Assembly (NCBI GenBank): GCA_964422035.1
Contig: CAYQZQ010000002.1
Span: 1,612 to 65,611 of the forward strand
Direction: 5' to 3'
Length of the DNA: 64,000 nucleotides
Source: an uncultured Pseudomonadales bacterium
GTDB lineage: Bacteria; Patescibacteriota; Microgenomatia; UBA1400; Chazhemtobacteraceae
Part shown: positions 1-64,000 of the stretch, piece by piece
Position numbering within the stretch: the stretch's first letter is position 1
Layout of the letters: every line of letters starts with the position of its first letter
The notes under the pieces: model-generated
Told to the model about the DNA's origin: nothing
Databases searched by the model: none
Seen by the model: the letters and a program-made list of their open reading frames with translations, nothing else
Translations under genes and position numbers: made by a program

Positions 1-104
1 GCAAGCAGATTTTGATGGGAGGTTTTTTAAACAAGGTAGTTGAGAAGATTGAGGATAAGAAAGAAAAAGATAAAGCAAAAAAGTTGATGGAAGTTATAAT
101 GTGA
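1..104 (+). CDS. 3' end of an unidentified CDS that starts upstream of the window
   Basis: Frame 3 is open from the window edge to a TGA at 102-104. The translation (..KIEDKKEKDKAKKLMEVIM) has no recognisable domain. The stop overlaps the next gene's start. Confidence 0.25.
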   Translation, partial: KQILMGGFLNKVVEKIEDKKEKDKAKKLMEVIM

Positions 105-580
105 GTATGAGTGAAATAATAATTCGCCCATCAAAGATGGAGGATGTTAATGATCTGTGGAGGTATACGTATGAAGATAAAACAAGAGAAGAAGTAGAGG
201 TTTTAGTAAAAAGGTATATTAAGAAATATAAGAAGGAGTTGCGTTTAAGAGTAGTTGCTGAGGTAGATGGAAAGGTGATTGCGAGGAGTAGATTTAAGAA
301 GAAAAGACATGGATTAAAAAAGCATATAGTGAGAGGGTGGGGAGCTTATGTGAATGAAGAATATAGAGGGAAGGGTATTGCTGGCAAGATGTTTGATTTT
401 GGAGAAGAATGGATGCGAGAGAGGGGTGGTGAAAAATTGGTAATTACAGTAAGGGCGGGAACGGTTTCTGAGAAAGTTTTTAGGAGAAGAACGGGGTATA
501 AAGAATTTGGTAGATTGCCGGGCGGCTCTATAAAGGATGGTAAATATTGGGATGTAGTTTATTTATATAAAAATTTATGA
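101..580 (+). CDS. GNAT-family N-acetyltransferase
   Basis: 159-aa ORF with GTG at 101 and ATG at 107. It carries a GNAT acetyl-CoA-binding motif (R-G-K-G-I-A-G-K-M) and the typical beta-strand pattern. Its stop overlaps the sufS start. Confidence 0.55.
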   Translation: MSMSEIIIRPSKMEDVNDLWRYTYEDKTREEVEVLVKRYIKKYKKELRLRVVAEVDGKVIARSRFKKKRHGLKKHIVRGWGAYVNEEYRGKGIAGKMFDFGEEWMRERGGEKLVITVRAGTVSEKVFRRRTGYKEFGRLPGGSIKDGKYWDVVYLYKNL

Positions 581-1890
581 ATGGTGAGGTTAGTGATAAG
601 ATAGGGTCTATGAAAATTGATGAAATTCGAAAAGATTTTCCGATCTTGGAGAGAAAAATCAATGGCAACAATTTGGTTTATTTAGATAGTGCTGCTACGT
701 CTCAGAAGCCTGAAAAGGTTATAAAAGCAGTTGAGGATTTTTACAGACTACATAATGCAAACGTTCATAGAGGAATACATACCTTAAGTGATGAAGCGAC
801 TGGTTTGGTGGAGAAGTCTCGGGAAAAAGTGGCCCGGTTTGTGGGTGCTACTAGTAGTCGTGAGATTGTGTTTGTGAGAAATGCTTCTGAGGGCATTAAT
901 GTGGTTATGAATAGTTGGGGCAAAGAAAACATTAATAAGGGAGACGTGGTTTTGATAACGAAGATGGAGCACCACTCAAACTTGGTTCCATGGCAGATGT
1001 TATGCAAAAGAAAAGAAGCGGTGTTGAGGGTAATTTCAATAGATGATGAGGGTAGACTGGTGTGGAAGGGAAAGAAAAAAGAGGTTAAAAAAGGGGTGGA
1101 GGAGGGTGGCTTGAAGGAGTTGCTAGATGGAAAAGTTAAGTTATTGGCTATTAATCATGTAAGTAATGTGACGGGAGTAGTTAATCCTGTAGGAAAGATA
1201 ATTAAAGAAGTTAAGAAAAGATCTAAGTCAGCAAAGGTTTTGGTGGATGCTAGTCAATCTGTACCTCATATGCCAGTTGATGTTGATCACATAGGGGCAG
1301 ATTTTGTAGTGTTTTCAGGTCATAAAATGTTGGGCCCGACAGGTATAGGTGTTTTGTGGGGGAGAGAAGAAGTTTTGAAAAGAATGCCGCCTTTTTTGTA
1401 TGGAGGAGACATGATTAGCAAGGTGAAATTGGACGGTACAAGATTTAATGAATTGCCTTGGAAGTTTGAGGCGGGAACACCTAATATGGCAGGGATTGTT
1501 GGTATGGGGGCAGCGGTTAATTATTTATCTGATATTGGTATGGATAAAATTTGGGAGCATGGTCAAAAGTTGGTTGAATATAGTTTGAAAAAAATTAAAT
1601 CTTTGGTGGATGAAGGTTTAATTAAGATATATGGTCCTGTTGACATGAAAGAAAGGGCAGCGGTTATTGCTTTTAATGTTGAAGGAGTGCATGCGCATGA
1701 CACCGCCCAGATTTTAGATAATCAAGGGGTAGCTGTAAGAAGTGGTCAGCATTGTGCGGCTCCTTTAGTGGAAGGCTTAGGAGAGAAAGCAGTTAGTAGG
1801 GTAAGTTTTTATATTTACAATAATAAGGATGACGTTGAAAGTTGGATAAAAGGATTAAGTAAGGTTAAAAAAGTTTTTAAAATATCATGA
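577..1890 (+). CDS. sufS: Cysteine desulfurase, SufS/CsdA group (class V aminotransferase fold)
   Basis: 437 aa. Motifs HRGIHTLSDEAT, SGHKMLGPTGIGVLWG (PLP-lysine region) and the C-terminal RSGQHCA active-site cysteine loop. It overlaps sufU by 4 nt (ATGA). Confidence 0.85.
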   Translation: MNGEVSDKIGSMKIDEIRKDFPILERKINGNNLVYLDSAATSQKPEKVIKAVEDFYRLHNANVHRGIHTLSDEATGLVEKSREKVARFVGATSSREIVFVRNASEGINVVMNSWGKENINKGDVVLITKMEHHSNLVPWQMLCKRKEAVLRVISIDDEGRLVWKGKKKEVKKGVEEGGLKELLDGKVKLLAINHVSNVTGVVNPVGKIIKEVKKRSKSAKVLVDASQSVPHMPVDVDHIGADFVVFSGHKMLGPTGIGVLWGREEVLKRMPPFLYGGDMISKVKLDGTRFNELPWKFEAGTPNMAGIVGMGAAVNYLSDIGMDKIWEHGQKLVEYSLKKIKSLVDEGLIKIYGPVDMKERAAVIAFNVEGVHAHDTAQILDNQGVAVRSGQHCAAPLVEGLGEKAVSRVSFYIYNNKDDVESWIKGLSKVKKVFKIS

Positions 1891-2255
1891 AATACAGAGA
1901 AGAAGTAATTGATCATGCCAAGCACCCTAGGAATAGAGGTGTGTTTGAGGATGTTACACATAAAGGGAGGGCAACAAATGCTAGTTGTGGTGATGAGATG
2001 GGAGTGGGATTAAAGATTGAGGATGGTAAGATATTGCAGGCTAGATTTGAAGGAACAGGTTGTGCGTTGGCGGTTTCTGCGGCTAGTATGTTAACTGAGA
2101 AAATTGAAGGCATGTTAGTTGAAAAAGTGAGAGAAGAGGCGGAGAGGTTGATATTAGATTTTGAAAAAGAGGTAAGTCCGGGAAGAGTTAAGTGTGTAAG
2201 GTTGCCGTTGGAGGCCATGATGAAAGCGTTGAGAGTGAAGTATAATGACAGATAA
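1887..2255 (+). CDS. sufU: SufU/IscU-like Fe-S cluster scaffold (NifU N-terminal domain)
   Basis: 122 aa with three conserved cysteines in the contexts NASCGDEM, GTGCALAVSAASM and KCVRLPLEA. It is translationally coupled to the genes on both sides. Confidence 0.8.
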   Translation: MKYREEVIDHAKHPRNRGVFEDVTHKGRATNASCGDEMGVGLKIEDGKILQARFEGTGCALAVSAASMLTEKIEGMLVEKVREEAERLILDFEKEVSPGRVKCVRLPLEAMMKALRVKYNDR

Positions 2256-2956
2256 TGGGAGAAGCAAAGAAGTTTAAAGCTTTAGTAAAAGAGAAAGAGA
2301 ATTTAGCAGGTAATTTCTGGTGTTTGAAGCTTGAGCCTGAAAAAGAAGTATCTTATCAGTCAGGGCAGTATGTAAGTATGAGAGTTAATGAAGAAGATGA
2401 GAGGCGTAGTTATTCAATAGCTTCTTGTGCAGAAGAGGATAGTTTGGATCTTTTAATAGACGTGACACCAATGGGAAAGGGGAGTAAGTTTGTTTTGAAC
2501 TTAAAAGAGGGAGACAAAGTTGATCTGTTGGGTCCTATTGGAGGCTTTGTTATTAAAGAAAGAGAAGAGGCTAAAGGTTTTTTGTTGATAGGAACGGGAA
2601 GCGGGATAGTGCCCTTAAGAGCAATGATTTATGATCTTTTGAAGGTTAAAAAGGAAAAAAGACCGATTAGATTACAATGGGGGATGAGATATAAAAAGGA
2701 TCTGTTTTGGGTTGATTGTTTTAGAGATTTTGAGAATGAGTTTCCAAATTTTAAGGCTGATATTGTCTTGTCAAAAGAAAGTAATTGGGATGGATGCACT
2801 GGCCATGTTCAAGATTGTTTAAAAAAACATCAGAATAGTTGGAAGGGGTGGGAAGCTTTTGTGTGTGGAAATAAGAAGATGATTGAAGATGTAAAGGATT
2901 TGTTACAAAAGAAGGGGGTAGATGAAGAGTCGATTCATTTTGAGAAGTTTTATTAA
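2255..2956 (+). CDS. FNR-like FAD/NAD(P)-binding oxidoreductase (ferredoxin-NADP reductase family)
   Basis: 233 aa. RRSYSIAS is an RxYS FAD-binding motif, GTGSGIVPLRAM is an NAD(P)-binding motif, and a C-terminal aromatic residue is present. Confidence 0.6.
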   Translation: MGEAKKFKALVKEKENLAGNFWCLKLEPEKEVSYQSGQYVSMRVNEEDERRSYSIASCAEEDSLDLLIDVTPMGKGSKFVLNLKEGDKVDLLGPIGGFVIKEREEAKGFLLIGTGSGIVPLRAMIYDLLKVKKEKRPIRLQWGMRYKKDLFWVDCFRDFENEFPNFKADIVLSKESNWDGCTGHVQDCLKKHQNSWKGWEAFVCGNKKMIEDVKDLLQKKGVDEESIHFEKFY

Positions 2957-2982
2957 TAATTAAATTATGTTAGGTTAAATGT

Positions 2983-3249
2983 ATGGCAGATAAATATTCG
3001 AAAGGCTCGGAAAATAAGCCTGAAAAAACAAAGTACCAAGTTAAGGTTATTAATGATGGATGTATTGGGGCGGCGTCTTGTGTGGCGGTGGCTGAGATGA
3101 CTTTTAAGATGAATGATGAAAACATTGCAGAGATTATTGATCAAGATGGCAATGTTGATGAAGAAAAGCTTTTGGCGGCTCAGAGTTGTCCAACGGCGGC
3201 AGTGGAAGTGATTAATACTGAGACTGGTGAAGTGATCTGGCCAAAGTAG
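2983..3249 (+). CDS. Small ferredoxin (single Fe-S cluster type)
   Basis: 88 aa. Cysteines sit in CIGAASC and SCPTAAV contexts. The protein is acidic and lies directly downstream of the FNR-like gene. Confidence 0.55.
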   Translation: MADKYSKGSENKPEKTKYQVKVINDGCIGAASCVAVAEMTFKMNDENIAEIIDQDGNVDEEKLLAAQSCPTAAVEVINTETGEVIWPK

Positions 3250-3269
3250 AACTAAATTGGTACATTTTT

Positions 3270-3605
3270 TATGAGCATGCGTTTGATGCTGGTGTAGCAG
3301 CTGAGTCAGCTGGAGAGCAAGAAAAGTTTTGGGAGTATAAGAGTTTGTTGTTTGAGAGGCAAAATGAGTGGTCAGAAAGTAGAGATGTAAAGGATAAGTT
3401 TATTGAGTACGCTAGAGAGTTAAGTCTCGATAAAAAGTAGTTTATAACAGATCTGGACAGTTCAGAGTTTAAGGAAAGAGTAAAAAGTGATTATTAGTTG
3501 GCTTTGAGAGTGGGTGTAGAACCTACGCCGACAATTTTTGTAAATGGAGAAAAAGTGATGGAAAATGGGCTAGTAAAAGAGGTTCAAAGAAAGTTGAGTG
3601 AATAA
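3270..3605 (+). pseudogene. N-terminally truncated DsbA-like thiol:disulfide oxidoreductase remnant with two in-frame TAG codons
   Basis: One frame reads YEHAFDAGVAAESAGEQEKFWEYKSLLFERQNEW..DKK*FITDLDSSEFKERVKSDY*LALRVGVEPTPTIFVNGEKV..KLSE. The GV.PTPT.FVNGEK block is the C-terminal DsbA signature. There is no CxxC-bearing N-terminus because the ferredoxin gene ends only 20 nt upstream. TAG stops are at 3438-3440 and 3495-3497. Confidence 0.5.
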
Positions 3606-3669
3606 GGAAGTAGGGGTAAAATTGTAACTAGAGATAGTATTTTGGAAACTGAAGGGAGGTGAAGGAACG

Positions 3670-3864
3670 ATGATTTTAAGGGATAAAGATAAACCAGCAT
3701 TGGCTCAGTTTTTGATCAATTTAAGTGTGGTTTGTGTTATTTTGGCAGTGGTGGAGGCATTTGGAGTGGCATTGTATTTGGCTGCTACTCAGTGGATGTT
3801 GATTGGAATTGCTTTAGCAGTTTGGTCCATTTATTTAATGGTAGAGGCACATTTTAGGCTTTAA
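3670..3864 (+). CDS. Hypothetical small membrane protein (2 TM)
   Basis: 64-aa ORF with two hydrophobic helices. It sits inside the suf-like cluster. No recognisable domain. Confidence 0.3.
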   Translation: MILRDKDKPALAQFLINLSVVCVILAVVEAFGVALYLAATQWMLIGIALAVWSIYLMVEAHFRL

Positions 3865-3871
3865 TAGATAT

Positions 3872-4165
3872 ATGGAAGAAAAGATAAGAAAAGCTTTAAC
3901 AGAAGTAATTGACCCTGAGTTGGGGATTAGTATTGTTGATTTGGGTTTGGTGTATAAGATAGAGGCGAAAAAAGGGGAGGCAAAAATAGAGATGACGCTG
4001 ACAAGTCCGGGTTGTCCTTTGGCGGGGGTAATTGACAAGATGGTTAGAGAAGCAGTGTTGAGCTTGGAAGAAATAGAGAAGGTTGATTTGCAAGTGGTTT
4101 GGGATCCTCCTTGGACACCAGAGCATATGAGTGAGTCAGCTAAAGCTGAGTTGGGTTTTGATTAA
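3872..4165 (+). CDS. sufT: SufT/DUF59 (MIP18-family) Fe-S cluster assembly protein
   Basis: 97 aa. The pattern ALTEVIDPELGISIVDLGLVY...TLTSPGCPLAGVI is the DUF59 signature with the conserved cysteine. Confidence 0.65.
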   Translation: MEEKIRKALTEVIDPELGISIVDLGLVYKIEAKKGEAKIEMTLTSPGCPLAGVIDKMVREAVLSLEEIEKVDLQVVWDPPWTPEHMSESAKAELGFD

Positions 4166-4349
4166 CTTAAATAAGATTATTTCAGTATAAGTTTGTGATA
4201 AACTGGAAAAGTGTTGAGATTGTTGTCAGGCGGCAAGTTTATATAGATATTTAAATGGTTGATTGTTTAAACTGTCATGGTCTTTGGGTTTTGGAGCTGC
4301 GAGAGTTTGGTATATTGAATGTAGTTGATATTAATGTAAGGATATAAAA

Positions 4350-4790
4350 ATGAAGATATATTTAGGAACTGATCATGGAGGGTACAAGTTAAAAGAAAAG
4401 ATTAAGGTGTGGCTTGAAAAAAATGGTTATGAGGTTGAGGATGAAGGTGCTTATGAATATAACAAGAAGGATGACTTTGTTGATTTTGGAAAACGAGTTG
4501 TAGAAAAAATTACTAGTGAGAGCGGAAGAGGGGTAGTTTTGTGCAGGAATGGAGTAGGGATGGATATTGTAAGTAATAGATATAAGGGCGTGAGATGTGT
4601 GCTGGGTTTTGATAAAAGGCAGGTAAAAAAGGCTAGAGAAGATGATGATGTGAATGTGTTGAGTTTGCCGGCAGAATATTTAAGTTATAAAAAAGCACAA
4701 AGACTTATCAAGGTTTTTTTGGAGACTAAATTTAAAGATAAAAGGCGATTTAAGAGAAGATTGGAAAAGATTAGTAAGTTAGGGGTTTAG
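4350..4790 (+). CDS. rpiB: Ribose-5-phosphate isomerase B (RpiB/LacAB family)
   Basis: 146 aa. N-terminal MKIYLGTDHGGYKLKE and the catalytic loop VLCRNGVGMDIVSNRYKGVRC. Confidence 0.8.
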   Translation: MKIYLGTDHGGYKLKEKIKVWLEKNGYEVEDEGAYEYNKKDDFVDFGKRVVEKITSESGRGVVLCRNGVGMDIVSNRYKGVRCVLGFDKRQVKKAREDDDVNVLSLPAEYLSYKKAQRLIKVFLETKFKDKRRFKRRLEKISKLGV

Positions 4791-4818
4791 ATAAGATTAT
4801 ATATTTGACATAATTAAG

Positions 4819-5508
4819 TTGATGGTAAAAATAATACCGGCTATTTTAACTGAAGATTGGGAAGAGTTTGTGGCGAGGTTTGACGAGGTTAAGTCGATGG
4901 TTAATAGAGTACAGCTGGATGTTGGAGATGGGAAGTTTATTGATACGGTAACGGTGGCTCCAGAAGATTTAAATGAGATTGATACGATTGTTAAGTTTGA
5001 TGCTCATTTAATGGTTGAAGATCCTGAAGAATGGCTTGATAGATGTTTGCAGGGAGGATTTAGTAGGGTATTTGGGCATGTTGAGAAGATGGAGGATGTA
5101 GCAGAGTTTGTGGCTCAAGCAGAGCTGAGAGGATTTGAGGTGGGCCTGGCTTTGAATATAGATACACCAATTGGTGAGATTGAAGAGTATGTATGGAATA
5201 TTGATGGATTACTGCTTTTATCTGTTAATACTGGAAAGAGTGGTCAAGAGTTTAATGTTAGTGTTTTAAAAAAGATCAAAGAGGTTGAGAAATTAAGAGA
5301 TGATATTGTTGTGGTGGTTGATGGGGGGTTAAGTGAAAACGAGATCAAAGAGTGTTTGACAGCGCGTTGGGCTGAGGAGTTGGAAGAAGGAACTGATGTT
5401 CATCCCGGATTTGTTGAAATGGAGTTTGCTGTAGGTAGTCATCTGTGGAATTCGGAGGACTTGAAAGAGGAATTAAATAATTTGCAAACTTTAAAAACTC
5501 ATGAATAA
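4819..5508 (+). CDS. Ribulose-phosphate 3-epimerase-like TIM-barrel protein
   Basis: 229 aa. IIPAILTED...QLDVGDGKFIDTVTVAPE...DAHLMVEDPEEW resembles the Rpe pattern IAPSILSAD..H.DVMDG.FVPN..G..DVHLMV. The match is divergent but sits in pentose-phosphate context. Confidence 0.55.
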   Translation: MMVKIIPAILTEDWEEFVARFDEVKSMVNRVQLDVGDGKFIDTVTVAPEDLNEIDTIVKFDAHLMVEDPEEWLDRCLQGGFSRVFGHVEKMEDVAEFVAQAELRGFEVGLALNIDTPIGEIEEYVWNIDGLLLLSVNTGKSGQEFNVSVLKKIKEVEKLRDDIVVVVDGGLSENEIKECLTARWAEELEEGTDVHPGFVEMEFAVGSHLWNSEDLKEELNNLQTLKTHE

Positions 5509-6139
5509 AAAAGATTTTAAAATCATTAAGGGTGTTTCGATATTTGGTTATGCTGATACTCAACCAGGAGAAGAGTTGTATGAGGATGCGAAGGAAGTGA
5601 GTAGAGTTTTGGCTGAGCAGGGAATGACTATTATTAATGGAGGAGGTCCGGGGGTGATGAGGGCCAGTACAAAAGGAGCTCATGAGGGTGGAGGTAAGGC
5701 ATACGTGGCCACTTTTTATTCTGAACTGATGGAAACCTTTGAGGGTAAGGATCCTTTAAATGATGCTGATAAAGAACTAGCATTTGATAGTTATTTGGAG
5801 CGAACATTAAAGTTGTTAGAACTTGGCAATGCGTATGTAATATTCAATGGTGGTACGGGAACAGTAAGTGAATTTGGAATGGCTTGGGGATTGGCTAAGC
5901 TTTATTTGGGTCATCATAAGCCTTTAATTTTATATGGTGAGTTTTGGCATGAAATTATGGAAAGTTTTGCAAAGAATTTAAATATTAGACCGGCAGCCTT
6001 GAGGGTGTACAGAATTGCAACTAGCGCTGAGGAAGTTGTTGAATCTTTATGGTATTACGAGAAAGAGCTTAAAAGAGGCAAGCACGAAGTTGTTTATCCT
6101 GATGAGGAAAGCTTCGAAGAAGCATTTATAAATAAATAA
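5501..6139 (+). CDS. LOG-family (TIGR00730) Rossmann-fold nucleotide-binding protein / cytokinin riboside 5'-monophosphate phosphoribohydrolase-like
   Basis: 212 aa. GGGPGVMRA matches the GGGxGxMGA motif, and FNGGTGTVSEFGMAWG matches the PGGxGTxEE-type motif. Confidence 0.7.
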   Translation: MNKKDFKIIKGVSIFGYADTQPGEELYEDAKEVSRVLAEQGMTIINGGGPGVMRASTKGAHEGGGKAYVATFYSELMETFEGKDPLNDADKELAFDSYLERTLKLLELGNAYVIFNGGTGTVSEFGMAWGLAKLYLGHHKPLILYGEFWHEIMESFAKNLNIRPAALRVYRIATSAEEVVESLWYYEKELKRGKHEVVYPDEESFEEAFINK

Positions 6140-6145
6140 AAAAAT

Positions 6146-7429
6146 ATGAATAATGTTAGTAAACAAGAATTAAGAAAAGCACTTTTAGCTGAAAAGAAGA
6201 AACTTGAAGAGGTTGATGTACCAGTTATTACAGTATCTGCTAGTTTTCGCAAAGAAATTGTAGAGAAACATGAGGTAAAGTTGAACTCTAAAGGCGAGAT
6301 TATTTTTTCTCGGGGTCATTATTCTGAGGCGATTGCGGTAGTGGAGGCTGCAAGGCAAAAGGGTTTAAGTAGTTATTTGGTTGACCCGATGAATTTTGTA
6401 AGCCTAAAAGATTGGGGTAAGTTAGAATTTACTGAGGATATTGGAGAACTAACAGCTAGATATAAGATTTTGGCGAATTTGAAGCGAGTGGCTGAGCAGT
6501 TATTAAGAGGTAAGCTGCCGGTTAGTGAAGCAGTTAAGCCTGTGGTTTTGGAGCTGATTGAGGATATAAAAGTACCGATTGTTTCTGGCCATTATGAAGT
6601 GGGAAATGTTATTGCTCAGACAGATAAAAAGGTAGTGCAGATGGTAACTGACCCTCATGTTAGTGATCCGTATTTAAAGGTTTCAGATGAGAAAAATGTA
6701 AGTTGGGTGGTTTTTGATGAAGAGACTAAAAAACAGTTTGTTGATAAGGTTAAAAAGATGGATAAGAGTATTAATCAAGAGATGATCAGAGTAACTGGTC
6801 CAGGTGTTCATCCTAAGATTTTGGAGTTTGGTAAAAAAGGGAAGAAGTTGGATACTGAAAGACCATTACGATTGGGAATTACAACTGGTGGATTGGGGAC
6901 AAACAGGGGTGAGATTAAAAAAGTGTTGAATAATTTAGTTCCTTTTGTTGAAGAGCCGGAGAAGATTCAGTTGTTTTTGTATAGTTCAACTCATAAAGAC
7001 TTTCGAGAGATATTTGAGAAGTTTGCTGATGAGAATAACATAAGAATTGGAGATTTGGATAACAAAGAGGCCAAGCTAAGGGTGTTGCATGAAGACTCTA
7101 TGGTAGATGGCAATAGGAACTTGGTCGATTATATGTTTCCTTGGGTTGATGGTGTGATAACAAAGCCATCTGGAGATATGGCATATGATGTTTTGGGATC
7201 AGGTGCATTCGGACTTTATCTTGATCCTTGGGGAAGGTGGGAAGAGACTGTAAGGTCAAGAATGTTTGATTTTGGAGTAGGTAAAAATCTAGATATTGAA
7301 AACGCTGGAGAGGAAATTATGAAGATGAGGAAAAATGGAAAGTTAGCTGAGATGATGGATAAAGCAAACAAGTGGGCGAAAAACTCAGATGGGGCGAAAA
7401 AAATAGTTGAGTGGCAGCAAGAGTGGTAG
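6146..7429 (+). CDS. Hypothetical protein whose C-terminal region resembles the GT28 (MurG / MGDG-synthase) C-terminal fold
   Basis: 427 aa. VDGVITKPSGDMAYDVLGSGAFGLYLDPWGRWEE resembles the GT28 C-terminal block (ad.vItKpGG.t..Eal..g.P.i...p.pGQEe.N). The N-terminal half has no recognisable similarity. Confidence 0.35.
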   Translation: MNNVSKQELRKALLAEKKKLEEVDVPVITVSASFRKEIVEKHEVKLNSKGEIIFSRGHYSEAIAVVEAARQKGLSSYLVDPMNFVSLKDWGKLEFTEDIGELTARYKILANLKRVAEQLLRGKLPVSEAVKPVVLELIEDIKVPIVSGHYEVGNVIAQTDKKVVQMVTDPHVSDPYLKVSDEKNVSWVVFDEETKKQFVDKVKKMDKSINQEMIRVTGPGVHPKILEFGKKGKKLDTERPLRLGITTGGLGTNRGEIKKVLNNLVPFVEEPEKIQLFLYSSTHKDFREIFEKFADENNIRIGDLDNKEAKLRVLHEDSMVDGNRNLVDYMFPWVDGVITKPSGDMAYDVLGSGAFGLYLDPWGRWEETVRSRMFDFGVGKNLDIENAGEEIMKMRKNGKLAEMMDKANKWAKNSDGAKKIVEWQQEW

Positions 7430-7452
7430 TTGTTTTTTGGTAAAGTTAAACT

Positions 7453-8310
7453 ATGGACTTAAGTGAAGGTCAGATAATTGAGAAGGCGAGTCAGATTCGA
7501 GAGAGTATTATAAAGATGTTGGTTGAAGCGGGAAGTGGTCACAGCGCTGGTTCGCTTGGAACCGCAGATTTTTTTGCTAGTTTGTTTTTTGGTGATGAGT
7601 TTAACTTTAAAGCTGATGAGCCCTGGTGGGAAGGGAGAGACAGGTTGATATTAAGTGCAGGACATTTAGTGCCGGTTTTGTATGCTAGTTTGGCTGAGGC
7701 TGGATACTTTGATAAAAAAGAATTAGATACTTTAAGAGATATAAATTCACGTTTGCAGGGTCATCCGCATATGAGAAGTTTGCCAGGCATTGAAAATAGT
7801 TCTGGCCCTTTGGGGCAGGGGGTTAGTCAAGCTGTGGGAGTAGCAATGACGGGGAAGATGGATAAAAAAGATTGGCAGGTAGTTTGTTTTAGCAGTGATG
7901 GTGAACAACAAGAGGGGCAGGTGTGGGAAGCTTATATGACGGCAAGTAAGTATGAGTTAGGTAATTTGAGTTTTGTGATTGATAGAAATAATATTCAGAT
8001 TGATGGATTTACTGAGGAAGTAATGCCTTTGGAACCACTGCGATCAAAGTTGTCCGCTTTTGGTTTGGAAGTTATGGTAGTAGATGGTCATGATGTTGGA
8101 AGTATTTTGGGAGCTTTAAGAAAAGTGAAGATAAGTTTTAAACCATCTGTGATTATTTTAGAAACTGTGCCCGGTAAAGGGGTTGAGTTTATGGAGGGGT
8201 TACCGGAGTGGCATGGTAAGCCTCCGGATGTGGGAGAAACTGTTAAGGCTTTAAGTGATATTCATGAATTGCGAAGTTTGGGAGGGAAAATTATGACTGA
8301 ACATGATTAA
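7453..8310 (+). CDS. tkt: Transketolase, N-terminal (TPP-binding) subunit of a split enzyme
   Basis: 285 aa. GHSAGSLGTADFFASLFF, GHPHM, and GPLGQGVSQAVGVAM (TPP-binding). It overlaps the next gene by 8 nt. Confidence 0.85.
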   Translation: MDLSEGQIIEKASQIRESIIKMLVEAGSGHSAGSLGTADFFASLFFGDEFNFKADEPWWEGRDRLILSAGHLVPVLYASLAEAGYFDKKELDTLRDINSRLQGHPHMRSLPGIENSSGPLGQGVSQAVGVAMTGKMDKKDWQVVCFSSDGEQQEGQVWEAYMTASKYELGNLSFVIDRNNIQIDGFTEEVMPLEPLRSKLSAFGLEVMVVDGHDVGSILGALRKVKISFKPSVIILETVPGKGVEFMEGLPEWHGKPPDVGETVKALSDIHELRSLGGKIMTEHD

Positions 8311-9274
8311 CGAAAACCTACATTTACTGTTGAATTCCAGTGAAGTTAGCAAAAGACCAACAAGAGATGGTTATGGTAAAGGAGTGGTGGAAGCGGGTGA
8401 AAAAAATAAGCAGGTAGTAGTTTTGACGGGAGATTTGCGAGAGTCGACAAAAAGTCAGTGGTTTGCAGATAAATTTCCAGATAGGTTCTTTGATCTGGGA
8501 GTGGCAGAGCAAAATTTAATGGGGGTGGGTGCGGGAATGGCAATGGAGGGAAAAATACCGTTTGTAGCTTCTTATGCTGTGTTTAATCCGGGCAGGAATT
8601 GGGAGCAATTAAGAGTTTCAGTTTGTTATAGTGATTTGAATGTAAAAATTGCGGGTAGCCATGCTGGTATTACCGTTGGAGCAGATGGAGCCACCCACCA
8701 GGCACTGGAAGATATTGCGTTGACTAGAGTTTTGCCTAATATGACTGTGGTTAGCCCAATTGACTTTGAGCAAGCCAGGAAAGCAACTGTAGCGATATCA
8801 GAGAGGAAGGGGCCGGTTTACTTGCGCTTGCATAGAAATAAAACGCCGATTATAACAACTAGAATGACACCTTTTGAAATAGGAAAAGCTCAGGTATTGC
8901 GTAGGGGCAAAGATGTGGGACTGTTGGCGACTGGTCCGATGGCATATGAGGCTTTGATGGCAGCTGAGGAAGTGTCTGGTGATGTTGATGTTGAGGTTTT
9001 GAACATTCATACAATTAAACCCCTGGATGAAGGCGAGATTTTAAGAGTAGCTCAGAAAACTAAGAAGATTGTTACAGTTGAAGATCATCAGAAAGCTGGC
9101 GGTATGGGTTCGGCGGTTGCAGAGCTGTTGTCTGAAAAATATCCTGCGAAGTTAATAAGAATGGGAGTTGATGACAGTTTTGGAGAGAGTGGTGACCCGG
9201 TTGATTTATTGGACAAATATGGATTAAGCAGACAAGCTATAATGAAGGCAATCTTTCAAATTAGTGGGAAATAA
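8303..9274 (+). CDS. tkt: Transketolase, C-terminal (pyrimidine-binding/C-terminal domain) subunit
   Basis: 323 aa. FFDLGVAEQNLMGVGAGMAMEGKIPFVASYAVF matches the transketolase pyrimidine-binding domain. Confidence 0.85.
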   Translation: MINENLHLLLNSSEVSKRPTRDGYGKGVVEAGEKNKQVVVLTGDLRESTKSQWFADKFPDRFFDLGVAEQNLMGVGAGMAMEGKIPFVASYAVFNPGRNWEQLRVSVCYSDLNVKIAGSHAGITVGADGATHQALEDIALTRVLPNMTVVSPIDFEQARKATVAISERKGPVYLRLHRNKTPIITTRMTPFEIGKAQVLRRGKDVGLLATGPMAYEALMAAEEVSGDVDVEVLNIHTIKPLDEGEILRVAQKTKKIVTVEDHQKAGGMGSAVAELLSEKYPAKLIRMGVDDSFGESGDPVDLLDKYGLSRQAIMKAIFQISGK

Positions 9275-9299
9275 TAAAATTAATTAGATAAATTGTTTA

Positions 9300-10292
9300 A
9301 TGGGTAATTTTGAGGTAGTTACAATTGGTTCAGCAGTTTTAGACATAGCTGTTAAGTCAAAAGATTTTAAAGTTATGAAGAGTCATGAAATTGAAGGAGG
9401 TGTTGGGTTGTGCGAGGTTTATGGTGGAAAAACAGAAGTTGATTCGATGGAGATGGCAGTCGGAGGTGGGGGGACAAACACAGCAGTCTCATTGTCGGTT
9501 AAAGGGGTGCGTGTGGGCTGTGTTGCTAAGATAGGTACTGGTGATGTAGGAGATATGATTAGGAGGCGTTTAAAGAATTGGGGGCTGGATTCAAGAATGT
9601 TGATTGAGGCGGAGGATGGTCATTCTGCAATGAGTACGGTTTTGGTGGCTCCAGATGGAGGGCGATCGATTCTGACATATCGAGGAGTGAGTAAGGAAAT
9701 TGAATCAAAAGAGATTAACTGGAAGAAAGTGAAGAAGGCTGATTGGATAATGGTAACAAGTTTGGGAGGCAATATGTCTTTGATGGAGGATATTGTTTAT
9801 TTTGCCAAGAAAAATGATATCAAAGTTTTTTGGAATCCCGGGAAAAATGAACTATCTAAGGCTATGAGGCTGAGAAAAATTGCTCAAGAGGTTAGTGTTT
9901 TAGTGATGAATAGAATGGAGTTTGCTGAGCTTATGGGGGTGAGTTTTGAAGATCAGTTGGAAATTGATAGAGGTGCAGTGGGGTTTGGGCCAGGTCATTT
10001 GGTAATTACTGAAGGAAAAAGAGGTTCTGTGGTTTATAAGGATGATAGAAAAGTAAAAGTGGGTGCTTTTAAAAGTGATGGTGTGGATGAAACGGGGGCA
10101 GGTGATGCTTATGGTAGCGGTTTGTTGTATGGGTTGTATAAGGGATGGGATTTTGGAAAAGCGATGAAGGCAGGGGCGGCTAATGCGGCGGGAGTTGTTA
10201 AAAAAATTGGGGCTAAAAATGGTTTGTTAGATGAAAAAGAAATAGATAAGTGGATAGAAAAAGATTTGAAAGTGGTTGAAGAGAGATATTAG
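9300..10292 (+). CDS. PfkB-family carbohydrate/ribo-kinase
   Basis: 330 aa. N-terminal GG motif (AVGGGGTNTAVSLSVKG) and C-terminal DETGAGDAYGSGLLYGL (PfkB signature 2). Confidence 0.75.
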   Translation: MGNFEVVTIGSAVLDIAVKSKDFKVMKSHEIEGGVGLCEVYGGKTEVDSMEMAVGGGGTNTAVSLSVKGVRVGCVAKIGTGDVGDMIRRRLKNWGLDSRMLIEAEDGHSAMSTVLVAPDGGRSILTYRGVSKEIESKEINWKKVKKADWIMVTSLGGNMSLMEDIVYFAKKNDIKVFWNPGKNELSKAMRLRKIAQEVSVLVMNRMEFAELMGVSFEDQLEIDRGAVGFGPGHLVITEGKRGSVVYKDDRKVKVGAFKSDGVDETGAGDAYGSGLLYGLYKGWDFGKAMKAGAANAAGVVKKIGAKNGLLDEKEIDKWIEKDLKVVEERY

Positions 10293-10312
10293 GTGTTAAT
10301 ATAAAGTCAAAT

Positions 10313-10618
10313 ATGGCAAAGGAAAAACAGGGACAAATGAAGATTAAAGGTGGAGATCAAGAACAAGAGAGTGAAAAGAATGATAAAAAAGAAAAAGCAA
10401 GAAAGAAAAAAAATAAGTTAGGTGTTTTAATATTATTGATTGTGACGATTTTGGCAAGTTTGGCTTTTTCAATTAAAGCGAGGGGAGGAATAAGGGGGAT
10501 TTTTTCAAGAAAAAATGATAGCGAGCAAGTTGAGACTAATCAAATGGATGAAGTAAAGGAGTCAGAATCAAAAGACAGTTGGTGGCCTTTTGGTAAAAAA
10601 GTTTATGAGTTTGATTAG
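10313..10618 (+). CDS. Hypothetical membrane-anchored protein
   Basis: 101 aa with a Lys/Glu-rich N-terminus, one TM helix (LGVLILLIVTILASLAF) and an acidic C-terminus. No recognisable domain. Confidence 0.35.
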   Translation: MAKEKQGQMKIKGGDQEQESEKNDKKEKARKKKNKLGVLILLIVTILASLAFSIKARGGIRGIFSRKNDSEQVETNQMDEVKESESKDSWWPFGKKVYEFD

Positions 10619-10624
10619 GGATAT

Positions 10625-13078
10625 TTATTGTCTGGTTGTTGAAGCAGCGGGTGGGAGTCTTTTTGTTTCAGCCAGAGGTTGATTGCTGGGTGTTGTCTGT
10701 GGGGTAATAATGGCTTTAATTTGTTTTTGGGTGCAAGCAGTTTTGGGTTGAGTTCCTGTGGCAAAGGTTTCGAGTTTGGGGTTTGGACAAGCATCGCAGG
10801 TTAATGTATTTGTTAATGGACAGATGGCGACTTTTACAATAGTTTCAGGTGATGAGAATTGATGGATATTAGTGCGATTTTGTAGTGAAGAGCTAATTGT
10901 TTTGGCCCAGATGGGAGAAGCACCAGTAATGCCTGAAGCTACTTTGCTCATAGGTGTGTTGTCGTTGTTACCTACCCAAGTAACTACAAGATGATCGGAG
11001 GTGTAGCCAATAGCCCAGTTATCTCGAAGGTCATTTGAGGTCCCGGTTTTAACAGCAACCTGGTGTTGGGGAATATTAAGAATTGAGTTATAGCCGAATG
11101 CTGGAGCTCTGGCTTGACGGTCTGAGAGAATGTCGTTAATTAAAAAGGCTGTTGAGGGATTTATAACTTGTTTGGGTTGACATTTGGAGTCAGGACAAGG
11201 TGAGTATTGTAGTGATTGATTGTTGGAGTTTGTAACGGAGATTATGGGAGTTAGTTCAATATGGTTGCCTAAGTTGGCAAAGGTGCCATAGACTTCGGCC
11301 AGGTCTGTCATTTTTACTTCATTGCTGCCTAAAGTAAGGCTAAGTCCGTAGCGTGAAGGATCGTTCCAGGTGGTGATGCCCATTTTTTGAGCAAGAATAA
11401 CCATTTGAGTAATGCCGTTCCTGTTGAGTAATTTGATGGCTGGAATGTTGTAAGAAGAAGCAAGGGCAGTTCTTAATGTAACTTCTCCGTGGAATTTATT
11501 ATCGTAGTTTCTTGGAGTCCATGTTTTTTGATTGGGAAGACGGAAGGCAATGGGGGCGTCTTCGATGGTGGTGGAGGGGGTGAAGCCTTTTTCAAAAGCA
11601 AGGGCGTAGTTAATTGGCTTGATGGCGGATCCGGGTTGTCGCAGGCTGGTGGTGATGTTTACCTGCCCATCGATTTTGGGGTCAAAGTAATTTTTTGAGC
11701 CTACCATGGCTAGTATTTGGCCGGTTTGGGGATCTGTTATTAAGATGGCGCCGTTATTTACATTAAGGTTTTTAAGATTGTTCAGTTCTTCTCTGAGAAT
11801 TTCTTCGGCTTGATTTTGTATTTTTAAGTCTAATGTCGTGGTAATTTTTAAACCGCCTTGGGCTATGGTTTGAGGACTATATTGATCAGCAAGTTTTTGG
11901 TAAACGTACATTACAAAGTGTGGGGCTTTAATAGAGTTGGGATTTGGATTGTAGTTTAAGGGGGTATTGATGGCTTGTTGATATTGATCTTGAGTAATCA
12001 GTTGTTCTTTAAGCATCCGGTTGAGAACTGTAATTTGCCTAGCTTTAGCTTTTTGGGGATGAGAGAAAGGAGAGTATTTTGTAGGAGCTTGAGGTAGTCC
12101 AGCAAGAAGAGCTGCCTCGGCAAGATTTAGGTCTTGTGTGGTTTTTTTAAAGTAGTGATGTGAAGCAGCTTCAATTCCATAGACAGGTCCTCCGTAGGGG
12201 ATATGATTAAAGTACAGGGTGAGAATGGTCTCTTTGTCAAAAATAAGCTCTGTGTGAATGGCGAGAATTACTTCTTTAAGTTTGCGGGTGAGGGTTTTCT
12301 TGTTATTTAAAAGTGTGTTTTTAATAAGTTGTTGAGTTATAGTTGAGCCGCCTTGGAGCTGGTCATCAGTTAGATTGTGTTTGGCGGCTCTGAGAATACC
12401 TGATACGGAAAGACCTTGATGTTGATAGAATTTTTCATCTTCAGTAGCAAGGGTAGCGTCAATTACGTATTGAGGAATATTGTTTAGCTTGATAAGTTGT
12501 CTGTTTTGGTTGTTATAGAAAGTAAAGAGGAGTTCGCCGTTGCGATCGTAAATCTGGGTTGATAAGGGAAAATTGTTATTCTTAAGTTGATGAGGTGAGG
12601 GAAGGTCTTTTAAGATTTGGAAGTATATCAGGCTGGTTAGTGTTAGGAAAAATGTAAAGTAGATAAAAAAACGTTTTGGAAACTGTGGAGTTTTTAATTG
12701 AGGAATTGAAGGAGGTTGAATTTGGGGCAGTCGAGGGAGGGTTAGGTTAAAAGAGGGAAGAGATATTTTGGGTAGGGATGGGAGAGAAATTTTTAGGCTT
12801 GATGGAAGTTGTATTTTTTTGATGAGGCCAAAGGCGGAGGTTGTCAAACTAATTAAATTTGAGATGACAAGGATTAAAAGAAGGATTAAAAGATATAAAG
12901 GTCGGCCTAATAAATTGAACAAAAATATTACTTGTTTTATAGGTTTTAGTTTTAGCAAGGGGGAAAACGTTCTTGGGGTGTGTGTGGTGTGATTTAGTGT
13001 AGTGAAGTTTTTTATTTGATGCAGTTGTTTTTTTAATATTTTTCTAAGTTTGTTGAAACATAATGTCAACTGCACCAT
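10625..13078 (-). CDS. Class A penicillin-binding protein (bifunctional GT51 transglycosylase / transpeptidase)
   Basis: 817 aa. GT51 motifs (EDEKFYQH, GGSTITQQLIKN) and transpeptidase motifs SAIKP (SxxK), SYN (SxN) and KTGTSND (KTG). The N-terminal 170 aa are low-complexity with a KISLPSLPKISLPS repeat, so the true start may lie internally. Confidence 0.85.
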   Translation of the reverse strand: MVQLTLCFNKLRKILKKQLHQIKNFTTLNHTTHTPRTFSPLLKLKPIKQVIFLFNLLGRPLYLLILLLILVISNLISLTTSAFGLIKKIQLPSSLKISLPSLPKISLPSFNLTLPRLPQIQPPSIPQLKTPQFPKRFFIYFTFFLTLTSLIYFQILKDLPSPHQLKNNNFPLSTQIYDRNGELLFTFYNNQNRQLIKLNNIPQYVIDATLATEDEKFYQHQGLSVSGILRAAKHNLTDDQLQGGSTITQQLIKNTLLNNKKTLTRKLKEVILAIHTELIFDKETILTLYFNHIPYGGPVYGIEAASHHYFKKTTQDLNLAEAALLAGLPQAPTKYSPFSHPQKAKARQITVLNRMLKEQLITQDQYQQAINTPLNYNPNPNSIKAPHFVMYVYQKLADQYSPQTIAQGGLKITTTLDLKIQNQAEEILREELNNLKNLNVNNGAILITDPQTGQILAMVGSKNYFDPKIDGQVNITTSLRQPGSAIKPINYALAFEKGFTPSTTIEDAPIAFRLPNQKTWTPRNYDNKFHGEVTLRTALASSYNIPAIKLLNRNGITQMVILAQKMGITTWNDPSRYGLSLTLGSNEVKMTDLAEVYGTFANLGNHIELTPIISVTNSNNQSLQYSPCPDSKCQPKQVINPSTAFLINDILSDRQARAPAFGYNSILNIPQHQVAVKTGTSNDLRDNWAIGYTSDHLVVTWVGNNDNTPMSKVASGITGASPIWAKTISSSLQNRTNIHQFSSPETIVKVAICPLTNTLTCDACPNPKLETFATGTQPKTACTQKQIKAIITPQTTPSNQPLAETKRLPPAASTTRQ

Positions 13079-13148
13079 ACCTTTATATTACCAGAGTTAG
13101 AGGGTTACTTTAAAGAGGGAATTAGACCTTTGTGTCTCAGTAGTTGAT

Positions 13149-15665
13149 CTATTGTGATGTGTTATGAAGGGGTTCTATCTGTAGCCAGTTTGAGGGGGTT
13201 ATGGAACTAGCTTTAAAGGAATCGTAGTTGATTGTGTAACGAGGATATTGGGTTTTGCCAGTGGAAATAAGCTCTTGGGGATTGTCGGGATTGGGTTTTG
13301 TTTCTTGGGTATAAGGACAGTCGAGGCAAAAGTCTCTGATGAAAGGATCTGAGACTATCAGGTGTGTTTCTAAGTCAAGGTCAATGACTTCTTCGTCTGG
13401 CTGAGGTGGGAGTTTAGTATCCCTTTTTACCCAGATTTGTTTTTGTGTTGGGTAATTTGGTTGAGGTAATTTGTCTTTGATGAATAGTTCGGTCCTTGTT
13501 TCGCATTCACTTTCAGCGGTGGGAAGAAGGCCGGTTAAGATACAAATCTGTTGTGAGACTACTCCTTGAGGTTGTTTTGGTGGTTGGTTTTTTTCACCCC
13601 TGAGTGCATATGAAGTTATATCGTTCCAGATTGGAGAAGCACCGGTGACACCGGAGGCAACGTAGCTCATGGGTGTGTTGTCATTGTTGCCCACCCAAGT
13701 TGTTACAAGTAGATTGGGAGTGAAGCCTATGGTCCAGTTGTCGCGAAGATCATTGGTAGTACCAGTTTTTACACTAACTGTCTGTCCAGGGATGACTAGT
13801 TGAGAGCTTGGACCAAAAGCAGATTGGCGGGCGTTGTTGTCAAGAAGAATGTGTGAAATTATGTAAGCGACTTCTTCAGGCAAGACGGCAATAGGCTTGT
13901 CTGATTCAGGATTGGGTATATTTGATTGAAATTGTTCCCAGCTGAGTCTTTGACTGGAGGTTAGTTCGGACACTTCTTCTATGTCAATTTCTTCTAACAT
14001 ATTACCTTGATAATCTTCGACCTTTAGTATGGGGTTAAGAGGAACTTTTACTCCTCCGTTTGCGAAGGACCCGAAAGCAACTGCCATGTCAACCATGCGG
14101 ACTTCGCCACCTCCTAGAGTAAGTGAAAGTCCGTATTTTGATGGATCTTCCCAGCCTTTTATACCCATAGCTGATGCTGTGGCTATCATGGGTTCAACTC
14201 CGTTTAGGGCTAGTTGTTTTACGGCTGGAAGATTGTACGAGTTACCTAGGGCAAAGCGCATTTGGACTGGGCCGTGGAAAGTGGCATCGTAGTTTCTTGG
14301 GCAGTAGGCTTTTTGTCCAGTAACAGCAAAGCAGGTTGGTACGTCTAGATACATTGTTGAAGTAGGCCAGCCTTTTAAGAGGCCAACTGCGTAGTTGATT
14401 GGTTTTATAGATGAGCCTGGTTGTCGGGAACGAAGAGTGATATTTACATTGCCGTCATTTTCTATGTCAAAGTAATCGTGAGATCCGATCATGGCAAGTA
14501 CTTCTCCTGTTGGTGGTCTGGTAACAAGAGCGGCACCGTTGCCAACTCGGAGTCTTTGCAAATTGTCAATTTCAGCTGAAAGCGAGGCTTGAGCGGCTTG
14601 CTGTAGATCATAGTCTAAGCTAGTGGTAACTCGAAGGCCTCCTAAGTTGACTTTGTTTTCACCGTAACGTTCAACAAGAATATCTTTAATCCAGAAAACA
14701 AAGTGAGGAGCGCTAATGCTATTTTCAGGTTGGTTATATTCCAGGGGTTTGCTGGAAATTGTTTCCAATTGTTGTTGAGAAATGTATCCATCCTGATACA
14801 TACGTTTTAGTACTTGTTTTTGGCGTGATTTGGCTAGTTCAGGGTGGGCGCCAAAAGGTGAGTATCTGGTGGGAGCTTGAGGTAAGCCGGCAAGTAGTGC
14901 GGCTTCTGAGAGGTTTAGTTGTGAGGCTGGTTTATTAAAGTACTGGTGGGCTGCAGACTCAATGCCGTAAGCAGTACCTCCGTATGGGGCGTGATTAAGA
15001 TACATCTCAAGAATTTGTTCTTTTGAGTAAATTACCTCAGTGATGACAGCTAGGGCGGCTTCTCTGATTTTTCTAGTTAGGGTACGTGAAGGATCATTTA
15101 AAAGGGCGATTTTAATTAACTGTTGAGTGATTGTTGACCCACCCTCAAGACCTTGTCCGGTGATAGTTCTATAAGCAGCTCGAGTAATGCCCTTAAGATC
15201 AAGGCCGTGATGTTGATAGAAGTGTTGATCTTCAATGGCAATGGTGGCTTTGAGTAGGTGATCGGGCATGTTTTGGATGTTAATGGGAGAACGGTTTTTG
15301 TCGGCGTATATTTCATAGAGTAATTGGCCATTTCGGTCTAGAATTTGGGTTGAAACAGGGGCAGGTTGGCGGGTAAGTTTAGTGGGATTGGGTACGTCTT
15401 TGAAAAGCCATATTATTGAGGAAATGAAGATTAGTATTAGGGTGGGGACTGCGATCTTGACAGCTTTTTTATCGAGTTTGGGAAAAGAAATTTTTTTAAG
15501 TAGCGGGGTGGGGTTGATTTTTTTTAGAAATGAGAGAGCTGCTTTTGCATATGGTTGAAGATTTAATTGCTTTATTTTCTTTAAAGCAATTTGAAGTTTT
15601 GAGGCGGAATAATCTTTGAGTGATTTAAAGTAGTCATCGATTTGTTTGCGAAGTTTTTTGGACAT
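13149..15665 (-). CDS. Class A penicillin-binding protein, tandem paralogue
   Basis: 838 aa. EDQHFYQH, GGSTITQQLIKI, SSIKP, SYN and KTGTTND. It has the same architecture as the downstream paralogue, including a Cys-rich C-terminal extension. Confidence 0.85.
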   Translation of the reverse strand: MSKKLRKQIDDYFKSLKDYSASKLQIALKKIKQLNLQPYAKAALSFLKKINPTPLLKKISFPKLDKKAVKIAVPTLILIFISSIIWLFKDVPNPTKLTRQPAPVSTQILDRNGQLLYEIYADKNRSPINIQNMPDHLLKATIAIEDQHFYQHHGLDLKGITRAAYRTITGQGLEGGSTITQQLIKIALLNDPSRTLTRKIREAALAVITEVIYSKEQILEMYLNHAPYGGTAYGIESAAHQYFNKPASQLNLSEAALLAGLPQAPTRYSPFGAHPELAKSRQKQVLKRMYQDGYISQQQLETISSKPLEYNQPENSISAPHFVFWIKDILVERYGENKVNLGGLRVTTSLDYDLQQAAQASLSAEIDNLQRLRVGNGAALVTRPPTGEVLAMIGSHDYFDIENDGNVNITLRSRQPGSSIKPINYAVGLLKGWPTSTMYLDVPTCFAVTGQKAYCPRNYDATFHGPVQMRFALGNSYNLPAVKQLALNGVEPMIATASAMGIKGWEDPSKYGLSLTLGGGEVRMVDMAVAFGSFANGGVKVPLNPILKVEDYQGNMLEEIDIEEVSELTSSQRLSWEQFQSNIPNPESDKPIAVLPEEVAYIISHILLDNNARQSAFGPSSQLVIPGQTVSVKTGTTNDLRDNWTIGFTPNLLVTTWVGNNDNTPMSYVASGVTGASPIWNDITSYALRGEKNQPPKQPQGVVSQQICILTGLLPTAESECETRTELFIKDKLPQPNYPTQKQIWVKRDTKLPPQPDEEVIDLDLETHLIVSDPFIRDFCLDCPYTQETKPNPDNPQELISTGKTQYPRYTINYDSFKASSITPSNWLQIEPLHNTSQ

Positions 15666-15735
15666 GAGGGTATTTTATCAGTTTCTATTTTTTCTCAAGC
15701 TTGATGATAGTATTGTGGGTTGTTAAGATTAGGGC

Positions 15736-16269
15736 ATGTTAAAAGAAAAGAAGTGGTACCAGTTTTTAGATGAACCGATGAAGATGTGGGTTGATCAAGC
15801 ATATTATCTTTTAGATAGGGAAGAAATGAGCGGGTCAAGATTTTTGGATTATGGTTTTGTGGTTTTTCCGATGGCTAAAGCCTATGAAGGGTTTGTTAAA
15901 AAATTTTTGTTCGAGACAGGGTTTATTGATGAGAAAACTTATAAAGATAAGCATTTTAGAATTGGGAAAAGCTTGAATCCTGATTTGCCCAAAAAGTATC
16001 AAGATAAACGATGGGTGTTTGAAAAATTAAGAATTTGGTATGAGAAAACGGGGGAAGATAGTTTGGCGAGACAGATGTGGAAAGCTTGGAAAAAAGGAAG
16101 AAATAGGGTATTTCATTATTTTGCTGGTAAAGAGAGAAGATTGAGCTTGGAGGAAGCCAGGGAAAGGGTAGAGGCGTTTGAGCGAGCTATGGAAAAAGCA
16201 ATAACTTGTCAGAATGAGGTTGACAGTGGAGAAGAAAAAAAGAACAATGGAGTTAATGAAGTTAGATAA
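15736..16269 (+). CDS. Hypothetical protein (Trp/Lys-rich, cytoplasmic)
   Basis: 177-aa ORF. No recognisable domain. Its 3' end overlaps the start region of the following membrane-protein gene. Confidence 0.4.
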   Translation: MLKEKKWYQFLDEPMKMWVDQAYYLLDREEMSGSRFLDYGFVVFPMAKAYEGFVKKFLFETGFIDEKTYKDKHFRIGKSLNPDLPKKYQDKRWVFEKLRIWYEKTGEDSLARQMWKAWKKGRNRVFHYFAGKERRLSLEEARERVEAFERAMEKAITCQNEVDSGEEKKNNGVNEVR

Positions 16270-16873
16270 AGGTTGGAAGAGAGTTTGGTTTTATTATCTT
16301 TACTTATGGATTGGATGGGGTTTGTTTAGGTGGTTATTTAATTTACCTGAAGCTATTGAGGAGTTATGGATTAAGCCGGTGATATGGTTGTTGCCGATCT
16401 GGTTTATTAGAGCTAAGCAGAAAAAGAGGATTAATTGGTTTGAGGGAAATGGCTTAAAAGCGATTTTGGCAGGATTGGGATTGGGGGTTTTGTATAGTGG
16501 AGTGACGATTTTGAGCAAGATGAAAGCAGGAGTGGGTTTTGAGGGGTGGTTTGGAGTTGAGGGCTGGTGGATGATTGGTGTGGGTTTGGCAACAGCAATT
16601 GTGGAACAATTAGCTTTTACGGGCTTTATTTTTTACAATCTAAAAGATAAGTTTGAAAGTCGATGGGGGCTGGCAGTGTTGATCGGTTTGATGTTTGGCC
16701 TAATGCATATTCCGATAGGTGTTTCAATGTATGGTTTGCAAGGATGGGGTTTGTTTTTGATCGTGGGATTGTTTAGTCTGATTCAGATTGGAAATGTTTG
16801 GCTGGTTAGTGTAACAGGAAGTGTTATTTCGGCAATTATTACTCATTGGTTGGTGGGAATTTGGTGGGGGTAG
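16247..16873 (+). CDS. Polytopic membrane protein, possible CPBP (CAAX protease / bacteriocin-processing) family intramembrane metalloprotease
   Basis: 6-7 TM helices. EQLAFTGFIF (EExxxR-like motif 1, partial), LMHIPIG (FxxxH-like) and ITHWLVG (HxxxN/D-like). The first plausible Met inside ORF 16214..16873 was used. Confidence 0.4.
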   Translation: MELMKLDKGWKRVWFYYLYLWIGWGLFRWLFNLPEAIEELWIKPVIWLLPIWFIRAKQKKRINWFEGNGLKAILAGLGLGVLYSGVTILSKMKAGVGFEGWFGVEGWWMIGVGLATAIVEQLAFTGFIFYNLKDKFESRWGLAVLIGLMFGLMHIPIGVSMYGLQGWGLFLIVGLFSLIQIGNVWLVSVTGSVISAIITHWLVGIWWG

Positions 16874-16936
16874 AATAAGCATTTTAGCCTCAAAAACTTT
16901 ACATTTGTGATTACAATTGTTAAGATTTGAAAGCTT

Positions 16937-18163
16937 ATGTATGAACTGAGTAAAAGCTTAGGAAATAAAATCAGTAAACAAGTTGAGGAGAATTTTGACG
17001 AGCAAGTAGATTTTTTGCAGGAGCTGGTTAAGACGAAAAGTGTTAACCCGGGTAGTGATGTTAAGCGTAGTGCTGAAGTTGAGTTGGGTGTGGCAAGAAT
17101 TATAAGAAAGAGATTGAAGGATTTAGGACTTTATCCTCGTTATTTGCGAGCCAGAAGTGGGCGTCCAAATATTAGAGTTGTATGGGGTCCAACAAGAGCT
17201 AGAAAGAGTTTGTTATTAGTTGGGCACATGGATACAGCAAAGCCCAGAGAAGAAGTGGCTACTCCTTTTTCGGGATTGGTGAGAGAAGGCAAGATGTATG
17301 GAACAGGAGTTATGGACATGAAGGCAAGTCTGGCCGTGTATGTTTATGCATATAAGGCATTGCGAGATCTGGGTATTGAGCTTGATGGAAAGTTGAGAAT
17401 GGCATTTGTTGTTGATGGTAAAAATGAGGAGGTTAGCAAGATCGGATTAAGATATCTTTTAAATAAAGGGCTGGAGGCAAAAACAGCCATTTTAGGTAAG
17501 CCTGGATCTAGTAGAATTGGTATTGGACACAGAGGCGGATACCGTTTTTCTTTGACGGCTCTGGGTGAAAGTATTGAGACAGGCAAAAGAGATTGGGAAA
17601 CAGGCCAGAGAGGTAAAAATGCGATAACAGAGATGTCAAAAGCAATCAATGCTTTGCAGGATTTTGATTTACCTTATAAATCTTCAAGAGCTTTTCCAAA
17701 TCGTAGTCCTGTTTTTACTTTCCCGATTAAGATTGACGGTGGTGTAAGTATGGAGATGATTCCTGATCAATGTACTGCCTGGGGGGATGCGAGATTGATG
17801 CCGGGGAATACTGATAAGCAGGTTAAGTTGTGGATGGATGACAAGCTATCCGAGATTGACGGTTTGGAATATAGAGTTGAAGATTTGTTATTCGTGCCAT
17901 CTATGGAAATTGATAAAAATGAGAAGATTGTTCAGATGTTGTCCGAACAGGCGAAAGAGGAGATGGGAAGTAAGCCAAAACTTGAGGGTGAAGGTTCTTG
18001 GAATGATGCTTGGATGTTGACAGAGCGAGATATTCCGTGTGTGGCTGGGTTTGGTCCAGATGGAGGGCAAGACAGAGAGGGTGAGTGGGTGGATATTGAG
18101 AGTGTAAAGAAAGTTACAGCTGTATATGCAAGAACTATTCTCGATTACTTGGGAGAAAAGTAA
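16937..18163 (+). CDS. M20-family metallopeptidase (ArgE/DapE/Cpg2-like deacylase)
   Basis: 408 aa. LLLVGHMDTAKP (HxD metal ligand), GTGVMDMKASLAV (D-x-K/G motif), and a dimerisation-domain insertion. Confidence 0.7.
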   Translation: MYELSKSLGNKISKQVEENFDEQVDFLQELVKTKSVNPGSDVKRSAEVELGVARIIRKRLKDLGLYPRYLRARSGRPNIRVVWGPTRARKSLLLVGHMDTAKPREEVATPFSGLVREGKMYGTGVMDMKASLAVYVYAYKALRDLGIELDGKLRMAFVVDGKNEEVSKIGLRYLLNKGLEAKTAILGKPGSSRIGIGHRGGYRFSLTALGESIETGKRDWETGQRGKNAITEMSKAINALQDFDLPYKSSRAFPNRSPVFTFPIKIDGGVSMEMIPDQCTAWGDARLMPGNTDKQVKLWMDDKLSEIDGLEYRVEDLLFVPSMEIDKNEKIVQMLSEQAKEEMGSKPKLEGEGSWNDAWMLTERDIPCVAGFGPDGGQDREGEWVDIESVKKVTAVYARTILDYLGEK

Positions 18164-18202
18164 TCAACTTTGACAGATGTGGTGATATGGTAAACTAGAT
18201 TT

Positions 18203-18826
18203 ATGAAAGTTAAGTTACATTCTTTGTTAGTTGCGGCAAGTTTAGTCTTTGGAGGAGTCATTTTATCAGTTTCGATTGCGAAAGGAGTAGAGTTGGGAGT
18301 ACTGGCTCAAGAGGTTACTATGGAGCAGGAAGAGATGCAGATGGAGGAGAGTGAGATTGATGTTGATGATGATATTGAGGAGCAAGCAGCAAATTACCAC
18401 CTTCCTTATCCAGGAATTTTACCCGATCACCCTCTTTATATTGTAAAGATGGTTAGGGACAGGCTAGTTGAGTGGCTGACCTTTGATAGGTTGAAAAAAG
18501 CTGAGTTGTTTGAGATGTATGCAGATAAAAGAATGGGAGCGGCTAGGGCGCTAATTGAGGGGGGGCAAGCTGAATTAGGGGTAGAGACAGCCAGGAAAGC
18601 AGTAAGGTATCAAGAAAGAGCAATTGAGAAGACGGAGGAGATGAAAAGAGACGGTCGTGACGTAGGAGATGTTGCTAATATGATTGAAAAGGCAACAGCA
18701 AAGCATGAACAAGTCTTATCTACAATTGAGCAGAAAGCGGCTAAACAAGGGCAAGAAGGAATAAGTAAAGTGCAAGAAAAAGTAAGAGAGAATAGAAGAG
18801 TGGTCTTAGAGGTTTTGGACAGATAA
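18203..18826 (+). CDS. Hypothetical secreted/anchored protein with an acidic tract and a coiled-coil C-terminus
   Basis: 207 aa. N-terminal signal/anchor MKVKLHSLLVAASLVFGGVILSVSIA, then EQEEMQMEESEIDVDDDIEEQ, then a helical Ala/Glu/Lys-rich domain. Confidence 0.4.
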   Translation: MKVKLHSLLVAASLVFGGVILSVSIAKGVELGVLAQEVTMEQEEMQMEESEIDVDDDIEEQAANYHLPYPGILPDHPLYIVKMVRDRLVEWLTFDRLKKAELFEMYADKRMGAARALIEGGQAELGVETARKAVRYQERAIEKTEEMKRDGRDVGDVANMIEKATAKHEQVLSTIEQKAAKQGQEGISKVQEKVRENRRVVLEVLDR

Positions 18827-18882
18827 ATGTAGCTTAGCCTTGGTGAGTAATTTTGATATAGTAACGAAGGGGTAATATCTAG

Positions 18883-18935
18883 TTGACATACCATAGGTAG
18901 TGTTTTAGGGTAGTAGATGTCACCATAGATGGTGG
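18883..18935 (+). promoter_or_regulatory. Two tandem NrdR-box-like palindromes overlapping a putative promoter (perfect -35 TTGACA at 18883-18888) upstream of nrdR-nrdJ
   Basis: Box 1 at 18888-18903 (ATACCATAGGTAGTGT) and box 2 at 18920-18935 (TCACCATAGATGGTGG). Each matches the NrdR consensus acaCwAtATaTwGtgt at about 11 of 16 positions. Their centres are 32 bp apart, which is the usual tandem NrdR-box spacing. Confidence 0.6.
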
Positions 18936-18963
18936 TTATAAAAACAATTTAATTTGTTAGAAT

Positions 18964-19413
18964 ATGCGTTGTCCATATTGTGGTCATGAAGAAAGTGGGG
19001 TAATAGAGAGCAGACCTACGGGTGGTGGTGAGGCAATTAGGCGCCGCAGAGAGTGTGAAGATTGTAATAAACGATTTACCACTTATGAGAGAGTGGGGAA
19101 TATTGATTTGGAGGTTAAAAAAAGAAATGGTGGTCAAGAAGAGTTTGATAGAGCAAAACTGGAGAAAGGGATTGTCAAAGCTTGTTGGAAGAGGGGCGTA
19201 GATGAGGAGCAAATTGAAGAGTTGGTTGATGAGATTGAGATGGGATTGCTGAACAAAAGATCTACGGTGGTGGAAAGTACTGATATAGGGAAAATGGTTT
19301 TGGAAAGATTAAAGGAGATAGATGGTGTAGCCTATTTGAGGTTTGCTAGTGTGTATCTGGATTTTGAAAATCTTGATGACTTTAAGGAAGTGATCAAAAA
19401 AGTGAACGATTGA
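18964..19413 (+). CDS. nrdR: Transcriptional repressor NrdR (zinc ribbon + ATP cone)
   Basis: 149 aa. MRCPYCG...ECEDCNKRFTTYERV zinc ribbon followed by an ATP-cone domain. Confidence 0.9.
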   Translation: MRCPYCGHEESGVIESRPTGGGEAIRRRRECEDCNKRFTTYERVGNIDLEVKKRNGGQEEFDRAKLEKGIVKACWKRGVDEEQIEELVDEIEMGLLNKRSTVVESTDIGKMVLERLKEIDGVAYLRFASVYLDFENLDDFKEVIKKVND

Positions 19414-19434
19414 ATTAAAAATTAATTAAAAATA

Positions 19435-21957
19435 ATGTCTGTATCTGCAACTGTATATAAAAAAACTGAGGAAAATAATAATGATAACTCTGGTCTAGAT
19501 AATATGGTTAAAGAGCTAAAAGAGATGTCAAGTAGTGATAGCAGGCAAGAAGCTAGAGATAAATATAACGAGATCATAAAAGAAATTAAAGAAAAGATTG
19601 GTGAAATGCCTAAGATGCCCTCTGGTTTACCAAAAGGGAAATGGACAAAGCAAGCAATAAAAGTTTTAAAAGAGAGGTATTTGGATAGAGATAAGAATGG
19701 TGAAGTTATAGAGACTCCCGAGGAGATGATATGGAGAGTTTCTTGGGAGATTGCTAGTGCAGAAGCAAGGTGGGGAGCTGATAGAGATCAAGTTTTAAAA
19801 CAAGCCAAAACCTTTTTCAAATTATTAGTTTCGCGAAATTTTTTACCTAATTCGCCGACTTTGATGAATGCCGGTAAGGGGAACAATCTGCAGTACTCTG
19901 CGTGTTTTGTTCTTCCAGTTGAGGATAGCTTGGAGGGAATATTTGATGCTATTAAGTGGCAAGGATTAATTCATCAATCAGGTGGAGGAACAGGTTTTAG
20001 TTTTTCGAGATTGCGTTCGCAGGGTAGTTTGGTAAGTAGTTCTCGCGGGGTTGCTTCTGGTCCGGTATCATTTATGAAGATCTTTGATTCGGCAACACAG
20101 CAAGTTAAGCAGGGAGGAACAAGAAGAGGGGCTAATATGGGTATGTTGAGAATTGATCATCCAGATATCAGAGAGTTTATTACCTGCAAACTTGAAGGTG
20201 GAATTACAAATTTTAATATTTCTGTTTTGGCAACTGATGAGTTTATGAAGGCTTTGGATAGTGATGAAGAATATGATTTGATTGATCCAAGTACAGAAAA
20301 GCCGGTTGGGAAAGAGAAGGCAAGAGAAGTTTTTGAAGAAATTTGTCAGGCAGCTTGGCAGTCGGGTGATCCGGGAATGGTATTTGTGGATAAAATAAAT
20401 GATGGTTCTGCTAATCCGGTACCAGCTTTGGGTCCTGTGGAAAGCACGAATCCTTGTGGTGAGCAACCGTTATATCCTTTTGATGCTTGTAATTTGGGGA
20501 GTATATTTTTGAGATACTATGTTAAGGATGATGATGGAGAATCTAAAGTTGATTGGGATAAGTTAAAAGAAAGTGTTCATACTTCAGTTAGATTTTTAGA
20601 TAATGTTATTGAAGTAAATCCCTATCCTTTACCTCAGATTTGGAAAACTGTGCGAGGTTTGAGAAGAATTGGATTGGGGATTGGTGGTTGGTCTGATATG
20701 TTGTTTAAATTAGGCATTACCTATGATTCACAAGAAGCTTTTGAGTTAGCAGAGAAAATAATGGAGTTTATTCGTGATGAGGGTCACAAAGCGAGTAATA
20801 AGTTAGCAGAGGAGAGAGGAAGTTTTCCTTTGTGGGAGCAAAGTATATACGTGGATGAGAAGCCAATGAGGAATGCAACAGTGACAACTATTGCACCTAC
20901 AGGGACGATATCGATTATTGCAAATAATAGTAGTGGAGTAGAGCCGATATTTGCTTTAGCTTATATACACCATGTTAAGGATGAGCACCTAGATAGGAAG
21001 TTGACTTTTGTGAACCCCGTGTTTGAAGAGATAGCGAAAAAAGAGGGTTTTTGGAGTGATGATTTGAAGAAAAAAGTAGCTAAAACAGGAACTGTTAAGG
21101 ATATTGATGAAGTGCCTGAAAAATGGCAGGAGATTTTTATGACAAGTCATCAGATAAAACCAGATAGTCACGTAAAAATGCAGGCTGCCTGGCAGAAATA
21201 TACTGATAATGCGGTGAGTAAAACAATAAACTTGCCATTTGAGGCAGAAGTTGAAGATGTAGCCAAGGCATATCTTAAGGCGTATAGATTGGGATGTATG
21301 GGAATAACGGTATATCGTGATGGAAGTAAAGACCAACAAGTATTGAATGTGGGAAGTGAAGATGAAGAAAAGTCTGTAGAGGTTAAAAAATCAGGTATTA
21401 AGGATCAAGTGGCAGAGTTAAGAAGAAGACCCGAGAAGCTAGAGGGAAGCACATATAAGGTGAGAACACCAATTGGAAATGCCTATGTTTCGATTAATAG
21501 TGATGAGATGGGTAATCCATTTGAGGTGTTTATTACAGTAGGGAAGGCTGGTACCGATGTAATGGCGGATGCTGAAGCAATTGGCAGACTAGTGTCGTTG
21601 TCTTTGCGAATTCCAACTGAGCTGCCGGCGGAAACTATTGCTGAGCAGGTAGTAGAACAACTGGCTGGAATTGGAGGGTCGGGTTCGGTGGGATTTGGAA
21701 ACGGTAAAGTAAGATCGCTGGCAGATGGGGTGGCAAAGGCCTTAAGAGAGCATTTGGATGGAAAGAAGGTAAGTAAAGGAAATGGAGTTGAGGTTGAAAT
21801 TAAGCAGTCTGAGAGAGAGATGGAGATGATTGGGCAGCAAGCAGCACTGCCACTTACCAAGAAAAGACATGATATTTGTCCAGAATGTGGTCAAGCAAGT
21901 CTGGTATTAGAAGAAGGGTGCTCCAAGTGTTATGTTTGCGGGCATAGTAAATGCTGA
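19435..21957 (+). CDS. nrdJ: Class II (adenosylcobalamin-dependent) ribonucleoside-diphosphate/triphosphate reductase
   Basis: 840 aa. NLQYSACFVLPVEDSLEGIFD, the active-site NPCGEQPLYPFDACNLGS and the class II C-terminal zinc ribbon CPECG...CSKCYVCG. Confidence 0.85.
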   Translation: MSVSATVYKKTEENNNDNSGLDNMVKELKEMSSSDSRQEARDKYNEIIKEIKEKIGEMPKMPSGLPKGKWTKQAIKVLKERYLDRDKNGEVIETPEEMIWRVSWEIASAEARWGADRDQVLKQAKTFFKLLVSRNFLPNSPTLMNAGKGNNLQYSACFVLPVEDSLEGIFDAIKWQGLIHQSGGGTGFSFSRLRSQGSLVSSSRGVASGPVSFMKIFDSATQQVKQGGTRRGANMGMLRIDHPDIREFITCKLEGGITNFNISVLATDEFMKALDSDEEYDLIDPSTEKPVGKEKAREVFEEICQAAWQSGDPGMVFVDKINDGSANPVPALGPVESTNPCGEQPLYPFDACNLGSIFLRYYVKDDDGESKVDWDKLKESVHTSVRFLDNVIEVNPYPLPQIWKTVRGLRRIGLGIGGWSDMLFKLGITYDSQEAFELAEKIMEFIRDEGHKASNKLAEERGSFPLWEQSIYVDEKPMRNATVTTIAPTGTISIIANNSSGVEPIFALAYIHHVKDEHLDRKLTFVNPVFEEIAKKEGFWSDDLKKKVAKTGTVKDIDEVPEKWQEIFMTSHQIKPDSHVKMQAAWQKYTDNAVSKTINLPFEAEVEDVAKAYLKAYRLGCMGITVYRDGSKDQQVLNVGSEDEEKSVEVKKSGIKDQVAELRRRPEKLEGSTYKVRTPIGNAYVSINSDEMGNPFEVFITVGKAGTDVMADAEAIGRLVSLSLRIPTELPAETIAEQVVEQLAGIGGSGSVGFGNGKVRSLADGVAKALREHLDGKKVSKGNGVEVEIKQSEREMEMIGQQAALPLTKKRHDICPECGQASLVLEEGCSKCYVCGHSKC

Positions 21958-22487
21958 AGATGAAAAATAAAAAGGGATTGGTTTACGTTTTTACTGGAGA
22001 GGGAAAAGGGAAAACTAGCGTTGCAATGTGGACAGCAATTAGAGCAGCTGCTTGGGATAAGAGTGTATTGGTGATTGCTTGGTATAAAGAGAAAAAGTGG
22101 CCTACGGCGATGCAAAAGGTAAATAAAAAATTTAATAATCTTGAAATTAAAGTGGTTGGTAAGGGGTTTTATAAATTGCCAACTGATCATGCGACTGAGG
22201 ATGAACACAAAAAATCGGCAGTTGAGGGATTGAGAGAAGTTGTAAATAGTTTGGGTAAAATGGATGTTTTAGTTTTAGATGAGGTGATTAATGCTGTTGA
22301 TGACGGATTGATTGATAAAGAAGAGTTACTTGATGTTTTGGAAAAAAGAGGTGAAACCCATGTTGTATTGACGGGTAGGGGAGTTTTTGAAGAACTGGAG
22401 AAAGAGGCAGATTTGATAACGGAGATGAGAAAAGTTAAGCACCCTTTTGATAGGGGTATTAAAGCTGTAAAAGGGTTGGATTTTTAA
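21951..22487 (+). CDS. Cob(I)yrinic acid a,c-diamide / cob(I)alamin adenosyltransferase (CobO/BtuR, P-loop type)
   Basis: 178 aa. P-loop VFTGEGKGKTSVAMW, then VLVLDEV (Walker B-like), matching CobA/BtuR. It overlaps the nrdJ stop, consistent with supplying AdoCbl to NrdJ. Confidence 0.65.
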   Translation: MLKMKNKKGLVYVFTGEGKGKTSVAMWTAIRAAAWDKSVLVIAWYKEKKWPTAMQKVNKKFNNLEIKVVGKGFYKLPTDHATEDEHKKSAVEGLREVVNSLGKMDVLVLDEVINAVDDGLIDKEELLDVLEKRGETHVVLTGRGVFEELEKEADLITEMRKVKHPFDRGIKAVKGLDF

Positions 22488-22520
22488 AGCAAGATAGGTT
22501 TGGCGTGATATATTAAGTAT

Positions 22521-22877
22521 ATGGCAAGAAAAGAGATTGAGAAAAGAAAACAGTCATCAGAAGATCAGGCACGTGAGCAAGTAGAGAGCTATATTGAGAA
22601 AGTTGAAAAAAGACCTGAAATTGATGAGGGGGATCAAACAGGGATGAAAAAAGGTGCTGATGATGTACAGATGCCCAAGCAGATAATAGACGAGGATAAT
22701 CAGATAGTTGCGGAATCTGTTGTAGAAGAACCAAAGATTGACCTACCATTGACTGAAGAAGAGGTAAGTGAGGGTTTGCATCACAAGATTGCGGATAGTG
22801 TGAAGTGGTTATCAGAGTGGTGTGTTTATGTTATTAAAAAATATCCTGGAAGGGTTTTTTACAAAGAAGATAAATAG
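22521..22877 (+). CDS. Hypothetical acidic protein
   Basis: 118-aa ORF rich in Glu/Asp/Lys. Its stop abuts the start of the ATPase gene at 22878. No recognisable domain. Confidence 0.35.
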   Translation: MARKEIEKRKQSSEDQAREQVESYIEKVEKRPEIDEGDQTGMKKGADDVQMPKQIIDEDNQIVAESVVEEPKIDLPLTEEEVSEGLHHKIADSVKWLSEWCVYVIKKYPGRVFYKEDK

Positions 22878-25208
22878 ATGGAAAATATAGCACAGTTATC
22901 CAGCTTAATTCAATGGGTGTTCGGGGCGGTACTTGTGTTGGGGGTATTTGTTTTGATAGTGGTGGGTTTGGGAATTTTGGTAATGCAGTGGATACGATAC
23001 AGGAACAGAGAAGAGGTGAGTTTAAATTTTGTGGTTATGGAGATTGAGGTACCTAGAGATAATGAGGTCAAGATCGATGCAGCAGAGCAGATGTTCTCTT
23101 CTTTATATTCAATTAAAAAGGGAGGATTTTGGCAGAAATTTAAGGCTCAACAGCATTTAAGCTTTGAGATCGTTGCCAAGAAGGAGGAGATAAGGTTTTA
23201 TGTTGCTTGCCATGAGGACTTGGCTTCTCTAATTGATAAACAAGTATCAGCTGTATATCCAGGAGCACAGGTTAAAAGAGTAGAAGAGCCAAATATTTTT
23301 AATGAAGAAGGTAAGGTTGAGTTTGCCCAGTTACAGTTATCTGAGAAGAGCTTTTATCCAATTAAGACTTATCAAGATTTAGCAACAGATCCGTTAAGTT
23401 CAATTACTTCCAGTTTGGCTGAATTAGAAGAAAATGAAGCTGCTGCTATTCAAGTGATTGTTACGCCAGCAGATAGTGACTGGAGCTCCAGCGGAGAAAA
23501 GTTTTTATCTGAAAGAAAGAGAGCGGAATCGGATCCGGAGAAGGCAGATTTTAAAATGAGTCCGGAGGATATGAAGTCTATTGATGAAAAGACGGATAAG
23601 CCTGGATTTTTAACTACGATAAGACTTGTGAGTATGGCAGAGAATAAATCTCAAGCAAAGGCTAATTTAAAAAATATGCAACGCTCTTTTGCTCAGTTTA
23701 GCTCTGATCAAAATAGATTTACTAAAAAGAAGATTTTTTTAAAAAGATCTTTTGTAATTGATTTTATATATCGCTATCAACCACTTTTTGGAGAAAATAG
23801 TTTACTGAACACTGAGGAGTTAGCCAGTGTTTGGCATATGCCTAACAAGACTGTTGAGACCCCTCATATTAAATGGTTGCCGGCTAAGATGGCTCCGGCT
23901 ACAGGAGGAATTCCAAATGAAGGATTGTATTTAGGAAAAAGTATATACAGGGGGCAGAAGAGAAAAATATATTTGTCTGACGAGGATAGGATGAAGCACA
24001 TGTATGTTTTAGGCAGAACAGGTACAGGTAAGACAGAGTTTCTTAAAAGTTTAATAATTCAAGATATGAGAGAAGGGAAAGGCATGTGCTTTTTGGAACC
24101 ACATGGTGAAGGTATTGAGGAGTTGTTGGAGTTAGTACCTCCAGAAAGGGCAGAAGATGTAATAGTTTTTGATCCGTCAGATACAGAGAGGCCAATGGGT
24201 TTTAATTTGCTGGAGGTAAATAATCCTGAAGAGATGCACTTTGTGGCTTCTTCGGTAATTAATTTAATGTATAAATTGTATGATCCTCACAAAACAGGGA
24301 TTATTGGTCCTCGGTTTGAACACGCGATAAGAAATGCCATGCTGACAGCCAGTGTTATTGAAGGGGCAACTTTTATTGAAGTAGTGAGAATATTGCAGAA
24401 TCAAGAATTTGTAAAAGAGTTGTTGCCTCGAATTGAAGATCCGATTGTGAAAAGCTATTGGACTGAACAGATTGCTCAAACAAGTGATTTCCATAAGAGT
24501 GAAGTTTTGGACTATATTGTCAGCAAGTTTGGTAGATTTATTACCAACAAGGTGATGCGCAACATTATTGGGCAAAGTGAAAGTGCTTTTAGTTTTAGGA
24601 AGGCAATGGATGATGGAAAGATTCTGTTTTTGAAGTTAGCCAAGGGGTTATTAGGAGAAGAAGATGCGAATTTTTTAGGATTGGTATTGGTACCAAAAAT
24701 TTTAGCAGCTGCTTTGTCCAGGCAGGATGTTCCCAAAGAAGAAAGAAAACCGTTTTACTTCTATGTTGATGAGTTTCAGAACTTTGCGACACCAGATTTT
24801 GCCCAGATTTTATCAGAGGCTAGAAAATACAGGTTAAGTCTGGCGGTAGCTAATCAGTTCGTAGGTCAGATTGATGAGGAGGTAAAGAATGCAATTTTTG
24901 GAAATGTAGGAAGTATGGTGGTGTTTAGAATGGGAGTTAGTGATGCTAATATCATGGAGCAGGAGTTTCAACCTGTGTTTAATCAGTCTGATTTGACTAA
25001 TATTCCGGCTCAGACAACGTATGTGAAGACCATAGTGCATGGAACGCCCGTTCCTCCGTTTTCGATGGATGTTTGGAGAGATCTAGAGGCTGAGAAGGAG
25101 CAGGGTAGTAAAAAGGTGGCTGAGATGGTGAAGGAGCTTTCGAGGTTGAAATATGGGCGAGATAGGGAAGAAGTTGAGAGAGAGATCAGAAGACGGGGTC
25201 AAATGTAA
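22878..25208 (+). CDS. Membrane-anchored P-loop ATPase of the TraD/TrwB/VirD4 type-IV coupling-protein-like family
   Basis: 776 aa. N-terminal TM helix. Walker A HMYVLGRTGTGKTEFLKS and Walker B FYFYVDEFQNF, followed by ARKYRLSLAVANQ and AIFGNVGSMVVFRMGVSDAN, which resemble the conserved T4CP C-terminal blocks. Confidence 0.5.
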   Translation: MENIAQLSSLIQWVFGAVLVLGVFVLIVVGLGILVMQWIRYRNREEVSLNFVVMEIEVPRDNEVKIDAAEQMFSSLYSIKKGGFWQKFKAQQHLSFEIVAKKEEIRFYVACHEDLASLIDKQVSAVYPGAQVKRVEEPNIFNEEGKVEFAQLQLSEKSFYPIKTYQDLATDPLSSITSSLAELEENEAAAIQVIVTPADSDWSSSGEKFLSERKRAESDPEKADFKMSPEDMKSIDEKTDKPGFLTTIRLVSMAENKSQAKANLKNMQRSFAQFSSDQNRFTKKKIFLKRSFVIDFIYRYQPLFGENSLLNTEELASVWHMPNKTVETPHIKWLPAKMAPATGGIPNEGLYLGKSIYRGQKRKIYLSDEDRMKHMYVLGRTGTGKTEFLKSLIIQDMREGKGMCFLEPHGEGIEELLELVPPERAEDVIVFDPSDTERPMGFNLLEVNNPEEMHFVASSVINLMYKLYDPHKTGIIGPRFEHAIRNAMLTASVIEGATFIEVVRILQNQEFVKELLPRIEDPIVKSYWTEQIAQTSDFHKSEVLDYIVSKFGRFITNKVMRNIIGQSESAFSFRKAMDDGKILFLKLAKGLLGEEDANFLGLVLVPKILAAALSRQDVPKEERKPFYFYVDEFQNFATPDFAQILSEARKYRLSLAVANQFVGQIDEEVKNAIFGNVGSMVVFRMGVSDANIMEQEFQPVFNQSDLTNIPAQTTYVKTIVHGTPVPPFSMDVWRDLEAEKEQGSKKVAEMVKELSRLKYGRDREEVEREIRRRGQM

Positions 25209-25262
25209 TTGGGACTTTAGGCTGAAATTTGGTGAATATCAGGTATAATATTGATAGTTATT

Positions 25263-25335
25263 GGGCGGCTAGCTCAATGGTAGAGCGGTTGTCTTATATG
25301 CAACTGGTTCCAGGTTCGAATCCTGGGTCGCCCAC
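25263..25335 (+). tRNA. tRNA-Ile with anticodon UAU (reads AUA); CCA not encoded
   Basis: Manual cloverleaf: acceptor GGGCGGC/GUCGCCC, D arm GCUC-AAUGGUA-GAGC, anticodon stem GUUGU/GCAAC, loop C-U-UAU-A-U, T arm CCAGG-UUCGAAU-CCUGG, discriminator A. Confidence 0.8.
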
Positions 25336-25378
25336 TTAATAGTCATGAGAATAATGATTGAGTTTTTAGATTGAGAAA

Positions 25379-25738
25379 ATGAATAAAAAAAAAGATAAGA
25401 AAAAAACAGACCGAGTTTTATCAGGTAAGAATTCTCCTCTAGCGGGGGAGTTGTTCGTTGATTTAGATGATAAAGGGGGGAAAGAGGATGTGATGATGAG
25501 TGGGGAGCTTGATATTGGTAAAAAGGGGAATCCGGTAACGATTATTATTAGAGATGAGAAGGAAGGCTCAGAGATTGAGTTTAATAATGTTAATCAAGCA
25601 TGGTTAATGTTAGAGGAGAAAAGAAAATCTTCGACTGGATGGTTGTCTCTAATTATTGGAGATGTGGGGAAAATAGTCGATGTCTTAAGGTTTGTTGCCA
25701 AAGCAACAGTTGAGGAATTAAAACAGTTGGTATCCTAA
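25379..25738 (+). CDS. Hypothetical protein
   Basis: 119-aa ORF with a Lys-rich N-terminus, lying between tRNA-Ile and the recombinase gene. No recognisable domain. Confidence 0.35.
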   Translation: MNKKKDKKKTDRVLSGKNSPLAGELFVDLDDKGGKEDVMMSGELDIGKKGNPVTIIIRDEKEGSEIEFNNVNQAWLMLEEKRKSSTGWLSLIIGDVGKIVDVLRFVAKATVEELKQLVS

Positions 25739-25746
25739 ATTGGAGT

Positions 25747-26622
25747 TTAAAGCTCTTTGAGTTGGGGTTTGTCTTGTTCGTCTTGGTCAATATCGATGTA
25801 TTTAAGGTAGCGTTCTGTGGTAGAAAGACGTTTATGGCCGACGATTTTAGAGACATAAACTAGGGGAGTGCCGCTTTTAAGTTGTTGGGCTATGAATGTG
25901 TGGCGTAGATCATTTACTTTTGCATCTTCAATGCCGGCAATACGGAAATAACGATCGATTGAGCTTCTGATGTTTCTGACAAGAAATTGATTGCCAGTTT
26001 TTGTTAAGAATACATGTTGATCATCACTTTTTGGTCGTACTTCTAGATATTCTCTTATAGCTTCTTTGGCTGGTTGGGTTAAAGGAACAGTGCGGCCCTC
26101 ATGTGATTCATAAGCCCTAATGGTAATTTTGTTGTTTTTTAAATTAAGGTCGTCTAGTTTAAGACTGGCAAGTTCTCCGATGCGAATACCGGCTTGAAGT
26201 AGGAGTTCTATAATTGCGCTGAGGCGTTTGTCGTCTCGGCATGCGTCACGAAGAGCTCTGTATTCAAGCTTGGAAAGAATGCGAGGGGGTTTCAGTTCGT
26301 ATTTGGGGTGACTTACGTCAGAAGCAGGATTTTTATCTAAAATATCTTTTGAGTTTAAAAAACGGAAAAATGATTTTATAGAATTGACTTTACGTGAAAT
26401 TGATTTAGCGGTGTAGTCTTGTTTGTTAAGTTCTTCTTTGAAACTGTCGATGTCTTGAGTACTGATTTCTTCAAGTTTGGTTTTGTCTTTATTAGTAACA
26501 AATTCCAGAAGTTGTTCAACGTCTTTGGTGTAGGCGAGTATAGTGGCAGTAGCTCGGCCTTTTTCTTCAAGGTGATTTTCGAAATCTTTATGATACTGGT
26601 TAAAAGGATTTGATTGATCCAT
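25747..26622 (-). CDS. Tyrosine site-specific recombinase, XerC/XerD-like
   Basis: 291 aa. N-terminal SAM-like core-binding domain (ILAYTKDVEQLLEF). Catalytic residues lie in AGIRIGELASLK (Arg), NDLRHTFIAQQ (His-x-x-Arg) and GHKRLSTTERYLKY (His ... Tyr). Confidence 0.75.
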   Translation of the reverse strand: MDQSNPFNQYHKDFENHLEEKGRATATILAYTKDVEQLLEFVTNKDKTKLEEISTQDIDSFKEELNKQDYTAKSISRKVNSIKSFFRFLNSKDILDKNPASDVSHPKYELKPPRILSKLEYRALRDACRDDKRLSAIIELLLQAGIRIGELASLKLDDLNLKNNKITIRAYESHEGRTVPLTQPAKEAIREYLEVRPKSDDQHVFLTKTGNQFLVRNIRSSIDRYFRIAGIEDAKVNDLRHTFIAQQLKSGTPLVYVSKIVGHKRLSTTERYLKYIDIDQDEQDKPQLKEL

Positions 26623-26736
26623 GAGGTTTTTTTAAATGCTTAATAATTGTCTGTTAAATTCAGATTATCGGATATAATAATATCATGATGTTATGGGGGT
26701 GTCAAGCTGAGATAATAAATTTGATAGGCTTAATAT

Positions 26737-27096
26737 ATGGATAGTAAATGGCAGATAAAAATTTTTAAAATTGTTGGTTTGGTGCTTGGTGTGGGCATGG
26801 TAATTAGTTTAGGGAGAGGGTTGTGGCAGTTATATCAGGCTAGGGGAAGGTTAGAGAAAGCTAAAGAGAGCTATCTTGAGGTTGAAGATGAAAATCTTAA
26901 GTTAGAGAAAAGGATGGTGGAGGTAAAAAGTGATGGGTTTGTGGAAACTCAGGCACGAAACAAGCTTAACATGAAACTATCGGAAGAAACTATTTTGGTC
27001 GTGCCTGAAGATTTCAAGCTTGAAACTATTGAAAGTCTGGATAATGGTGAAAGTGAGAGAGCCAATTGGAAGAAGTGGTGGGAGTTGTTTAAATAA
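26737..27096 (+). CDS. FtsB/DivIC-like septum formation initiator
   Basis: 119 aa. N-terminal TM helix, a coiled coil (LEKAKESYLEVEDENLKLEKRMVEVK), then DGFVETQARNKLNMKLSEETILVV, matching the FtsB C-terminal motif (d.iEe.AR..L.m....E.v). Confidence 0.5.
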   Translation: MDSKWQIKIFKIVGLVLGVGMVISLGRGLWQLYQARGRLEKAKESYLEVEDENLKLEKRMVEVKSDGFVETQARNKLNMKLSEETILVVPEDFKLETIESLDNGESERANWKKWWELFK

Positions 27097-27125
27097 AAAA
27101 CCACTCCTTTGTGGAATGGTTTAGT

Positions 27126-27200
27126 GGTTGCGGGCCCAGGGAATTGAACCCTGGTTAAGTGAGATTATGAGCCTCACGAGATACCTACCTCCCGCCCGCA
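27126..27200 (-). tRNA. tRNA with anticodon CAU (Met, fMet or Ile2-lysidine type); CCA encoded
   Basis: Minus-strand fold: acceptor UGCGGGC/GCCCGCA, D stem GAGG/UCUC with a short loop, anticodon stem UGAGG/UCUCA, loop C-U-CAU-A-A, T arm CCAGGG-UUCAAUU-CCCUGG, then A + CCA. Neither a 6-bp T stem nor a 5-bp T stem with one extra nucleotide gives a standard cloverleaf. Confidence 0.7.
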
Positions 27201-27292
27201 TGTTAATGTCTTGCAACAAGTATAATCTTACCACGAGGCTGGATTGAGCTCAAGTTATTAGATAGATGGTAAAATAGTAGTGTGATTTTCTG

Positions 27293-27366
27293 GCAGGGTA
27301 GCTCAGTTGGTTAGAGCGAAGGAATCATAAACCTTAGGTCGGGAGTTCGAATCTCCCCCCTGCCAC
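27293..27366 (+). tRNA. tRNA with anticodon CAU (Met, fMet or Ile2-lysidine type)
   Basis: Acceptor GGCAGGG/CCCUGCC, D arm GCUC-AGUUGGUUA-GAGC, anticodon stem AAGGA/ACCUU (A31-A39 mismatch), loop A-U-CAU-A-A, T arm GGGAG-UUCGAAU-CUCCC, discriminator A. Confidence 0.85.
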
Positions 27367-27395
27367 ACAATAAAAGTTATAAAAATTAAAAAAAT

Positions 27396-28406
27396 ATGAC
27401 TAAAGATATACAGAGAGTACTATCAGGGATTAAGCCTACTGGGAGCAATTTGCATATTGCAAATTACTTTGGGGCGGTGAAACCTCACATCAAGTTGCAG
27501 GATGAGGTTGATGAAGCCTTTTATTTTATTGCTGATTTGCATGCTTTGACTACGGTGCAGGATAGAAAGAGACTAGAAGAGAATATCAGGTCAGTAACGC
27601 TTGATTATCTGGCTTTGGGACTAGATCCTGACAAATGTGTGTTTTTCAGACAGTCTGATATTGCAGAGCATGGTCAGTTGGCAGCGATTTTGGCTAATTA
27701 TGTATCTTTGGGAAGAATGAAGAGGATGCACGCTTACAAGGATATTGTTGAGGATGGAGCAGAGCAGGAATCAATTAATATGGGTCTATTTAATTATCCG
27801 ATTTTGATGGCGGCTGACATTCTGCTTTATAAACCTGATGGGGTGCCGGTAGGCGATGATCAGAGACAGCACGTTGAAGTGACAAGAGATATAGCTCGAA
27901 GATTTAATCATGTCTATGACAGAGAAGTTTTTCCGGTTGTCGAGCTAATGGTTGAGAAGAGGGCTCAAAGAATTATTGGAACAGATGGAGAAAATAAAAT
28001 GAGCAAGTCAAAAAATAATATTATTGAGATATTTGCTGACGAGGAAAAAATTAAGGATCAAATTATGAGTAGTTATACTGATCCGAATCGTATGAAAGCC
28101 AGTGATCCGGGAACGGTGGAAGGGAATCCGGTATTTGTTTATCATGATTTGATGAATGATGATAAAGAGGAGGTTGAAGATCTTAAGGAGAGATATAAAA
28201 AGGGGAAAGTGGGAGATGTTGAGGTGAAAGAGAAGTTGTTTGCAGCTCACAAGAGATTATTTGAGGGCGCAAGAGAGAAAAGAGAAGAGCTGGAAAAATC
28301 TGGAAATGTTGATGAAGTTTTAAAGAAGGGTAGTATGAGAGCTGGAAAAATTGCTAAAAAGACGATGAGTGAAGTTTATGAAACTATTGGAGTTAATTTA
28401 AAATAA
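27396..28406 (+). CDS. trpS: Tryptophanyl-tRNA synthetase
   Basis: 336 aa. HIGH-region variant GSNLHIANY and KMSKSKNN (KMSKS). Confidence 0.9.
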   Translation: MTKDIQRVLSGIKPTGSNLHIANYFGAVKPHIKLQDEVDEAFYFIADLHALTTVQDRKRLEENIRSVTLDYLALGLDPDKCVFFRQSDIAEHGQLAAILANYVSLGRMKRMHAYKDIVEDGAEQESINMGLFNYPILMAADILLYKPDGVPVGDDQRQHVEVTRDIARRFNHVYDREVFPVVELMVEKRAQRIIGTDGENKMSKSKNNIIEIFADEEKIKDQIMSSYTDPNRMKASDPGTVEGNPVFVYHDLMNDDKEEVEDLKERYKKGKVGDVEVKEKLFAAHKRLFEGAREKREELEKSGNVDEVLKKGSMRAGKIAKKTMSEVYETIGVNLK

Positions 28407-28449
28407 TAAATTTTGGTAAAAGAGGCTGAGAGGTGATAAGATAGGAGGC

Positions 28450-30324
28450 GTGGCGGCACAAAAGAAGAAAATTCCAAATGTTCCTAAAAAAAAGATGGAG
28501 TTGAAGTTTAATTTCAATTTAAAGAAGCTGTTGATTTGGGGATTGATATTGATGTTGTTTTTCCCTTTTGTGGTGAGTCTATTTGATCCGACAGCCTTTT
28601 TGGAGGAGATTAGTATTTCGCAAGCTATATCTGATGTAAAGCAGGAGAAAGTTGAAGAGATTAAGTTGCAAGGAGACAAGCTGGTTTTAAGTTATGGAGA
28701 TGATGAAGTGAAAGTTTCGAGAAAAGAAGAGGGGGTAAGTATGGTGGAGATTTTACAGAGAGAGGAAATAGATCCGGCCAAGATTAATATAGAAGTTGGC
28801 TCTCAGGCGCTGGGAGAGACGGTGACAGCTTTGTTGGTTAATATTTTGCCAATTGTTGGTTTTGGAGCAATTTTATATTTTATGATGCGGCAGTCTAGAG
28901 GGGCACAGAGCGGTTTGTTTGGTTTTGGAAAAAGTAAGGCAAAGTTGTTTTCAAAAGGTAAGCAGGATGTAACTTTCGATGATGTAGCAGGTGTTGATGA
29001 GGCAAAAAATGAGATGGAGGAAGTGGTAGATTTTTTGAAGAATCCTAAAAAATACAAAAAGGTGGGAGCTAGGACACCCAAAGGTGTACTTTTGATTGGT
29101 CCTTCTGGTGTTGGTAAAACTTTGTTGGCTCGGGCAGTAGCTGGTCAGGCGGATGTGCCCTTCTTTTCGATGGCGGGATCAGAGTTTATGGAAATGTTGG
29201 TAGGTGTGGGAGCATCAAGAGTGAGAGATTTATTTGAAACAGCTAAAAAAGCTGGTCCTTCGATAATTTTTATTGATGAATTGGATGCTATTGGCAGAAA
29301 GAGAGGTGTTGGGTCTATGGGAGGTCATGATGAAAGAGAGCAGACTTTAAATCAGATTTTGGTAGAAATGGATGGTTTCACACCAAATGATCAAGTGGTC
29401 ATTATTGGAGCAACAAACAGACCTGATGTACTGGATCCGGCATTGGTGAGACCTGGAAGGTTTGATAGAAGAATATCTTTAGACCTGCCGGATATTGAAG
29501 GAAGAAAAGAAATTTTGAAGATTCATGCAAAAGGGAAACCTTTCGATGATGAAGTAGATTGGGAAGTGATAGCTAAGAGAACGGTTGGTTTCTCGGGTGC
29601 TGATATAGAGAATATGTTGAATGAGGCGGCAATTCTGGCGGCTAGACGGAGTAAAGATGAGATTGATATGGATGATATCAGCGAGGCAGCTTTGAGAGTT
29701 AAGTTAGGTCCAGAGAAAAGGAGACTACAAAGTGATTATGAGAGAAAGTTAACAGCCTATCATGAGGGTGGACATGCAGTGGTTGGGCATATGTTACCAG
29801 GTGCAGATCCGGTACATAGGGTGAGTATTGTTTCGAGAATGAGAAGTTTGGGGCAGACTTTGGCAATGCCGGATAGAGATAAATATCAGCAGACGAGAGA
29901 AGAGTTGGTTGATCAGTTGGCTATGGTGATGGGAGGCAGGGCGGCAGAAAATCTAATTTTTGATGAGATGACAGTAGGGGCGGCGAGTGATATTGAAAAA
30001 GCAACTAAGTTAGCACGCAAGATGGTGGTTGATTGGGGTATGACTAAGTTGGGTCCGATTGCTTTGGGGCCGATGTGGCAGTCAACTGAATGGGGACGAA
30101 GTTATATGGAGCCGGTACAAATCAGTGAAGAGATGAAGGGTGAAGTGGATAAGGAGATTAAAAAATTGGTTGATGCGGCCTTGAATAAAGCAGAGGAGGT
30201 TTTGAAGGATAACAGAGACAAGTTGGATAAATTGGTTGATGTTTTATTGGAAAGAGAGACTGTAGAGCTGGAGGAGTTTAAGGACATCATGGGGGTTGAC
30301 AAGGCTAAGAAGGAATATGAGTAA
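28450..30324 (+). CDS. ftsH: ATP-dependent zinc metalloprotease FtsH
   Basis: 624 aa. N-terminal TM, AAA Walker A GPSGVGKTLLARAVAG, SRH region, and the zinc-binding HEGGHAVVG. Confidence 0.9.
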   Translation: MAAQKKKIPNVPKKKMELKFNFNLKKLLIWGLILMLFFPFVVSLFDPTAFLEEISISQAISDVKQEKVEEIKLQGDKLVLSYGDDEVKVSRKEEGVSMVEILQREEIDPAKINIEVGSQALGETVTALLVNILPIVGFGAILYFMMRQSRGAQSGLFGFGKSKAKLFSKGKQDVTFDDVAGVDEAKNEMEEVVDFLKNPKKYKKVGARTPKGVLLIGPSGVGKTLLARAVAGQADVPFFSMAGSEFMEMLVGVGASRVRDLFETAKKAGPSIIFIDELDAIGRKRGVGSMGGHDEREQTLNQILVEMDGFTPNDQVVIIGATNRPDVLDPALVRPGRFDRRISLDLPDIEGRKEILKIHAKGKPFDDEVDWEVIAKRTVGFSGADIENMLNEAAILAARRSKDEIDMDDISEAALRVKLGPEKRRLQSDYERKLTAYHEGGHAVVGHMLPGADPVHRVSIVSRMRSLGQTLAMPDRDKYQQTREELVDQLAMVMGGRAAENLIFDEMTVGAASDIEKATKLARKMVVDWGMTKLGPIALGPMWQSTEWGRSYMEPVQISEEMKGEVDKEIKKLVDAALNKAEEVLKDNRDKLDKLVDVLLERETVELEEFKDIMGVDKAKKEYE

Positions 30325-30338
30325 AGTATAATAATTTT

Positions 30339-31307
30339 ATGGCAGAAGACGAAAAAAAGTTGGTTTTAATTGATGCAATGAGTTTGTTGCATCGAGCCTA
30401 TCACGCATATCCCCAAAGTCTAAGTACAAAAGAAGGTGAGTTAACAAATGCAGTGTATGGATTTACTAGTATGTTGTTGTCGGTGATGGAGAAGCTGAAA
30501 CCTACTCATATGGCTGTAGCCTGGGATGTTGGTAAGCCAACTTTTAGACATGATGAGTATGAAGGATATAAGGAAAGTAGAGAAAAACCTGACGAAGAAC
30601 TGTTGGGTCAGATAGAGAGAACAGAGGAAGTAGTTGGTGTGTTGAATATTCCCCAGTTTGGATTGGAGGGGTATGAGGCGGATGACTTGATTGGCTCGTT
30701 AAGCAAGCAGGGAGCAGATGAGAAAGATGCGGAGGTGGTAATAGTAACGGGAGACAGAGATGTCTTGCAGTTGGTTGAAGATGACAAGGTTAAGGTATGG
30801 ATGCCGGCTGCGCCAGGTAGATATAGTAAGAACAGAGGGCCAAAAATTTATAATAAAGAGGCTGTGAAGGCCAAGTATGGTTTAGATCCTGAACAATTGA
30901 TTGATTTGAAGGCTTTAATGGGTGATAGTAGCGATGATATTCCAGGTATTAAAGGTATTGGTACGGTTACAGCGACGAAGTTGATGAAAAAATTTGGAAG
31001 TTTGGATAGTATTTATGAAGCATTAGAATCTGATGAGGGAAAAAAAGAAATTGAAGATTTGATTGGATCAAGATTTGCAGGTCTATTGGAGAAAGGCAGA
31101 GAAAGTGCTTATATGTCCCAGATGTTGGGTGAGATTAAACGAGATGTGCCGATTGAGCTTTCTTGGTTGGATTGTAAGGTGGTGGATTATGATAAAGACA
31201 AGGCGGGTGAGTTGTTTTCAAAATTGGAATTTAGGAGCCTCTTGAGTAAGTTGCCAGCTGATAGTTGGGATAAGGATTTGGAGGAGGTATTTTCAACAGA
31301 AGAATGA
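30339..31307 (+). CDS. Stand-alone 5'-3' exonuclease / flap endonuclease (Pol I 5'-nuclease domain, H3TH)
   Basis: 322 aa. LVLIDAMSLLHRAYHA, an acidic metal-binding cluster (VIVTGDRDVLQL) and an H3TH motif (GIKGIGTVTATKLMKKFGS). No polymerase domain follows. Confidence 0.8.
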   Translation: MAEDEKKLVLIDAMSLLHRAYHAYPQSLSTKEGELTNAVYGFTSMLLSVMEKLKPTHMAVAWDVGKPTFRHDEYEGYKESREKPDEELLGQIERTEEVVGVLNIPQFGLEGYEADDLIGSLSKQGADEKDAEVVIVTGDRDVLQLVEDDKVKVWMPAAPGRYSKNRGPKIYNKEAVKAKYGLDPEQLIDLKALMGDSSDDIPGIKGIGTVTATKLMKKFGSLDSIYEALESDEGKKEIEDLIGSRFAGLLEKGRESAYMSQMLGEIKRDVPIELSWLDCKVVDYDKDKAGELFSKLEFRSLLSKLPADSWDKDLEEVFSTEE

Positions 31308-32413
31308 AGATAGCTTTAGTTCATGACTATATTAAAGAGTTTGGGGGAGCAGAGAGGGTGTTGAGAGTTTTGGCGGATATGTATCCAGAAGCTCCAATAT
31401 ATACGGCTTTTTTAAAGAGAAACTCAGTGGCTTATGAAAAATTCAAAGATAAAGAAATAAATGAGAGTTTTCTGGGGCCTATTTTGAAGATATGGAAGTT
31501 ATATAGTCCTTTGAGGTTTTTATCTCCAATGATCTGGAGGAGCATGGACTTGTCTGATTATGATGTGGTGATAACATCAGCAAGCTGGTATATTACGCGA
31601 GGTTTTAAGACTAGTGAAAACACCAAGGTGATTTGTTATTGTCATACACCGCCAAGATATTTGTATGGGTATCAAACCAGTATTAATTGGCAAAAATATG
31701 GAGTAGTGCGATTGTATGCCAGTATTGTTAATTATTTTTTGAGGATTTTTGATTGGAATAGTGCTCAAGAAGTTGACCAGTGGGTAGTTAATTCTAAAAA
31801 TGTTAAGAAAAGAGTAAAAAAGTTTTATCGTCAAGACTCTCAAGTGATATATCCCCCTGTGGAAGTAAAAAGGTTTATCAAGGCAGCGGAAAAGGTAGAA
31901 AAAGAAAATTATTTTTTAATTGTGTCTAGATTAGTTGGAGGGAAAGGGTTGGAAGAAGCGGTTGAGGCGGCAACAGAGCTTGGTTTCAATTTAAAGATAG
32001 TTGGAAGTCAGGCTGGTTTTTCTAAAGTGGCGGAAAGTATCAAGAGACAGGCAGGAGAAAAGGTTGAGTTTTTAGGAAGAGTTGAGGATGATGAGCTAAC
32101 TGATCTGTATGCAAGAGCGAAGGGTTTTATTGCTTTGGCTAAGGAAGAGGATTTTGGAATAACACCGGTTGAGTCTATGGCGGCGGGTACGCCGGTAATT
32201 GCATATAAAGGGGGTGGTTTTAAGGAGACTGTTATTGATGATGAGACGGGAGTGTTTGTAACTGATACAAGTGTGGAAAGTTTGAAGGCAGCGGTTAGTA
32301 AGATAAATGGTAATGATTGGGACAAGAAAGCACTGCAAAAACAGGCTAAGAAATTTGGCAGAGAAAGATTTGAGAAAAAGGTAAGGGAAGAAGTAGGCAA
32401 GATGATGTCTTGA
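31304..32413 (+). CDS. Glycosyltransferase family 4
   Basis: 369 aa. C-terminal GT4 signature EDFGITPVESMAAGTPVIA. It overlaps the upstream gene by 4 nt. Confidence 0.75.
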   Translation: MKIALVHDYIKEFGGAERVLRVLADMYPEAPIYTAFLKRNSVAYEKFKDKEINESFLGPILKIWKLYSPLRFLSPMIWRSMDLSDYDVVITSASWYITRGFKTSENTKVICYCHTPPRYLYGYQTSINWQKYGVVRLYASIVNYFLRIFDWNSAQEVDQWVVNSKNVKKRVKKFYRQDSQVIYPPVEVKRFIKAAEKVEKENYFLIVSRLVGGKGLEEAVEAATELGFNLKIVGSQAGFSKVAESIKRQAGEKVEFLGRVEDDELTDLYARAKGFIALAKEEDFGITPVESMAAGTPVIAYKGGGFKETVIDDETGVFVTDTSVESLKAAVSKINGNDWDKKALQKQAKKFGRERFEKKVREEVGKMMS

Positions 32414-32426
32414 TATACTGTGGGGT

Positions 32427-33299
32427 ATGCCAGAGTTGCCCGAGGTAGAAACAATAGCTAGACAGTTGGATGAAAAATTGAGGGGGAAGAAAGTGGTTGA
32501 TATTGAGGTTTTAAGAGAAAGAAGCTTTAAGGGAAATGAGGATTTACTGGAGGGTAAGAAGATTGATGGTGTGAATAGGAGGGCAAAGTTATTGATAATT
32601 GAGTTTGAAGATTGGGACAGGGTGGTGTTGGTTCATTTGAAAATGACGGGGCAGTTTGTATGGAGGCCGAGTAATTGGGAGAAAGGGGAGTGGAGAGAGG
32701 AGTTAGCGGGCGGTCACCCAACTGATGATTGGTTAAATGAGCTACCAAGTTCTCATACTCGGGTAATGTGGAGTTTTGAGGATGATTCGAAGTTGTTTTT
32801 TAATGACATGCGTGTATTTGGATGGATGAAGATTGAGAAAGTTGAAGAATGGGAGAAGGAAAAGGAAAAAATGCCACCAGATGTAGTAGATAATGATTTT
32901 ACTTTGGAATATTTTAAGAGCTTTCTTTCTAGTACAAGGAGAATGGTGAAAACGGCAATTATGGATCAAAAAAAGATTGGAGGAGTAGGAAATATTTATG
33001 CTTGTGATGCTTTGTGGAAAGCTAAAATACATCCTGAGAGAAGGGCTAATAATTTGAGTGAGGAAGAGGTTGGGAGACTTTATGGCGCGATCGTGAGAGT
33101 GATAAATAAAGGTATTAAGATGGGTGGAGCTACTTATTCTGATTTTAAAGATACTCAGGGGTTGGGAGGAAGTTATCAAGATCATTTCTTGGTTTATGAT
33201 AGGGAAGGAGAGGAGTGTAAAAGGTGTAGAGAGAAAATTAAAAAGATAAAGGTAGGGGGGAGAGGAACATATTTTTGCCCTGTTTGTCAGTCTAAGTAG
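32427..33299 (+). CDS. mutM: Formamidopyrimidine-DNA glycosylase (Fpg/MutM; Fpg/Nei family)
   Basis: 290 aa. N-terminal MPELPEVE with catalytic Pro2/Glu3, an H2TH region, and a C-terminal zinc finger CKRC...CPVCQ. Confidence 0.85.
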   Translation: MPELPEVETIARQLDEKLRGKKVVDIEVLRERSFKGNEDLLEGKKIDGVNRRAKLLIIEFEDWDRVVLVHLKMTGQFVWRPSNWEKGEWREELAGGHPTDDWLNELPSSHTRVMWSFEDDSKLFFNDMRVFGWMKIEKVEEWEKEKEKMPPDVVDNDFTLEYFKSFLSSTRRMVKTAIMDQKKIGGVGNIYACDALWKAKIHPERRANNLSEEEVGRLYGAIVRVINKGIKMGGATYSDFKDTQGLGGSYQDHFLVYDREGEECKRCREKIKKIKVGGRGTYFCPVCQSK

Positions 33300-33320
33300 C
33301 ATTGAGGTATAATTTAAGTA

Positions 33321-34382
33321 GTGAAGTTGAAGAAATTTAGTCTGAAAGATTTTCGAAATTATGAAGAGAGAGATATTGAGTTGGGTGAGGGTGTGACGGT
33401 AGTTTTGGGTCCTAATGCAGTTGGAAAAACAAATATTTTAGAAGCCATTAGACTGGTGTCAACTGGAAACAGTTTTAGGGCAAGCAGAATTGAGGAGATG
33501 ATCAGGTTTGAACAGGAGTGGGGTAAGGTTGAGGTTTTTATGGATGATGAAGATGATGAGGAAGTTAAATTAACGGTAATGTTGACAAGAGGAGAGTTAA
33601 AGGGAAAAAGAGTTAACAAACGCAGATATATGATTAATGATAATGGGAAGAGAAAAAAGGATTTTGTAGGAAGAATGCCGTCAGTTGTGTTTCGTCCTCA
33701 AGATTTAGACATGATTGAAGGGTCCCCGTATTTGAGGCGAGGTTGGTTGGATGATATGTTAAGCCAAGCAGAAGTTGGATATGAGAGAAGTTTGAAGTCA
33801 TACAACAAGGCTTTGAGAAGAAGAAATAAAATTTTGGAGGCAATAAGGGAGGGAGAGGCTAGCAAATATCAATTGACTTTTTGGGATGGGTTGTTGATTA
33901 AGCATGGTCAAGAGCTTATAGAGAAAAGAGAAGAACTGGTGAGTTATGTTAATGAAATCTTTCGCAAAAGTGAGTTATTTTCACAGTTGAAGCTTGTTTA
34001 TGATAAAAATGTGGTTAGTGAAAGAAGACTGGATCAGTATGAGAAAGAGGAGGTGGCGGCAGGTCATACTTTGGTTGGTCCCCACAAAGATGATGTAATA
34101 GTTTTGTCTTTGGATGATAAAGAGAGGGATTTGGGTATTTATGGTTCGAGAGGTGAACAAAGAATGTCTGTTTTGGGGATGAAGATGGGTGAGCTTTTAT
34201 TTTTAGAAGAAAAATTAAAAAGAGTACCAATTTTATTGTTAGATGATATTTTTTCAGAACTTGATGAAGAGCATAGTGGTGAGGTGTATAAGGTGATGAA
34301 GGGTAGGCAAGCAGTAGTTACTACCACAGATGAAGAAAGAGTGGGTGATTTTGATGAAAAAAGAGTTGTAAAATTAAAGTAA
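33321..34382 (+). CDS. recF: DNA replication and repair protein RecF
   Basis: 353 aa. Walker A GPNAVGKTNILEAI, an SMC-like signature region, and Walker B LLLDDIFSELD. Confidence 0.85.
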   Translation: MKLKKFSLKDFRNYEERDIELGEGVTVVLGPNAVGKTNILEAIRLVSTGNSFRASRIEEMIRFEQEWGKVEVFMDDEDDEEVKLTVMLTRGELKGKRVNKRRYMINDNGKRKKDFVGRMPSVVFRPQDLDMIEGSPYLRRGWLDDMLSQAEVGYERSLKSYNKALRRRNKILEAIREGEASKYQLTFWDGLLIKHGQELIEKREELVSYVNEIFRKSELFSQLKLVYDKNVVSERRLDQYEKEEVAAGHTLVGPHKDDVIVLSLDDKERDLGIYGSRGEQRMSVLGMKMGELLFLEEKLKRVPILLLDDIFSELDEEHSGEVYKVMKGRQAVVTTTDEERVGDFDEKRVVKLK

Positions 34383-35254
34383 TGAGAGAAATTTTTGATA
34401 AAGAAAAAATTAAGGACTTGTGGGTTCCTGATAGTGAAAGGTCTAAATTTGATGCGGGTCAGGTAGTTATTATTGGAGGAAGTCGGTTATTTCATGGAGC
34501 ACCATTTTTGGCTTTAAAGGCAGCTTCACGAATTGTAGATATGGTTTATTTTTCTAGTTTTGAAGAAGATAAAGAAGTAGCTAATAATATTAAAACTGGA
34601 CTATCCTCATTTATCTGGGTTACTCGCGAGGAAGTTGGAGAGTATATAGAAAAATCAGACGCAGTTTTGATTGGTCCTGGATTGATGCGCTATGAAAAGG
34701 AGGATGGTCAAAAAGGAGACAGGATTGATGGGGAAGGACGCAAGACTCGTGAGCTTACAAGGAAACTGCTGGAGAGGTATAAAGAAAAGAGATGGGTGGT
34801 TGATGGAGGGAGTTTGCAAGTGATAGAACCAGAGCTTATACCTTCAGGAGCTGTGGTGACTCCTAATCAGAAAGAGTTTGAGATGCTATTTGGGGAAAAA
34901 GTAGATGTGAAGAATGAAGATGAGATGGTTTTAAAAGCTTCAAATCAGGCGAGTCGGCATGAGTGTGTGGTGGTGTTGAAGGGACCATCTTCTGTTGTAA
35001 CTAATGGAGAAAAGAGTTATTTGATAAGGGGTGGAAGTTCTGGATTGGCAAAAGGAGGTACGGGTGATGTTTTAGCAGGCTTGATTGTGGGACTGATGGC
35101 TAGGAATGAGAGTGTTTTGGCGGCTTGTGTTGCAAATTGGTTAATAAAAAGAGCAGGTGAGAGGTTGGAAGAAGAAAGAGGAGAGATGTTTAATGCAGAT
35201 GATGTGGCAGACATGGTGACTTTAGTATGGGGAAAAGTTATGAGCTCTTTTTAG
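34382..35254 (+). CDS. ADP-dependent NAD(P)H-hydrate dehydratase (YjeF C-terminal / Nnr family)
   Basis: 290 aa. GGSRLFHGAPFLALKAA and GGTGDVLAGLIVGLMA, the ribokinase-like YjeF-C signatures. Its start overlaps the recF stop. Confidence 0.75.
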   Translation: MREIFDKEKIKDLWVPDSERSKFDAGQVVIIGGSRLFHGAPFLALKAASRIVDMVYFSSFEEDKEVANNIKTGLSSFIWVTREEVGEYIEKSDAVLIGPGLMRYEKEDGQKGDRIDGEGRKTRELTRKLLERYKEKRWVVDGGSLQVIEPELIPSGAVVTPNQKEFEMLFGEKVDVKNEDEMVLKASNQASRHECVVVLKGPSSVVTNGEKSYLIRGGSSGLAKGGTGDVLAGLIVGLMARNESVLAACVANWLIKRAGERLEEERGEMFNADDVADMVTLVWGKVMSSF

Positions 35255-35531
35255 GGTTTTTTAGTCGGTTTTGAATCCTGGTGAGCTGCAGAGTAACTAG
35301 AATGGCTAGAGTGGTGACTATGATGGCGTAGATAAGTAGTGAAATGATGTTAGCACTTTGGGGAAGATAAGGAGTAACGTAGGTTTTGATAAATTCTTTG
35401 ACAACTTCGTTCCAAGCTAAGGCGGCTACTAATCCGAAGGCTGAGGTGGCAAGGGAAAGTATTTGTTCGATAATGGACACGGGCAGACTTTTGAAGTTTT
35501 CTGGGGCTTTAATTTTTTGAGCCATAAGCAT
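35238..35531 (-). CDS. Hypothetical small membrane protein (2 TM)
   Basis: 97-aa ORF with two hydrophobic helices. It is convergent with the nnr-like gene. No recognisable domain. Confidence 0.4.
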   Translation of the reverse strand: MLMAQKIKAPENFKSLPVSIIEQILSLATSAFGLVAALAWNEVVKEFIKTYVTPYLPQSANIISLLIYAIIVTTLAILVTLQLTRIQNRLKNPKKSS

Positions 35532-35584
35532 ATTTTATCAGTAGGCGGATTGATAATTCCTGCATAATTTGCAATAATTAGGGC

Positions 35585-36700
35585 ATGCTTGAGCCTGAGT
35601 ATCAAATAACGAATGAAATTTTGAAAAATATTGGTGTGATTGAGGCGGCAAAGGAGGTTATTAATAACGCTCCATTGGTGCCGGCTTGGGAAGCAAGATT
35701 TAAGGAAGAGGCAAGGGTAAAAACGGTACATTATGGCACACATGTTGAAGGTAATGATTTAACGTTTGAGCAGGCCCAGAAAATTGTTCAAGAAAAGTCA
35801 GAAAGAGATGAAAATGCTATGGAGGTGGCAAGGAGAGCCAGAGTGGTGGCTAGAGATAGAGATGTCCAAGAGGTAATAAATTATCGCAATGTGTTGGATT
35901 ACATTGATAGGAAAGTGAAAGAGTCTAGGGAGTTAGAAAAGGATGGGTTTGAATACACTAAAAGGCAAATGTTGGAGATGCATGCTCTAAGTGTGGAAAA
36001 GATTATGTCAGTTGATGAGGTGGGTGTTTTTCGTGATAAGCAAGTAGTTATTAGAGGAGTTAGAAAGGGCGATATTGTAAGGAGGCCGCCTAACGCAGTC
36101 GAGGTTCCTTATCAAGTTGAAGCATTTTTTAAATGGCTTAATAGTGAGGAAGCCAATAAGATACATCCGGTTTTAAGAGCAGGAATAGTTCATTATGAGT
36201 TATCCAGAATTCATCCATTTACAGAAGGTAATGGAAGGACGGCAAGAGGAATGGTTTTGCTTTTGTTGGCGATTGAGAACATTGATGCTAGAAGATTTTT
36301 TAGTATCGAAGAACATTTTGATAAGAATATAGTTGACTATTACGATGCTTTTATAAAAGTGGAAGAAGCGGGGGGAGAGATGACAGAGTGGTTGGAGTTT
36401 TTTAGTAAAGCTTTGGCAGTTGAGATGGAAAAGGTTAAAGAGAGAATAAAAAGAATTTCTATGGATAGTAGATTAAGAGGAAAGATGGGAAAACAAGTAG
36501 CTTTGAAAGAAAGGCAGATTAAGCTGATTGAGTATTTGGAGTCACATGAATGGTTGAGGATGAGTGAGGCAAGAAAAATCTTGCCGATGGTAAGTGATGA
36601 TACAATCTTGCGTGATATTAAGGATTTAATGGATAAGGATTTATTGAAGAAAAAGGGGAAGACTAAAGGTGCTCGTTATGCGTTAAAATCATTATCATGA
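35585..36700 (+). CDS. Fic/DOC-family protein (predicted AMPylase) with a C-terminal winged-helix domain
   Basis: 371 aa. Canonical Fic motif HPFTEGNGRTARGM (HPFx[DE]GNGRxxR). The C-terminal about 70 aa look like wHTH. Its stop overlaps the ligase start (ATGA). Confidence 0.85.
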   Translation: MLEPEYQITNEILKNIGVIEAAKEVINNAPLVPAWEARFKEEARVKTVHYGTHVEGNDLTFEQAQKIVQEKSERDENAMEVARRARVVARDRDVQEVINYRNVLDYIDRKVKESRELEKDGFEYTKRQMLEMHALSVEKIMSVDEVGVFRDKQVVIRGVRKGDIVRRPPNAVEVPYQVEAFFKWLNSEEANKIHPVLRAGIVHYELSRIHPFTEGNGRTARGMVLLLLAIENIDARRFFSIEEHFDKNIVDYYDAFIKVEEAGGEMTEWLEFFSKALAVEMEKVKERIKRISMDSRLRGKMGKQVALKERQIKLIEYLESHEWLRMSEARKILPMVSDDTILRDIKDLMDKDLLKKKGKTKGARYALKSLS

Positions 36701-38397
36701 AGATAGGAAAACTTGCAGAGAAATTACAGACGATAGAAAATACAGACTCGCGAAATGAGATGATCGTGCTTTTGGCTGATTTATTTGAAGAAGCTGATGT
36801 GGAAGAGGTGGATAAATTGGTCTATTTGAGTTTGGGTAGGTTAGGCTCTTTATTTGATAATCCGGAGTTTAATTTGGCTGAAAAACAAGTTCAAAAAGCA
36901 ATAACAAGAGCATATGAAAAAGATCTGAAGAGCGTAAATGAGCTGTATAAAGATATTGGGGATTTGGGGAAGGTAGCTGAAAAATTGGCATCAGACGATG
37001 AGGGTAATGGTTTTAGTGTTACGGAGGTGTGGGAGAGTTTAAAAAGAATAGCAGATGATAAGGGTGAGGGTAGTCAAGATAGGAAGATTCAAAATCTAGC
37101 TGACTTGTTAGATAAGATTGAGCCATTGGCGGCTAGATATGTGGTGAGAGTGGTAATTGGTAAATTGAGATTGGGGTTTTCTGATAAGACGGTTTTAGAT
37201 GCAGTTTCGTGGATGAAAAGAGGAGATAAAAGTGCCAAGGGTGAGTTAAAAAGAGCTTATCAAGTTCATCCTGATGTAGGTCGAGTTATTTATATGGCAA
37301 AGAAAGTCGGTATTGAAAAAACTGTGGAAGACACAAAGCTTGAGTTGGGAGTGCCGATAAGTCCGATGCTGTGCCAAAGATTGAAGACTACTAAAGAGAT
37401 GGTTGAGAAGATGGGTAAAGTGGCGGTGGAGCCTAAGTTTGATGGTCAAAGAGTTCAGATTCACTTTAAAAGAGATGGGAAAAAATGGAAAGCAAGAGCA
37501 TACACAAGAAACTTGGAGGAAATAAGCCATATGTTGCCTGAGTTGGACAGGTTGAGTGAGGAGGTAGAAGTGGATGAGTTAATTTTGGACAGTGAAGCGG
37601 TGGGATATGATCCTGAAACAGGTGAGATGTTGTCTTTTCAGAAAACTATGACGAGAAAAAGAAAACATGAAGTTCAAAGTCAGGCGGATAAGATTCCTTT
37701 AAAGTTTTATGTTTTTGATGTTTTATATATTGATGGAGAGAGCCTGGTTGACAAAGGTTATCAAGAAAGAAGGAAAAGGTTACAAGAGGTTGTTGGTAAA
37801 GGAGATTTGTTAATTGTTGATGAGCATTGGGAGACTGATGATGCAGATGCAATTAGAGAGCGTCATCATCAACTGGTCAATAGAGGACTGGAGGGAGTAA
37901 TTGTGAAAAAACTTGATAGTAAGTATGTGCCAGGCAGAACAGGCTGGAGATGGGTGAAGATGAAAGAAGATGAAGATTCTCACGCGAAGTTGATTGATAC
38001 TGTTGATTGTGTGGTGATGGGTTATTACAAGGGAAAGGGAAAAAGAGCGCAGTTTGGAGTGGGGGCCTTTTTGGCAGGGGTGAGAAAAGAGAAAGACATT
38101 GTAACTATTACAAAAGTGGGAACGGGATTGACGGATGATCAATTTAAGGATTTAAAAGATAGGCTTGATAAATTAGAGGTGAAAGATAAACCTAAAGAAT
38201 ACAAAGTTGATAAGAATATGGAGCCTGATGTCTGGGTTTCAGCTGATTTGATGGTTGAGCTTGCGGCTGATGAGGTGACAAAAAGTCCTATACATACTGC
38301 GGGCGTAGCACTTCGTTTTCCAAGACTGATTCGATTTAGGGATGATAAAAATGTTGATCAAGCAACTTCTTTGGAGGAAGTTGAGAGCATGAGTTAA
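36697..38397 (+). CDS. ATP-dependent DNA ligase
   Basis: 566 aa. Adenylation motif I VEPKFDGQRVQIH (KxDGxR), motif III/IV region (FYVFDVLYIDGE), motif V (EGVIVKK) and an OB-fold C-terminus. Confidence 0.85.
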   Translation: MKIGKLAEKLQTIENTDSRNEMIVLLADLFEEADVEEVDKLVYLSLGRLGSLFDNPEFNLAEKQVQKAITRAYEKDLKSVNELYKDIGDLGKVAEKLASDDEGNGFSVTEVWESLKRIADDKGEGSQDRKIQNLADLLDKIEPLAARYVVRVVIGKLRLGFSDKTVLDAVSWMKRGDKSAKGELKRAYQVHPDVGRVIYMAKKVGIEKTVEDTKLELGVPISPMLCQRLKTTKEMVEKMGKVAVEPKFDGQRVQIHFKRDGKKWKARAYTRNLEEISHMLPELDRLSEEVEVDELILDSEAVGYDPETGEMLSFQKTMTRKRKHEVQSQADKIPLKFYVFDVLYIDGESLVDKGYQERRKRLQEVVGKGDLLIVDEHWETDDADAIRERHHQLVNRGLEGVIVKKLDSKYVPGRTGWRWVKMKEDEDSHAKLIDTVDCVVMGYYKGKGKRAQFGVGAFLAGVRKEKDIVTITKVGTGLTDDQFKDLKDRLDKLEVKDKPKEYKVDKNMEPDVWVSADLMVELAADEVTKSPIHTAGVALRFPRLIRFRDDKNVDQATSLEEVESMS

Positions 38398-38418
38398 GTT
38401 TAAAAAAGATGATGTATA

Positions 38419-40989
38419 TTGAATAGTATGGATAAGTGGCTTGAGGGTCTAAGTTCTAATGAAGCAAAAAAGAGAATTGGTGAGTATGGTGAAAATAAGA
38501 TTGCTGGCAAAAAGAGGTTGGTGGGATTAAAGATATTTTTAAATCAGTTTAAGTCACCTCTGGTTTATGTTTTACTTTTTGCTGCTATAGTAACGTTTTT
38601 TTTGGGAGAGTATATTGATACAGGGGTAATTCTGTTTGCAGTAGTGGTGAATACAGTTTTAGGTTTTATTCAAGAATATCGAGCAGAAAAGAGCTTGGAA
38701 GCTTTGAAAGATGTTTTATCTCCTAAAGCTCAAGTATATCGAGATGGGGAATTAAAAATGATTGAGGTGGAAAAGTTAGTTCCAGGTGATGTGGTGTTTT
38801 TATCAGATGAGCACAAAGTACCAGCTGATGGGGTTTTAATTAAGGAAGACGGATTGTTTACTGGTGAAGCAGTTTTGACAGGTGAGAGTGCACCGGTTGA
38901 GAAATTTGATTGTGAAGATGAGAAGTGTAAAGGGGTTGAAGAAATTGAGAAATTAAGGGGATTTTTTGATCAAATTGACAACAAGTACTTGGCTTTTATG
39001 GGTACGGAGGTAAAAATGGGAGTAGGAAAGATGCTAGTGGTGAGGACTGGCGGAGAGACGGAGATGGGGAAGGTTGCTAGTTCAATTAAAGAAGCTCCTG
39101 AAGAAAAAACTCCTTTGCAAGAGAAGGTGGCAAAGTTAAGTAGGCAATTGGCAATTTTGGTTGGAATAATTTCAACAGCTGTTTTGGTGATTGGCTTGTC
39201 AGTAGGTGATGAGTTGGCTGAGATTTTTCCTACGGCTGTAGCTTTGGCGGTGGCAGCCATTCCTGAAGGATTGGTTGTGTCGTTGACAGTAATATTGGCA
39301 ATTGGAATGCAGAAAATACTAAAAAGGAATGCTGTGGTGAGAAAGTTAACTGCAGCTGAGACCTTGGGAAGTGTGGACGTTATTTGTGCTGATAAGACAG
39401 GAACATTAACAGAGGGCAAGATGAGAGTTACGCAAGCAATTACTGGTTTGAGTGGAGAAGAAGAGAGTGATGTTCGAGAGCTAGTTAAAGCAACAGTTTT
39501 ATGTAATGACCATCGTGATCCATTGGAGGTGGGTATGAGTGAGTGGGCGCATAGAAAAGGTAAAGAGCTTGAGATAAATGTATCTTCTTTAGACGAAGAG
39601 TATAGCAGAGTTGATGGTATTCCTTTTACATCTAAAAATCGCTATAAGGCCACTTTAAATGAATATGAGGATAAACAAAGATTTTATATTAGCGGGGCTC
39701 CAGAGTTAGTTGTTGAAAAAACAACACTAAGTGATGATGAGAAGAAGAAGTGGAAAGAAAGATTTGCTGCTATGGGAAGTAAAGGATATCGATTGGTTGG
39801 TTTTGGTTATAAAGATGTAGAAGGAGAAAAAAAAGTTTTAGAGGATAAGTTGAAGGATATGAAGTGGATGGGGTTTTTGGCTTATGAAGATCCGGTTAGA
39901 GAAGGAGTGGAAAGGGTAATTGAGGATGTTCAAAAGGCGGGAATATCGGTTAAGGTAATAACGGGAGACTATCGAGAGACAGCTGTGGCTATATTGCGTC
40001 AGATTGGCTTGTTGGGCGATGATGTGGAAGGGAAGGTTGTTGAGGGATCTGAGCTGGAGGGGTTAAGTAGTAAAGAGTTGGCTAAGTTGATCGATGAGGT
40101 GGTTTTGTTTGCTAGAACAAGCCCTGAACAGAAGTTGAAAATAGTGAAAGCTCTCAAGGAGAAAGATCATGTTGTGGCGATGACGGGAGATGGTGTGAAT
40201 GATGCTCCAGCTTTGAAAAGAGCTGATATTGGAATTGTAGTAAGTAGTGCTAGCGATGTTAGTCAAGAAACTGCTGATATGGTTCTTTTAGATAACAACT
40301 TTAAAACTATTGTGGCAGCTATAAAGGAGGGGCGAGGAATTTATGATAATTTAAAGAAGATTATTGTTTATCTTTTATCTGATGCTTTTGCTGAGATTAT
40401 TGTAGTAACAGTAAGTATAGCTTTAGGATGGCCTTTGCCGTTAGTGGCGGTTCAGATCTTGTGGATTAATTTGGTAAGTGATGGTTTTCCTGATTTGGCT
40501 TTGACTGTTGAACCAAGTGAGCGAGATGTTTTGGCTGATCCACCTAGGAAAAAAAGTGAACATATTATTGATAGTGAAGTTTTGACTTTAATTATCTTGA
40601 TATCAATTGTGGCTTCATTGACAACTTTGGGAGCGTTCTTTTATTTCTGGCATGGACTAGATGCAGAAGTGATACATGCAAGAACGGTCGCATTTGCGAT
40701 GTTAGGTGTTAATTCGTTGTTTTATGTCTTTTCTTCACGCAGTTTGTCTCAGCCGGTGTGGCGAGTAAGAATTGGAAGGAATAAGTGGTTGCTTTGGGCA
40801 GTGTTAGTAGGTTTGATTTTGCAGGTATCAGTGATATACGTGCCTGTTTTACAGCATGTGTTTCAAACAGTGGCTTTGGGATGGTTTGAATGGGGAGTTG
40901 TGGTGGGAGGGTCACTTTTATTGATGGCTGTGGTTGAGGGTGTGAAGTTTGCTTATACAAGTGATAAATGGTTGAATAAAAAAAGATGA
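38419..40989 (+). CDS. P-type cation-transporting ATPase (type IIA Ca2+-ATPase-like)
   Basis: 856 aa. TGES, the phosphorylation site ICADKTGTLT, the hinge MTGDGVNDAPALKRADIG, and 10 predicted TM helices. Confidence 0.85.
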   Translation: MNSMDKWLEGLSSNEAKKRIGEYGENKIAGKKRLVGLKIFLNQFKSPLVYVLLFAAIVTFFLGEYIDTGVILFAVVVNTVLGFIQEYRAEKSLEALKDVLSPKAQVYRDGELKMIEVEKLVPGDVVFLSDEHKVPADGVLIKEDGLFTGEAVLTGESAPVEKFDCEDEKCKGVEEIEKLRGFFDQIDNKYLAFMGTEVKMGVGKMLVVRTGGETEMGKVASSIKEAPEEKTPLQEKVAKLSRQLAILVGIISTAVLVIGLSVGDELAEIFPTAVALAVAAIPEGLVVSLTVILAIGMQKILKRNAVVRKLTAAETLGSVDVICADKTGTLTEGKMRVTQAITGLSGEEESDVRELVKATVLCNDHRDPLEVGMSEWAHRKGKELEINVSSLDEEYSRVDGIPFTSKNRYKATLNEYEDKQRFYISGAPELVVEKTTLSDDEKKKWKERFAAMGSKGYRLVGFGYKDVEGEKKVLEDKLKDMKWMGFLAYEDPVREGVERVIEDVQKAGISVKVITGDYRETAVAILRQIGLLGDDVEGKVVEGSELEGLSSKELAKLIDEVVLFARTSPEQKLKIVKALKEKDHVVAMTGDGVNDAPALKRADIGIVVSSASDVSQETADMVLLDNNFKTIVAAIKEGRGIYDNLKKIIVYLLSDAFAEIIVVTVSIALGWPLPLVAVQILWINLVSDGFPDLALTVEPSERDVLADPPRKKSEHIIDSEVLTLIILISIVASLTTLGAFFYFWHGLDAEVIHARTVAFAMLGVNSLFYVFSSRSLSQPVWRVRIGRNKWLLWAVLVGLILQVSVIYVPVLQHVFQTVALGWFEWGVVVGGSLLLMAVVEGVKFAYTSDKWLNKKR

Positions 40990-42023
40990 CTACGTTGACG
41001 GTTTTGAAAATTTTACTGATGATGATGGGGGCTTTTATCTTGATTAAGGCATCTAATATTGTGGTTAAGGGTCTGAATCGTTTGTCAAAAACGGCTCATT
41101 GGAGGAAGTTTGGGATAGCAGCTGTAATTTTAGCTTTATCGACCAGTTTACCGGAGTTGTCGGTAGGGATTATTACTGCAATTAATAAAACACCCGCCTT
41201 AAGTTTGGGGAATGTGGTGGGAAGTAATGTGGCAAATATTTCACTTGTAATGGGTGGGGCGGCTTTGATGTCGGGTAGTGTGGCGGTGATAGGAAGTTAC
41301 TTAAAAAGAGATTTTATTTTGGCTTTTTTGGCGGGCAGTTTACCACTTTTGTTGTTGATGGATGGAAAGCTGGGAAGAGTGGACGGGGTTATTTTGTTAT
41401 CTGCATATGGATATTATCTTTTTTCTGTGGTTCACAAAAAACATGTTAAGGCAATGAGGACAGATAAAGAGGGTTTAATGGGAAGGTTTTTAAGAAAATT
41501 TGAAGTATTGGGTAAGTCGTCAGTGAGAAAGTCAATGGTGCAGGTCATGTTAGGATTGGGGCTCCTATTGTTTTCGGGTCAGGTTATTGTGAGGTTGGGT
41601 ATTCAGGTAGCTGAGGATTTACATATGCCAGTACTATTGGTAGGTTTATTTATAGTGGCGGTCGGAACTAGTTTGCCAGAATTGGTTTTGGCGACAAAAG
41701 CGATTGCTGAAAAGGAGGTTGCGTTAGTTTTTGGGAACTTATTGGGAAGCACGGTTGCTAATTCGACATTGATTATTGGTTTGGTGGCAGTTTTGTCTCC
41801 GATTGAAATTGTTGCGGTTCGTTCTTATTTTTTGGCTACGATTGCTTATATTATCTTATTTTGGCTTTTTTGGTTGTTTACAAAAACAAAGAAAAGGCTG
41901 GATAGATGGGAAGGTGCTTTGTTGCTAGTGGGTTATTTGTTGTTTTTAGGGTTGGAGTTGATAAAAGAGAATGGATGGGGGTTGGGGCTACCGAATTGGT
42001 TTCAGTGGATATTGGGAAGGTAG
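40986..42023 (+). CDS. Ca2+/cation antiporter (CaCA family, YrbG-like)
   Basis: 345 aa. Two alpha-repeat signatures, GNVVGSNVANISLVMG and GNLLGSTVANSTLIIG. It overlaps the ATPase gene stop by 4 nt. Confidence 0.8.
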   Translation: MTTLTVLKILLMMMGAFILIKASNIVVKGLNRLSKTAHWRKFGIAAVILALSTSLPELSVGIITAINKTPALSLGNVVGSNVANISLVMGGAALMSGSVAVIGSYLKRDFILAFLAGSLPLLLLMDGKLGRVDGVILLSAYGYYLFSVVHKKHVKAMRTDKEGLMGRFLRKFEVLGKSSVRKSMVQVMLGLGLLLFSGQVIVRLGIQVAEDLHMPVLLVGLFIVAVGTSLPELVLATKAIAEKEVALVFGNLLGSTVANSTLIIGLVAVLSPIEIVAVRSYFLATIAYIILFWLFWLFTKTKKRLDRWEGALLLVGYLLFLGLELIKENGWGLGLPNWFQWILGR

Positions 42024-42027
42024 AAAT

Positions 42028-43434
42028 TTATTTGGATTTTTTGTTTTTCAGGAAAAAATAACCTAGAGATGAGATGAGCATGGTGATGCCTGAGATTAGC
42101 CAGGTTGAACCAGGAATGCGAGAGATTCCTTTTAGTTTTTTGGAAGTTTTGGGAAAGGGTTTTTTGGTTCTGCTTTGAAGCTGATTGATTTTGTTTATAA
42201 GAAAGTCTTTTGTTTTGCCGGTAGTGACTTTTGTAGTTAAGTTGATTAGGGTGTTTTTTTGTTTTTGAGTGGGGGTTGGTTTTTGTACAATTAATTTTTG
42301 ATATGCAAGAGTGGTTTTTTTAACTATGTTTGACCAGCTGAGCTTAGAGACACGGTCTTGTGCGTTTTGGCAAAGATTTTTATATTCCTGATCTGATAAT
42401 TGGCAGACTCGTTGGATTTTTTGGGCAAATTCTTGAGGAGAGGTGTTTATATCGAGTTTATAACCAACGTCTTTATTGATGAGTTGGTCAATCGTTTCGT
42501 TTGAAAGTCCAAGTACGGGTGTGCCGGAAGCTAGGGACTCGATTACTGCCAGGCTTTGAACCTCTTTTTTTGATGCTGAAACGAAAAGATGAGAGTTTGA
42601 GAGGTAGTGGGGAATTTTATCATGATCAACTTTGCCAAGGAATTTAACATTGTCTAGATTATTATCTTGGCAGTACTTTTTTAATTTATCGGCAAAGTTA
42701 GGATTAAGTGGGGTTCCAAGGAGTTGAAGTTGGTAGTTTTTTGGTAGAAACTTCATGACTTTAATTAAAAAATCTTGATTTTTTCGCTCTGCTAGGTAGC
42801 CGATGAAGATTAGAGTTTTTTGTTTTTGCTTTATATCTGGAAAGTTTAGTGATCGGTATTTTTCGAGGTTTCTGCCATTAGGAATCATAAATATTTTCCC
42901 TTTGTAATTGAATTGGCGGATTGATTCGGCCGCGATTTGATTGAGGGCGATTAGGGCATCACAGTTTTTATAGAAATCGGAAAGAATTCTTTTGGTGATA
43001 GCTTCACTGAAAGATTCAGGAATAATTTTGATGTTTAGGGCTTCATTGGTGCCAAATTCAAGCGCTTTTGAGGGAAGAATGTGAGCTGTGTGAACAAAGG
43101 GGACTAGATTCATTTTTGCCCATATTTGTCCGATTAGGCCTAGTAGGACAGGGTCGTGGGCGTGTATTACATCAGGTTGAAAATCATTTAGAAAGTTAAA
43201 TATCTCTTTGACTGTTTTTTGGGAAAGATTGGGGAAGTGAATATCTTTTTGTTCTGCACTTTTGACTCCAAAAGATTTAAGACCGTGCTTGGTTGTTTGT
43301 AGGCCGGTTTCTTGAGCGGGGTAGATTATTGCTGTTTGGTGGGATTTGGCAAAACTTTGAGCAAGTTCGTGAGCTACTCTACCTGCTCCACCACCGGTTT
43401 CCTCTTTAAATTGAGATGTGAATACTACTTTCAT
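42028..43434 (-). CDS. Glycosyltransferase family 4 with a C-terminal Lys/Thr-rich extension and a TM anchor
   Basis: 468 aa. N-terminal GT4 donor/acceptor domain (GGAGRVAHELAQSF) and a C-terminal GT4 core (LASGTPVLG). The last about 90 aa are low-complexity plus one TM helix. Confidence 0.7.
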   Translation of the reverse strand: MKVVFTSQFKEETGGGAGRVAHELAQSFAKSHQTAIIYPAQETGLQTTKHGLKSFGVKSAEQKDIHFPNLSQKTVKEIFNFLNDFQPDVIHAHDPVLLGLIGQIWAKMNLVPFVHTAHILPSKALEFGTNEALNIKIIPESFSEAITKRILSDFYKNCDALIALNQIAAESIRQFNYKGKIFMIPNGRNLEKYRSLNFPDIKQKQKTLIFIGYLAERKNQDFLIKVMKFLPKNYQLQLLGTPLNPNFADKLKKYCQDNNLDNVKFLGKVDHDKIPHYLSNSHLFVSASKKEVQSLAVIESLASGTPVLGLSNETIDQLINKDVGYKLDINTSPQEFAQKIQRVCQLSDQEYKNLCQNAQDRVSKLSWSNIVKKTTLAYQKLIVQKPTPTQKQKNTLINLTTKVTTGKTKDFLINKINQLQSRTKKPFPKTSKKLKGISRIPGSTWLISGITMLISSLGYFFLKNKKSK

Positions 43435-43471
43435 TGCTGGTATTGCATCGAATAATTATTTACAATTGTAC

Positions 43472-43990
43472 ATGATGATGTTGGTTATAGGTTTGGGCAA
43501 TCCAGGTGAGAAATATAAAGGCACAAGGCATAATGTGGGTTGTATGGTTGTTGATAAGTTAAGTGAGGAGTTGGGCTTGAAATTTTCAGAAAAGGGGAAG
43601 TTTAATGCTGAAATTGCAAAAGGGGAAGAAATGGTTTTGGTTAAGTCGTTGAGTTTTATGAATAAGTCAGGAGAAGTAGTTAGTAGGTTAGTGAATTTTT
43701 ATAAAGTGTCTTTGGATGATGTTGTGGTGGTGTTTGATGATCTTGATTTGAGACTGGGAAGTTTTAAGATTCAAAAGAAAAAAGGGCCAGGAGATCATAA
43801 TGGTTTGCTTTCTATTGAGCGACAACTTGGTGATGATGATTTTTGGAGAATAAGAATGGGAATAGATAATAGAGAGAACCGGGAGATGGAGGGGAAGGAT
43901 TATGTGCTTGATAGGTTTGCAAAAGATGAAAAAGAGAAAATTGGTAAAGTGATAGAAGAGGTTGTTGATGAATTAATGAAAAGAAGATAA
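43472..43990 (+). CDS. pth: Peptidyl-tRNA hydrolase
   Basis: Motifs LVIGLGNPGEKYKGTRHNVG and FKIQKKKGPGDHNGL. Start was placed at the MMM run inside ORF 43418..43990. Confidence 0.85.
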   Translation: MMMLVIGLGNPGEKYKGTRHNVGCMVVDKLSEELGLKFSEKGKFNAEIAKGEEMVLVKSLSFMNKSGEVVSRLVNFYKVSLDDVVVVFDDLDLRLGSFKIQKKKGPGDHNGLLSIERQLGDDDFWRIRMGIDNRENREMEGKDYVLDRFAKDEKEKIGKVIEEVVDELMKRR

Positions 43991-45204
43991 TGCATTTGGG
44001 TCCTTTAGATATACATTTTGGGTGGAGGCAAAAAAGAATTAGTGGTTTGCAAGCGTTTTATTGGAATATTTTGTTTAGGTCTTTGGCTATGGGGTTGATT
44101 GGGGTATTTGCTCCAGTGTTTGTTTTTTTGACGATGAAGGGTGTGGGGGGTAGTTGGATTGTTGGAGTGAGGTGGGTGATGGTGTTTGTATTGGTGCAGC
44201 GGGTTGTTGTTTGGCTGGGAGCGATTAAAACTGGTCAGATTATTGAAAAAATTGGATATAGGTGGGGAATATTGTGGGGAGTAGTTTTCCAGATATTGAT
44301 GTTGTTGTTTTTATTGGTGTCTGAGGGAGATCATAGATGGTTGTTGGTGGCGGCAATTATGTCTGGAATGGTAATTTTGTTTTACTGGATTTCTCGCTTG
44401 TCTCTATTTTCAGATGATGGAGTTGAGGAGGAGTTTGGAGAAGAGATGGGAGTGGTAACAATGCTAGAAAGAGGGTCCTCTATTTTGGCACCATTTTTGG
44501 GTGGGGTAATTATTGCGGGGTTTGGTTTTAGGATGTTGTTTGCGTTGGGAGTGGTGTTGCTGCTTGTGTCGATAGTTCCTTTGTTTTTCATGCCATATCA
44601 TGAACATGCGGATGGGATTTCATGGAGTCACTTTGTAAAGTTTTTGAAGAAAAAGAATAATAAAAAGTTAGTTCTTGGTTTTTTTGGAAGAGGAATGGAG
44701 GATTTGGTCACAATCTGGATCTGGCCTTTATTTGCATTTATCATCATTGGCACCTTTGAAGGATTAGGAGCAGTTACCTCAATAGTAATGGTGGTATCGT
44801 TATTGACGGCTTTTATGGTTGGTAAGTTGTTTGATAGAAATAGAGCCAAAGGAGGACTTGAGGATGAAAAAATTTATTGGATAGGAAGTGTAGTTACAGC
44901 TGTGACAAGATTTACAAGAAGTTTTGCCAGTTCAATGTGGGGTGTGGTGGGTTGGGATTCTTTAACTAAGATTGCAGCTCCGTTTTATTGGATCCCGTTT
45001 GGTAGCTATAGAGCTGTGGCAGCGGGAAAGGTCTCTCCAGTTGAGTTTTTTAGCTATCGAGCAATGATTTATTCGTTGGGTAGTGCAGCAATGGCTTTGT
45101 TGTCGGTACTGATGATTGGTTGGTCGGCAGGTTGGAGTTGGATATTTGGAGTAGGAGCATTAGGAGTGCTTTTGGGATTGGGAATGAGTCAAGAGAGTAA
45201 TTGA
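43990..45204 (+). CDS. Polytopic membrane protein, possibly an MFS-like transporter
   Basis: 404 aa with about 10-12 hydrophobic helices in two halves separated by a charged loop (KKKNNKK). No diagnostic motif found. Confidence 0.35.
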   Translation: MHLGPLDIHFGWRQKRISGLQAFYWNILFRSLAMGLIGVFAPVFVFLTMKGVGGSWIVGVRWVMVFVLVQRVVVWLGAIKTGQIIEKIGYRWGILWGVVFQILMLLFLLVSEGDHRWLLVAAIMSGMVILFYWISRLSLFSDDGVEEEFGEEMGVVTMLERGSSILAPFLGGVIIAGFGFRMLFALGVVLLLVSIVPLFFMPYHEHADGISWSHFVKFLKKKNNKKLVLGFFGRGMEDLVTIWIWPLFAFIIIGTFEGLGAVTSIVMVVSLLTAFMVGKLFDRNRAKGGLEDEKIYWIGSVVTAVTRFTRSFASSMWGVVGWDSLTKIAAPFYWIPFGSYRAVAAGKVSPVEFFSYRAMIYSLGSAAMALLSVLMIGWSAGWSWIFGVGALGVLLGLGMSQESN

Positions 45205-45213
45205 TAAAAATAT

Positions 45214-45555
45214 ATGGTTAATAAAAAAAACAAGAAAGACGAAAAAGAGAGAGGCGGAGAGGTAAAGAGTATAAGCAATATCTTGGATAATTATACGGTT
45301 GAGAAAGAGAAGCAGAGGAGGATCAGTCAGGAGTTTCAAGATTATGCTTATAGATTGGCTTTAGAGCTTGATGATGAGAAGCACAAGAGCTTGTATATGA
45401 AATTAGCCAAAGAAAAGGATAGAGCCTTACTGGAAGAGGTTAAAAGCTTTGTTAAGGGGGCATCAGATGTTGAAAATAAGGGAGCTCTGTTTATGTGGAA
45501 GTTAAAGCATTTGGAACAGGAAAGAAAAAAGAAAAAAGAAAATGAGATTGAGTAG
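45214..45555 (+). CDS. Hypothetical Lys/Glu-rich coiled-coil protein
   Basis: 113-aa ORF. It overlaps the downstream glycosylase gene start. No recognisable domain. Confidence 0.35.
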   Translation: MVNKKNKKDEKERGGEVKSISNILDNYTVEKEKQRRISQEFQDYAYRLALELDDEKHKSLYMKLAKEKDRALLEEVKSFVKGASDVENKGALFMWKLKHLEQERKKKKENEIE

Positions 45556-46048
45556 AGATTTTTATAAAAAAAATGTGATTGAGGTAGCTGAGAATTTATT
45601 GGGAAAGAAGTTGGTTAGGGAATTTGAGAGCGGAGAGAGATTTGAAGATTTGATAGCGGAGGTTGAGGCATATGGCGGAGAAGAAGACCTGGCTTCTCAT
45701 GCAAGATTTGGCAAGACGGATAGAAATAAAATTATGTATGACAAGCCGGGATTGGTGTATGTGTATTTGATTTATGGAATGCACTGGATGCTTAATGTGG
45801 TAACTGGAAAGGAAGGTGGCGCGCAAGCAGTTTTAATAAGGGGAACAAAGAAAATATCTGGACCAGGCAAATTGGGTAATAAGCTTGAGCTGGACAGGAG
45901 TTTTTATGGTGAAGATCTGGTGGAAAGTAGTAGGATCTGGCTTGAGGAGGGAGAGGGGGTAGGTGATGATGAAATTAGTCGTAAATTGAGGGTAGGGGTA
46001 GATTATGCGGGAGAATGGGCCATGAAAAAGTGGCGATTGGTATGGTAG
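45542..46048 (+). CDS. DNA-3-methyladenine glycosylase (Mpg/AAG family)
   Basis: 168 aa. IAEVEAYGGEEDLASHARFGKTDRNKIMYDKPGLVYVYLIYGMHWMLNVV matches the Mpg core (ETEAY.G..D.ASH...G.T.RN..MF...G..YVY..YG.H..NV). Confidence 0.75.
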   Translation: MRLSRDFYKKNVIEVAENLLGKKLVREFESGERFEDLIAEVEAYGGEEDLASHARFGKTDRNKIMYDKPGLVYVYLIYGMHWMLNVVTGKEGGAQAVLIRGTKKISGPGKLGNKLELDRSFYGEDLVESSRIWLEEGEGVGDDEISRKLRVGVDYAGEWAMKKWRLVW

Positions 46049-46057
46049 ACTAAAAAA

Positions 46058-46951
46058 GTGAGTAAAGTGAAGAAAGCAGTTATCCCAGCAGCAGGATTTG
46101 GCACGAGATTTTTGCCCCAAACCAAAGCTATGCCTAAAGAGATGCTTCCGATAGTGGACAAGCCGGTAATTCAGTATGTTGTAGAGGAGTTGGTTGAGGC
46201 TGGTATTAGAGATATCATTATGGTGACTGGATATCATAAAAGAAGTATTGAGGATCATTTTGATGAGCCAAGCGATGCTTTGGTTGATAATTTAAAAATG
46301 GCTGGGGATAGAAAGAAACACTTACTGGAGGATGTTAAAGAGGTTTCAAATTTGGCCAACTTTGTTTATGTAAGACAAAAAGGTCCTTATGGTAATGGAA
46401 CTCCTCTTTTGAATGTGAGACATTTGATTGGTGATGAGCCATTTATTTATACCTGGAGTGATGACTTTATTTGGTCAGAGAAGGGTCAGACTAAGCAATT
46501 AATTGAAGCTTATGAAAAGTATGGAGTAAGTTGTATGGCTAGTATTAAAGCTGAGGAAGACGAGGATTATAATCGATATGGATTTGCGGGAGGGCATGAG
46601 ATAGAGGAGGGAATAATTGATATAGATAAGATTGTCGAGAAGCCTGGCAAGGATAAGGCTCCGTCTGATTTGGCTAATGTGAGCGGGCACTTGTTTACAC
46701 CTCAGATATTTGATTATTTGGAGCCGGCTCTAAAGAGTAGGGGTGAGGGAGAAGAGCTGTATTATAATGATGCTTTAAAGTTGATGCTTGAAGATGGAAT
46801 TAGAATACTGGCGGTAGAGATTCAAGGAGGGACTTATTACGATACGGGTAATAAGTTGGAGTATTTGAAAACAGTGGTGGATTTTGCACTAAGACATGAG
46901 AAGATTAATGGAAGGTTTAGAAAATTTTTGGAAAAAGTAGTGAGTGAGTGA
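46058..46951 (+). CDS. galU: UTP--glucose-1-phosphate uridylyltransferase
   Basis: 297 aa. N-terminal KAVIPAAGFGTRFLPQTKAMPKEMLPIVDKPVIQY (GalU signature). Confidence 0.85.
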   Translation: MSKVKKAVIPAAGFGTRFLPQTKAMPKEMLPIVDKPVIQYVVEELVEAGIRDIIMVTGYHKRSIEDHFDEPSDALVDNLKMAGDRKKHLLEDVKEVSNLANFVYVRQKGPYGNGTPLLNVRHLIGDEPFIYTWSDDFIWSEKGQTKQLIEAYEKYGVSCMASIKAEEDEDYNRYGFAGGHEIEEGIIDIDKIVEKPGKDKAPSDLANVSGHLFTPQIFDYLEPALKSRGEGEELYYNDALKLMLEDGIRILAVEIQGGTYYDTGNKLEYLKTVVDFALRHEKINGRFRKFLEKVVSE

Positions 46952-47531
46952 TAAGCTTAGCTTAATGACAAATTGGGGTAAGGAAAGAAAGTTAATAGCT
47001 CATCAATTGGTTTTATTTGGTGTTTTGTTGTCTTTGACTGGTTGGAGGCTGTTGACGGATAAGTGGAACTTGGGAATGGATGTATATAAGTGGTGGATGG
47101 GGGCTGTGGTGGGGTTTTTGTTTGTATTTACTGACAGGCTGGTTTGGGCATTTTGGCAGAAACCGGATGAGACTTTGGCAGTAAAGATGAAGGAGTTGTT
47201 TTCGGGTGGAAAGTTGTTGGAGGGGTTGATTTTATCTTTAGAAGAGAGGCGAGAGCAGAAAAAGATGATGATCAGGAGTATTTTGTTTTTGGTGATTTGG
47301 ATTGTGCTGACGATTTTGGTGTTAACGAGTACTGTTAGAAGTTTTCCCAGAGGGTTTATGTTGGGGATGGGTTTGCATTTAGGATTTGATTTGATCAGTG
47401 ATTATCTAGGTAAGGGAAGAGATGTTAAGTGGTGGATGTGGCAAGTAAAGGGGGAGTGGGGAGATAGAGAGATAAACTGGATTGTATGGGGGTATATGTT
47501 TTTCTTGGTTGTTTTGGGGCTTTCTTTGTAG
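46944..47531 (+). CDS. Hypothetical membrane protein (4 TM)
   Basis: 195-aa Trp-rich ORF that overlaps the galU stop. No recognisable domain. Confidence 0.35.
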   Translation: MSDKLSLMTNWGKERKLIAHQLVLFGVLLSLTGWRLLTDKWNLGMDVYKWWMGAVVGFLFVFTDRLVWAFWQKPDETLAVKMKELFSGGKLLEGLILSLEERREQKKMMIRSILFLVIWIVLTILVLTSTVRSFPRGFMLGMGLHLGFDLISDYLGKGRDVKWWMWQVKGEWGDREINWIVWGYMFFLVVLGLSL

Positions 47532-47594
47532 GGCTTGACAGCTAATACCCCAAGGGGTATATAATAATGAATGGAGATTAATTTATTTTAAAAA

Positions 47595-47837
47595 ATGAAA
47601 GAAGAAGAACAAAAAAGATTACAACAGATGTTAAGAAGAATTCAGGGGCAGGTCGGGGGTATAGAAAAGATGCTTGATAAGGGTAGAAGCTGTGAGGACT
47701 TATTGACTCAACTTTCAGCGTCGATGAGTTCTTTAAAGACAGTGGCTCGAACAATTTTGGCTGAGGAGGCAACAAAATGCAATAAGTCAGAAGAGGCAAA
47801 GAAAGATTATGCGGCTTTGTTGAGAAGATTTTTCTAG
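47595..47837 (+). CDS. CsoR/RcnR/FrmR-family metal- or stress-sensing transcriptional repressor (DUF156)
   Basis: 80 aa. LRRIQGQVGGIEKMLDKGRSCEDLLTQLSA has the conserved Cys in the W-x-y-z sensing position. A second Cys (KCNKSE) lies near the C-terminus. Confidence 0.65.
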   Translation: MKEEEQKRLQQMLRRIQGQVGGIEKMLDKGRSCEDLLTQLSASMSSLKTVARTILAEEATKCNKSEEAKKDYAALLRRFF

Positions 47838-47880
47838 ATGGTAAAGTAGATAATTGTGATTATTAATTTACAAAAATTCT

Positions 47881-48201
47881 ATGGCAGTTAAAAAAATTGA
47901 AGACGCAAATTTTCAAGAAGAAGTTTTGAAGTCAGATGTTCCGGTGTTAGTTGATTATTATGCAGATTGGTGTGGTCCATGTAAGATGGCAGCTCCGATT
48001 ATTGAAGAGCTAGCTGAGGAATATGAAGGTAAAGTAAAAATTGGAAAGCTTGATGTTGACCAAAACCAGCAAACAGCTGCCAAGTATGGAGTAATGAGTA
48101 TTCCTACAGTGGTGATGTTTAAAGATGGTGAGGAAGTTGATAGATTAGTAGGTTTTAGAGGGCGAGAGGGTTATGAGAGCATGATTGAAAAGCAAGTCTA
48201 G
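47881..48201 (+). CDS. trxA: Thioredoxin
   Basis: 106 aa. WCGPCKM active site and a thioredoxin-fold length. Confidence 0.85.
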   Translation: MAVKKIEDANFQEEVLKSDVPVLVDYYADWCGPCKMAAPIIEELAEEYEGKVKIGKLDVDQNQQTAAKYGVMSIPTVVMFKDGEEVDRLVGFRGREGYESMIEKQV

Positions 48202-48223
48202 AATTAATAATTGCTTTTTTAAA

Positions 48224-49198
48224 ATGAACGAGACTAAAGATGTAGTTGTAATTGGTGGAGGTCCGGCGGGGTTATCGGCGGCTATATATCTGGGAAGAGC
48301 AAAGCTTAAAACACTTGTTTTAGCTGGAGAAGAAGCTGGTGGGCAGTTGATGTTAACTACTGATGTAGAGAACTACCCTGGTTTTTCCGAGGGGATTCAG
48401 GGTCCTGAGTTGATGGAAGAGATGAGAAAGCAAGCAGAAAGATTTGGTGCTGAGATTGTAAATAAAGATGTTGAAGAGATGGAAGTCGATGGTGGGGTAA
48501 AAATAGTTAAGGTGAGAGGAGAAGAATACAAAGCAAAGACGCTGGTTGTAACAACAGGAGCAAAAGCAAGAATGTTGGAGATAGGTGAAGAGGATCTTTT
48601 GGGCAAGGGTGTTAGCACTTGTGCGGTTTGTGATGCAGCCTTTTTTAAAGGGAAAAAGACTTTTGTAGTCGGAGGAGGAGATGCAGCTATGGAGGATGCC
48701 CTAGCTTTAAAAAAACATGCTGATGAGGTGACTATTATTCACAGAAGAGATAAGTTGCGGGCAAGTAAGATAATGGAGGAGAGAGTTTTGGAAGAAGCTG
48801 GTATTCCAGTTATGTGGAATAGTGAGGTTGTTGATGTTAAGGGTGAGAATAGGCTTGAGAAGATTAAGACTGTTAATAAGGAGAATGGTGAAGAGGAGTG
48901 GCTAGGTGCAGATGGTTTGTTCTTGGCAATAGGTCATCTACCAGCTACTGATTTTATTGGTGACAAATTAGAAAGAGATAATCATGGGTATTTGGTAACC
49001 CGAATGGTTAAAGATGGAATTGAGCAAAAGAAGGAGTGGTTGGAAGGATATCCAACGCAGACTAATGTGGAAGGAGTATTTGGAGCTGGTGATGTGGTTG
49101 ATTTTAGATACAGACAAGCGGTGACGGCTGCAGGGCAAGGAGTGATGGCGGCGTTGGATGTAGAAAAGTTTTTAACTGGTGAGATTAGTGGTTGGTAA
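48224..49198 (+). CDS. trxB: Thioredoxin-disulfide reductase
   Basis: VVVIGGGPAGLSAAIY (FAD), redox CAVCD (CxxC), GGGDAAMEDA (NADPH). Start was placed at MNETKD inside ORF 48185..49198. Confidence 0.85.
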   Translation: MNETKDVVVIGGGPAGLSAAIYLGRAKLKTLVLAGEEAGGQLMLTTDVENYPGFSEGIQGPELMEEMRKQAERFGAEIVNKDVEEMEVDGGVKIVKVRGEEYKAKTLVVTTGAKARMLEIGEEDLLGKGVSTCAVCDAAFFKGKKTFVVGGGDAAMEDALALKKHADEVTIIHRRDKLRASKIMEERVLEEAGIPVMWNSEVVDVKGENRLEKIKTVNKENGEEEWLGADGLFLAIGHLPATDFIGDKLERDNHGYLVTRMVKDGIEQKKEWLEGYPTQTNVEGVFGAGDVVDFRYRQAVTAAGQGVMAALDVEKFLTGEISGW

Positions 49199-49287
49199 AT
49201 CTGATTGTGTGGATTTATTTATAAAGTTTCTAGGAAGTTGTATTTGTTTTTTTGAAAAGCCGAAAAATAGTAAGCTATAATATAGGC

Positions 49288-50772
49288 ATGTCAAAAGGAA
49301 GATTAGGTCAAATCATTACAGAAAGAAAAGAGAAAATTAAAGACTTGCGCTCTATGGGCATTAATCCCTATCCAGCTCAGAGCGAGCGCGATGAAAAAAT
49401 TGGGAAAGTAGTGGATGAATTTGAGAAGTTTGAAGGGGAGAAGATGATTTTGGTAGGTAGATTGGTGGGGTGGAGAGAGCACGGCAAGGTAGTGTTTGGC
49501 GATTTGATGGATGAGACAGGGAAGATGCAATTGTTCATCAAAGAAGGTGTTATGGGAGAAACTCGGGTTGAAGAGGGGTTTTTAGGTTTTGAAGATTTAC
49601 GACTTGTTGATGTGGGAGATTTTGTCCAAGTTAGAGGCGAGGTTGTTAAAACTCAAACAGGTGAGATTTCACTATTAGTTGAAGATTTGAAGATGTTGAC
49701 TAAGTCGTTGAGGCCGTTGCCTGAAAAATGGGAGGGAATTAAGGATTCAGAGACAAGAATGAGAAAAAGATATCTAGATTTGTTAATGGATGAAAAGAAA
49801 AGAGACAGGTTTGTCAGAAAGGCGAAGTTTTGGCAAGCTAACCAAAGGTTTTTAGAAGATAATGGCTTTATTAAAGTTGAAGTGCCTGTTTTGGAACATG
49901 TGACGGGAGGAGCTGATGCTCGCCCTTTTGAGACACACATGAATGTTTTAGATGAGGAGTTTTATTTGAGAATTTCAACTGAATTGAAGCAAAAAAGGTT
50001 GTTGGCAGCGGGAATGGAGAAGGTATATACTTTGGGTCCTAATTTTAGAAACGAAGGAATCGATGATGAACATTTGCCAGAGTATCATCAGGTTGAGTGG
50101 TACTGGGCGTATGCTGATTATAAAGACAACATGGATTTTGTGAAGAAGTGTTTTAGATATATTGCTGAAGAGGTATATGGGAAAACTGAGTTTAAGACAA
50201 GAGGTCATGAGTTTGATTTGAGTGATGAGTGGGAAGAGATTGATTACGTAAAAGTGATTGAAGAAAGGTTGGGTGTAGATATTTGGGAGGATGATGATGA
50301 GAAGATGCTGGGAGTGATAAATGAGCATGGAGTTGATTTAAATGAAGGGCAGATTAATAAAAACAGGTTGGTAGATAATTTGTGGAAGATAATCAGAAAA
50401 GATATTTCAGGGCCAGCTTTTTTGATGAATGTGCCTAAGTTTATGTCGCCTTTGGCTAAAGAGAAAAGTGATGATGAAAAACTGACAGAGCGTTTTCAGG
50501 TGGTGATTGCCGGGAGTGAGCTGGGTAATGGCTACAGTGAGTTAAATGATCCGGTTGATCAAAGAGAGCGATTTGAGGACCAGCAAAAGAAAAGAGAAGA
50601 GGGAGATGAAGAAGCGCAGATGATGGATGAGGGTTTTGTGGAGATGCTTGAATATGGAATGCCGCCGGCATCTGGATGGGGTCATAGTGAAAGACTGTTT
50701 TGGTATTTGGAGGATGTGTCGGCTAAAGAAGGGGTGTTGTTTGTGCCTTTGAAGAGGAAGGAGAGTTTATAG
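49288..50772 (+). CDS. lysS: Lysyl-tRNA synthetase (class II)
   Basis: N-terminal OB anticodon-binding domain and class II motifs 1-3 (FIKVEVPVLE, YLRISTELKQKRL, GWGHSERL). Start was placed at MSKGRLGQ inside ORF 49252..50772. Confidence 0.9.
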   Translation: MSKGRLGQIITERKEKIKDLRSMGINPYPAQSERDEKIGKVVDEFEKFEGEKMILVGRLVGWREHGKVVFGDLMDETGKMQLFIKEGVMGETRVEEGFLGFEDLRLVDVGDFVQVRGEVVKTQTGEISLLVEDLKMLTKSLRPLPEKWEGIKDSETRMRKRYLDLLMDEKKRDRFVRKAKFWQANQRFLEDNGFIKVEVPVLEHVTGGADARPFETHMNVLDEEFYLRISTELKQKRLLAAGMEKVYTLGPNFRNEGIDDEHLPEYHQVEWYWAYADYKDNMDFVKKCFRYIAEEVYGKTEFKTRGHEFDLSDEWEEIDYVKVIEERLGVDIWEDDDEKMLGVINEHGVDLNEGQINKNRLVDNLWKIIRKDISGPAFLMNVPKFMSPLAKEKSDDEKLTERFQVVIAGSELGNGYSELNDPVDQRERFEDQQKKREEGDEEAQMMDEGFVEMLEYGMPPASGWGHSERLFWYLEDVSAKEGVLFVPLKRKESL

Positions 50773-50793
50773 AGTTATTAAATAGTTGATATT

Positions 50794-52005
50794 ATGAATA
50801 ATATATGGTCTGATCTAAAATGGAGAGGTTTGGTCTATGACGCTACTGCGGATCTTGAGGAGCAGTTGAAAGATGGTGTTACCTTGTATTATGGAATTGA
50901 TCCAACAGGTAAGAGTTTGCATATTGGTCACCTTTTGGGAGTTAGTTTGTTGAAAAGATTTTGGGAATCAGGACATAAGGTAATTGTGGTTATGGGAGGA
51001 GGGACAGCAATGATTGGTGATCCTTCTGGAAAAGATGAAGAGAGACCTGTTGTGGCTAAAGACAAGGTTGAGAGTAATAAGAAAAAAATTAAAAAGCAAC
51101 TTGAGAGTTTTTTGGATTTTGATAATGAAGAAGTAATCATGGTTGATAATGCGGACTGGCTTGAAGAGGTAAGATTGATTGATTTTTTGAGAAAGGTGGG
51201 TAAAAACATGCCAGTTAATTCAATGTTAAGCAAAGAATCGGTTAAAACTAGATTAGAGAGAGAGCAGGGGATGTCTTATGCCGAGTTTTCATATCAGTTA
51301 CTGCAGTCTTATGATTATTGGAAGTTGTTTGATGAGTACGGATGTAACCTACAAATTGGTGGTTCTGATCAGTGGGGGAATATTCTACAAGGAGTGGATT
51401 TGATTAGGAGGGCAGAGGAAGAGCAAGTTCATGGTTTGGCATATCCATTAATTGTTGATCCTTCGACAGGTAAGAAGTTTGGTAAGACGGCAGATGGAGC
51501 AGCTATTTGGTTAGATGAGGATAAAACGCACCCCTTTGATTTATATCAATTTTTAGTTAATGTAAGTGACGATTTGGTTGAGGATTTGATAAAGTACTAT
51601 TCGTTCAAAAAGCAGGAGGAAATTGAGAAGATTATTTCATTTTGGAGGGGTAAAGAGCATGAGAGGTTGTTACAGAGAGAATTGGCATTTGAAATTGTCA
51701 GTTTAGTGCATGGAAAGAAAGTGGCAGAGAGAGTAAGAAAGATAAGTCAGGTTTTGTATGAAAAAGGGAAAGATGAGTTGGGAGAAGGAGATTTTAAGTT
51801 ACTGGAAGAGGTTCTGGGGATAGTGGAAGTGAGTGAAAAAGATGTTGATATGATTAAGGCTTTGACTGAGACTGGATTAGCTTCATCAAATAGTGAGGCT
51901 ATGAGGTTGATTAAACAGAGCGCAGTGGAGATTAATTGGTATACAGATAAGTACGGATTGATAAGGAAGGGAAAGAGAGAATACGGTATAGTTAGAAAAA
52001 ATTGA
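50794..52005 (+). CDS. tyrS: Tyrosyl-tRNA synthetase
   Basis: 403 aa. HIGH (LHIGHLLG), KMSKS-equivalent KFGKT, and a C-terminal S4-like domain. Confidence 0.9.
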   Translation: MNNIWSDLKWRGLVYDATADLEEQLKDGVTLYYGIDPTGKSLHIGHLLGVSLLKRFWESGHKVIVVMGGGTAMIGDPSGKDEERPVVAKDKVESNKKKIKKQLESFLDFDNEEVIMVDNADWLEEVRLIDFLRKVGKNMPVNSMLSKESVKTRLEREQGMSYAEFSYQLLQSYDYWKLFDEYGCNLQIGGSDQWGNILQGVDLIRRAEEEQVHGLAYPLIVDPSTGKKFGKTADGAAIWLDEDKTHPFDLYQFLVNVSDDLVEDLIKYYSFKKQEEIEKIISFWRGKEHERLLQRELAFEIVSLVHGKKVAERVRKISQVLYEKGKDELGEGDFKLLEEVLGIVEVSEKDVDMIKALTETGLASSNSEAMRLIKQSAVEINWYTDKYGLIRKGKREYGIVRKN

Positions 52006-52033
52006 GCAGGGTAGGTTGTTTTTGAAAGATAAT

Positions 52034-52042
52034 TGGTATAAT
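52034..52042 (+). promoter_or_regulatory. Extended -10 promoter element (TGGTATAAT) upstream of the 7TM / ATP-grasp operon
   Basis: TGG at 52034-52036 plus TATAAT at 52037-52042, with a weak TTGTTT about 15 nt upstream. The ATG of the 7TM gene is at 52095. Confidence 0.4.
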
Positions 52043-52094
52043 TAAGAAAAGGTCCGCCTGATGATTGTGTTATCAATTTAATAAGAATTTGCCT

Positions 52095-52982
52095 ATGAGA
52101 AAGTCCTTTTTCATATTTTTATTGGTTATTTTACCTTTTTTTAGTTTAGGCACGATTTGGGCTCAAGAGCCGGATGATGCTAATTTATCTACTGAAGTAG
52201 CAACTGAGGCAGGATCTGCAAGCTCTTCAGCGGTGGTAATTATAGAGGAAAAAGAGAACTTAACTGAGCCTAAGCAGTCAAAAAGCAGGCTGGAAAGAGT
52301 GTTGGAGTCAAAGGATGTGGGAGAGTTGAGTGTAACTAATTTTTTACAGGTTGCGATAAGAAGAGCTGTTAGCCAGGGTGTGCCTGCAAATACGATTGTT
52401 TTGATGCTTTTGTTTCCTTTGGTGGCTGCGATTATTGCTGCGGCCAGGCATATTGTGGGGTTGAAAGGTTTTGGTATTTTTACTCCGGCTGTTATCTCGG
52501 TAGCGTTTCTGTCTACTGGTGTGGGTGTGGGTGTGTTGTTGTTTTTGGGGATTATTGTGGTAGCTACTTTAGGGCGAATGATTATTCGTAAGATGAGGCT
52601 GCCTTCTTTGCCCAGGCTGGCTTTGCTTTTGTGGTTTGTGTCATTGGGAGTGTTGGGGTTGATACTGGCTTCGCCCTGGTTGAATTTGAATAGCTTGATA
52701 ACCATCAGCATTTTCCCTATTTTGCTTTTGGTGCTGTTGGCTGAGACGTTTATCAGAGTTCAGATCACTAGAAGTTTCAGAGAAGCAATGAGGCAGACAT
52801 TCCAGACGTTTGTGTTGGCCTTGTTATCGTTTTTGGTGATGAGTACGCAAGCTTTGCAGGAATGGGTGCTTTTAAACCCGGAAATTTCGGTAATTATGAT
52901 TGCGGTGTTAAATATCATGATTGCCAAGTACGGTGGGCTAAGACTTTTGGAGATGTGGCGTTTTAGAAAGATAATTAAGTAA
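52095..52982 (+). CDS. Secreted N-domain + 7TM membrane protein, candidate 7TM module of an ATP-grasp amidoligase system (7TM_transglut-like)
   Basis: Signal peptide MRKSFFIFLLVILPFFSLGTIWAQE, an extracytoplasmic region of about 80 aa, then seven hydrophobic helices. Its stop is 4 nt before the ATP-grasp gene start. Start was placed at the signal-peptide Met inside ORF 52065..52982. Confidence 0.55.
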   Translation: MRKSFFIFLLVILPFFSLGTIWAQEPDDANLSTEVATEAGSASSSAVVIIEEKENLTEPKQSKSRLERVLESKDVGELSVTNFLQVAIRRAVSQGVPANTIVLMLLFPLVAAIIAAARHIVGLKGFGIFTPAVISVAFLSTGVGVGVLLFLGIIVVATLGRMIIRKMRLPSLPRLALLLWFVSLGVLGLILASPWLNLNSLITISIFPILLLVLLAETFIRVQITRSFREAMRQTFQTFVLALLSFLVMSTQALQEWVLLNPEISVIMIAVLNIMIAKYGGLRLLEMWRFRKIIK

Positions 52983-52986
52983 GGCA

Positions 52987-54321
52987 ATGGCCAAGTTAAG
53001 TGATATTCTAGGAATCAATGCGAGAAGTAAACATTATCTGAGACTGAATTACAAGCAGTCTCGGAGAATGGCGGATAGTAAGTTAAAATCCAAACTGTTT
53101 TTGGAAAAACATGACATTCCAGTTCCTGAGACGTATGCTTTGTTTGAGGATAGGGAAGAGGTTGATGAGTTTGACTGGTTAAGTCTAAATGGCGCTTTTG
53201 TAATAAAGCCGGTAAATGGACTAGGTGGTGAAGGAATTTTAGTGGTTAAGAAAAAAGCTAAATATGCAGGTGAGTGGTATTTGATGGATGGGAATAAGAT
53301 TAATTTTGAAGATTTGAAGTTGCACGCCAATGATGTTTTACAGGGAAGGTATAGTAAGAACAATTTACCTGATAAGGCTCTGGTTGAGAGAAGAATTAAG
53401 ATTCACCCAAAGTTTGGGAAAATTGCTAAAGGGGGTACTCCTGATATTAGGACGATTGTCTATAACAAAGTGCCTGTTATGGCAATGTTGAGGATACCAA
53501 CGGAGGAGAGTAAGGGAAAAAGTAACTTGCATCAGGGGGCTATTGGTTTAGGGGTGGATATGGCAACTGGAATTACTACCTATGGAGTGTGGCATGATAA
53601 TTTAATTAAGTATTTTCCGGGTACAAAAAAGAAGGTGAATGGTATTGTGGTTCCGCACTGGACGAAGATATTGGAGATAAGTAGTAAGATTCAACACGAA
53701 AGGCCTTGCCTGGGATATTTTGGAGCAGATATCTTGATTGATAAAGATGAGGGACCTCAGGTGATTGAGTTGAATGACCAACCAGGCTTGTCTATTCAGA
53801 TTTGTAATAAGGCAGGACTAAGAAGAAGGTTGGAGAGAGTAGAAGGATTGTATGTCGAGACGGTTGAGAAAGGAGTTAAAGTTACTAAAACTTTGTTTGC
53901 TAGTGGATTTGCCAGGAAAGTTAAGAGTGTGGGTGAAAGACCTACTATTGGAATTTTTGAGACGGCTAGAATTAAGCCAGGAGGGAAAAGAAAGAAGCGA
54001 GTGGATGTGTCGGTTAAAATTGATACCGGTGCGTATAGCAGTAGTATTGATAGGGAGTTGGCTAAGAGATTTAAGTTACTGAAGGATGAAAATGTATTAT
54101 ATGAGAAAACTTTTAAATCTTCGTTGGGCAGGGAGGAGAGAAAAGTAATAATGGTGGATTTGAAATTACGAGGGAAAAGAGTGAGAGCTAGAGCAAGTGT
54201 TACAGATCGATCTGGTTTGAGAAGGAAGATGATTTTAGGCAGAAGAGATTTAAGAGATTTTCTTGTTGATCCAGCACAGTTTAAGCCTCGAGATAGGTAT
54301 GGGGAGAAGATTGAAAAATAA
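52987..54321 (+). CDS. Fusion of an alpha-L-glutamate-ligase-related (RimK-like, 'sugar-transfer-associated') ATP-grasp domain and a C-terminal retropepsin-like DTGA aspartic-protease-like domain
   Basis: 444 aa. N-terminal ILGINARSKHYLRLNYKQSRRMADSKLKSKLFLEKHDIPVPETY, FVIKPVNGLGGEGILVV, DIRTIVYNKVPVMAMLRIPTEESKGKSNLHQGAIGLGVDMATGIT and ELNDQPGLSIQ are ATP-grasp blocks of the RimK-related family. The C-terminal 140 aa carry KIDTGAYSSSID (D-T-G-A), as in the RimK-associated putative-protease family. Confidence 0.7.
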   Translation: MAKLSDILGINARSKHYLRLNYKQSRRMADSKLKSKLFLEKHDIPVPETYALFEDREEVDEFDWLSLNGAFVIKPVNGLGGEGILVVKKKAKYAGEWYLMDGNKINFEDLKLHANDVLQGRYSKNNLPDKALVERRIKIHPKFGKIAKGGTPDIRTIVYNKVPVMAMLRIPTEESKGKSNLHQGAIGLGVDMATGITTYGVWHDNLIKYFPGTKKKVNGIVVPHWTKILEISSKIQHERPCLGYFGADILIDKDEGPQVIELNDQPGLSIQICNKAGLRRRLERVEGLYVETVEKGVKVTKTLFASGFARKVKSVGERPTIGIFETARIKPGGKRKKRVDVSVKIDTGAYSSSIDRELAKRFKLLKDENVLYEKTFKSSLGREERKVIMVDLKLRGKRVRARASVTDRSGLRRKMILGRRDLRDFLVDPAQFKPRDRYGEKIEK

Positions 54322-54328
54322 GATGTAG

Positions 54329-55213
54329 TTACTGGTTGTGTCTTTTTTCAAAGTGTTTGATGATGCTTAGAGCAATGTTGTGTTGGGTGTATTTTTCTAA
54401 GCCAGTGAACTGGGGACCTCTGTTTACTTCTAATACGTAAGGCTTGTTTGTTTGCTGGTGAAGCATAATGTCTATGCCGGCTATTTCGGTGTGAAGAAGT
54501 CGAGAGGTTTTTTCAGCGAGTTGCTTTATTTTGGGGTTGTCCTGTAGGGGGAAAGGTTTGGCGGTGCCTCCTTGGGAGATATTGGATTTAAAACTGTCAT
54601 TGGGTGGGATACGGTGCATGACACCTATGGCTTGATAGCCGACGGTGAAGACTCTAATGTCTCCGTTGTTGGGAATAAACTCTCTGAACATAAATGATTT
54701 TGATTTTTTGTTTTGGTTTATGATGTTGATTGCCTGCTCTTTGCTTTCTACTTTATATACTCCCTGCCCTCTTTGGCCGCCGGTTTTGATAATTAGAGGA
54801 AATCTGTGGTTTTTTAGAGCAGCATCTGCTTGATCTGGTGAAAGAATGGTTGTGGTATAGGGAAAGTTAATATCGTTTTGTTTTTGTTTTAAGAGTTCGT
54901 GGATAGGGGTAAAAAATAGGTTGTAGCTGGGGTCAATATATTTTTGTTCTATGATGGTTGTGTGGTGTGTTTGGTGAAGGTAATGGCAGGTAAGATACCA
55001 AGGCCATTTTCTTTTTCCTACAGCGAGCAGGTAGATAAGATCAAAGTTTTTTAGAGATTTATTGCTAATGGTGGGGTGAAATTTTTTATTGGATGAGTGA
55101 ATGATTAGATCTTTTGAGCTACAGTTTATAAGTTGATGATTGCGTTTTTCCCCTTCTTGTTTGAGGCGATTGAAGTTGCTACTAGTTGTTTTGCCGACAA
55201 CTAAAATTTTCAT
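54329..55213 (-). CDS. RimK/LysX-like ATP-grasp ligase, second ATP-grasp enzyme of the locus, convergent
   Basis: 295 aa from MKILVVGK. FPLIIKTGGQRGQGVYKV (ATP-binding loop), FMFREFIPNNGDIRVFTVGYQAIGVMHRIPPNDSFKSNISQGGT and GIDIMLHQQTNKPYVLEVNRGPQF (Mg/ATP-grasp C-terminal motif). The upstream in-frame extension to 55369 was rejected because it overlaps mnmA. Confidence 0.7.
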   Translation of the reverse strand: MKILVVGKTTSSNFNRLKQEGEKRNHQLINCSSKDLIIHSSNKKFHPTISNKSLKNFDLIYLLAVGKRKWPWYLTCHYLHQTHHTTIIEQKYIDPSYNLFFTPIHELLKQKQNDINFPYTTTILSPDQADAALKNHRFPLIIKTGGQRGQGVYKVESKEQAINIINQNKKSKSFMFREFIPNNGDIRVFTVGYQAIGVMHRIPPNDSFKSNISQGGTAKPFPLQDNPKIKQLAEKTSRLLHTEIAGIDIMLHQQTNKPYVLEVNRGPQFTGLEKYTQHNIALSIIKHFEKRHNQ

Positions 55214-55293
55214 TGAATTTATTATACAGTGATAACAATGATATTTTGTCAGACAGGGATGTTTTTGGGATCGTCTGTGATAAAATATGGCCT

Positions 55294-56376
55294 GTGAATC
55301 AGACAAAAGATAAACGACTAGAAGTTGCAGTAGGCCTGTCTGGAGGTGTTGATAGTGCTGTGAGTGCATATCTTTTAAAGCAACAAGGATATGAAGTGGT
55401 TGGTGTGTATTTGAAGTGTTGGGATGAGGGTCCTGAGTGTCAAGCGAGGCAGGACAGGAAAGATGCTCTCAGGGTGGCTATGAAGCTTGAGATTCCAGTT
55501 AAGGTGTTGGATTTTGAGAAGGAATATAGAGAAAGAGTAATTGATAGGTTTTATGAGGCTTACAAGAAAGGTTTTACTCCAAATCCTGATGTGTGGTGCA
55601 ACAGTGAGATAAAGTTTGGTTTGTTTTTAGATTGGGCAAAAAGTGAGGGTTTTGACAAGATTGGAACAGGCCATTATGCAAAAAAGGGAGAGACAGATGG
55701 GGGTTATAAATTGTTAAGACCAAAAGACAAAAGTAAAGATCAAACGTATTTTTTATATCAACTTAATCAAGAACAATTGAAGAGTGCGTTGTTTCCTTTG
55801 GGAGAGAAAGAGAAAAGTTGGGTAAGAGAAAAGGCTGGAGAAATTGATTTGCCGGTAGCTGACAAAAAAGACAGTCAGGGAATTTGTTTTGTGGGAGATG
55901 TGGATGTGCAAGAGTTTTTAAGAAGAAGATTAGAAGAAGAGAAGGGTGAGGTGGTTAATAGTAAAGGAGAAAGGATTGGTGTTCATCAAGGAGTCTGGTT
56001 TTATACTATCGGGCAGAGAGGTGGTTGGCAGATAGATAGGGAGTTTCAGCAAAATTATCAAGGAGAGATGCCAGTGTTTTATGTTGTAGACAAAGATATT
56101 GAGAGTAATAAGTTAATAGTGGGGGAGAGAGAAGAGTTGGGTACAACAAACTTTAAGGTAAGTGATTTGAGTTGGATAAGAGAGTTGAATGATGAGTTGT
56201 CTGATGACGATTTAAAGGTAAGAATACGTAATTTAGGAGAGTTGGTGGATTGTAGTGTGAGTGTGGCAGATGAATTGGCTGTTGAGGTTGAAGATGAACT
56301 AGAGGGAGTTGCGTGTGGGCAAGCGGCAGTCTTTTATTTGAACGATGAGTGCTTGGGTGGAGGGGTGATTAAATAA
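55294..56376 (+). CDS. mnmA: tRNA-specific 2-thiouridylase MnmA
   Basis: PP-loop VAVGLSGGVDSAVSAYLL, catalytic Cys in NPDVWCNSEIKF and SQGICFVGD. Start was assigned to the in-frame GTG at 55294; ORF 55186 has no in-frame ATG near the conserved N-terminus. Confidence 0.8.
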   Translation: MNQTKDKRLEVAVGLSGGVDSAVSAYLLKQQGYEVVGVYLKCWDEGPECQARQDRKDALRVAMKLEIPVKVLDFEKEYRERVIDRFYEAYKKGFTPNPDVWCNSEIKFGLFLDWAKSEGFDKIGTGHYAKKGETDGGYKLLRPKDKSKDQTYFLYQLNQEQLKSALFPLGEKEKSWVREKAGEIDLPVADKKDSQGICFVGDVDVQEFLRRRLEEEKGEVVNSKGERIGVHQGVWFYTIGQRGGWQIDREFQQNYQGEMPVFYVVDKDIESNKLIVGEREELGTTNFKVSDLSWIRELNDELSDDDLKVRIRNLGELVDCSVSVADELAVEVEDELEGVACGQAAVFYLNDECLGGGVIK

Positions 56377-56411
56377 ATTCTGAGGTTGTTTTTTGGGAGA
56401 AATGATGGTTT

Positions 56412-57599
56412 ATGATAAAATTAGTGGGTGTTGAAAGAAAGGAGACACTATATTTGACAAAAAAACAAAAAACCAAAGCGAAAAAGAAAAACTCGGATAA
56501 GGGTGGCGTTAAGGCTACTTCAATGGATGAGTTGTTGGATAAGACTGGGCATAGAATTAATGCCCCCCAAAAGGGAGATGTTGTTAAGGGAATGGTTACT
56601 CAAGCCAGTAATAACCTCGTTTTAGTGGATATTGGAGCTAAGACTGAGGGTATGGTTATTGGTAAAGAGCTGGATGTGGCTAAGGATTTGATTGAGGATT
56701 TAAGTGTTGGAGATGAGATTGAGGTTTATGTTAAGGATCCAGAAAATGATTATGGTCAGATTTTATTAAGTTTACGTCAGGCAGCTGAAGACAGGAGATG
56801 GGAGAAGTTTACTGAGTGGTTGGAGACAGGGCAGGCAATTGAGGTTACTGGTATAGAAACTAATAAGGGTGGTCTTATTGTCAGTGTTGATGGAAGAAGA
56901 GGTTTTGTACCTTCAAGTCAGTTTAGTCAGGAGTATTTAGGTAAACAAGAGGCTTTGGTGGGTAAGAATTTTAAAGTACAGGTGATTGAGGTAGATAGAG
57001 AACAAAACAGATTAATCTTCTCTGAGAAGGCAGTAAGTGAGGCTTCTGAAGAAGCAATGAAGGATGAAGCTTTAAAGAAGGTAGAGAAGGGAGATGTTTT
57101 AGAGGGAGTGGTAAGTGGAATTATGCCTTTTGGAGTGTTTGCTACGGTTAGTGTTCCTTTGGCTGGTAAGGATGAAGATGAAGGAAGGCTTGAAGGATTG
57201 ATTCATATAAGTGAGATTTCATGGGAGAAGGTAGATGATCCAAATAAGCATTTTAGTGTAGGAAATGAGGTAGAAGTTGAAGTTATTGGAGTCGATGGAG
57301 ATACTGGTAAGTTGAATTTATCCATAAAGAGATTAAAGGATGATCCCTGGGATGATATCAAGGATAAATATACTGAGGGAACCAAGCATACTGGTAAAGT
57401 GGTTCGAATGGCACCTTTTGGAGTGTTTGTTAATTTTGAAGCTGGAATTGATGGCTTGATTCATATTTCTAAGATGCCGGCTGATAGGGAGTTTGAGGTG
57501 GGCGAAGAGGTGGATGTGTATGTTGAAAAATTAGATGTTGAGAATCGTAGAATGAGTTTGGGAGTAGTTTTGCATGAGGTACCGGTTGGATACAAGTAG
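56412..57599 (+). CDS. rpsA: Ribosomal protein S1-like protein (four S1 domains)
   Basis: 395 aa. Repeated S1 OB-fold units (GDVVKGMV..., GQAIEVTGIETNKGGLIVSVDG..., GDVLEGVVSGIMPFGVFATV..., GKVVRMAPFGVFVNFEAGIDGLIHISK). Confidence 0.75.
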   Translation: MIKLVGVERKETLYLTKKQKTKAKKKNSDKGGVKATSMDELLDKTGHRINAPQKGDVVKGMVTQASNNLVLVDIGAKTEGMVIGKELDVAKDLIEDLSVGDEIEVYVKDPENDYGQILLSLRQAAEDRRWEKFTEWLETGQAIEVTGIETNKGGLIVSVDGRRGFVPSSQFSQEYLGKQEALVGKNFKVQVIEVDREQNRLIFSEKAVSEASEEAMKDEALKKVEKGDVLEGVVSGIMPFGVFATVSVPLAGKDEDEGRLEGLIHISEISWEKVDDPNKHFSVGNEVEVEVIGVDGDTGKLNLSIKRLKDDPWDDIKDKYTEGTKHTGKVVRMAPFGVFVNFEAGIDGLIHISKMPADREFEVGEEVDVYVEKLDVENRRMSLGVVLHEVPVGYK

Positions 57600-57608
57600 A
57601 AAAATAGA

Positions 57609-58931
57609 TTAGAAAAGTTCGGAGGAAAGTTTTTTAAGAGTTGAGAAGTCTTGGTGGTGGAAAAGCTGTTTGTAGCCTAAAGTTTTGGCTTCTTTGAGTC
57701 TTTTGTCAAAATAGGGGACTGGTCTGATTTCTCCAAGCAAACCTAGTTCTCCGATACTAAGTGAATTTAATGGTAGGGGTTTGTCTTTGTAGCTACTTAA
57801 GATTGCTAGAGCGATAGCTAGATCAGCAGCAGGATCGGAAAGGTTAAGTCCGCCAGTGACGTTTACGAAGACATCTCTTTGTCCCAGTTTAAGATTTAGA
57901 TGTTTGGTTAGAACAGCGCAGATGAGCTGTAGTTTGGATTTTGAAATTCCTTGCCCAACACGTCGAGGGATGTTTAGTTCGGTGTAGACGGTTAGGGCTT
58001 GGATTTCGACCAGTAGGGGTCTAGTACCCTCCATGATAAGGCTTAGGGCTGATCCTGGATTCTTCTGACTAGAGTCTGAGAGGAAGGCTTGACCGGGGTT
58101 TTGTATTTCTTTTAGGCCTTTGGAGCTCATTTTAAAAAGACCGGTTTCGTCTGTTGGTCCAAAGCGGTTTTTAAGGCCTCGAAGAAGTCTTAAATCATGA
58201 TGGCGGTTGCCTTCAAGCTCTAGGACAACGTCAACCATGTGTTCTAGAAGTTTTGGTCCTGCAATGGTGCCTGATTTTGTAACATGGCCAACTAAGATAA
58301 TGGGAAGTTGGGTTGATTTGGCTAGATTGATTAGTTTTTTGGCGCTGGTGCGAATTTGGGATGGTGTGCCGGGGGATGAGGACAAGCCAGGATTGGTAAG
58401 AGATTGGATGGAATCGACGATTAAAAGATCTATATCGTGGTGATTTTTTTGAACGTGCTTGATTATGTCAGGAGTGGAGCTGGTTTCTAGTAATTTGATT
58501 GAGTCAGAGTCTGATTTAGGGGAAAGTCGTTTGATGCGTTTTGATACTTGGTAGTTATTTTCTTCAGAGCAGATATATAAAGTGCTTTCTTTAGGTGATA
58601 ACTTGATTGAGAGTTGGGATAGAAGGGTAGATTTGCCGATACCTGGTTGCCCAGCAAGAAGAATGACGGATCCGGCGGTTAAGCCACCACCTAGTACACG
58701 ATCCAGTTCTTTGATTTGGGTGGATTGCTGATCAAAGTCGCTTTTTTCTAGTGTTTGTTTGGGGGTGGTGGCTTTGGGAGCTTTAGTTGGGGAGAAGTCT
58801 TGAGGATCAGAGGTGTCTATTTGAAGAGGTCTGATGGTATTCCAGTTTTTACAGATGGGACATTGGCCTGACCACTTGGGAAATTCATTGCCGCAGTCAT
58901 CACAGATATAGATGGTATCTTTGTTGGACAT
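57609..58931 (-). CDS. radA: DNA repair protein RadA/Sms
   Basis: 440 aa. N-terminal zinc finger CDDCG...CPICKNWN, Walker A GQPGIGKSTLLSQL, the RadA KNRFGP motif, and a Lon-protease-like C-terminal domain. Confidence 0.9.
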   Translation of the reverse strand: MSNKDTIYICDDCGNEFPKWSGQCPICKNWNTIRPLQIDTSDPQDFSPTKAPKATTPKQTLEKSDFDQQSTQIKELDRVLGGGLTAGSVILLAGQPGIGKSTLLSQLSIKLSPKESTLYICSEENNYQVSKRIKRLSPKSDSDSIKLLETSSTPDIIKHVQKNHHDIDLLIVDSIQSLTNPGLSSSPGTPSQIRTSAKKLINLAKSTQLPIILVGHVTKSGTIAGPKLLEHMVDVVLELEGNRHHDLRLLRGLKNRFGPTDETGLFKMSSKGLKEIQNPGQAFLSDSSQKNPGSALSLIMEGTRPLLVEIQALTVYTELNIPRRVGQGISKSKLQLICAVLTKHLNLKLGQRDVFVNVTGGLNLSDPAADLAIALAILSSYKDKPLPLNSLSIGELGLLGEIRPVPYFDKRLKEAKTLGYKQLFHHQDFSTLKKLSSELF

Positions 58932-59097
58932 ATTTTTAGTATACAGTGTTTATTAGTGGGGGAGAAAGGGTGTTTTAAAGTTATCCACAGGAAATATTTT
59001 TTGTGAATTTGAGTTAGAAAAGATTGGTGTAGGGGGATAACAGATACTATTGATAATTATAGGATTATGGTGAAATAAGTGAAGTTAATATTACAGG

Positions 59098-59125
59098 TTG
59101 ATTTTTTAGGAAAGATTGCTATAAT
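59098..59125 (+). promoter_or_regulatory. Sigma70-like promoter: -35 TTGATT (59098-59103), 16-nt spacer, extended -10 TGCTATAAT (59117-59125)
   Basis: Perfect TATAAT with an upstream TGn, good spacing and an AT-rich upstream tract. It sits in a 470-bp gap between two minus-strand genes and has no plus-strand ORF downstream. Confidence 0.45.
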
Positions 59126-59132
59126 TTGGATA

Positions 59133-59378
59133 CATAGGTGAAACCTTCAGAAAGCACATAAAAAAGTCAAGACAAATAGAAAAGCATCACTACCGCAGGC
59201 GATGCTCGAATAGTGATGCCTTTCTGTGATTGACTGCTCCAGGACAGGTGGCAGCAGTCTGATGAAACTGTAGCAGATGAATATTTATTTTGTCAACTTA
59301 TAGTTTCATGGCCCTGAAAGGGGTTTGGTGACTAGTTGGGCAGGCAAGTCACCAACCCGCTTTTGGGGCTTTTTTTAT
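59133..59378 (+). ncRNA. Candidate small non-coding RNA (about 245 nt), family unassigned
   Basis: It runs from the predicted TSS (about 7 nt after the -10) to a stem-loop plus U7 terminator. Internal hairpins include GCAUCACUA...UAGUGAUGC (9 bp) and GACUGCU...AGCAGUC (7 bp). No ORF of 60 aa or more lies in the region. Confidence 0.4.
59322..59377 (+). terminator. Putative Rho-independent terminator (12-bp bulged stem, GGUGACU/AGUCACC core, followed by CCC..GGGG C + U7)
   Basis: Stem 59322-59334 pairs with 59348-59359. U-tract at 59371-59377. Oriented for plus-strand transcription. Confidence 0.4.
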
Positions 59379-59399
59379 GGTTTGACTTGAAATTTGAGA

Positions 59400-62123
59400 C
59401 TACTTTTTTTGTTTGGGTTGATGAAAAATGAGAAGGATAGGAAGTATAATGAGGGCAGCGAAACCAAGATATTGGATTAATTGGGGTTGATAGATGATAA
59501 GTAGATTTGATTGACCGGAGGGAAGTAGCCAGCTATTGGCCCAGTTGTTTGCTTGTTGGTGAGTAGGAAGAGGTTGGAGCATGGTTGATAGAGCGTATTG
59601 TTTCCAGACAGGAAGTAAAGTGGTTTTTGAGGGAATTAGATAGGCTTTCCAGCCCTTATCAAAGCTTTGATTTAGGGTGATTAGAGAACGGGGGTGAGGT
59701 GAGTTTGCAGAGATAGTGTAGAGGGTTGGAGAGTGTTTCTTAACGGAGGTGATGTCTGTGTATGGATAAGAAGATGGTTGAGTAGCGATGTCAAATTGAG
59801 AGGCGGGAAGAGGAGTGATCTGGATTTTTTTCCAGGAGTTTTTAGTTTCTGTTTGGCCTATGGAGTAGTTGTAGAGATGGAGGGTGTAGCCGTATTTTTC
59901 AGGTTGCATTGGGGGAAGAGTTATGGTGTCTTTGTGCCAGTCGGCTGATTTGTCCAGATATTGATATATAAGGCAGTTTTTTGATGTGTATGACTCAAGA
60001 CAGAGCGAGAAGGGAAAGCCGGAGTGATTGCGATGCTCAATATTGATTTGATAGCCGTATGAATGAGGTAGTGAGGAGAAGTTGAAGTGGTCGCAGGTGT
60101 TAGCATCGGTGGCGGTGTAAGTAACTTGATCTGAAAGGATTTGTTTATCAAAATATTGAGAGTTGAACTGATCGCAGTTTTTAGATTGGTCTTCTATGGC
60201 GGAGTTGTTGTCTTGAGGGGTTTGAGTGATGATTTGTGGAGCCGGTTGGGGTGAATCAGGTAGAAGGTTGTTGGTTGAAGACAGTTTTTGGGTGTTGATG
60301 AAGCTTTTGGGCTGGGTGGGAAGAGAAAGTGAGTAGAGGGTAAGATGATCAAAGGTTTTTTGATTGGTTACAAGTGAGCTTTGAGAAAGCAGGGACTTTA
60401 GTTGGTCAGTATAGAGGGCAGTTTGATCTTGGGAGGCGGGGATAGTAACTGAGTGATCGATTAGAAGCCAGTTAATTTGGTATTTTTCAAGTAGATGTTC
60501 TAGATAGGGGAGGTTTTGTGAATAAAGAGCAGTTCTGATTTCTTGGTAGTAGTCTTGATTGTAGGGAGACCAGACATCAAAAGCTCTGTCTAGGGTAGCT
60601 TGGGGTATGCCGTACCAGATAAAACCTGATCCTCTATACCCCCACTGGTAGAAGTGCCACCCCCAGAGGGTATGTTGAGGAAAGTTGGCTAGTCTGGTGT
60701 TGTGATCTTGATTGTCTAGGTATTCAAATAACTGAAAGTAGCTTTGGGGTATGGAGGTCTTTAAAGGAGAGTAGATTAGGTGGCCCTGAAAGGCGGGAGA
60801 AGAGAGTAATATTAAGGCTAAAGCTAGTGTGAATGAGGTAAGTAGGGGGGTTAGTTTGAAGTGAAGCATGGAGAAGAGGTCAAGTAGAAAGACGGTGGCA
60901 ACAGAGAAGAAAAGAGAGAAGCTTAGGGCAGCAGGTGTACCCCATTTGGTAAAAGGTGAGCGAAAGGCTTGATTAAGTAAGGGTAGGTGTTGTTGGAAAG
61001 ACTGATAAAGCGAGAGGAAGGGTGGGTTTAGATTGATAAGGAAAAATATGGATATAAGGGATAAAATTACAAGTGGTATAGCGGTGTAGAGTTTTTTTAT
61101 CAGAGAGTAAATTAAGCCAATAAGAGTGAGGGCAAAGATGGTGTAGCCGATGAAGTCGATAACAGGGTGGGACAGGTGTTCTATCCAAGGTTGCATAATG
61201 AGTTGAAACTTATTTTCTGAGAGATTAAGGTCGGTGTATTGAAAGTTGAAGCTTTTGAGTAGGGCCAGGTTTGAGATTTGACCAAACTCTTGATTTCGGG
61301 CAGTTATCTCTGGTGTTGAGATTTGATTTTGTAAGGCTGTGGGAAGTTGGTTGGCTGAAGAGAGAGTAAAGTGTGAGTTAGGGAGGAGCCAGTAAGCTTG
61401 AGTGATAATTATGGTTAAGGTGAGTATGAAGAGTTGTTTTAGAGTGGAAAAAGAAAGGTTGGTGACAAGATGATGGATGAGAAAAGGAATAAGAGAGATG
61501 ATAAAGACTATGAATAATGTTTGAACATAGAAAGTGGGGGTGGAGGCTATAAGTATAAGAGTTAAAAAGATAAAGGTTTTTTTAGAAGGCTGGTTAAGAT
61601 ATTTGATTGAGGAGTAAAGAAGCCAAGGAAGAAAGGCATAGAAATAGGTAAAGGTCTCAAAAGGAAGATAGAAAACTTGAACAGTGTTTAGGTTAAGCAG
61701 ATAGGCAAGGGCAGCAAAGAAAGCAGCAATTTTTTTGGCTTGAGGGTCGAGTTTGTCTAGAATGGTTTTTGAGGCAAGAAAATAAACACCTAAGGGGCCT
61801 AGGGTTAGAGTAATAAAGGTAAGTAGGTAGCGGATGAAATTAAGAGGGAAAATTAAAGATAATAGGTATGCAGTGAGGGTTCTTGTTAAATCTGCAGAGT
61901 GAGCCATGCCGGCTAGTAAGCCAAGACCTCGATATTGCTGCCAGATGGATAAGTATCGCTTGAAGTGAAGGGGGAAGTTAAATTCTGAGTGAATGTTGTC
62001 CCAGCCGGTTAGCCAAGTATTTGGTTGGTAGTTGAGAAAAGAAAGGGAAGAGGTGATGAAGATAATAGCAATTATCGGCCAGTAAGGTAAAGCTTTACTG
62101 AAGATCGATTTTAGTTGTTTCAT
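59400..62123 (-). CDS. Large polytopic membrane protein with a C-terminal extracytoplasmic domain, GT-C-fold-like (YfhO/ArnT-like) candidate glycosyltransferase
   Basis: 907 aa. About 13 TM helices in the first 450 aa, then a soluble Cys-containing domain of about 450 aa. It lies immediately downstream of a GT2 gene, as in csbB-yfhO-type pairs. Confidence 0.4.
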   Translation of the reverse strand: MKQLKSIFSKALPYWPIIAIIFITSSLSFLNYQPNTWLTGWDNIHSEFNFPLHFKRYLSIWQQYRGLGLLAGMAHSADLTRTLTAYLLSLIFPLNFIRYLLTFITLTLGPLGVYFLASKTILDKLDPQAKKIAAFFAALAYLLNLNTVQVFYLPFETFTYFYAFLPWLLYSSIKYLNQPSKKTFIFLTLILIASTPTFYVQTLFIVFIISLIPFLIHHLVTNLSFSTLKQLFILTLTIIITQAYWLLPNSHFTLSSANQLPTALQNQISTPEITARNQEFGQISNLALLKSFNFQYTDLNLSENKFQLIMQPWIEHLSHPVIDFIGYTIFALTLIGLIYSLIKKLYTAIPLVILSLISIFFLINLNPPFLSLYQSFQQHLPLLNQAFRSPFTKWGTPAALSFSLFFSVATVFLLDLFSMLHFKLTPLLTSFTLALALILLSSPAFQGHLIYSPLKTSIPQSYFQLFEYLDNQDHNTRLANFPQHTLWGWHFYQWGYRGSGFIWYGIPQATLDRAFDVWSPYNQDYYQEIRTALYSQNLPYLEHLLEKYQINWLLIDHSVTIPASQDQTALYTDQLKSLLSQSSLVTNQKTFDHLTLYSLSLPTQPKSFINTQKLSSTNNLLPDSPQPAPQIITQTPQDNNSAIEDQSKNCDQFNSQYFDKQILSDQVTYTATDANTCDHFNFSSLPHSYGYQINIEHRNHSGFPFSLCLESYTSKNCLIYQYLDKSADWHKDTITLPPMQPEKYGYTLHLYNYSIGQTETKNSWKKIQITPLPASQFDIATQPSSYPYTDITSVKKHSPTLYTISANSPHPRSLITLNQSFDKGWKAYLIPSKTTLLPVWKQYALSTMLQPLPTHQQANNWANSWLLPSGQSNLLIIYQPQLIQYLGFAALIILPILLIFHQPKQKK

Positions 62124-62133
62124 GGGGTAATCT

Positions 62134-63015
62134 TTAACTTTGTTTGGCTAGTTGAAGATTAGCTTTAAGATTGTGCAGTTTGATTTGAGGGAAGGTGAAG
62201 CCGAAGATAATAGAGTAGAGAGGATAGATTAATTTTTTAGGGAAGATCAAAATAACTATTAATATTAATTTGTTTTGTATTTTGGTTAAAAAAGTTGGCT
62301 GGTAGTTATAGTTTTTTCTAGCGTTTTGTCTGATTTTATAGGCATCGAGGTAGGTATGGAGAGGATCTTTTAAGGAAAGGCCTTGTGGATTCTGTCGGTA
62401 TTTGATTATGGTGTCTGAAAGATTGGCAGCTTTTCCGTATTGAAAAAGCTTGAAGTATAGATCCAGATCTTCGGAGGATACTTGATCGGAGTGGTACCAA
62501 GAAAATTTTTTAGGAAGTAGACTGGTATTGATCATTACAGCTGGGTGTTGAAGAGGAGAGCGAATAAAGGCTAGTTGGTAGATTTGTTGGTGGTCTGTGG
62601 GGAAGGTTTTTTTACCGATTATTTTGTCTTGGGTGTCTATGAGTTGGCACTGGCCACCCACAATGATGGTTTTGGGGTGTTTTAGAAGGTATTTAAGCTG
62701 TTTTTGGAGCCTGTCTGGGAGCATGATGTCATCTGCATCCATGCGAGCTACGTACTGGCCTTGGACGTGCTTTAAAGCTTTGTTTAAAGTGTGGGCAATA
62801 CCCTGGTTGGGAGTGTGGGAGAAGACTTTAATTTTGGAGCTTTTTTTGGCGTATGAATTGAGGATGTTTAAAGAGTGATCGGTTGAAGCATCATCGATGG
62901 CGATTAACTCCCAGTTTGAATAAGTTTGGGTTAAGACACTATCTAGAGCTTGCTTTAAATACGCAGAGGAGTTGTAGACGGGAAGGATGATGGATATTAA
63001 AGGTTGTTTGTTCAT
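62134..63015 (-). CDS. Glycosyltransferase family 2 (polyprenyl-phosphate sugar transferase-like, with a C-terminal TM segment)
   Basis: 293 aa. ISIILPVYNSSAYLKQALDSVLTQTYSNWELIAIDDASTDHS and the DxD-type YVARMDADDIMLPDRL. C-terminal hydrophobic helix LILIVILIFPKKLIYPLYSIIFGF. Confidence 0.75.
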   Translation of the reverse strand: MNKQPLISIILPVYNSSAYLKQALDSVLTQTYSNWELIAIDDASTDHSLNILNSYAKKSSKIKVFSHTPNQGIAHTLNKALKHVQGQYVARMDADDIMLPDRLQKQLKYLLKHPKTIIVGGQCQLIDTQDKIIGKKTFPTDHQQIYQLAFIRSPLQHPAVMINTSLLPKKFSWYHSDQVSSEDLDLYFKLFQYGKAANLSDTIIKYRQNPQGLSLKDPLHTYLDAYKIRQNARKNYNYQPTFLTKIQNKLILIVILIFPKKLIYPLYSIIFGFTFPQIKLHNLKANLQLAKQS

Positions 63016-63111
63016 AAGTTTAAAGAAAAAGACACAGCTAGAATAAGGATTGAGTAATAAGAAGGGGGTGGTTCGCTCGGAACCAGAATTTGGATCTGAG
63101 CGAGGATGAGA

Positions 63112-63294
63112 CTATTTTTGAAGAACGAAGTGGATGAAGGCGCTTAGAGTCAAGCCAAAACCTGTGATTGCAACGCCTGTAAGACTGATGGTGAGAGCTA
63201 AGTTGCTACCTTCTAGGGTGGTGGGGTTTTCAAAAATAGTACCAAAGATAATGGTAAAAATGCCGATGAAGATAAGGATGCGGGCAAGCTTCAT
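63112..63294 (-). CDS. Hypothetical small membrane protein (2 TM)
   Basis: 60-aa ORF with two hydrophobic helices. A strong SD (AGGAG) lies 6 nt upstream of its ATG on the minus strand. The overlapping plus-strand ORF 63134..63358 is less plausible. Confidence 0.4.
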   Translation of the reverse strand: MKLARILIFIGIFTIIFGTIFENPTTLEGSNLALTISLTGVAITGFGLTLSAFIHFVLQK

Positions 63295-63337
63295 ATTAAT
63301 CTCCTATATATCTAGCTGTGTTAATGTACAAGTCCAC

Positions 63338-63427
63338 TGTAAAGATTCAAGTTTTTGAATCCTTAGGGGTGGTCCGGAACACTTAGAGGTTAGCAGCAGT
63401 AGGCTGCAACGTAAGTGTTCCGGGACC
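63338..63427. repeat. Two adjacent hairpin-forming inverted repeats in the gap between two minus-strand genes
   Basis: GATTCAA-GTTT-TTGAATC (63338-63355) and a long bulged inverted repeat GGTCCGGAACACTTA...TAAGTGTTCCGGGACC (63371-63427) that encloses a GCAGC/GCTGC inner hairpin. No flanking U-tract on either strand. Confidence 0.4.
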
Positions 63428-63432
63428 GGAAA

Positions 63433-64000
63433 TTAGGGGATTGGTTTGATTTGGACACCGTCAGGTGGTTGGATGACTTTTTCAGCAAGATCAGGGCAGC
63501 CCTCTTGGGTAAAGAAGGTGCATTCACCAAGATCGTTGGTGTCAAGCCAGAGATGCATGTAAGCATGCTGGCCTTTGACTGGTGGCCATACGTAGAAGTA
63601 ATTATCCAGTTTGGCCAGATCTGTGGCGGTTAACTGATTGCTGTAAAAGATGAGATGGCGATAGCTGCTTTCAAGCTTGTTGATAGCAGGATTGCCATCA
63701 GGGATGCTCCAACAGGTACCAACCTGACCTTGGGGGAAGGTGATTTGTTCATCATCCATAAGGAAGACAAACCCTTCGTTGCCAAAGTTTGGTGGATAGC
63801 CATCCTTGTACCATTCACAAACAGCAGGACCTTTGAAAGTAAAGGGGCCGTTCCATTTTTGGGTTTGGCCATACTTGGTGTCAGCTAAGACCCAAGCGAA
63901 GCTGTTGTCGGTGACGGTAGTTGGTTCGGGGGGTGTAGAAGTAGGTGGCTGAGTGGTTGGGCACTCAACGTCAGTGGGATGGGGTTCGTCTTGACTAGCT
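63433..64000 (-). CDS. 3' portion of a gene for a secreted or surface protein with a Pro/Thr-rich linker; the 5' end lies beyond the window
   Basis: The minus-strand frame is open from the window edge to TAA at 63433-63435. Translation: ...VECPTTQPPTSTPPEPTTVTDNSFAWVLADTKYGQTQKWNGPFTFKGPAVCEWYKDGYPPNFGNEGFVFLMDDEQITF...IKPIP. No recognisable domain. Confidence 0.45.
   Translation of the reverse strand, partial: ASQDEPHPTDVECPTTQPPTSTPPEPTTVTDNSFAWVLADTKYGQTQKWNGPFTFKGPAVCEWYKDGYPPNFGNEGFVFLMDDEQITFPQGQVGTCWSIPDGNPAINKLESSYRHLIFYSNQLTATDLAKLDNYFYVWPPVKGQHAYMHLWLDTNDLGECTFFTQEGCPDLAEKVIQPPDGVQIKPIP

Follow-up and report, generated by a model that had tools for sequence, protein, structure and literature searches.

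The 776-aa protein encoded in the window (the whole 64-kb stretch of DNA that was analyzed) is best explained as a coupling or energizing ATPase of a type IV secretion system (T4SS). We consider it moderately probable that this ATPase, which is common to the Patescibacteria and chromosomally fixed, serves a T4SS encoded elsewhere and works with a small adaptor. The protein combines a catalogued domain, DUF8128, with a motor of the VirD4/TrwB coupling-protein type; its gene sits in conserved housekeeping synteny, and the saccharibacterial ortholog is essential. Patescibacteria, which account for a large share of bacterial diversity, spend their lives attached to host cells; their T4SS is essential in the sole species that has been mutagenized. 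The features of the locus are as follows.

22521..22877, + strand, small acidic partner protein, 118 aa (ORF translation)
22878..25208, + strand, DUF8128 plus VirD4/TrwB-type coupling-protein ATPase, 776 aa (Pfam/NCBIfam, AF2, hhalign, Foldseek)
22914..22997, + strand, N-terminal transmembrane anchor, ~aa 13-40 (hydropathy; AF2 model)
23025..23912, + strand, DUF8128 (PF26449), predicted cytoplasmic alpha/beta domain, ~aa 50-345
23913..25082, + strand, RecA-like nucleotide-binding domain (NBD), T4CP (T4SS coupling protein) type, ~aa 346-735
24012..24035, + strand, Walker A GRTGTGKT, aa 379-386 (G379, G384 and K385 invariant)
24225..24572, + strand, all-alpha insertion within the NBD, ~aa 450-565, where T4CPs carry their all-alpha domain
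24753..24785, + strand, Walker B FYFYVDEFQNF, aa 626-636 (FYFYVDE, aa 626-632; D631 and E632 invariant)
25110..25202, + strand, conserved C-terminal helical hairpin, aa 745-775, motif LSRLKYGR
25263-25335, tRNA-Ile gene just downstream of the ATPase gene
25379..25738, + strand, second small neighbor, 119 aa, conserved, downstream of the ATPase gene (alignment)
25747-26622, - strand, tyrosine recombinase just downstream of the ATPase gene

The gene pair and the domains of the ATPase

A reading made earlier from the sequence alone (the sequence-only reading) had described a small acidic protein that adjoins a membrane ATPase, and both ORFs proved to be real. The 118-aa ORF (pI 4.8 and 29 Asp plus Glu residues, computed from the translation) ends in a TAG stop codon that directly abuts the ATG of the ATPase ORF, and the two genes are probably translationally coupled. 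The 118-aa protein begins with a charged stretch, continues with an acidic region of low complexity, and carries the conserved motif KIxLPL...WLSEWCVxxIKKYPGRVFY in its C-terminal part. Its homologs number only 60, it matched no Pfam family, and Collierbacteria- and Woesebacteria-like loci keep it upstream of the ATPase. Of the 86 loci, 78 have a small ORF in the equivalent position, directly upstream of the ATPase gene. These small ORFs are fast-evolving, and hhalign detected no homology among the upstream proteins of different classes, the best comparison (Microgenomatia with Dojkabacteria) reaching a probability of 25%. An iterative HMM search for the small partner had drifted by round 3, with 109 matches in the 86 loci, and its result was dropped. 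Because the small upstream protein is a conserved and probably translationally coupled neighbor, the partner role already suggested for it is plausible. The 119-aa ORF downstream of the ATPase gene was found by BLASTP in only 6 loci, all of the closest relatives (Collierbacteria- and Woesebacteria-like), and gave no match in the family searches; it is only a possible member of the ATPase module. Scans for promoters and terminators around the ATPase locus found about as many candidates as in shuffled sequence.

The single N-terminal transmembrane helix proposed for the 776-aa protein is borne out by hydropathy (~aa 13-40) and by the AF2 model (pLDDT 82.4), where aa 2-49 form one long helix. The anchor is followed immediately by the basic stretch RYRNRE; according to the positive-inside rule, the protein would be oriented N-out, C-in, with its remainder in the cytoplasm. 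The DUF8128 domain ends in the near-invariant motif EELAxxWHxPN. Walker A (GRTGTGKT), Walker B, and the blocks RKYRLSLAVANQ and VVFRMGVSD, which had been singled out in the sequence-only reading, were all located in the protein. G379, G384, K385, D631, and E632 are invariant among 35 diverse relatives and, judged by its motifs, the motor is predicted to be catalytically intact. The insertion at aa 450-565 comprises eight helices between the strands E428-431 and E582-586 (AF2 secondary structure). The C-terminal hairpin with its LSRLKYGR motif is kept as far as Saccharibacteria.

Assignment of the ATPase to the coupling-protein branch

The ATPase had been said to resemble T4SS coupling proteins and ATPases of the HerA/FtsK clade, and the Pfam, NCBIfam, and hhalign results agree on the VirD4/TrwB branch. 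The Pfam models TrwB_AAD_bind (PF10412; 29.5 bits, cut-off 20.5) and TraG-D_C (PF12696; 27.1 bits, cut-off 22) matched above their cut-offs, whereas FtsK_SpoIIIE and DUF87 remained just under their own; FtsK_SpoIIIE (PF01580) reached 22.2 bits against a cut-off of 24 and covered the P-loop only. The best NCBIfam match was the VirD4-like CD1115 family (NF045973) with 50.5 bits, under the equivalog cut-off of 250, and the TraD models gave 32-35 bits, under equivalog cut-offs of 366-648. With hhalign, TrwB was matched with a probability of 95.6% (E 1e-8) in an alignment that spans the NBD and the all-alpha domain, passing through the insertion at aa 450-565. When TrwB was used as a phmmer query, it directly matched 79 members of the ATPase family. 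These comparisons support a place for the protein among the HerA/FtsK-like ATPases, in the branch of the VirD4/TrwB coupling proteins.

Like the T4CPs VirD4, TrwB, and TraD, a group described by the Pfam families PF10412, PF12696, and PF02534 (T4SS-DNA_transf), the 776-aa protein has an N-terminal anchor, a RecA-like NBD with Walker A and B motifs, an all-alpha insertion, and a TraG-D_C region, and its gene has a small accessory gene directly upstream, comparable to trwA-trwB in R388. It differs from them in having one transmembrane helix where T4CPs usually have two, and in carrying an extra cytoplasmic domain of ~300 aa, DUF8128, between anchor and motor. Furthermore, its gene lies in the core chromosome, with no T4SS or relaxase gene found nearby, and is near-universal in one phylum and essential in Candidatus Southlakia epibionticum.

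The N-terminal region of ~300 aa had been regarded as unique and without recognizable similarity. This is incorrect, as the region corresponds to the catalogued and widespread Pfam family DUF8128 (PF26449). The PF26449 model was absent from the local Pfam copy used for the domain search; the family was found as precomputed annotation of the identical gene and of all 120 close homologs. A profile of the N-terminal region matched 3,099 cluster representatives (50%-identity clusters) at E<=1e-3, and DUF8128 was always fused to a coupling-type ATPase (~3,100 such clusters). In structure predictions, the fold of DUF8128 resembles that of the N-terminal domain of VirB4, with one of the compared predicted structures being of low confidence (pLDDT 49.9). 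Profile comparison gave no sequence-level link of DUF8128 to solved structures or to TrwK, and a literature search for "DUF8128" returned nothing.

Distribution and gene order

More than 6,500 homologs of the 776-aa protein were found. Full-length matches at 37-60% identity came from at least 599 species in all major classes of Patescibacteria; DUF8128 has the same distribution and also occurs in the Bacillus phage G and in SPO1-like phages. Across classes, the ATPase halves share 46-49% identity, a high value for such deep lineages. The affiliations of the homologs place the organism among the ultra-small bacteria of the Patescibacteria, as had been supposed.

The ATPase gene sits in conserved housekeeping synteny. 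Its neighbors in Microgenomatia are NrdR-RNR, the Xer recombinase, and DivIC, and the gene order with the recombinase, DivIC, TrpRS, and FtsH is kept in Collierbacteria- and Woesebacteria-like genomes. The neighbor is DnaX in a Parcubacteria-like group, and GyrB-GyrA in Saccharibacteria. The reported lack of adjacent relaxase or T4SS genes holds for the window, where none was found among the ORFs checked directly or named through synteny with annotated relatives (all except a few short ORFs), and the 86 Patescibacterial loci likewise showed no T4SS gene within ~10 kb. In a published survey (PMC12102498), VirD4-like T4CPs occurred in 2,918 of 3,035 Patescibacteria genomes and only 148 of 5,713 were near virB4. 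According to the same survey, Patescibacteria usually encode a T4SS near dnaA, and T4CP genes are often far from virB4 in ordinary systems. T4CP homologs were present in 96% of the genomes, counts that pool two paralog clades, compared to 80% for VirB4, so the ATPase may persist in some lineages that have no T4SS.

Essentiality of the saccharibacterial ortholog

The saccharibacterial ortholog of the 776-aa protein is SEML1_0142 of S. epibionticum, an assignment made by synteny and clustering and not by alignment of the SEML1 sequence itself. The saccharibacterial clade, represented by the synteny-equivalent protein P0284, is 39% identical to the 776-aa protein end to end, and its gene order agrees with the surroundings of SEML1_0141/0142 in Table S1 of Wang et al. 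(2023). In that Tn-seq table, SEML1_0142 was scored ES at T0, T1, and T2, with input insertions falling from 114 to 11, 11, and 9, and was flagged as a core and Patescibacteria-enriched family; its small upstream neighbor SEML1_0141 was scored GD/ES/ES. Neither gene was discussed in the main text of that paper. The saccharibacterial pair has the same composition as the pair in the window, namely DUF8128 plus ATPase and a small gene arranged upstream. However, the saccharibacterial ATPase is extended at its C-terminus by ~250 aa of low complexity, its small partner has no detectable similarity to the 118-aa protein, and its neighbors (YifB and GyrB/GyrA) differ from those in the window.

SEML1_0142 falls into class I, being scored essential from T0 on, whereas the majority of T4SS genes belong to class II. 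This timing could reflect a role that is different from, or additional to, that of the T4SS. The essential T4SS locus of S. epibionticum was reported to lack a recognizable coupling protein (PMC10633639). The later phylum-wide T4SS survey called the t4cp homologue of S. epibionticum non-essential, a statement that suits the dispensable paralog SEML1_0293. A link of the ATPase to competence finds no support. S. epibionticum can do without ComEC-dependent transformation (PMC12857230), whereas SEML1_0142 is essential.

Phage homologs

Gp156 of Bacillus phage G carries DUF8128 (HMM E 1e-18; hhalign probability 97%) together with a T4CP-like ATPase, and the match covers 89% of the query (E 6e-46). 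In the phage G genome, gp153 (TrbL/VirB6-like), the small gp154, and gp155 (VirB4-like, AAA_10/P-loop_TraG) immediately precede gp156. In SP8, an SPO1-like phage, a Replic_Relax protein is encoded after the homolog. Gp156 and the SPO1-like homologs (phrog_5156) are only 20-25% identical to the 776-aa protein and, unlike it, have no N-terminal transmembrane helix; gp156 has an internal hydrophobic segment instead, and in SP8 small transmembrane proteins are encoded upstream. Also in contrast to the Patescibacterial loci, the neighbors of the phage genes are of the VirB4-like and VirB6-like types or encode Replic_Relax. Most IMG/VR matches covered the ATPase half only, with one alone (L097) giving a weak DUF8128 match. 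The phage homologs offer a tractable Bacillus system for the study of DUF8128.

Proposed mechanism and alternative explanations

As a T4SS coupling or energizing ATPase, and by analogy with HerA/FtsK-like ATPases such as TrwB and VirD4, the 776-aa protein would most likely assemble into a ring at the membrane and hydrolyze ATP to drive a substrate into a translocation channel. The most likely channel would be the monoderm-type (MPF-FATA-like) T4SS that most Patescibacteria genomes encode elsewhere, near dnaA. DUF8128 may dock the motor onto VirB4/VirB3/VirB8-like parts in the inner membrane. The small, fast-evolving upstream protein could be a bound adaptor or regulator, comparable to those in the pairs CagZ-Cagbeta, TrwA-TrwB, and IcmSW-DotL. 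The substrate is probably protein because relaxases are generally lacking, with DNA as a further possibility. If the family is the missing T4SS motor, it provides a defined ATPase with a small partner for purification, depletion, and use as a substrate bait.

Less probable, and put forward here tentatively, is that the motor is essential independently of any T4SS. The DUF8128 ATPase and its small partner would then be a self-contained membrane translocase, or a machine for handling DNA or protein, that was exapted from a coupling protein for a core process such as chromosome handling at division or the export or import of a housekeeping macromolecule. Such a role would mark an unrecognized essential process. 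It is favored by the separation from T4SS genes in all 86 loci, by the housekeeping and often DNA-related neighbors, by the class I essentiality of SEML1_0142, and by the high identity of the ATPase halves between classes; the excess of T4CP homologs over VirB4 points the same way, and the authors of the survey allow for exaptation (PMC12102498). However, the phage G homolog lies within a VirB6-like/VirB4-like module, and distance from virB4 is common for T4CP genes of ordinary systems. The neighbors also vary by class, and those related to DNA may be a coincidence. The Xer and DivIC neighbors had prompted the idea of an FtsK substitute, and the 776-aa protein has neither the alpha and gamma domains nor the 4TM region of FtsK/SpoIIIE. 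The idea was rejected as a general explanation, as S. epibionticum has a genuine, complete, and essential FtsK (SEML1_0096, with PF01580, gamma, alpha, and 4TM domains), which excludes simple FtsK substitution in this species. Searches of the window and of 1.34 Mb of fetched loci yielded no FtsK homolog, but this sample is too small and biased for a claim of absence.

A bolder and rather doubtful possibility is that the DUF8128 ATPase and its small partner form an essential motor specific to Patescibacteria, in which a docking domain of VirB4 type is joined to a motor of VirD4 type. Such an evolutionary hybrid would either stand in for a VirB4 subunit within an atypical inner-membrane complex of a T4SS or act without a T4SS, and it would power the traffic of macromolecules between these epibionts and the host cell on which they depend. 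If so, the relatives in large Bacillus phages would point to a wider, unrecognized class of T4SS-like modules for DNA or protein transfer in viruses that infect monoderms.

That the protein is simply a divergent ATPase of the VirB4 class, serving to assemble or energize a T4SS or pilus biogenesis rather than as a substrate receptor, is unlikely. VirB4/TrwK gave the best structural matches in the PDB; the best Foldseek matches were full-length TrwK/VirB4 chains that covered both halves of the protein (alignments of 836-884 columns). VirB4/TrwK and the 776-aa protein share a two-part build, with an alpha/beta domain at the N-terminus and, after it, a RecA-like domain that contains a helical insertion. 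VirB3-VirB4 fusions are built in the order membrane anchor, N-terminal domain, ATPase, and the 776-aa protein follows the same order. However, the likeness of the N-terminal fold comes from predicted models, and profile comparison prefers TrwB, with hhalign giving VirB4/TrwK a probability of only 5.9% and similarity to TrwK being confined to the Walker B region. Similarly, the Pfam matches were to T4CP families, and the VirB4 models CagE_TrbE_VirB and AAA_10 were not found in the 776-aa protein by the Pfam search. Unlike VirB4/TrwK, the protein carries its own transmembrane anchor, and a separate VirB4-like protein is encoded in Patescibacteria (PMC12102498) and in phage G.

An anti-phage defense ATPase of the DndH/DptH, HerA, or Mad8 kind is highly improbable: the PADLOC matches cover the shared P-loop core only, no defense partner genes lie nearby, and the gene is core, syntenic, and essential, unlike those of defense islands. 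Finally, the tRNA-Ile gene and the tyrosine recombinase just downstream could mark an integration site, in which case a conjugative or integrative element would have left the ATPase gene behind or brought it along as cargo, but this is effectively refuted by the conserved synteny, the even composition throughout the 64-kb window, and the phylum-wide distribution of a near-universal family that is 37-60% identical across classes and has an essential ortholog; nor did the window ORFs that were checked include a relaxase or mating-pair gene. Because the gene order, including the recombinase, is conserved in the Collierbacteria- and Woesebacteria-like relatives, this enzyme is a resident Xer-type recombinase and not the integrase of a mobile element.

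Gene pair and predicted motor

Two adjacent genes were identified by ORF calling:

22521-22877, plus strand, small acidic protein of 118 aa (pI 4.8)
22878-25208, plus strand, protein of 776 aa with DUF8128 and a coupling-protein (T4CP)-type ATPase

The TAG stop codon of the first ORF directly adjoins the ATG of the second, in agreement with an earlier sequence-only reading, which had described an acidic protein abutting the ATPase. All motifs named in that reading were located in the 776-aa protein, namely Walker A (GRTGTGKT, aa 379–386), Walker B (FYFYVDE, aa 626–632), and the blocks RKYRLSLAVANQ and VVFRMGVSD. In 35 relatives (33–53% identity to the window protein), the catalytic residues G379, G384, K385, D631, and E632 are invariant. 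The single N-terminal transmembrane helix proposed earlier corresponds to a hydrophobic helix at ~aa 13–40. This helix is followed by a basic stretch, which implies an N-out, C-in topology, where everything beyond the helix would be cytoplasmic.

The suggested likeness to T4SS coupling proteins and the HerA/FtsK clade was upheld by the HMM searches proposed with it: TrwB_AAD_bind (29.5 bits, cut-off 20.5) and TraG-D_C (27.1 bits, cut-off 22) both exceeded their Pfam cut-offs, whereas DUF87, like FtsK_SpoIIIE, scored slightly below. The top NCBIfam match was the VirD4-like CD1115 family, at 50 bits and thus well under its equivalog threshold of 250 bits. A profile of diverse relatives matched R388 TrwB, a VirD4-type coupling protein, with a probability of 95.6% (E 1e-8), and the alignment extended from upstream of Walker A across the all-alpha insertion to past Walker B. 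In contrast, the probability was only 5.9% for R388 TrwK, a VirB4-type ATPase. The AlphaFold model of the 776-aa protein (65 homologs) was graded good (pLDDT 82.4, pTM 0.71). Together, the family matches, the TrwB and TrwK scores, and the model indicate that the motor is a predicted catalytically intact, coupling-protein-type HerA/FtsK-like ATPase.

N-terminal DUF8128 region

The N-terminal region, previously regarded as unique, is in fact DUF8128 (PF26449), which is precomputed in 120 of the 120 listed homologs. At E ≤ 1e-3, a profile of aa 1–345 matched the representatives of 3,099 clusters built at 50% identity (1,718 at E ≤ 1e-10), and the same T4CP-like ATPase was located C-terminal to DUF8128 in every long representative tested. 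The window ATPase is an ordinary member of this catalogued yet uncharacterised family. No sequence-level link between DUF8128 and solved structures was found. The top Foldseek matches of the full-length, high-confidence model were full-length TrwK/VirB4 chains (E ~3e-15, 836–884 columns), whereas the TrwB matches were limited to the ATPase half. This suggests that DUF8128 may resemble, in its predicted fold, the N-terminal domain of VirB4.

Proposed small upstream partner

In 78 of 86 loci, a small ORF lies immediately 5' of the DUF8128 ATPase. The families of these ORFs are class-specific (Microgenomatia, the window type among them, 20 loci; Parcubacteria-like, 18; Saccharibacteria, 7), with no detectable homology between families. 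Just 60 homologs of the 118-aa window protein were detectable, and it was assigned to no family. Small adaptors or regulators bound to a coupling protein are known from CagZ-Cagbeta, TrwA-TrwB, and IcmSW-DotL, and in R388 trwA is directly upstream of trwB. By analogy, the constant position, the stop/start abutment, and the rapid sequence turnover of the small protein fit a bound adaptor or regulator of the ATPase.

Genomic context

The window ORFs that were scanned with Pfam or named by synteny from annotated relatives have housekeeping roles, and genes for VirB4, VirB6, relaxase, and FtsK were not found among them, which is consistent with the earlier remark that adjacent relaxase and T4SS genes are lacking. 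In Collierbacteria-like and Woesebacteria-like contigs, the gene order is conserved: PBPs, Rce1-like, (M20), NrdR, class II RNR, small protein, DUF8128 ATPase, small protein, Xer-type recombinase (minus strand), DivIC, TrpRS, and FtsH. Thus, neither the downstream tRNA nor the recombinase marks a mobile element. A conjugative-element remnant, which the sequence-only reading had named as the alternative, is therefore ruled out or at least unlikely. In the Parcubacteria-like group, the ATPase is preceded by CysRS and followed by a 213-aa unknown protein and DnaX, and in Saccharibacteria it lies between YifB (upstream) and GyrB-GyrA (downstream).

Directly upstream of the pair (18964-22487), on the same strand and with short gaps, are NrdR, an 840-aa class II (B12-dependent) RNR, and a CobA/BtuR-type corrinoid adenosyltransferase; neither of the two relatives compared (L001 and L004) has the adenosyltransferase. 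A tRNA-Ile gene with the anticodon TAT (UAU) is located 55 nt past the ATPase gene (25263-25335); AUA is rarely read in this way in bacteria. Two divergent tRNA-Met (CAT) genes lie between DivIC and TrpRS (27125-27366), of which the plus-strand copy alone met the Rfam gathering score.

Distribution and a paralogous clade

The window protein has >6,500 homologs. The nearest 120 are 63–97% identical over the full length and belong to Collierbacteria, Woesebacteria, and other Patescibacteria. When one genome per GTDB species was searched, at least 599 loci matched, and 80 were kept. These match nearly end to end (36–66% identity) and come from Microgenomatia, Dojkabacteria, WWE3, Saccharibacteria, Berkelbacteria, Doudnabacteria, Magasanikbacteria, Uhrbacteria, Falkowbacteria, Peribacteria, and Paceibacterota. 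Between classes, identity is 46–49% in the ATPase half and 32–33% in DUF8128. Seven loci (L007, L010, L011, L015, L033, L052, and L083) carry MAG titles of Gammaproteobacteria, Bathyarchaeia, Limisphaerales, Methylomirabilota, or Bdellovibrionales, but nonetheless hold a Patescibacteria-type locus and neighbours; these contigs are likely mislabelled or mis-binned.

A published survey of 3,035 Patescibacteria genomes counted 5,713 genes for VirD4-like T4CPs in 2,918 genomes, with just 148 of these genes close to virB4, and found VirB4 in 2,417 genomes; its authors considered exaptation possible (PMC12102498). In our clustering, the window protein falls into one group with all fetched loci and the Saccharibacterial proteins. 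Further DUF8128 proteins with higher T4CP Pfam scores (P0162, P0188, P0198, P0215, and 15 others; 850–1,130 aa; 35–37% identity to the window clade) form a separate, paralogous clade, which probably corresponds to the SEML1_0293 type of S. epibionticum. Two such clades would explain why Patescibacteria genomes are reported in the literature to have ~two T4CP homologs each.

Link to an essential gene of S. epibionticum

Wang et al. 2023 (PMC10633639) give two T4CP-like genes for S. epibionticum in their Table S1. SEML1_0142 (1,019 aa; flagged as core and Patescibacteria-enriched family) was scored essential at T0, T1, and T2, with insertions dropping from 114 (input DNA) to 11, 11, and 9. The preceding SEML1_0141 (139 aa) was scored GD/ES/ES with zero insertions recovered. 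SEML1_0293 (921 aa) was non-essential. Among Saccharibacteria, the clade closest to the window protein (39% identity over the whole length) has the gene order of SEML1_0137-0146, and on this basis SEML1_0142 is taken to be its putative ortholog. The main text of PMC10633639 makes no mention of SEML1_0142. The later statement that the t4cp homologue is not essential (PMC12102498) fits SEML1_0293.

Phage relatives

PHROGs family phrog_5156, annotated as 'unknown function', was matched at 330 bits. Bacillus phage G gp156 aligned over 89% of the query (E 6e-46) and carries DUF8128 (hmmsearch E 1e-18; hhalign 97%). In phage G (L104, 86901-97150), it follows the TrbL/VirB6-like gp153, the small gp154, and the VirB4-like gp155 (P-loop_TraG, AAA_10), and gp153-gp156 make up a T4SS-like module. 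In the SPO1-like phage SP8 (L105), a Replic_Relax protein follows the DUF8128 homolog, with an Alp7A-like actin nearby. Only in these phages was the family found associated with T4SS-type genes.

Possible roles

The best-supported explanation, which we favour with some reserve, is a Patescibacteria-specific ATPase that would couple or energise a T4SS encoded elsewhere in the genome; DUF8128 would then act as a VirB4-like docking domain, with the small protein upstream as an adaptor. S. epibionticum is reported to have an essential T4SS locus without a recognisable coupling protein (PMC10633639). The main rival, an essential motor independent of T4SS, is considered less likely; the complete absence of T4SS neighbours in the Patescibacterial loci examined, a distribution wider than that of VirB4, and class I essentiality (already at T0) speak for it. 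Since S. epibionticum has a true and essential FtsK, an FtsK substitute was rejected, and a defence ATPase was likewise rejected or considered unlikely. New here are the domain interpretation, the proposed partner, the connection with an essential gene so far overlooked, and the relatives in phages.

Other observations in the window

The window (1-64000) has an extreme GC skew of +0.46 (G 18,511 vs C 6,837), positive in every 2-kb bin. On the coding strand, third-codon-position skew was +0.58 in one plus-strand gene vs -0.68/-0.69 in minus-strand genes. Because the skew keeps its sign across minus-strand genes, it is tied to the DNA strand and not to transcription, and amino-acid usage changes with the strand as a result (E 9.3% vs 3.5%, V 9.3% vs 3.6%, Q 3.0% vs 6.8%, T 3.6% vs 7.2%). 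The skew is +0.48 in the Collierbacteria-like and +0.23 in the Woesebacteria-like relative (L001, L004).

The region 59400-63015 (minus strand) may encode an uncharacterised envelope glycosyltransferase: it contains a 907-aa polytopic membrane protein with ~10 hydrophobic segments and no Pfam match at E ≤ 0.001, and the next ORF (293 aa, 62134-63015, minus strand) has the appearance of a family-2 glycosyltransferase. A RadA/Sms-like gene is close by (57609-58931). At 52065-55369, genes for a 7TM_transglut membrane protein and for a sugar-transfer-associated ATP-grasp protein, whose C-terminal region is aspartyl/zinc protease-like, are clustered with an oppositely oriented gene for a RimK-like ATP-grasp protein; the cluster is possibly a peptide-ligation or modification module. 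A Fic-domain protein and, after it, an ATP-dependent DNA ligase of archaeal/eukaryotic type with three ligase domains are encoded at 35585-38397.

Follow-up and report, generated by a model that had tools for sequence, protein, structure and literature searches.

In Mycoplasma mobile, AUA is decoded independently of TilS by a tRNA-Ile2(UAU) (Taniguchi et al. 2013, PMC3575796; Silva et al. 2006, PMC1635315). Bifidobacterium and Neorickettsia are also tilS-less and possess tRNA-Ile(TAT) together with a eukaryote-type IleRS (PMC3575796), and in 2013 nine species in three clades were reported to lack tilS and to carry a tRNA-Ile(TAT) gene (PMC3575796). In Lactobacillus casei, L. plantarum, Cyanothece PCC 7424 and Ferrimonas balearica, the tRNA-Ile(TAT) gene is present alongside tilS (PMC3575796). 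TilS itself was found in 98.18% of 1093 bacteria surveyed, and was called evolutionarily stable (PMC6063277). The initial annotation of the DNA studied here had considered a genomic tRNA-Ile(UAU) to be rare in bacteria, which is borne out by these reports (PMC3575796, PMC6063277). A suppressor of a tilS deletion exists in Bacillus subtilis (PMC3919564). In that case a single anticodon substitution makes tilS dispensable. The change is reportedly a G34-to-U substitution in tRNA-Ile1, said to have been described by Fabret et al. in 2011.

Here we describe a tRNA-Ile gene with a UAU anticodon in a 64-kb stretch of DNA (the window, which denotes the whole stretch that was analysed) from an uncultured bacterium. 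Judged from its sequence, we consider it highly likely that the gene encodes a functional tRNA that reads AUA as isoleucine throughout the lineage, and that the neighbouring fMet and Met tRNAs partition the AUN box with it. As in M. mobile, the genome is small and fairly AT-rich, a genomic tRNA with a TAT anticodon would read AUA as Ile, and the ftsH neighbourhood is devoid of tilS. M. mobile belongs to Tenericutes, whereas the present lineage belongs to CPR Microgenomates, and the tRNA of M. mobile was judged closer to tRNA-Ile(GAU) (Silva et al., PMC1635315), whereas that of the window looks Ile2(CAU)-like. Loss of tilS and the Trp-to-Arg change in IleRS have been demonstrated in M. mobile, as have the unmodified U34 and the ribosomal discrimination between AUA and AUG, whereas in the window lineage these features would be putative. 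As in Bifidobacterium and Neorickettsia, the putative replacement of lysidine by tRNA-Ile(UAU) would be a clade-level and not a single-strain event, although in a different phylum. The window tRNA is of an Ile2-like type, unlike the laboratory suppressor of B. subtilis. The earlier compilation names individual species and strains and is silent on a fixed locus (PMC3575796), whereas one locus is seen here across a family-level group.

Identification of the tRNA gene

The initial annotation had read a canonical cloverleaf with a CUUAUAU anticodon loop, and hence a UAU anticodon, and had placed two further CAU tRNA genes 1.8 kb away. The gene and the promoter-like site preceding it are as follows.

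25263..25335, plus strand: tRNA-Ile, anticodon UAU (ARAGORN, Rfam, minimum-energy fold, syntenic orthologues)
25222..25249, plus strand: promoter-like site CTGAAA-16 nt-TATAAT (consensus scan, 10/12 matches; weak)

ARAGORN predicted three tRNA genes in the window, including tRNA-Ile(tat) at 25263-25335 on the plus strand. The Rfam model RF00005 matched this gene over its full length and with no non-canonical pairs, reaching 68.5 bits (E = 7.9e-13) where the gathering score is 29. Its minimum-energy fold is the exact cloverleaf, with -30.2 kcal/mol and z = -3.18, and none of 200 shuffled sequences folded as well. All three approaches thereby confirmed the cloverleaf and the anticodon of the initial annotation. 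The anticodon loop is C32-U33-U34-A35-U36-A37-U38, with U34 at position 25296, and the acceptor stem is formed by G1-C72, G2-C71, G3-C70, C4-G69, G5-C68, G6.U67 and C7-G66. The discriminator base is A73, and CCA is not encoded. U12-A23 is also present beside A73 and C4-G69, and these three features are determinants for E. coli IleRS. No alternative fold or anticodon register and no sign of a pseudogene arose when these were looked for, and relatives possess orthologues whose stem pairs covary. The sequence bears out a genuine tRNA-Ile(UAU) and predicted decoder of AUA. The promoter-like site ends 13 nt upstream of the 5' end of the tRNA; the consensus scan found 7 such sites in the region against a shuffle mean of 5.8, which is no excess. 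An Rfam E-value search of the whole window revealed no further tRNA-like genes.

Host lineage and flanking genes

The window is composed of A 30.5, C 10.7, G 28.9 and T 29.9%, and its GC skew is about +0.46 in every 4-kb bin. Four-fold sites contain 6% C and 24% G in plus-strand genes, and 36% C and 3% G in minus-strand genes when read on their own coding strand, while non-ORF DNA has a GC skew of 0.44. The skew follows the DNA strand and not the coding strand. Strand asymmetry has been published for UBA1400, namely for Ch65 (Ca. Chazhemtobacterium aquaticus), Collierbacteria and Beckwithbacteria, and was interpreted as mostly one-directional replication (Kadnikov et al. 2020, PMC7143001). The similar asymmetry places the window in that group. 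Ch65 and other UBA1400 thus share organism group and strand asymmetry with the window and form the background for the C-to-T pressure invoked below, the skew of the window (0.46) being larger than that of Ch65 (0.33). The host is a member of Microgenomates (CPR, order UBA1400) related to Collierbacteria and Chazhemtobacterium. The genes around the tRNA that are used in the comparison are:

22878..25208, plus strand: DUF8128/TraD-like ATPase gene (Pfam, NCBIfam), synteny anchor directly upstream of tRNA(UAU)
25747..26622, minus strand: XerC/D-type tyrosine recombinase (NCBIfam)
27396..30324, plus strand: trpS and ftsH, the latter at 28450-30324

The DUF8128 protein (776 aa) has thousands of homologues; among those with a named source, proteins of Candidatus Collierbacteria and Woesebacteria (Microgenomates, CPR) match best, with 63-97% identity. 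Proteins identical to the TrpRS of the window and to its 907-aa ORF at 59400-62123 are both encoded on one 70.7-kb Logan metagenome contig from run SRR7048227. When TrpRS was compared with genome contigs, the outgroup L122, labelled Pseudomonadales, showed 63% identity, and the rest, Verrucomicrobia and others, showed 33-53%. The lineage was therefore assigned through the DUF8128 homologues and not through TrpRS. Housekeeping genes in the window include those for NrdR, class II ribonucleotide reductase, two PBP1A, XerC/D and DivIC, as well as TrpRS, FtsH, LysRS, TyrRS, MnmA, Pth, ribosomal protein S1 and pentose-phosphate enzymes. A phage origin of the window was considered and rejected: a megablast search with positions 20000-32000 retrieved no phage record, and the window carries cellular genes.

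The tRNA gene alone might still have been acquired horizontally, as an auxiliary tRNA from a phage or a mobile element. Genes for tRNA-Ile(UAU) are common in phage tRNA clusters, at least 120 IMG/VR contigs carrying them, and the Xer-like tyrosine recombinase gene (25747-26622) lies only 400 bp from tRNA(UAU). However, this recombinase is of the core XerC/D type, and every relative as well as L122 has it in the same place, between the tRNAs and beside DivIC; it belongs to the conserved core genes and does not mark a mobile element. The tRNA is flanked by housekeeping genes whose region does not match phage records, and the best viral tRNA-Ile(UAU) among the matches listed was 79% identical to the window gene, as against 83% for the best Ile2-type tRNA. 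Such an acquisition is therefore very improbable.

Conservation in related genomes

Syntenic regions of relatives, about 22 kb from each, were collected by exact-protein look-up of DUF8128 homologues. The conserved order is NrdR, RNR, ..., DUF8128, tRNA, a small ORF and Xer on the minus strand, followed by DivIC, tRNA, tRNA, trpS, (csaA-like) and ftsH. ARAGORN predicted a tRNA with anticodon TAT directly 3' of the DUF8128 gene in seven distinct relatives, whose DUF8128 proteins are 64-97% identical to that of the window.

L158/L159: DUF8128 identity 97%, TAT tRNA at the syntenic site
L170: DUF8128 identity 71%, TAT tRNA at the syntenic site
L165 (NCBI GCA_964618725.1): DUF8128 identity 70%, TAT tRNA at the syntenic site
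L163 (704-kb JGI contig): DUF8128 identity 69%, TAT tRNA at the syntenic site
L166/L167 (L167 = GCA_003539025.1): DUF8128 identity 66%, TAT tRNA at the syntenic site
L168/L169: DUF8128 identity 64%, TAT tRNA at the syntenic site

The protein cluster of L166/L167 is named Collierbacteria GW2011_GWB1_45. The lineage of L160-L162 (75% DUF8128 identity) was the only one with no tRNA at the syntenic site.

An alignment of seven distinct tRNA(UAU) sequences revealed compensatory double changes in 11 of the 20 pairs, while the CTTATA part of the loop was invariant. Position 34 is T in the window tRNA and in every syntenic orthologue, and thus differs from the C34 of tRNA-Ile2(CAU). Compensatory changes in the stems together with an invariant CTTATA indicate, at the level of sequence, that purifying selection holds the structure and the UAU anticodon of the gene, and do not fit a recent C-to-T accident. 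A recent mutation would mean that the Ile2(CAU) gene of one genome had been hit by a C-to-T change and had become non-functional or mis-decoding, and the gene does lie on a strand with only 10.7% C, on which one transition, and a favoured one, suffices to turn C34 into T. Against this, seven distinct relatives, whose neighbouring protein is as little as 64% identical, share UAU together with compensatory stem changes; the 68.5 bits in Rfam and the perfect cloverleaf argue against decay, and AUA is used 310 times in 57 genes. A recent mutation or decay is hardly credible in view of these data, and tRNA(UAU) is a conserved, lineage-wide component of translation rather than a one-off mutant.

In L163 and L170, the tRNA at the same site has a different body (type 2, beginning GGGCCGG and with a D loop AGYUGGUUA), and its anticodon is still UAU. 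The best BLAST matches of the L170 copy in E. coli were genes annotated as tRNA-Ile. By sequence the type-2 body appears Ile(GAU)-like, which recalls the suppressor of B. subtilis. That this locus carries the same anticodon in two tRNA bodies suggests selection on UAU itself.

Relationship to tRNA-Ile2 and coding of AUA

The acceptor stem of tRNA(UAU) contains G3-C70 and C4-G69. In CAU tRNAs, G3 and C70 are indicative of Ile2, a type in which C4-G69 is very frequent (PMC1635315). We scanned metagenomes with a pattern made of the D arm, variable loop and T arm of tRNA(UAU) in which position 34 had to be C or G; of the 120 matches listed, 118 had the anticodon CAU. Among these listed matches, 66 distinct full-length sequences (including two GAU genes) had G-C at 3:70 in 73%, C-G at 4:69 in 80% and C-G at 5:68 in 76%. 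The predominance of CAU and these three pairs among the matches listed argue that the body of tRNA(UAU) is of the type characteristic of tRNA-Ile2, as judged from sequences that were themselves picked with a pattern taken from tRNA(UAU). A comparison with about 700 tRNAs predicted in all fetched loci gave a similar picture: the nearest tRNAs from outside the clade were of Ile2 type, with 81-83% identity, and the best tRNA-Lys(UUU) and tRNA-Ile(GAU) reached 70% and 69%, respectively. The simplest reading would be that a tRNA-Ile2(CAU) gene gave rise to tRNA(UAU) through a transition of its C34 to U, a direction which is favoured by the mutational bias and fits the extreme C depletion of the strand; the top E. 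coli match of tRNA(UAU) in BLAST, a tRNA-Lys, speaks against an Ile2 origin. This route for an Ile2 gene was proposed by Taniguchi et al. (PMC3575796).

The initial annotation had expected AUA to be a frequent codon, and the 57 window ORFs agree with it: AUA makes up 310 of the 1272 Ile codons (24%), or 15.7 per 1000 codons. The window ORFs were aligned to orthologues in seven other loci, which gave 80 protein pairs. At the 418 aligned AUA positions, the relatives had Ile in 52% (10 points of which were AUA itself), Val in 20%, Leu in 12%, Met in 2% and Lys in 2%. This profile is indistinguishable from that of AUU and AUC and unlike that of AUG (Met 45%) or AAA (Lys 50%), and the outgroup L122 alone gave the same profile. 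Since AUA behaves like AUU and AUC in these alignments, the sequences indicate that AUA means isoleucine in this lineage, and reassignment of the codon or a Lys or Met identity of the tRNA is disfavoured.

A switch of this kind would imply an origin of the tRNA from tRNA-Lys(UUU), or its charging with Met or Lys, and AUA would then not be read as Ile. The top match of tRNA(UAU) in a BLAST against E. coli was indeed tRNA-Lys, with 81-84% identity, and AUA is reassigned to Met in many mitochondria. However, AUA aligns to Ile, Val and Leu just as AUU and AUC do, with only 2% each of Met and Lys; A73 and C4-G69 are present, and the body is nearer to the Ile2 type (best 83%) than to tRNA-Lys(UUU) (best 70%). 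U35, the main determinant for LysRS, is absent from tRNA(UAU). We regard reassignment or an identity switch as extremely improbable.

Initiator and elongator tRNAs

Two CAU tRNA genes had been noticed near tRNA(UAU), and ARAGORN placed both within one base of the positions first given to them. The features in this region are:

27125..27200, minus strand: initiator tRNA (fMet), anticodon CAU (ARAGORN, local Rfam search, fold, orthologues)
27098..27122, minus strand: terminator-like hairpin and subsequent T run, immediately downstream of the initiator tRNA
27292..27366, plus strand: elongator tRNA-Met, anticodon CAU (ARAGORN, Rfam 67.8 bits, orthologues)

The minus-strand gene reads UGCGGGC-GG-GAGG-UAGGUA-UCUC-G-UGAGG-CUCAUAA-UCUCA in its 5' half, followed by CUUAA-CCAGGG-UUCAAUU-CCCUGG-GCCCGCA-ACCA. 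Its D stem consists of G10-C25, A11-U24, G12-C23 and G13.U22, and so contains A11:U24 and G12:C23, which are described as seemingly complete discriminators of fMet among CAU tRNAs (Silva et al., PMC1635315). The gene also has A73, an encoded CCA and the acceptor end GCGGG...CCCGCA typical for initiators. Its oddities are U1-A72, G8, a short D loop and a T stem of 6 bp. In place of the C1xA72 mismatch, a weak Watson-Crick pair, U1-A72, is present in the window gene and in those of its Collierbacteria-like relatives, and the L122 orthologue has the classical C1xA72 with an anticodon arm identical to that of the window gene. Weak 1:72 pairs still permit formylation in E. coli. The anticodon stem of the window gene has A29-U41, G30-C40 and G31.U39 in place of three G-C pairs, and the feature is partly kept in L166, L168 and L170, which have G29-C41, G30-C40 and G31.U39. 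Some members of the lineage have initiator tRNAs whose T loops are devoid of the UUC motif.

Orthologues of the initiator were found in L158, L159, L165, L166, L168, L170 and L122, and six sequences showed compensatory changes in 9 of 22 pairs, including 7:66. The fold of the window gene has z = -4.22. Rfam detected it with 32.8 bits, and only in a local E-value search of 24900-27700; neither of the two whole-window Rfam searches reported it. The low score and the absence from the whole-window searches are due to the unusual features of the gene (U1-A72, G8, the short D loop and the 6-bp T stem). ARAGORN made no initiator call in four distinct relatives, L166, L168 and L170 being among such cases. 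By these sequence features, the minus-strand CAU gene is the unusual initiator tRNA of the lineage.

The plus-strand gene has G2-C71, C3-G70, A4-U69, G5-C68, C11-G24, A73 and an A31xA39 mismatch. According to the acceptor-stem discriminators for Met versus Ile2 (PMC1635315), it has the features of tRNA-Met and is devoid of C4-G69 and C5-G68, the pairs frequent in Ile2. With its orthologues in 7 relatives (eight sequences), compensatory changes were seen in 9 of 20 pairs. The sequence identifies it as the elongator tRNA-Met for AUG.

The initial annotation had seen initiator hallmarks in neither CAU gene and had called the partition of AUA, AUG and the initiator among the three genes unclear. 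The first statement is contradicted by A11:U24, G12:C23 and the GCGGG...CCCGCA-A acceptor of the minus-strand gene, by C1xA72 in its L122 orthologue, and by G29-C41, G30-C40 and G31.U39 kept in L166, L168 and L170. With fMet features in the minus-strand gene and Met features in the plus-strand gene, the AUN partition also becomes clear for the genes in view, namely Ile(UAU), fMet and Met. Isotype assignment of the three tRNAs by BLAST against E. coli was uninformative, as the best matches were tRNA-Thr and tRNA-Lys through a generic likeness of D and T arms; the initiator tRNA had no match in annotated E. coli genomes.

TilS and the decoding of AUA

The search for tilS drew on two further genes of the window.

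43418..43990, plus strand: peptidyl-tRNA hydrolase, pth (Pfam)
55186..56376, plus strand: MnmA, tRNA 2-thiouridine(34) synthase (NCBIfam NF001138, 414.7 bits)

In many bacteria tilS lies upstream of ftsH. It is not found there in the window, and pth, its classical neighbour, is followed by an MFS transporter gene and not by tilS. A pth-tilS-ftsH context is known in Mycoplasma (PMC1635315). A six-frame scan for the PP-loop motif SGGxDS gave two matches in the window, one in MnmA and the other (37680) interrupted by stops. MnmA, which holds the only match within an ORF, is not TilS (414.7 bits with NF001138). The motif scan, together with Pfam and NCBIfam searches of the ORFs, revealed no tilS in the 64-kb window, and none was present in 9 kb beyond it, so that about 73 kb of the genome were covered altogether. 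The motif scan likewise found no tilS in the loci of relatives (about 22 kb each), nor at 120 metagenome tRNA loci among the matches listed. Within the window, both CAU genes are typed as fMet and Met, which leaves none there for tRNA-Ile2(CAU). No IleRS gene was present in the window or in any fetched locus. Literature searches yielded no study that connects CPR or Patescibacteria with lysidine or tilS. On balance, we lean towards the view that tilS is absent from the lineage.

The other reading to be weighed is a redundant system, in which a functional tRNA-Ile(UAU) coexists with tilS and a tRNA-Ile2(CAU) encoded elsewhere, both tRNAs reading AUA; this corresponds to the 'transition state' of Taniguchi et al. 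(PMC3575796). Bacteria with both are known, and L. casei, L. plantarum, Cyanothece PCC 7424 and Ferrimonas, which have a tRNA-Ile(TAT) gene too, are the model for such a state (PMC3575796). Ch65 has 51 tRNA genes, a generous number for 0.8 Mb, although its description is silent on tRNA-Ile(UAU) and tilS (PMC7143001), and the roughly 73 kb inspected here are a fraction of the genome. On the other hand, the UAU gene is found at one syntenic site over a family-level divergence with an invariant anticodon, and UAU occurs in two distinct bodies, which speaks for UAU itself being under strong selection. In addition, the type-1 body looks like an Ile2 gene converted in place, and the usual pth and ftsH neighbourhoods are without tilS in every genome seen. 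We therefore hold redundancy to be the less likely of the two, and prefer the reading in which tRNA-Ile(UAU) would have replaced the TilS/lysidine system.

In the proposed mechanism of that replacement, IleRS would charge tRNA(UAU) through A35, U36, A37, A73 and C4-G69. As extrapolated from M. mobile, this may need an IleRS of type 2, or one whose wobble-binding residue is adapted; an enzyme suited to U34 would have Arg or Lys where E. coli has Trp905, or be of the eukaryote type. U34 would pair with the A of AUA. As in M. mobile, competition from tRNA-Met would keep misreading of AUG low, together with properties of U34 or of the ribosome. MnmA substrates have U35, and the enzyme is therefore unlikely to act on tRNA(UAU).

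Implications

We tentatively put forward a joint reading of these observations, in which a family- to order-level CPR lineage (UBA1400: Microgenomates resembling Collierbacteria and Chazhemtobacterium) gave up the near-universal TilS and lysidine. Extreme one-directional C-to-T pressure would have turned the CAU of Ile2 into UAU in place; UAU would then have been kept so strictly that some sublineages took up a second body, Ile(GAU)-like, at this locus. The lineage also possesses an odd initiator, characterised by U1-A72 and a T stem of 6 bp, some members having T loops without UUC.

The decoding principle itself is not new; of note are the lineage, the strength of the conservation, the link to an extreme strand bias and the odd initiator tRNA. 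The anticodon switch would be tied to a measurable mutational bias, namely the depletion of C on one strand. In automated annotation, the atypical initiator of the lineage will be labelled 'tRNA-Met' or missed altogether, and counts of CAU genes alone would consequently mislead inferences about tilS. By analogy, the present case would work like the systems of M. mobile, Bifidobacterium and Neorickettsia, as a new, uncultured and clade-wide example. The lineage probably reads AUA without lysidine, a strategy that is rare but already known, and with a tRNA-Ile(UAU) conserved throughout a CPR family it would become the fourth case described, an uncultured and clade-wide one.

Two tRNA bodies with a UAU anticodon at one syntenic site

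Comparison of the window with the syntenic loci of its relatives (L158-L170, identities being those of the DUF8128 protein) revealed that the UAU anticodon at the site directly after the DUF8128 gene is carried by two distinct tRNA bodies. A body resembling the usual AUA-reading tRNA-Ile2(CAU) is present in the window (25263-25335) and in L158, L165, L166 and L168, while L163 (12343-12418) and L170 (12583-12657) possess another, which differs in the acceptor stem and D loop. In E. coli, the L170 tRNA was matched best by genes annotated as tRNA-Ile. The occurrence of two bodies with the same anticodon at the same site suggests either gene replacement or a second recruitment. In L160-L162 (75% identity), neither a tRNA-Ile(UAU) after the DUF8128 gene nor an initiator tRNA after DivIC was found, and elongator tRNA-Met alone of the three tRNAs was still in place.

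Initiator and elongator tRNAs

The initiator tRNA was located as follows:
Window 27125-27200, minus strand, initiator tRNA
L166 14099-14171, minus strand, initiator tRNA
L168 14119-14191, minus strand, initiator tRNA
L170 14474-14546, minus strand, initiator tRNA

The initiator tRNA of this lineage is structurally atypical, having U1-A72 where C1xA72 is expected, together with G8, a D loop of 6 nt and a T stem of 6 bp. The T loops of the copies in L166, L168 and L170 read GGCGGAA or AGCGUAA and lack the universal UUC; all three copies were missed by ARAGORN, and Rfam reported that of the window in local search only (32.8 bits). In the elongator tRNA-Met (window 27292-27366, plus strand), the anticodon stem carries a mismatch at its base, A31xA39, that is kept in L161, L163, L170 and the more distant relative L122; A32 is additionally present in the window and L158.

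Neighbouring genes and the nearest TrpRS relative

FtsH of the window (28450-30324; 624 aa) is free of an intein. FtsH of L158 (8711-11941; a 97%-identical relative) and of L165 (19094-22261) harbours one, comprising Intein_splicing and a LAGLIDADG endonuclease. The 907-aa ORF at 59400-62123 (minus strand) had no match in NCBIfam or in precomputed Pfam, and a Pfam match was likewise absent for the 427-aa ORF at 6146-7429. In the contig search, the nearest relative by TrpRS (63% identity) was L122 (CAZZBW010000016.1), deposited as 'uncultured Pseudomonadales bacterium'. Since its gene order (tRNA-Met, tRNA-fMet, DivIC, Xer, ..., trpS, csaA-like, ftsH) resembles that of a Microgenomates bacterium, the Pseudomonadales label is probably wrong.

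Strand asymmetry

The two strands differ extremely in composition over the whole window (1-64000): C makes up 10.7% and G 28.9% of the plus strand, and all 4-kb bins have a GC skew of about +0.46. Four-fold sites showed C/G of 6%/24% in plus strand genes as against 36%/3% in minus strand genes; the skew tracks the DNA strand regardless of which strand is coding. The asymmetry is common to the window and its relatives L158-L170 (skew 0.23-0.48), and is extreme in the L160-L162 sublineage as well. Strand asymmetry has already been published for UBA1400 genomes, with a skew of 0.33 in Ch65 (PMC7143001); that of the window is of the same kind but stronger.

What the first reader, a model, noticed from the sequence alone, without database searches (positions are those of the whole stretch)
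52034..55213. Compact 7TM + RimK-like ATP-grasp/DTGA-protease fusion + second ATP-grasp locus: a predicted peptide amidoligase system
Three adjacent genes form a coherent module that is not housekeeping:
- A secreted-domain 7TM membrane protein (52095-52982).
- Four nt downstream, a protein fusing an alpha-L-glutamate-ligase-related ATP-grasp domain to a C-terminal retropepsin-like domain with a D-T-G-A motif (52987-54321).
- A second, convergent RimK-like ATP-grasp ligase (54329-55213).

RimK-type ATP-grasp enzymes add amino acids (poly-Glu in RimK) to protein or peptide C-termini. Comparative-genomics work has predicted, but not biochemically resolved, systems in which such ligases pair with retropepsin-like peptidases and 7TM modules to build or trim peptide tags or small peptide metabolites at the membrane. 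Here the ligase and the peptidase-like domain are fused in one polypeptide, and a second ligase is present. The locus sits in what looks like a reduced, possibly host-associated genome. Its substrate and function are unknown.
Basis: partly seen in the sequence, partly recalled or inferred. Interest (0 to 1): 0.8.

Follow-up and report, generated by a model that had tools for sequence, protein, structure and literature searches.

The report
Rlo-like ligase–peptidase membrane module
This is a real, strongly conserved two-gene membrane module, plus an accessory ligase, from a tiny candidate-phyla-radiation bacterium; it is a rewired version of the little-understood Rlo envelope-stress system of Pseudomonas, with the peptide-making enzyme and its trimming protease fused into one cytoplasmic protein.

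Summary
Window 52095-52982 encodes a PF14402 7TM protein. Window 52987-54321 encodes an RloC-type ATP-grasp ligase (PF14397/TIGR02291-like) fused to a compact retropepsin-like peptidase with an invariant DTGA. Window 54329-55213 (minus strand) encodes a RimK-family ligase.

The system is not unique to this genome. The fused ligase-peptidase is a large family in Patescibacteria (CPR). The 7TM gene lies directly upstream in 78 of 80 related loci, and one to three accessory RimK-like ligases occur in about 60-75% of loci.

The closest characterised relative is the Pseudomonas rloABC operon (2025): secreted retropepsin RloA, which cleaves poly-Glu; inactive-transglutaminase-7TM RloB; and ATP-grasp RloC.

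The CPR version differs in three ways:
- the peptidase is fused to the cytoplasmic ligase and has no signal peptide or cysteines;
- the 7TM protein lacks the transglutaminase ectodomain;
- extra ligases are attached.

Chloroflexota show a third wiring (signal peptide-peptidase-7TM, then the ligase), and other fusions link all the components.

The best model is membrane-coupled synthesis of an acidic, poly-Glu-like peptide, with built-in trimming and export or anchoring by the 7TM protein. The chemistry is inferred, not shown. Verdict: a new variant of a known kind, of moderate interest.

The parts
52095..52982 (+). RloB-like 7TM membrane protein (PF14402) without the inactive-transglutaminase domain. 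Signal or anchor helix at residues 1-23; acidic, Ser/Glu-rich exposed segment at residues 24-96; seven TM helices at about residues 97-280; conserved basic cytoplasmic tail Y-x-G-L-R-L-L-E-x-W-R-F-R at residues 279-291.
   Evidence: Pfam and NCBIfam; topology; 120 homologues of about 300 aa with PF14402 only; G281, L282, R283 and E286 invariant; AF2 model, pLDDT 83; no solved structural relative.
52987..53886 (+). RloC-type ATP-grasp ligase domain (residues 1-300) of the fusion protein. The predicted ATP and Mg residues K74, D248, E261 and N263 are invariant. The N-terminus is a short helical segment in place of the RimK pre-ATP-grasp domain.
   Evidence: PF14397 1e-65; TIGR02291 6e-80; RimK-family profile position 76 aligns to residue 20; invariant columns; AF2, pLDDT 85.5; Foldseek top hits are RimK 5zct at 1.7e-9, then ArgX/LysX and CphA.
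53887..53943 (+). Inter-domain linker (about residues 301-319). It includes conserved L303, F304, A305 and F308, and a disordered stretch at residues 311-315.
53944..54321 (+). Compact retropepsin-like aspartic peptidase domain (residues 320-444, including the stop codon). It has no cysteines and a net charge of +19.
   Evidence: PF05618, RloA3; only 9g58, 9g59 and 2pma are hit, E about 1e-4 with the profile; 9g58 RloA, E=8.9e-7, prob 1.0; charge; the same domain subtype in other architectures.
54022..54033 (+). Catalytic motif D346-T-G-A349. D, G and A are invariant and T is at least 90% conserved in 50 family members. K344, two residues upstream, is also invariant.
54238..54249 (+). G418-R-R-D421 motif, the retropepsin 'G-R-D/N' signature. 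G418, R419 and D421 are invariant.
54329..55213 (-). Accessory RimK-family ATP-grasp ligase (294 aa), convergent with the fusion gene. It is not a RimK (S6-Glu ligase) orthologue. It belongs to a paralogue group that is linked to the module in other CPR genomes.
   Evidence: family scores; co-occurrence; 51% identity to the ligase in the same position in L003; 40-45% to module-linked ligases in Woesebacteria; P0376 has ligase, peptidase and a second ATP-grasp in one chain.

Best explanation
The locus is the Patescibacteria (CPR) form of the Rlo-type 'ATP-grasp ligase / retropepsin-like peptidase / 7TM' system.

Shown here:
- The three components are homologous to RloC, RloA and the 7TM half of RloB.
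- Both catalytic centres are intact and invariant across the family.
- The 7TM gene and the ligase-peptidase gene form an almost obligatory, tightly spaced pair.
- RimK-like accessory ligases are frequently attached.
- In other lineages the same peptidase subtype is fused to the 7TM protein, and a second ligase is fused to the ligase-peptidase.

Inferred mechanism:
1. The very basic cytoplasmic ligase docks on the basic, conserved cytoplasmic face and tail of the 7TM protein.
2. Using ATP, the ligase polymerises an acidic alpha-linked peptide, most likely Glu-rich, as RimK does.
3. Two fusion chains pair so that their retropepsin domains form the usual two-aspartate active site. This site cuts the acidic chain, which releases it or limits its length, as RimB does for RimK and RloA does for the RloB/C product.
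4. The 7TM protein exports the product or presents it at the cell surface.
5. The accessory RimK-like ligase adds or primes further residues.

Moving the peptidase to the cytoplasm and losing the periplasmic transglutaminase-like domain would fit a cell without a periplasm.
For: Homology:
- PF14402, PF14397/TIGR02291 and PF05618/RloA3 hits.
- A profile of the C-terminal domain hits only RloA-type structures.
- The AF2 model (pLDDT 85.5) matches RimK and RloA 9g58.

Intact catalysis:
- D346, G348, A349, G418, R419, D421, K74, D248, E261 and N263 are invariant in 50 sequences of 54-95% identity.

Acidic-substrate signature:
- K344, R385 and R408 are invariant. They align with the 9g58 positions that correspond to RloA K46, R114 and R137, whose mutation abolishes poly-Glu cleavage.
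- Net charge is about +16 on the peptidase domain and +18 on the ligase, across the whole family.

Cytoplasmic location:
- The peptidase is fused behind an ATP-dependent enzyme.
- It has no signal peptide and no cysteines, whereas periplasmic RloA proteins have a conserved disulfide that cytosolic RimB lacks.

Functional linkage:
- The 7TM gene is adjacent in 78 of 80 loci, with a median gap of 9.5 nt.
- An unbiased census finds only the 7TM and ATP-grasp families to be ubiquitous neighbours.
- Rosetta-stone fusions occur: signal peptide-peptidase-7TM with an adjacent unfused ligase in Chloroflexota, and ligase-peptidase-second ligase in P0376.

Precedent:
- Deleting rloB or rloC suppresses the defects of the rloA triple mutant, and RloA cleaves runs of at least 8 Glu (PMC12239564).
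- RimB stimulates poly-alpha-Glu synthesis by RimK, and a natural RimB-RimK hybrid is proteolytically active (PMC11957791).
Against: - No product or substrate has been identified for RloC in any organism, so Glu polymerisation is extrapolated from RimK.
- The ligase is only remotely related to RimK: the best RimK structure match is about 22% identical, and BLASTP against the window's own RimK-like protein gives E=0.016.
- The peptidase lies outside the membrane in Proteobacteria and Chloroflexota but inside in CPR. This could mean different substrates rather than one exported polymer.
- Peptidase dimerisation could not be modelled.
- The mapping of RloA residue numbers rests on an assumed offset of about 20 residues.
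- The Pfam score for PF05618 is only marginally above its cut-off.
Confidence: 0.5

Rival explanations
1. Reversible C-terminal tagging of a protein. Like RimK and RimB on ribosomal protein S6, the ligase or ligases add a short amino-acid tail to a specific protein, and the fused peptidase removes it. The target could be a ribosomal, membrane or surface protein. The 7TM protein would be a regulator, sensor or membrane anchor rather than an exporter.
For: - RimK, ArgX and LysX, which all ligate onto protein C-termini, are the best structural matches.
- The RimB/RimK precedent includes a natural hybrid.
- In Woesebacteria the module lies beside the L10, L7/L12, L1 and L11 genes.
Against: - No conserved small or acidic-tailed partner protein was found in 84 loci.
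- The C-termini of the 7TM and fusion proteins are basic, not acidic.
- The ribosomal-gene adjacency is lineage-specific synteny on the opposite strand.
- rpsF is not linked to the module.
- The third gene scores 66 bits against a cut-off of 331 for the S6-Glu ligase equivalog.
- An obligatory 7TM partner, and peptidase-7TM fusions that display the peptidase outside the cell, are hard to reconcile with a purely cytoplasmic tag.
Confidence: 0.2
2. Amino-acid decoration of an envelope glycopolymer or lipid-linked precursor. The ligase amidates a sugar-acid or a peptidoglycan- or teichoic-like intermediate at the membrane. The 7TM protein would be the flippase or scaffold for that lipid-linked substrate.
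For: - Pfam names PF14397 'sugar-transfer associated'.
- One relative (P0335) carries a C-terminal YdjC-like carbohydrate deacetylase domain.
- The Rlo phenotypes in Pseudomonas concern cell shape and beta-lactam sensitivity.
- L003 has the murein genes alr and a Mur ligase upstream.
Against: - No glycosyltransferase or polysaccharide gene is a conserved neighbour.
- A peptide-cleaving retropepsin with conserved poly-Glu-binding residues has no obvious role in this scheme.
- The flanking genes in the window are tRNA synthetases, mnmA and S1.
Confidence: 0.12
3. The third gene is functionally independent. The convergent RimK-like ligase is a separate housekeeping-type enzyme that merely sits next to the two-gene module in this genome.
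For: - It is on the opposite strand, in a different transcription unit that is divergent with mnmA.
- 18 to 31 of the related loci show no accessory ligase within reach.
- The two ligases are only remotely related.
Against: - Accessory ligases are found in 49 of 80 to 62 of 84 loci, mostly directly downstream and co-directional.
- The window's copy is orthologous (51% identity) to the one in the same position in L003, and 40-45% identical to module-linked copies in Woesebacteria.
- A single-chain ligase-peptidase-second ligase exists, P0376.
Confidence: 0.2
4. A ribosomally made modified peptide (graspetide or RiPP-like) cluster, with an ATP-grasp maturase, a leader peptidase and a membrane exporter.
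For: - The combination of ATP-grasp, protease and membrane protein superficially resembles such clusters.
- One Collierbacteria locus (L001) has radical SAM genes and 62-65 aa ORFs between the fusion and a RimK-like gene.
Against: - No conserved precursor ORF was found.
- The ligase belongs to the RimK/RloC clade, not the graspetide clade. The graspetide maturase model scores 17.8 bits against a cut-off of 350, and only for the third gene.
- The L001 genes are an insertion that is absent elsewhere.
Confidence: 0.04

Closest known systems
Pseudomonas rloABC operon (Lormand et al., mBio 2025, PMC12239564)
   Same: It has the same three protein families: an RloC-type ATP-grasp (PF14397/TIGR02291), a PF14402 7TM protein and a PF05618 retropepsin-like peptidase with DTGA. 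The basic channel residues are conserved, and the 7TM gene is followed by the ligase gene in one operon.
   Different: - The peptidase is fused to the C-terminus of the cytoplasmic ligase. It has no signal peptide or disulfide cysteines and is about 30 residues shorter.
- The 7TM protein lacks the inactive-transglutaminase ectodomain (NF052267 scores 80 bits against a cut-off of 900).
- Accessory RimK-like ligases are attached.
- The host is a monoderm-type CPR bacterium, whereas the paper reports that 96% of RloB hits are in Proteobacteria.
RimK/RimB and the RimBK hybrid (Little et al., JBC 2025, PMC11957791)
   Same: A cytoplasmic ATP-grasp ligase is paired, or fused in RimBK, with a cysteine-free retropepsin-like peptidase. 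RimB cleaves poly-Glu and stimulates poly-alpha-Glu synthesis by RimK.
   Different: - The domain order is reversed: in RimBK the peptidase is N-terminal.
- The ligase belongs to the RloC clade, not to RimK.
- NCBIfam RimB scores 13.9 bits against a cut-off of 200.
- An obligatory 7TM partner is present.
- There is no link to rpsF.
Chloroflexota signal peptide-peptidase-7TM fusion with an adjacent unfused ligase (found here: P0285, P0291, P0312, P0243; loci L087, L089)
   Same: It has the same compact peptidase subtype (39-49% identity), the same 7TM motifs including the YRGLR..E..RFR tail, and the same 7TM-then-ligase gene order with overlapping stop and start.
   Different: The peptidase sits between a Sec-type signal peptide and TM1, so it is displayed outside the cell. 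P0243 carries two tandem peptidase domains. No accessory ligases were seen in the two loci read.
Amidoligase systems predicted by Iyer, Abhiman, Burroughs and Aravind, Mol Biosyst 2009 (recalled from my own knowledge; the paper is not held)
   Same: It gives the general prediction that RimK-like ATP-grasp enzymes work with a 7TM or inactive-transglutaminase protein and an aspartyl peptidase. It is the source of the Pfam families used here.
   Different: I could not check whether the CPR fused architecture is mentioned there. CPR genomes were essentially unavailable in 2009.

Membership tests
Rlo system (RloA/RloB/RloC) | RloC-type ATP-grasp ligase (PF14397; TIGR02291) | tested here: met
   PF14397 scores 222 bits against a cut-off of 31.4 over residues 15-286. 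TIGR02291 scores 268.5 bits (E=6e-80), which is below its trusted cut-off of 314.2. It is therefore a divergent clade member, not an equivalog.
Rlo system (RloA/RloB/RloC) | RloB: an inactive transglutaminase ectodomain fused to seven TM helices | tested here: not met
   Only the 7TM half is present: PF14402 scores 102 bits, and NF052267 aligns at profile positions 311-507 with 79.9 bits against a cut-off of 900. All 120 closest homologues are about 300 aa with PF14402 only.
Rlo system (RloA/RloB/RloC) | RloA: a secreted peptidase with an N-terminal signal peptide and a conserved disulfide | tested here: not met
   The domain is C-terminal to the cytoplasmic ligase, has no signal peptide and contains no Cys (sequence; for the criterion).
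Rlo system (RloA/RloB/RloC) | Retropepsin fold with DTGA and basic poly-Glu-binding residues (K46, R114, R137 in RloA) | tested here: met
   9g58 is hit by Foldseek at E=8.9e-7. DTGA and GRxD are invariant. K344, R385 and R408 are invariant and align to the corresponding 9g58 positions. The residue-number mapping is inferred.
Rlo system (RloA/RloB/RloC) | The genes are co-located in one operon | tested here: met
   78 of 80 loci have the 7TM gene directly upstream on the same strand. The gap in the window is 4 nt.
Rlo system (RloA/RloB/RloC) | Poly-Glu cleavage activity, with osmotic, biofilm or antibiotic phenotypes | not testable with these tools
   This needs biochemistry or genetics.
RimK (ribosomal protein S6 glutamate ligase) | Equivalog-level match to the S6-L-glutamate ligase (third gene) | tested here: not met
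   PRK10446 scores 66.1 bits against a cut-off of 331. TIGR00768 rimK_fam scores 133.9 bits against 143.4. The protein is a RimK-family ATP-grasp but not a RimK orthologue.
RimB / RimBK hybrid | RimB-type peptidase at the N-terminus of a RimK ligase | tested here: not met
   NF052261 RimB scores 13.9 bits against a cut-off of 200. Here the peptidase is C-terminal and the ligase is RloC-type. The domain order in RimBK is taken from PMC11957791.
Retropepsin-like aspartic peptidases (clan AA; PF05618 branch) | An obligate homodimer with one catalytic Asp per chain at the interface | not testable with these tools
   Only monomer prediction was available. Indirect support: natural tandem-duplicated versions exist, P0241 and P0243.
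Graspetide / RiPP clusters | A conserved precursor peptide gene next to the ATP-grasp maturase | tested here: not met
   No conserved small ORF family was found across 84 loci.
Anti-phage defence or phage-borne systems | A match to known defence or phage protein families | tested here: not met
   PADLOC gives no hits. PHROGs gives only a generic S6-ligase-like hit, for the third gene.

The most novel reading that the evidence does not exclude
CPR bacteria use this module as a membrane-coupled, non-ribosomal peptide polymerase and exporter. Two to four different ATP-grasp ligases, docked on a dedicated 7TM conduit of an unsolved fold, would build a defined acidic heteropeptide. A built-in retropepsin would cut it to length before it is displayed on the cell surface. 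That would be a previously unrecognised envelope polymer, important for the osmotic integrity or host attachment of these episymbionts.
Probability: 0.15. Interest if true: 0.75.

Novelty: new variant of a known kind. Interest (0 to 1): 0.45.

Why it matters
The Rlo system affects hypo-osmotic survival, cell shape, biofilm formation and beta-lactam sensitivity in Pseudomonas. Its chemistry is unknown: nobody knows what RloC makes or what RloB does.

The CPR version is a stripped-down, two-protein form, with ligase and peptidase in one soluble chain and a 300-aa 7TM partner that has no ectodomain. It is conserved across many Patescibacteria lineages whose genomes keep very little that is dispensable. 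That makes it a convenient minimal system for working out the product and the role of the 7TM protein.

The three natural wirings (separate, peptidase on the 7TM, peptidase on the ligase) give independent evidence that the three parts act as one machine. The peptidase's substrate may be reachable on both sides of the membrane.

The finding also flags a conserved, uncharacterised envelope-related function in CPR bacteria. It does not overturn anything known.

Tried and rejected
- **Substrate or carrier protein.** I looked for a conserved small protein of the LysW, S6 or precursor type. The 55-65 aa ORFs beside the RimK pair in L003 and L005 are hydrophilic and unrelated to each other. The window has only an 80-bp divergent intergenic region there. 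The unbiased clustering of 1411 ORFs found no such family.
- **rpsF as a linked substrate.** It is absent from the window. It is present in only one related locus (L014), where S6 ends in a single Glu and no accessory ligase is nearby. This is uninformative.
- **Promoter and terminator scan.** Nothing above chance. A TGnTATAAT-like element at 52034-42, seen by eye, is unsupported statistically.
- **PDB sequence search with the ligase domain alone.** No hits at E of 0.01 or better.
- **Defence or phage origin.** Rejected.
- **Mobile island.** Rejected, because the flanking genes are housekeeping: TrxB, LysS, TyrS, MnmA, S1 and RadA.
- **Literature.** The listed hits of the literature searches showed no description of this system in Patescibacteria. 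Iyer et al. 2009 is not held.
- **afdb50 fold search for taxonomic spread.** The library was unavailable.

Full report
**1. What is in the sequence**

The three ORFs are present as described.

- The first gene (52095-52982, + strand, 295 aa) is a PF14402 '7TM_transglut' protein (E=3.8e-29). In NCBIfam it matches only the C-terminal 7TM part of RloB, profile positions 311-507 of 508, at 80 bits against a cut-off of 900.
- Four nucleotides downstream starts a 444-aa protein (52987-54321). Its residues 15-286 match PF14397 (E=1e-65) and TIGR02291 'alpha-L-glutamate ligase-like' (E=6e-80, 268 bits, below the cut-off of 314). Its C-terminal part matches PF05618 (27.9 bits, cut-off 27), Asp_protease_2, and NCBIfam RloA3 (E=1.4e-7).
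- Seven nucleotides beyond its stop codon, a convergent gene ends. This gene (54329-55213, - strand, 294 aa) is a RimK-family ATP-grasp: PF08443 at E=3.7e-28 and TIGR00768 at 133.9 bits against a cut-off of 143.4. It is not the S6-glutamate ligase, which scores 66 bits against 331.
- The long upstream extension of the third ORF (to 55369) is not supported by homologues of about 295 aa. It would also overlap mnmA, whose likely GTG start is at 55294.

**2. The proteins look functional**

An alignment of 50 full-length relatives (54-95% identity) has these invariant columns:
- the ATP-grasp residues K74, D248, E261 and N263;
- the retropepsin signature D346, G348 and A349, with T347 at least 90% conserved;
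- G418, R419 and D421.

Their coordinates were verified.

An AlphaFold2 model is confident (mean pLDDT 85.5) and has a short disordered tether at residues 311-315 between two domains. In Foldseek against the PDB:
- the N-terminal domain is closest to RimK (5zct, E=1.7e-9), then ArgX/LysX and cyanophycin synthetase;
- the C-terminal domain hits the crystal structure of Pseudomonas fluorescens RloA (9g58, E=8.9e-7, probability 1.0).

A sequence profile of the C-terminal domain alone hits only three PDB sequences, all PF05618-type: 9g58, 9g59 and 2pma, at E about 1e-4. The domain is a compact version, about 110 aa against about 140.

The 7TM protein has the following layout:
- a signal or anchor helix;
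- an acidic, Glu-rich exposed segment of about 75 aa that is largely disordered in the model;
- seven TM helices, with every strongly basic loop on the cytoplasmic side;
- a conserved cytoplasmic tail, Y-x-G-L-R-L-L-E-x-W-R-F-R.

**3. It is a family-wide, syntenic module of CPR bacteria**

The fusion has more than 120 full-length cluster representatives at 55-95% identity. The few that carry names are Collierbacteria or 'Patescibacteria group'.

The best 80 loci carry labels such as Collier-, Woese-, Shapiro-, Blackburn-, Moran- and Kaiserbacteria, Parcubacteria and Saccharibacteria. Many MAGs in that list are labelled Gammaproteobacteria, Pseudomonadales, Bdellovibrionales or archaea. They share lineage-specific synteny with the named Woesebacteria or Moranbacteria loci, and one is an 811-kb chromosome, so I regard those labels as unreliable (inference).

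Across the 80 loci:

| Feature | Result |
|---|---|
| 7TM gene directly upstream, same strand | 78 of 80; the other two are cut by the contig end |
| Median 7TM-to-fusion gap | 9.5 nt |
| Peptidase domain contiguous with the ligase | 77 of 80 |
| Additional RimK-like ligases (tblastn) | 49 of 80 |
| Additional RimK-like ligases (ORF clustering) | 62 of 84: one copy in 25 loci, two in 32, three in 5 |

The additional ligases are mostly directly downstream and co-directional.

An unbiased clustering of all 1411 ORFs in these loci found only two ubiquitous families, ATP-grasp and the 7TM protein. The other recurrent neighbours are housekeeping genes that reflect lineage synteny.

The window's third gene is 51% identical to the ligase in the same convergent position in L003, and 40-45% identical to module-linked ligases in Woesebacteria. 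It therefore belongs to the module's accessory set, although this lineage keeps only one copy.

The flanking genes in the window are housekeeping: TrxB, LysS and TyrS on one side, and MnmA, S1 and RadA on the other. There is no defence or phage signature.

**4. The closest known systems**

NCBIfam's names led to Lormand et al. 2025 (PMC12239564). In Pseudomonas aeruginosa, rloA encodes a secreted retropepsin, rloB an inactive-transglutaminase-7TM protein and rloC an ATP-grasp protein, all in one operon.
- Loss of the three RloA paralogues causes hypo-osmotic lethality, and shape, biofilm and antibiotic defects.
- These defects are suppressed by deleting rloB or rloC.
- RloA cleaves runs of at least 8 Glu, and K46, R114 and R137 are needed for this.
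- The product of RloC and the role of RloB are unknown.
- The paper reports that 96% of RloB hits are in Proteobacteria.

Little et al. 2025 (PMC11957791) show that cytoplasmic RimB cleaves poly-Glu tails and stimulates poly-alpha-Glu synthesis by RimK. They also show that a natural RimB-RimK hybrid, with the peptidase at the N-terminus, is proteolytically active.

**5. How the window's system differs**

- The peptidase is fused behind the cytoplasmic ligase. It has no signal peptide and no cysteines. The periplasmic RloA proteins have a conserved disulfide that cytosolic RimB lacks, so a cytoplasmic location is coherent.
- The 7TM protein lacks the transglutaminase-like ectodomain, as do all 120 of its closest homologues.
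- Accessory ligases of the RimK family are attached.
- Compared with RimBK, the domain order is reversed and the ligase belongs to a different clade. The two ligases in the window are barely alignable (E=0.016), and the RloC-type ligase lacks most of the RimK N-terminal domain: RimK-family profile position 76 aligns to residue 20.

**6. Other wirings found here**

An exhaustive search with the peptidase domain alone gave 426 clusters at E of 1e-3 or better. It showed the same compact subtype in several architectures:
- stand-alone proteins of about 105-160 aa, including one in Collierbacteria;
- the ligase-peptidase fusion, as in the window;
- signal peptide-peptidase-7TM proteins of 350-394 aa in Chloroflexota MAGs;
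- a signal peptide-2x peptidase-7TM protein (P0243);
- a tandem two-domain soluble form (P0241);
- ligase-peptidase-YdjC (P0335);
- ligase-peptidase-second ATP-grasp (P0376).

In two loci that carry the peptidase-7TM fusion, an unfused PF14397 ligase follows immediately, overlapping the stop codon.

The three components are therefore fused pairwise in different lineages, which is classical evidence that they act together. The peptidase is extracytoplasmic in Proteobacteria and Chloroflexota, and cytoplasmic in CPR.

**7. The most likely mechanism**

Shown:
- homology of all three parts to the Rlo proteins;
- intact catalytic motifs;
- near-obligatory pairing of the genes;
- Rosetta-stone fusions.

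Inferred:
- The ligase, held at the membrane by the 7TM protein, polymerises an acidic alpha-linked peptide.
- Paired retropepsin domains cut it.
- The 7TM protein exports or presents it.
- The accessory ligase adds or primes residues.

The acidic-substrate inference rests on two observations. First, K344, R385 and R408 are invariant, and they align with the 9g58 residues that correspond to RloA K46, R114 and R137 (the numbering offset is assumed). Second, the positive charge is striking across the whole family: a median of +16 on the 127-aa peptidase part and +18 on the ligase part.

The relocation of the peptidase and the loss of the periplasmic domain would fit a cell without a periplasm. 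That point is my inference.

I put about 0.9 on 'homologous variant of the Rlo system' and about 0.5 on the specific mechanism. The main rivals are:
- reversible tagging of a protein C-terminus (0.2);
- decoration of an envelope glycopolymer (0.12);
- independence of the third gene (0.2, a separate question);
- a RiPP cluster (0.04).

**8. Novelty and verdict**

However, the system belongs to a kind that is already named and partly characterised, and the fusion is the norm for a large CPR family rather than a peculiarity of this locus.

In the listed hits of the literature searches I found no description of the CPR wiring, or of the Chloroflexota one. Iyer et al. 2009 could not be checked.

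I classify it as a new variant of a known kind, with moderate interest (0.45). Its value is as a minimal, widely conserved form that could make the open question of what RloB and RloC do experimentally tractable.

Noticed in passing
window 1-64000: There is an extreme, one-directional G/C strand disparity. GC skew is +0.46 over the whole window and +0.28 to +0.57 in every 2-kb bin, with no sign change. Third-codon-position skew is +0.68 in + strand genes and -0.68 in - strand genes, so the cause is mutational. It gives strand-specific amino-acid usage: + strand proteins are rich in E, K, G and V, and - strand proteins are rich in H, Q, P, S and T. The phenomenon is published for Microgenomates order UBA1400 (Ca. 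Chazhemtobacterium Ch65, Collierbacteria, Beckwithbacteria; PMC7143001), where Ch65 has a skew of about 0.33. The window is stronger, and so is the L003/L004 lineage at 0.44-0.48.
   Followed up: partly
window 25263-25335 (+): A tRNA-Ile with anticodon TAT (UAU) is present. Most bacteria instead decode AUA with a lysidine-modified CAU tRNA. Two tRNA-Met(CAT) genes lie nearby at 27125-27200 (-) and 27292-27366 (+).
   Followed up: no
window 59400-62123 (-): A 907-aa ORF has no Pfam match at E of 1e-5 or better. It lies next to a family-2 glycosyltransferase at 62134-63015 (-).
   Followed up: no
L001 6140-10919 (Collierbacteria contig): An insertion lies between the fusion gene and a RimK-like gene. 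It contains two radical SAM enzymes, each followed by a 62-65 aa ORF, plus a Peptidase_MA-like protein. It looks like a RiPP-type cassette and is absent from the other loci.
   Followed up: no
P0241 (258 aa) and P0243 (487 aa): These carry tandem-duplicated retropepsin-like domains in one chain. In P0241 both copies have DTGA. In P0243 the copies have DTGA and DSGS and are fused to the 7TM protein. They are single-chain pseudo-dimers, an independent route to a pepsin-like two-lobed protease.
   Followed up: partly
L087 5001-7117 and L089 5001-7323: The Chloroflexota-type loci have signal peptide-peptidase-7TM followed by an unfused PF14397 ligase. GenBank annotates the peptidase-7TM fusion as 'RimK/LysX family protein', which is misleading. 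The neighbours include glutamate dehydrogenase (L089 7412-8695) and an AstE/AspA-family protein (L087 8297-9298). These are single-case hints of Glu or Asp chemistry.
   Followed up: partly
L003 8092-8289 (-) and L005 8289-8456 (+): Small hydrophilic ORFs of 65 and 55 aa flank the pair of accessory RimK-like ligases next to mnmA. They are not alike, and the window has no equivalent. It is unclear whether they are real genes.
   Followed up: partly
loci L007-L086 (record titles): About half of the MAG records that carry this CPR-type module are labelled 'uncultured Gammaproteobacteria', 'Pseudomonadales', 'Bdellovibrionales', 'Micavibrio' or archaea. One of them is an 811-kb 'Gammaproteobacteria' chromosome (OZ246419.1). 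They share synteny with named Woesebacteria or Moranbacteria loci, so the taxonomic labels are probably wrong.
   Followed up: partly
It was seen by eye only, and the consensus scan found nothing above chance in this region.
   Followed up: no
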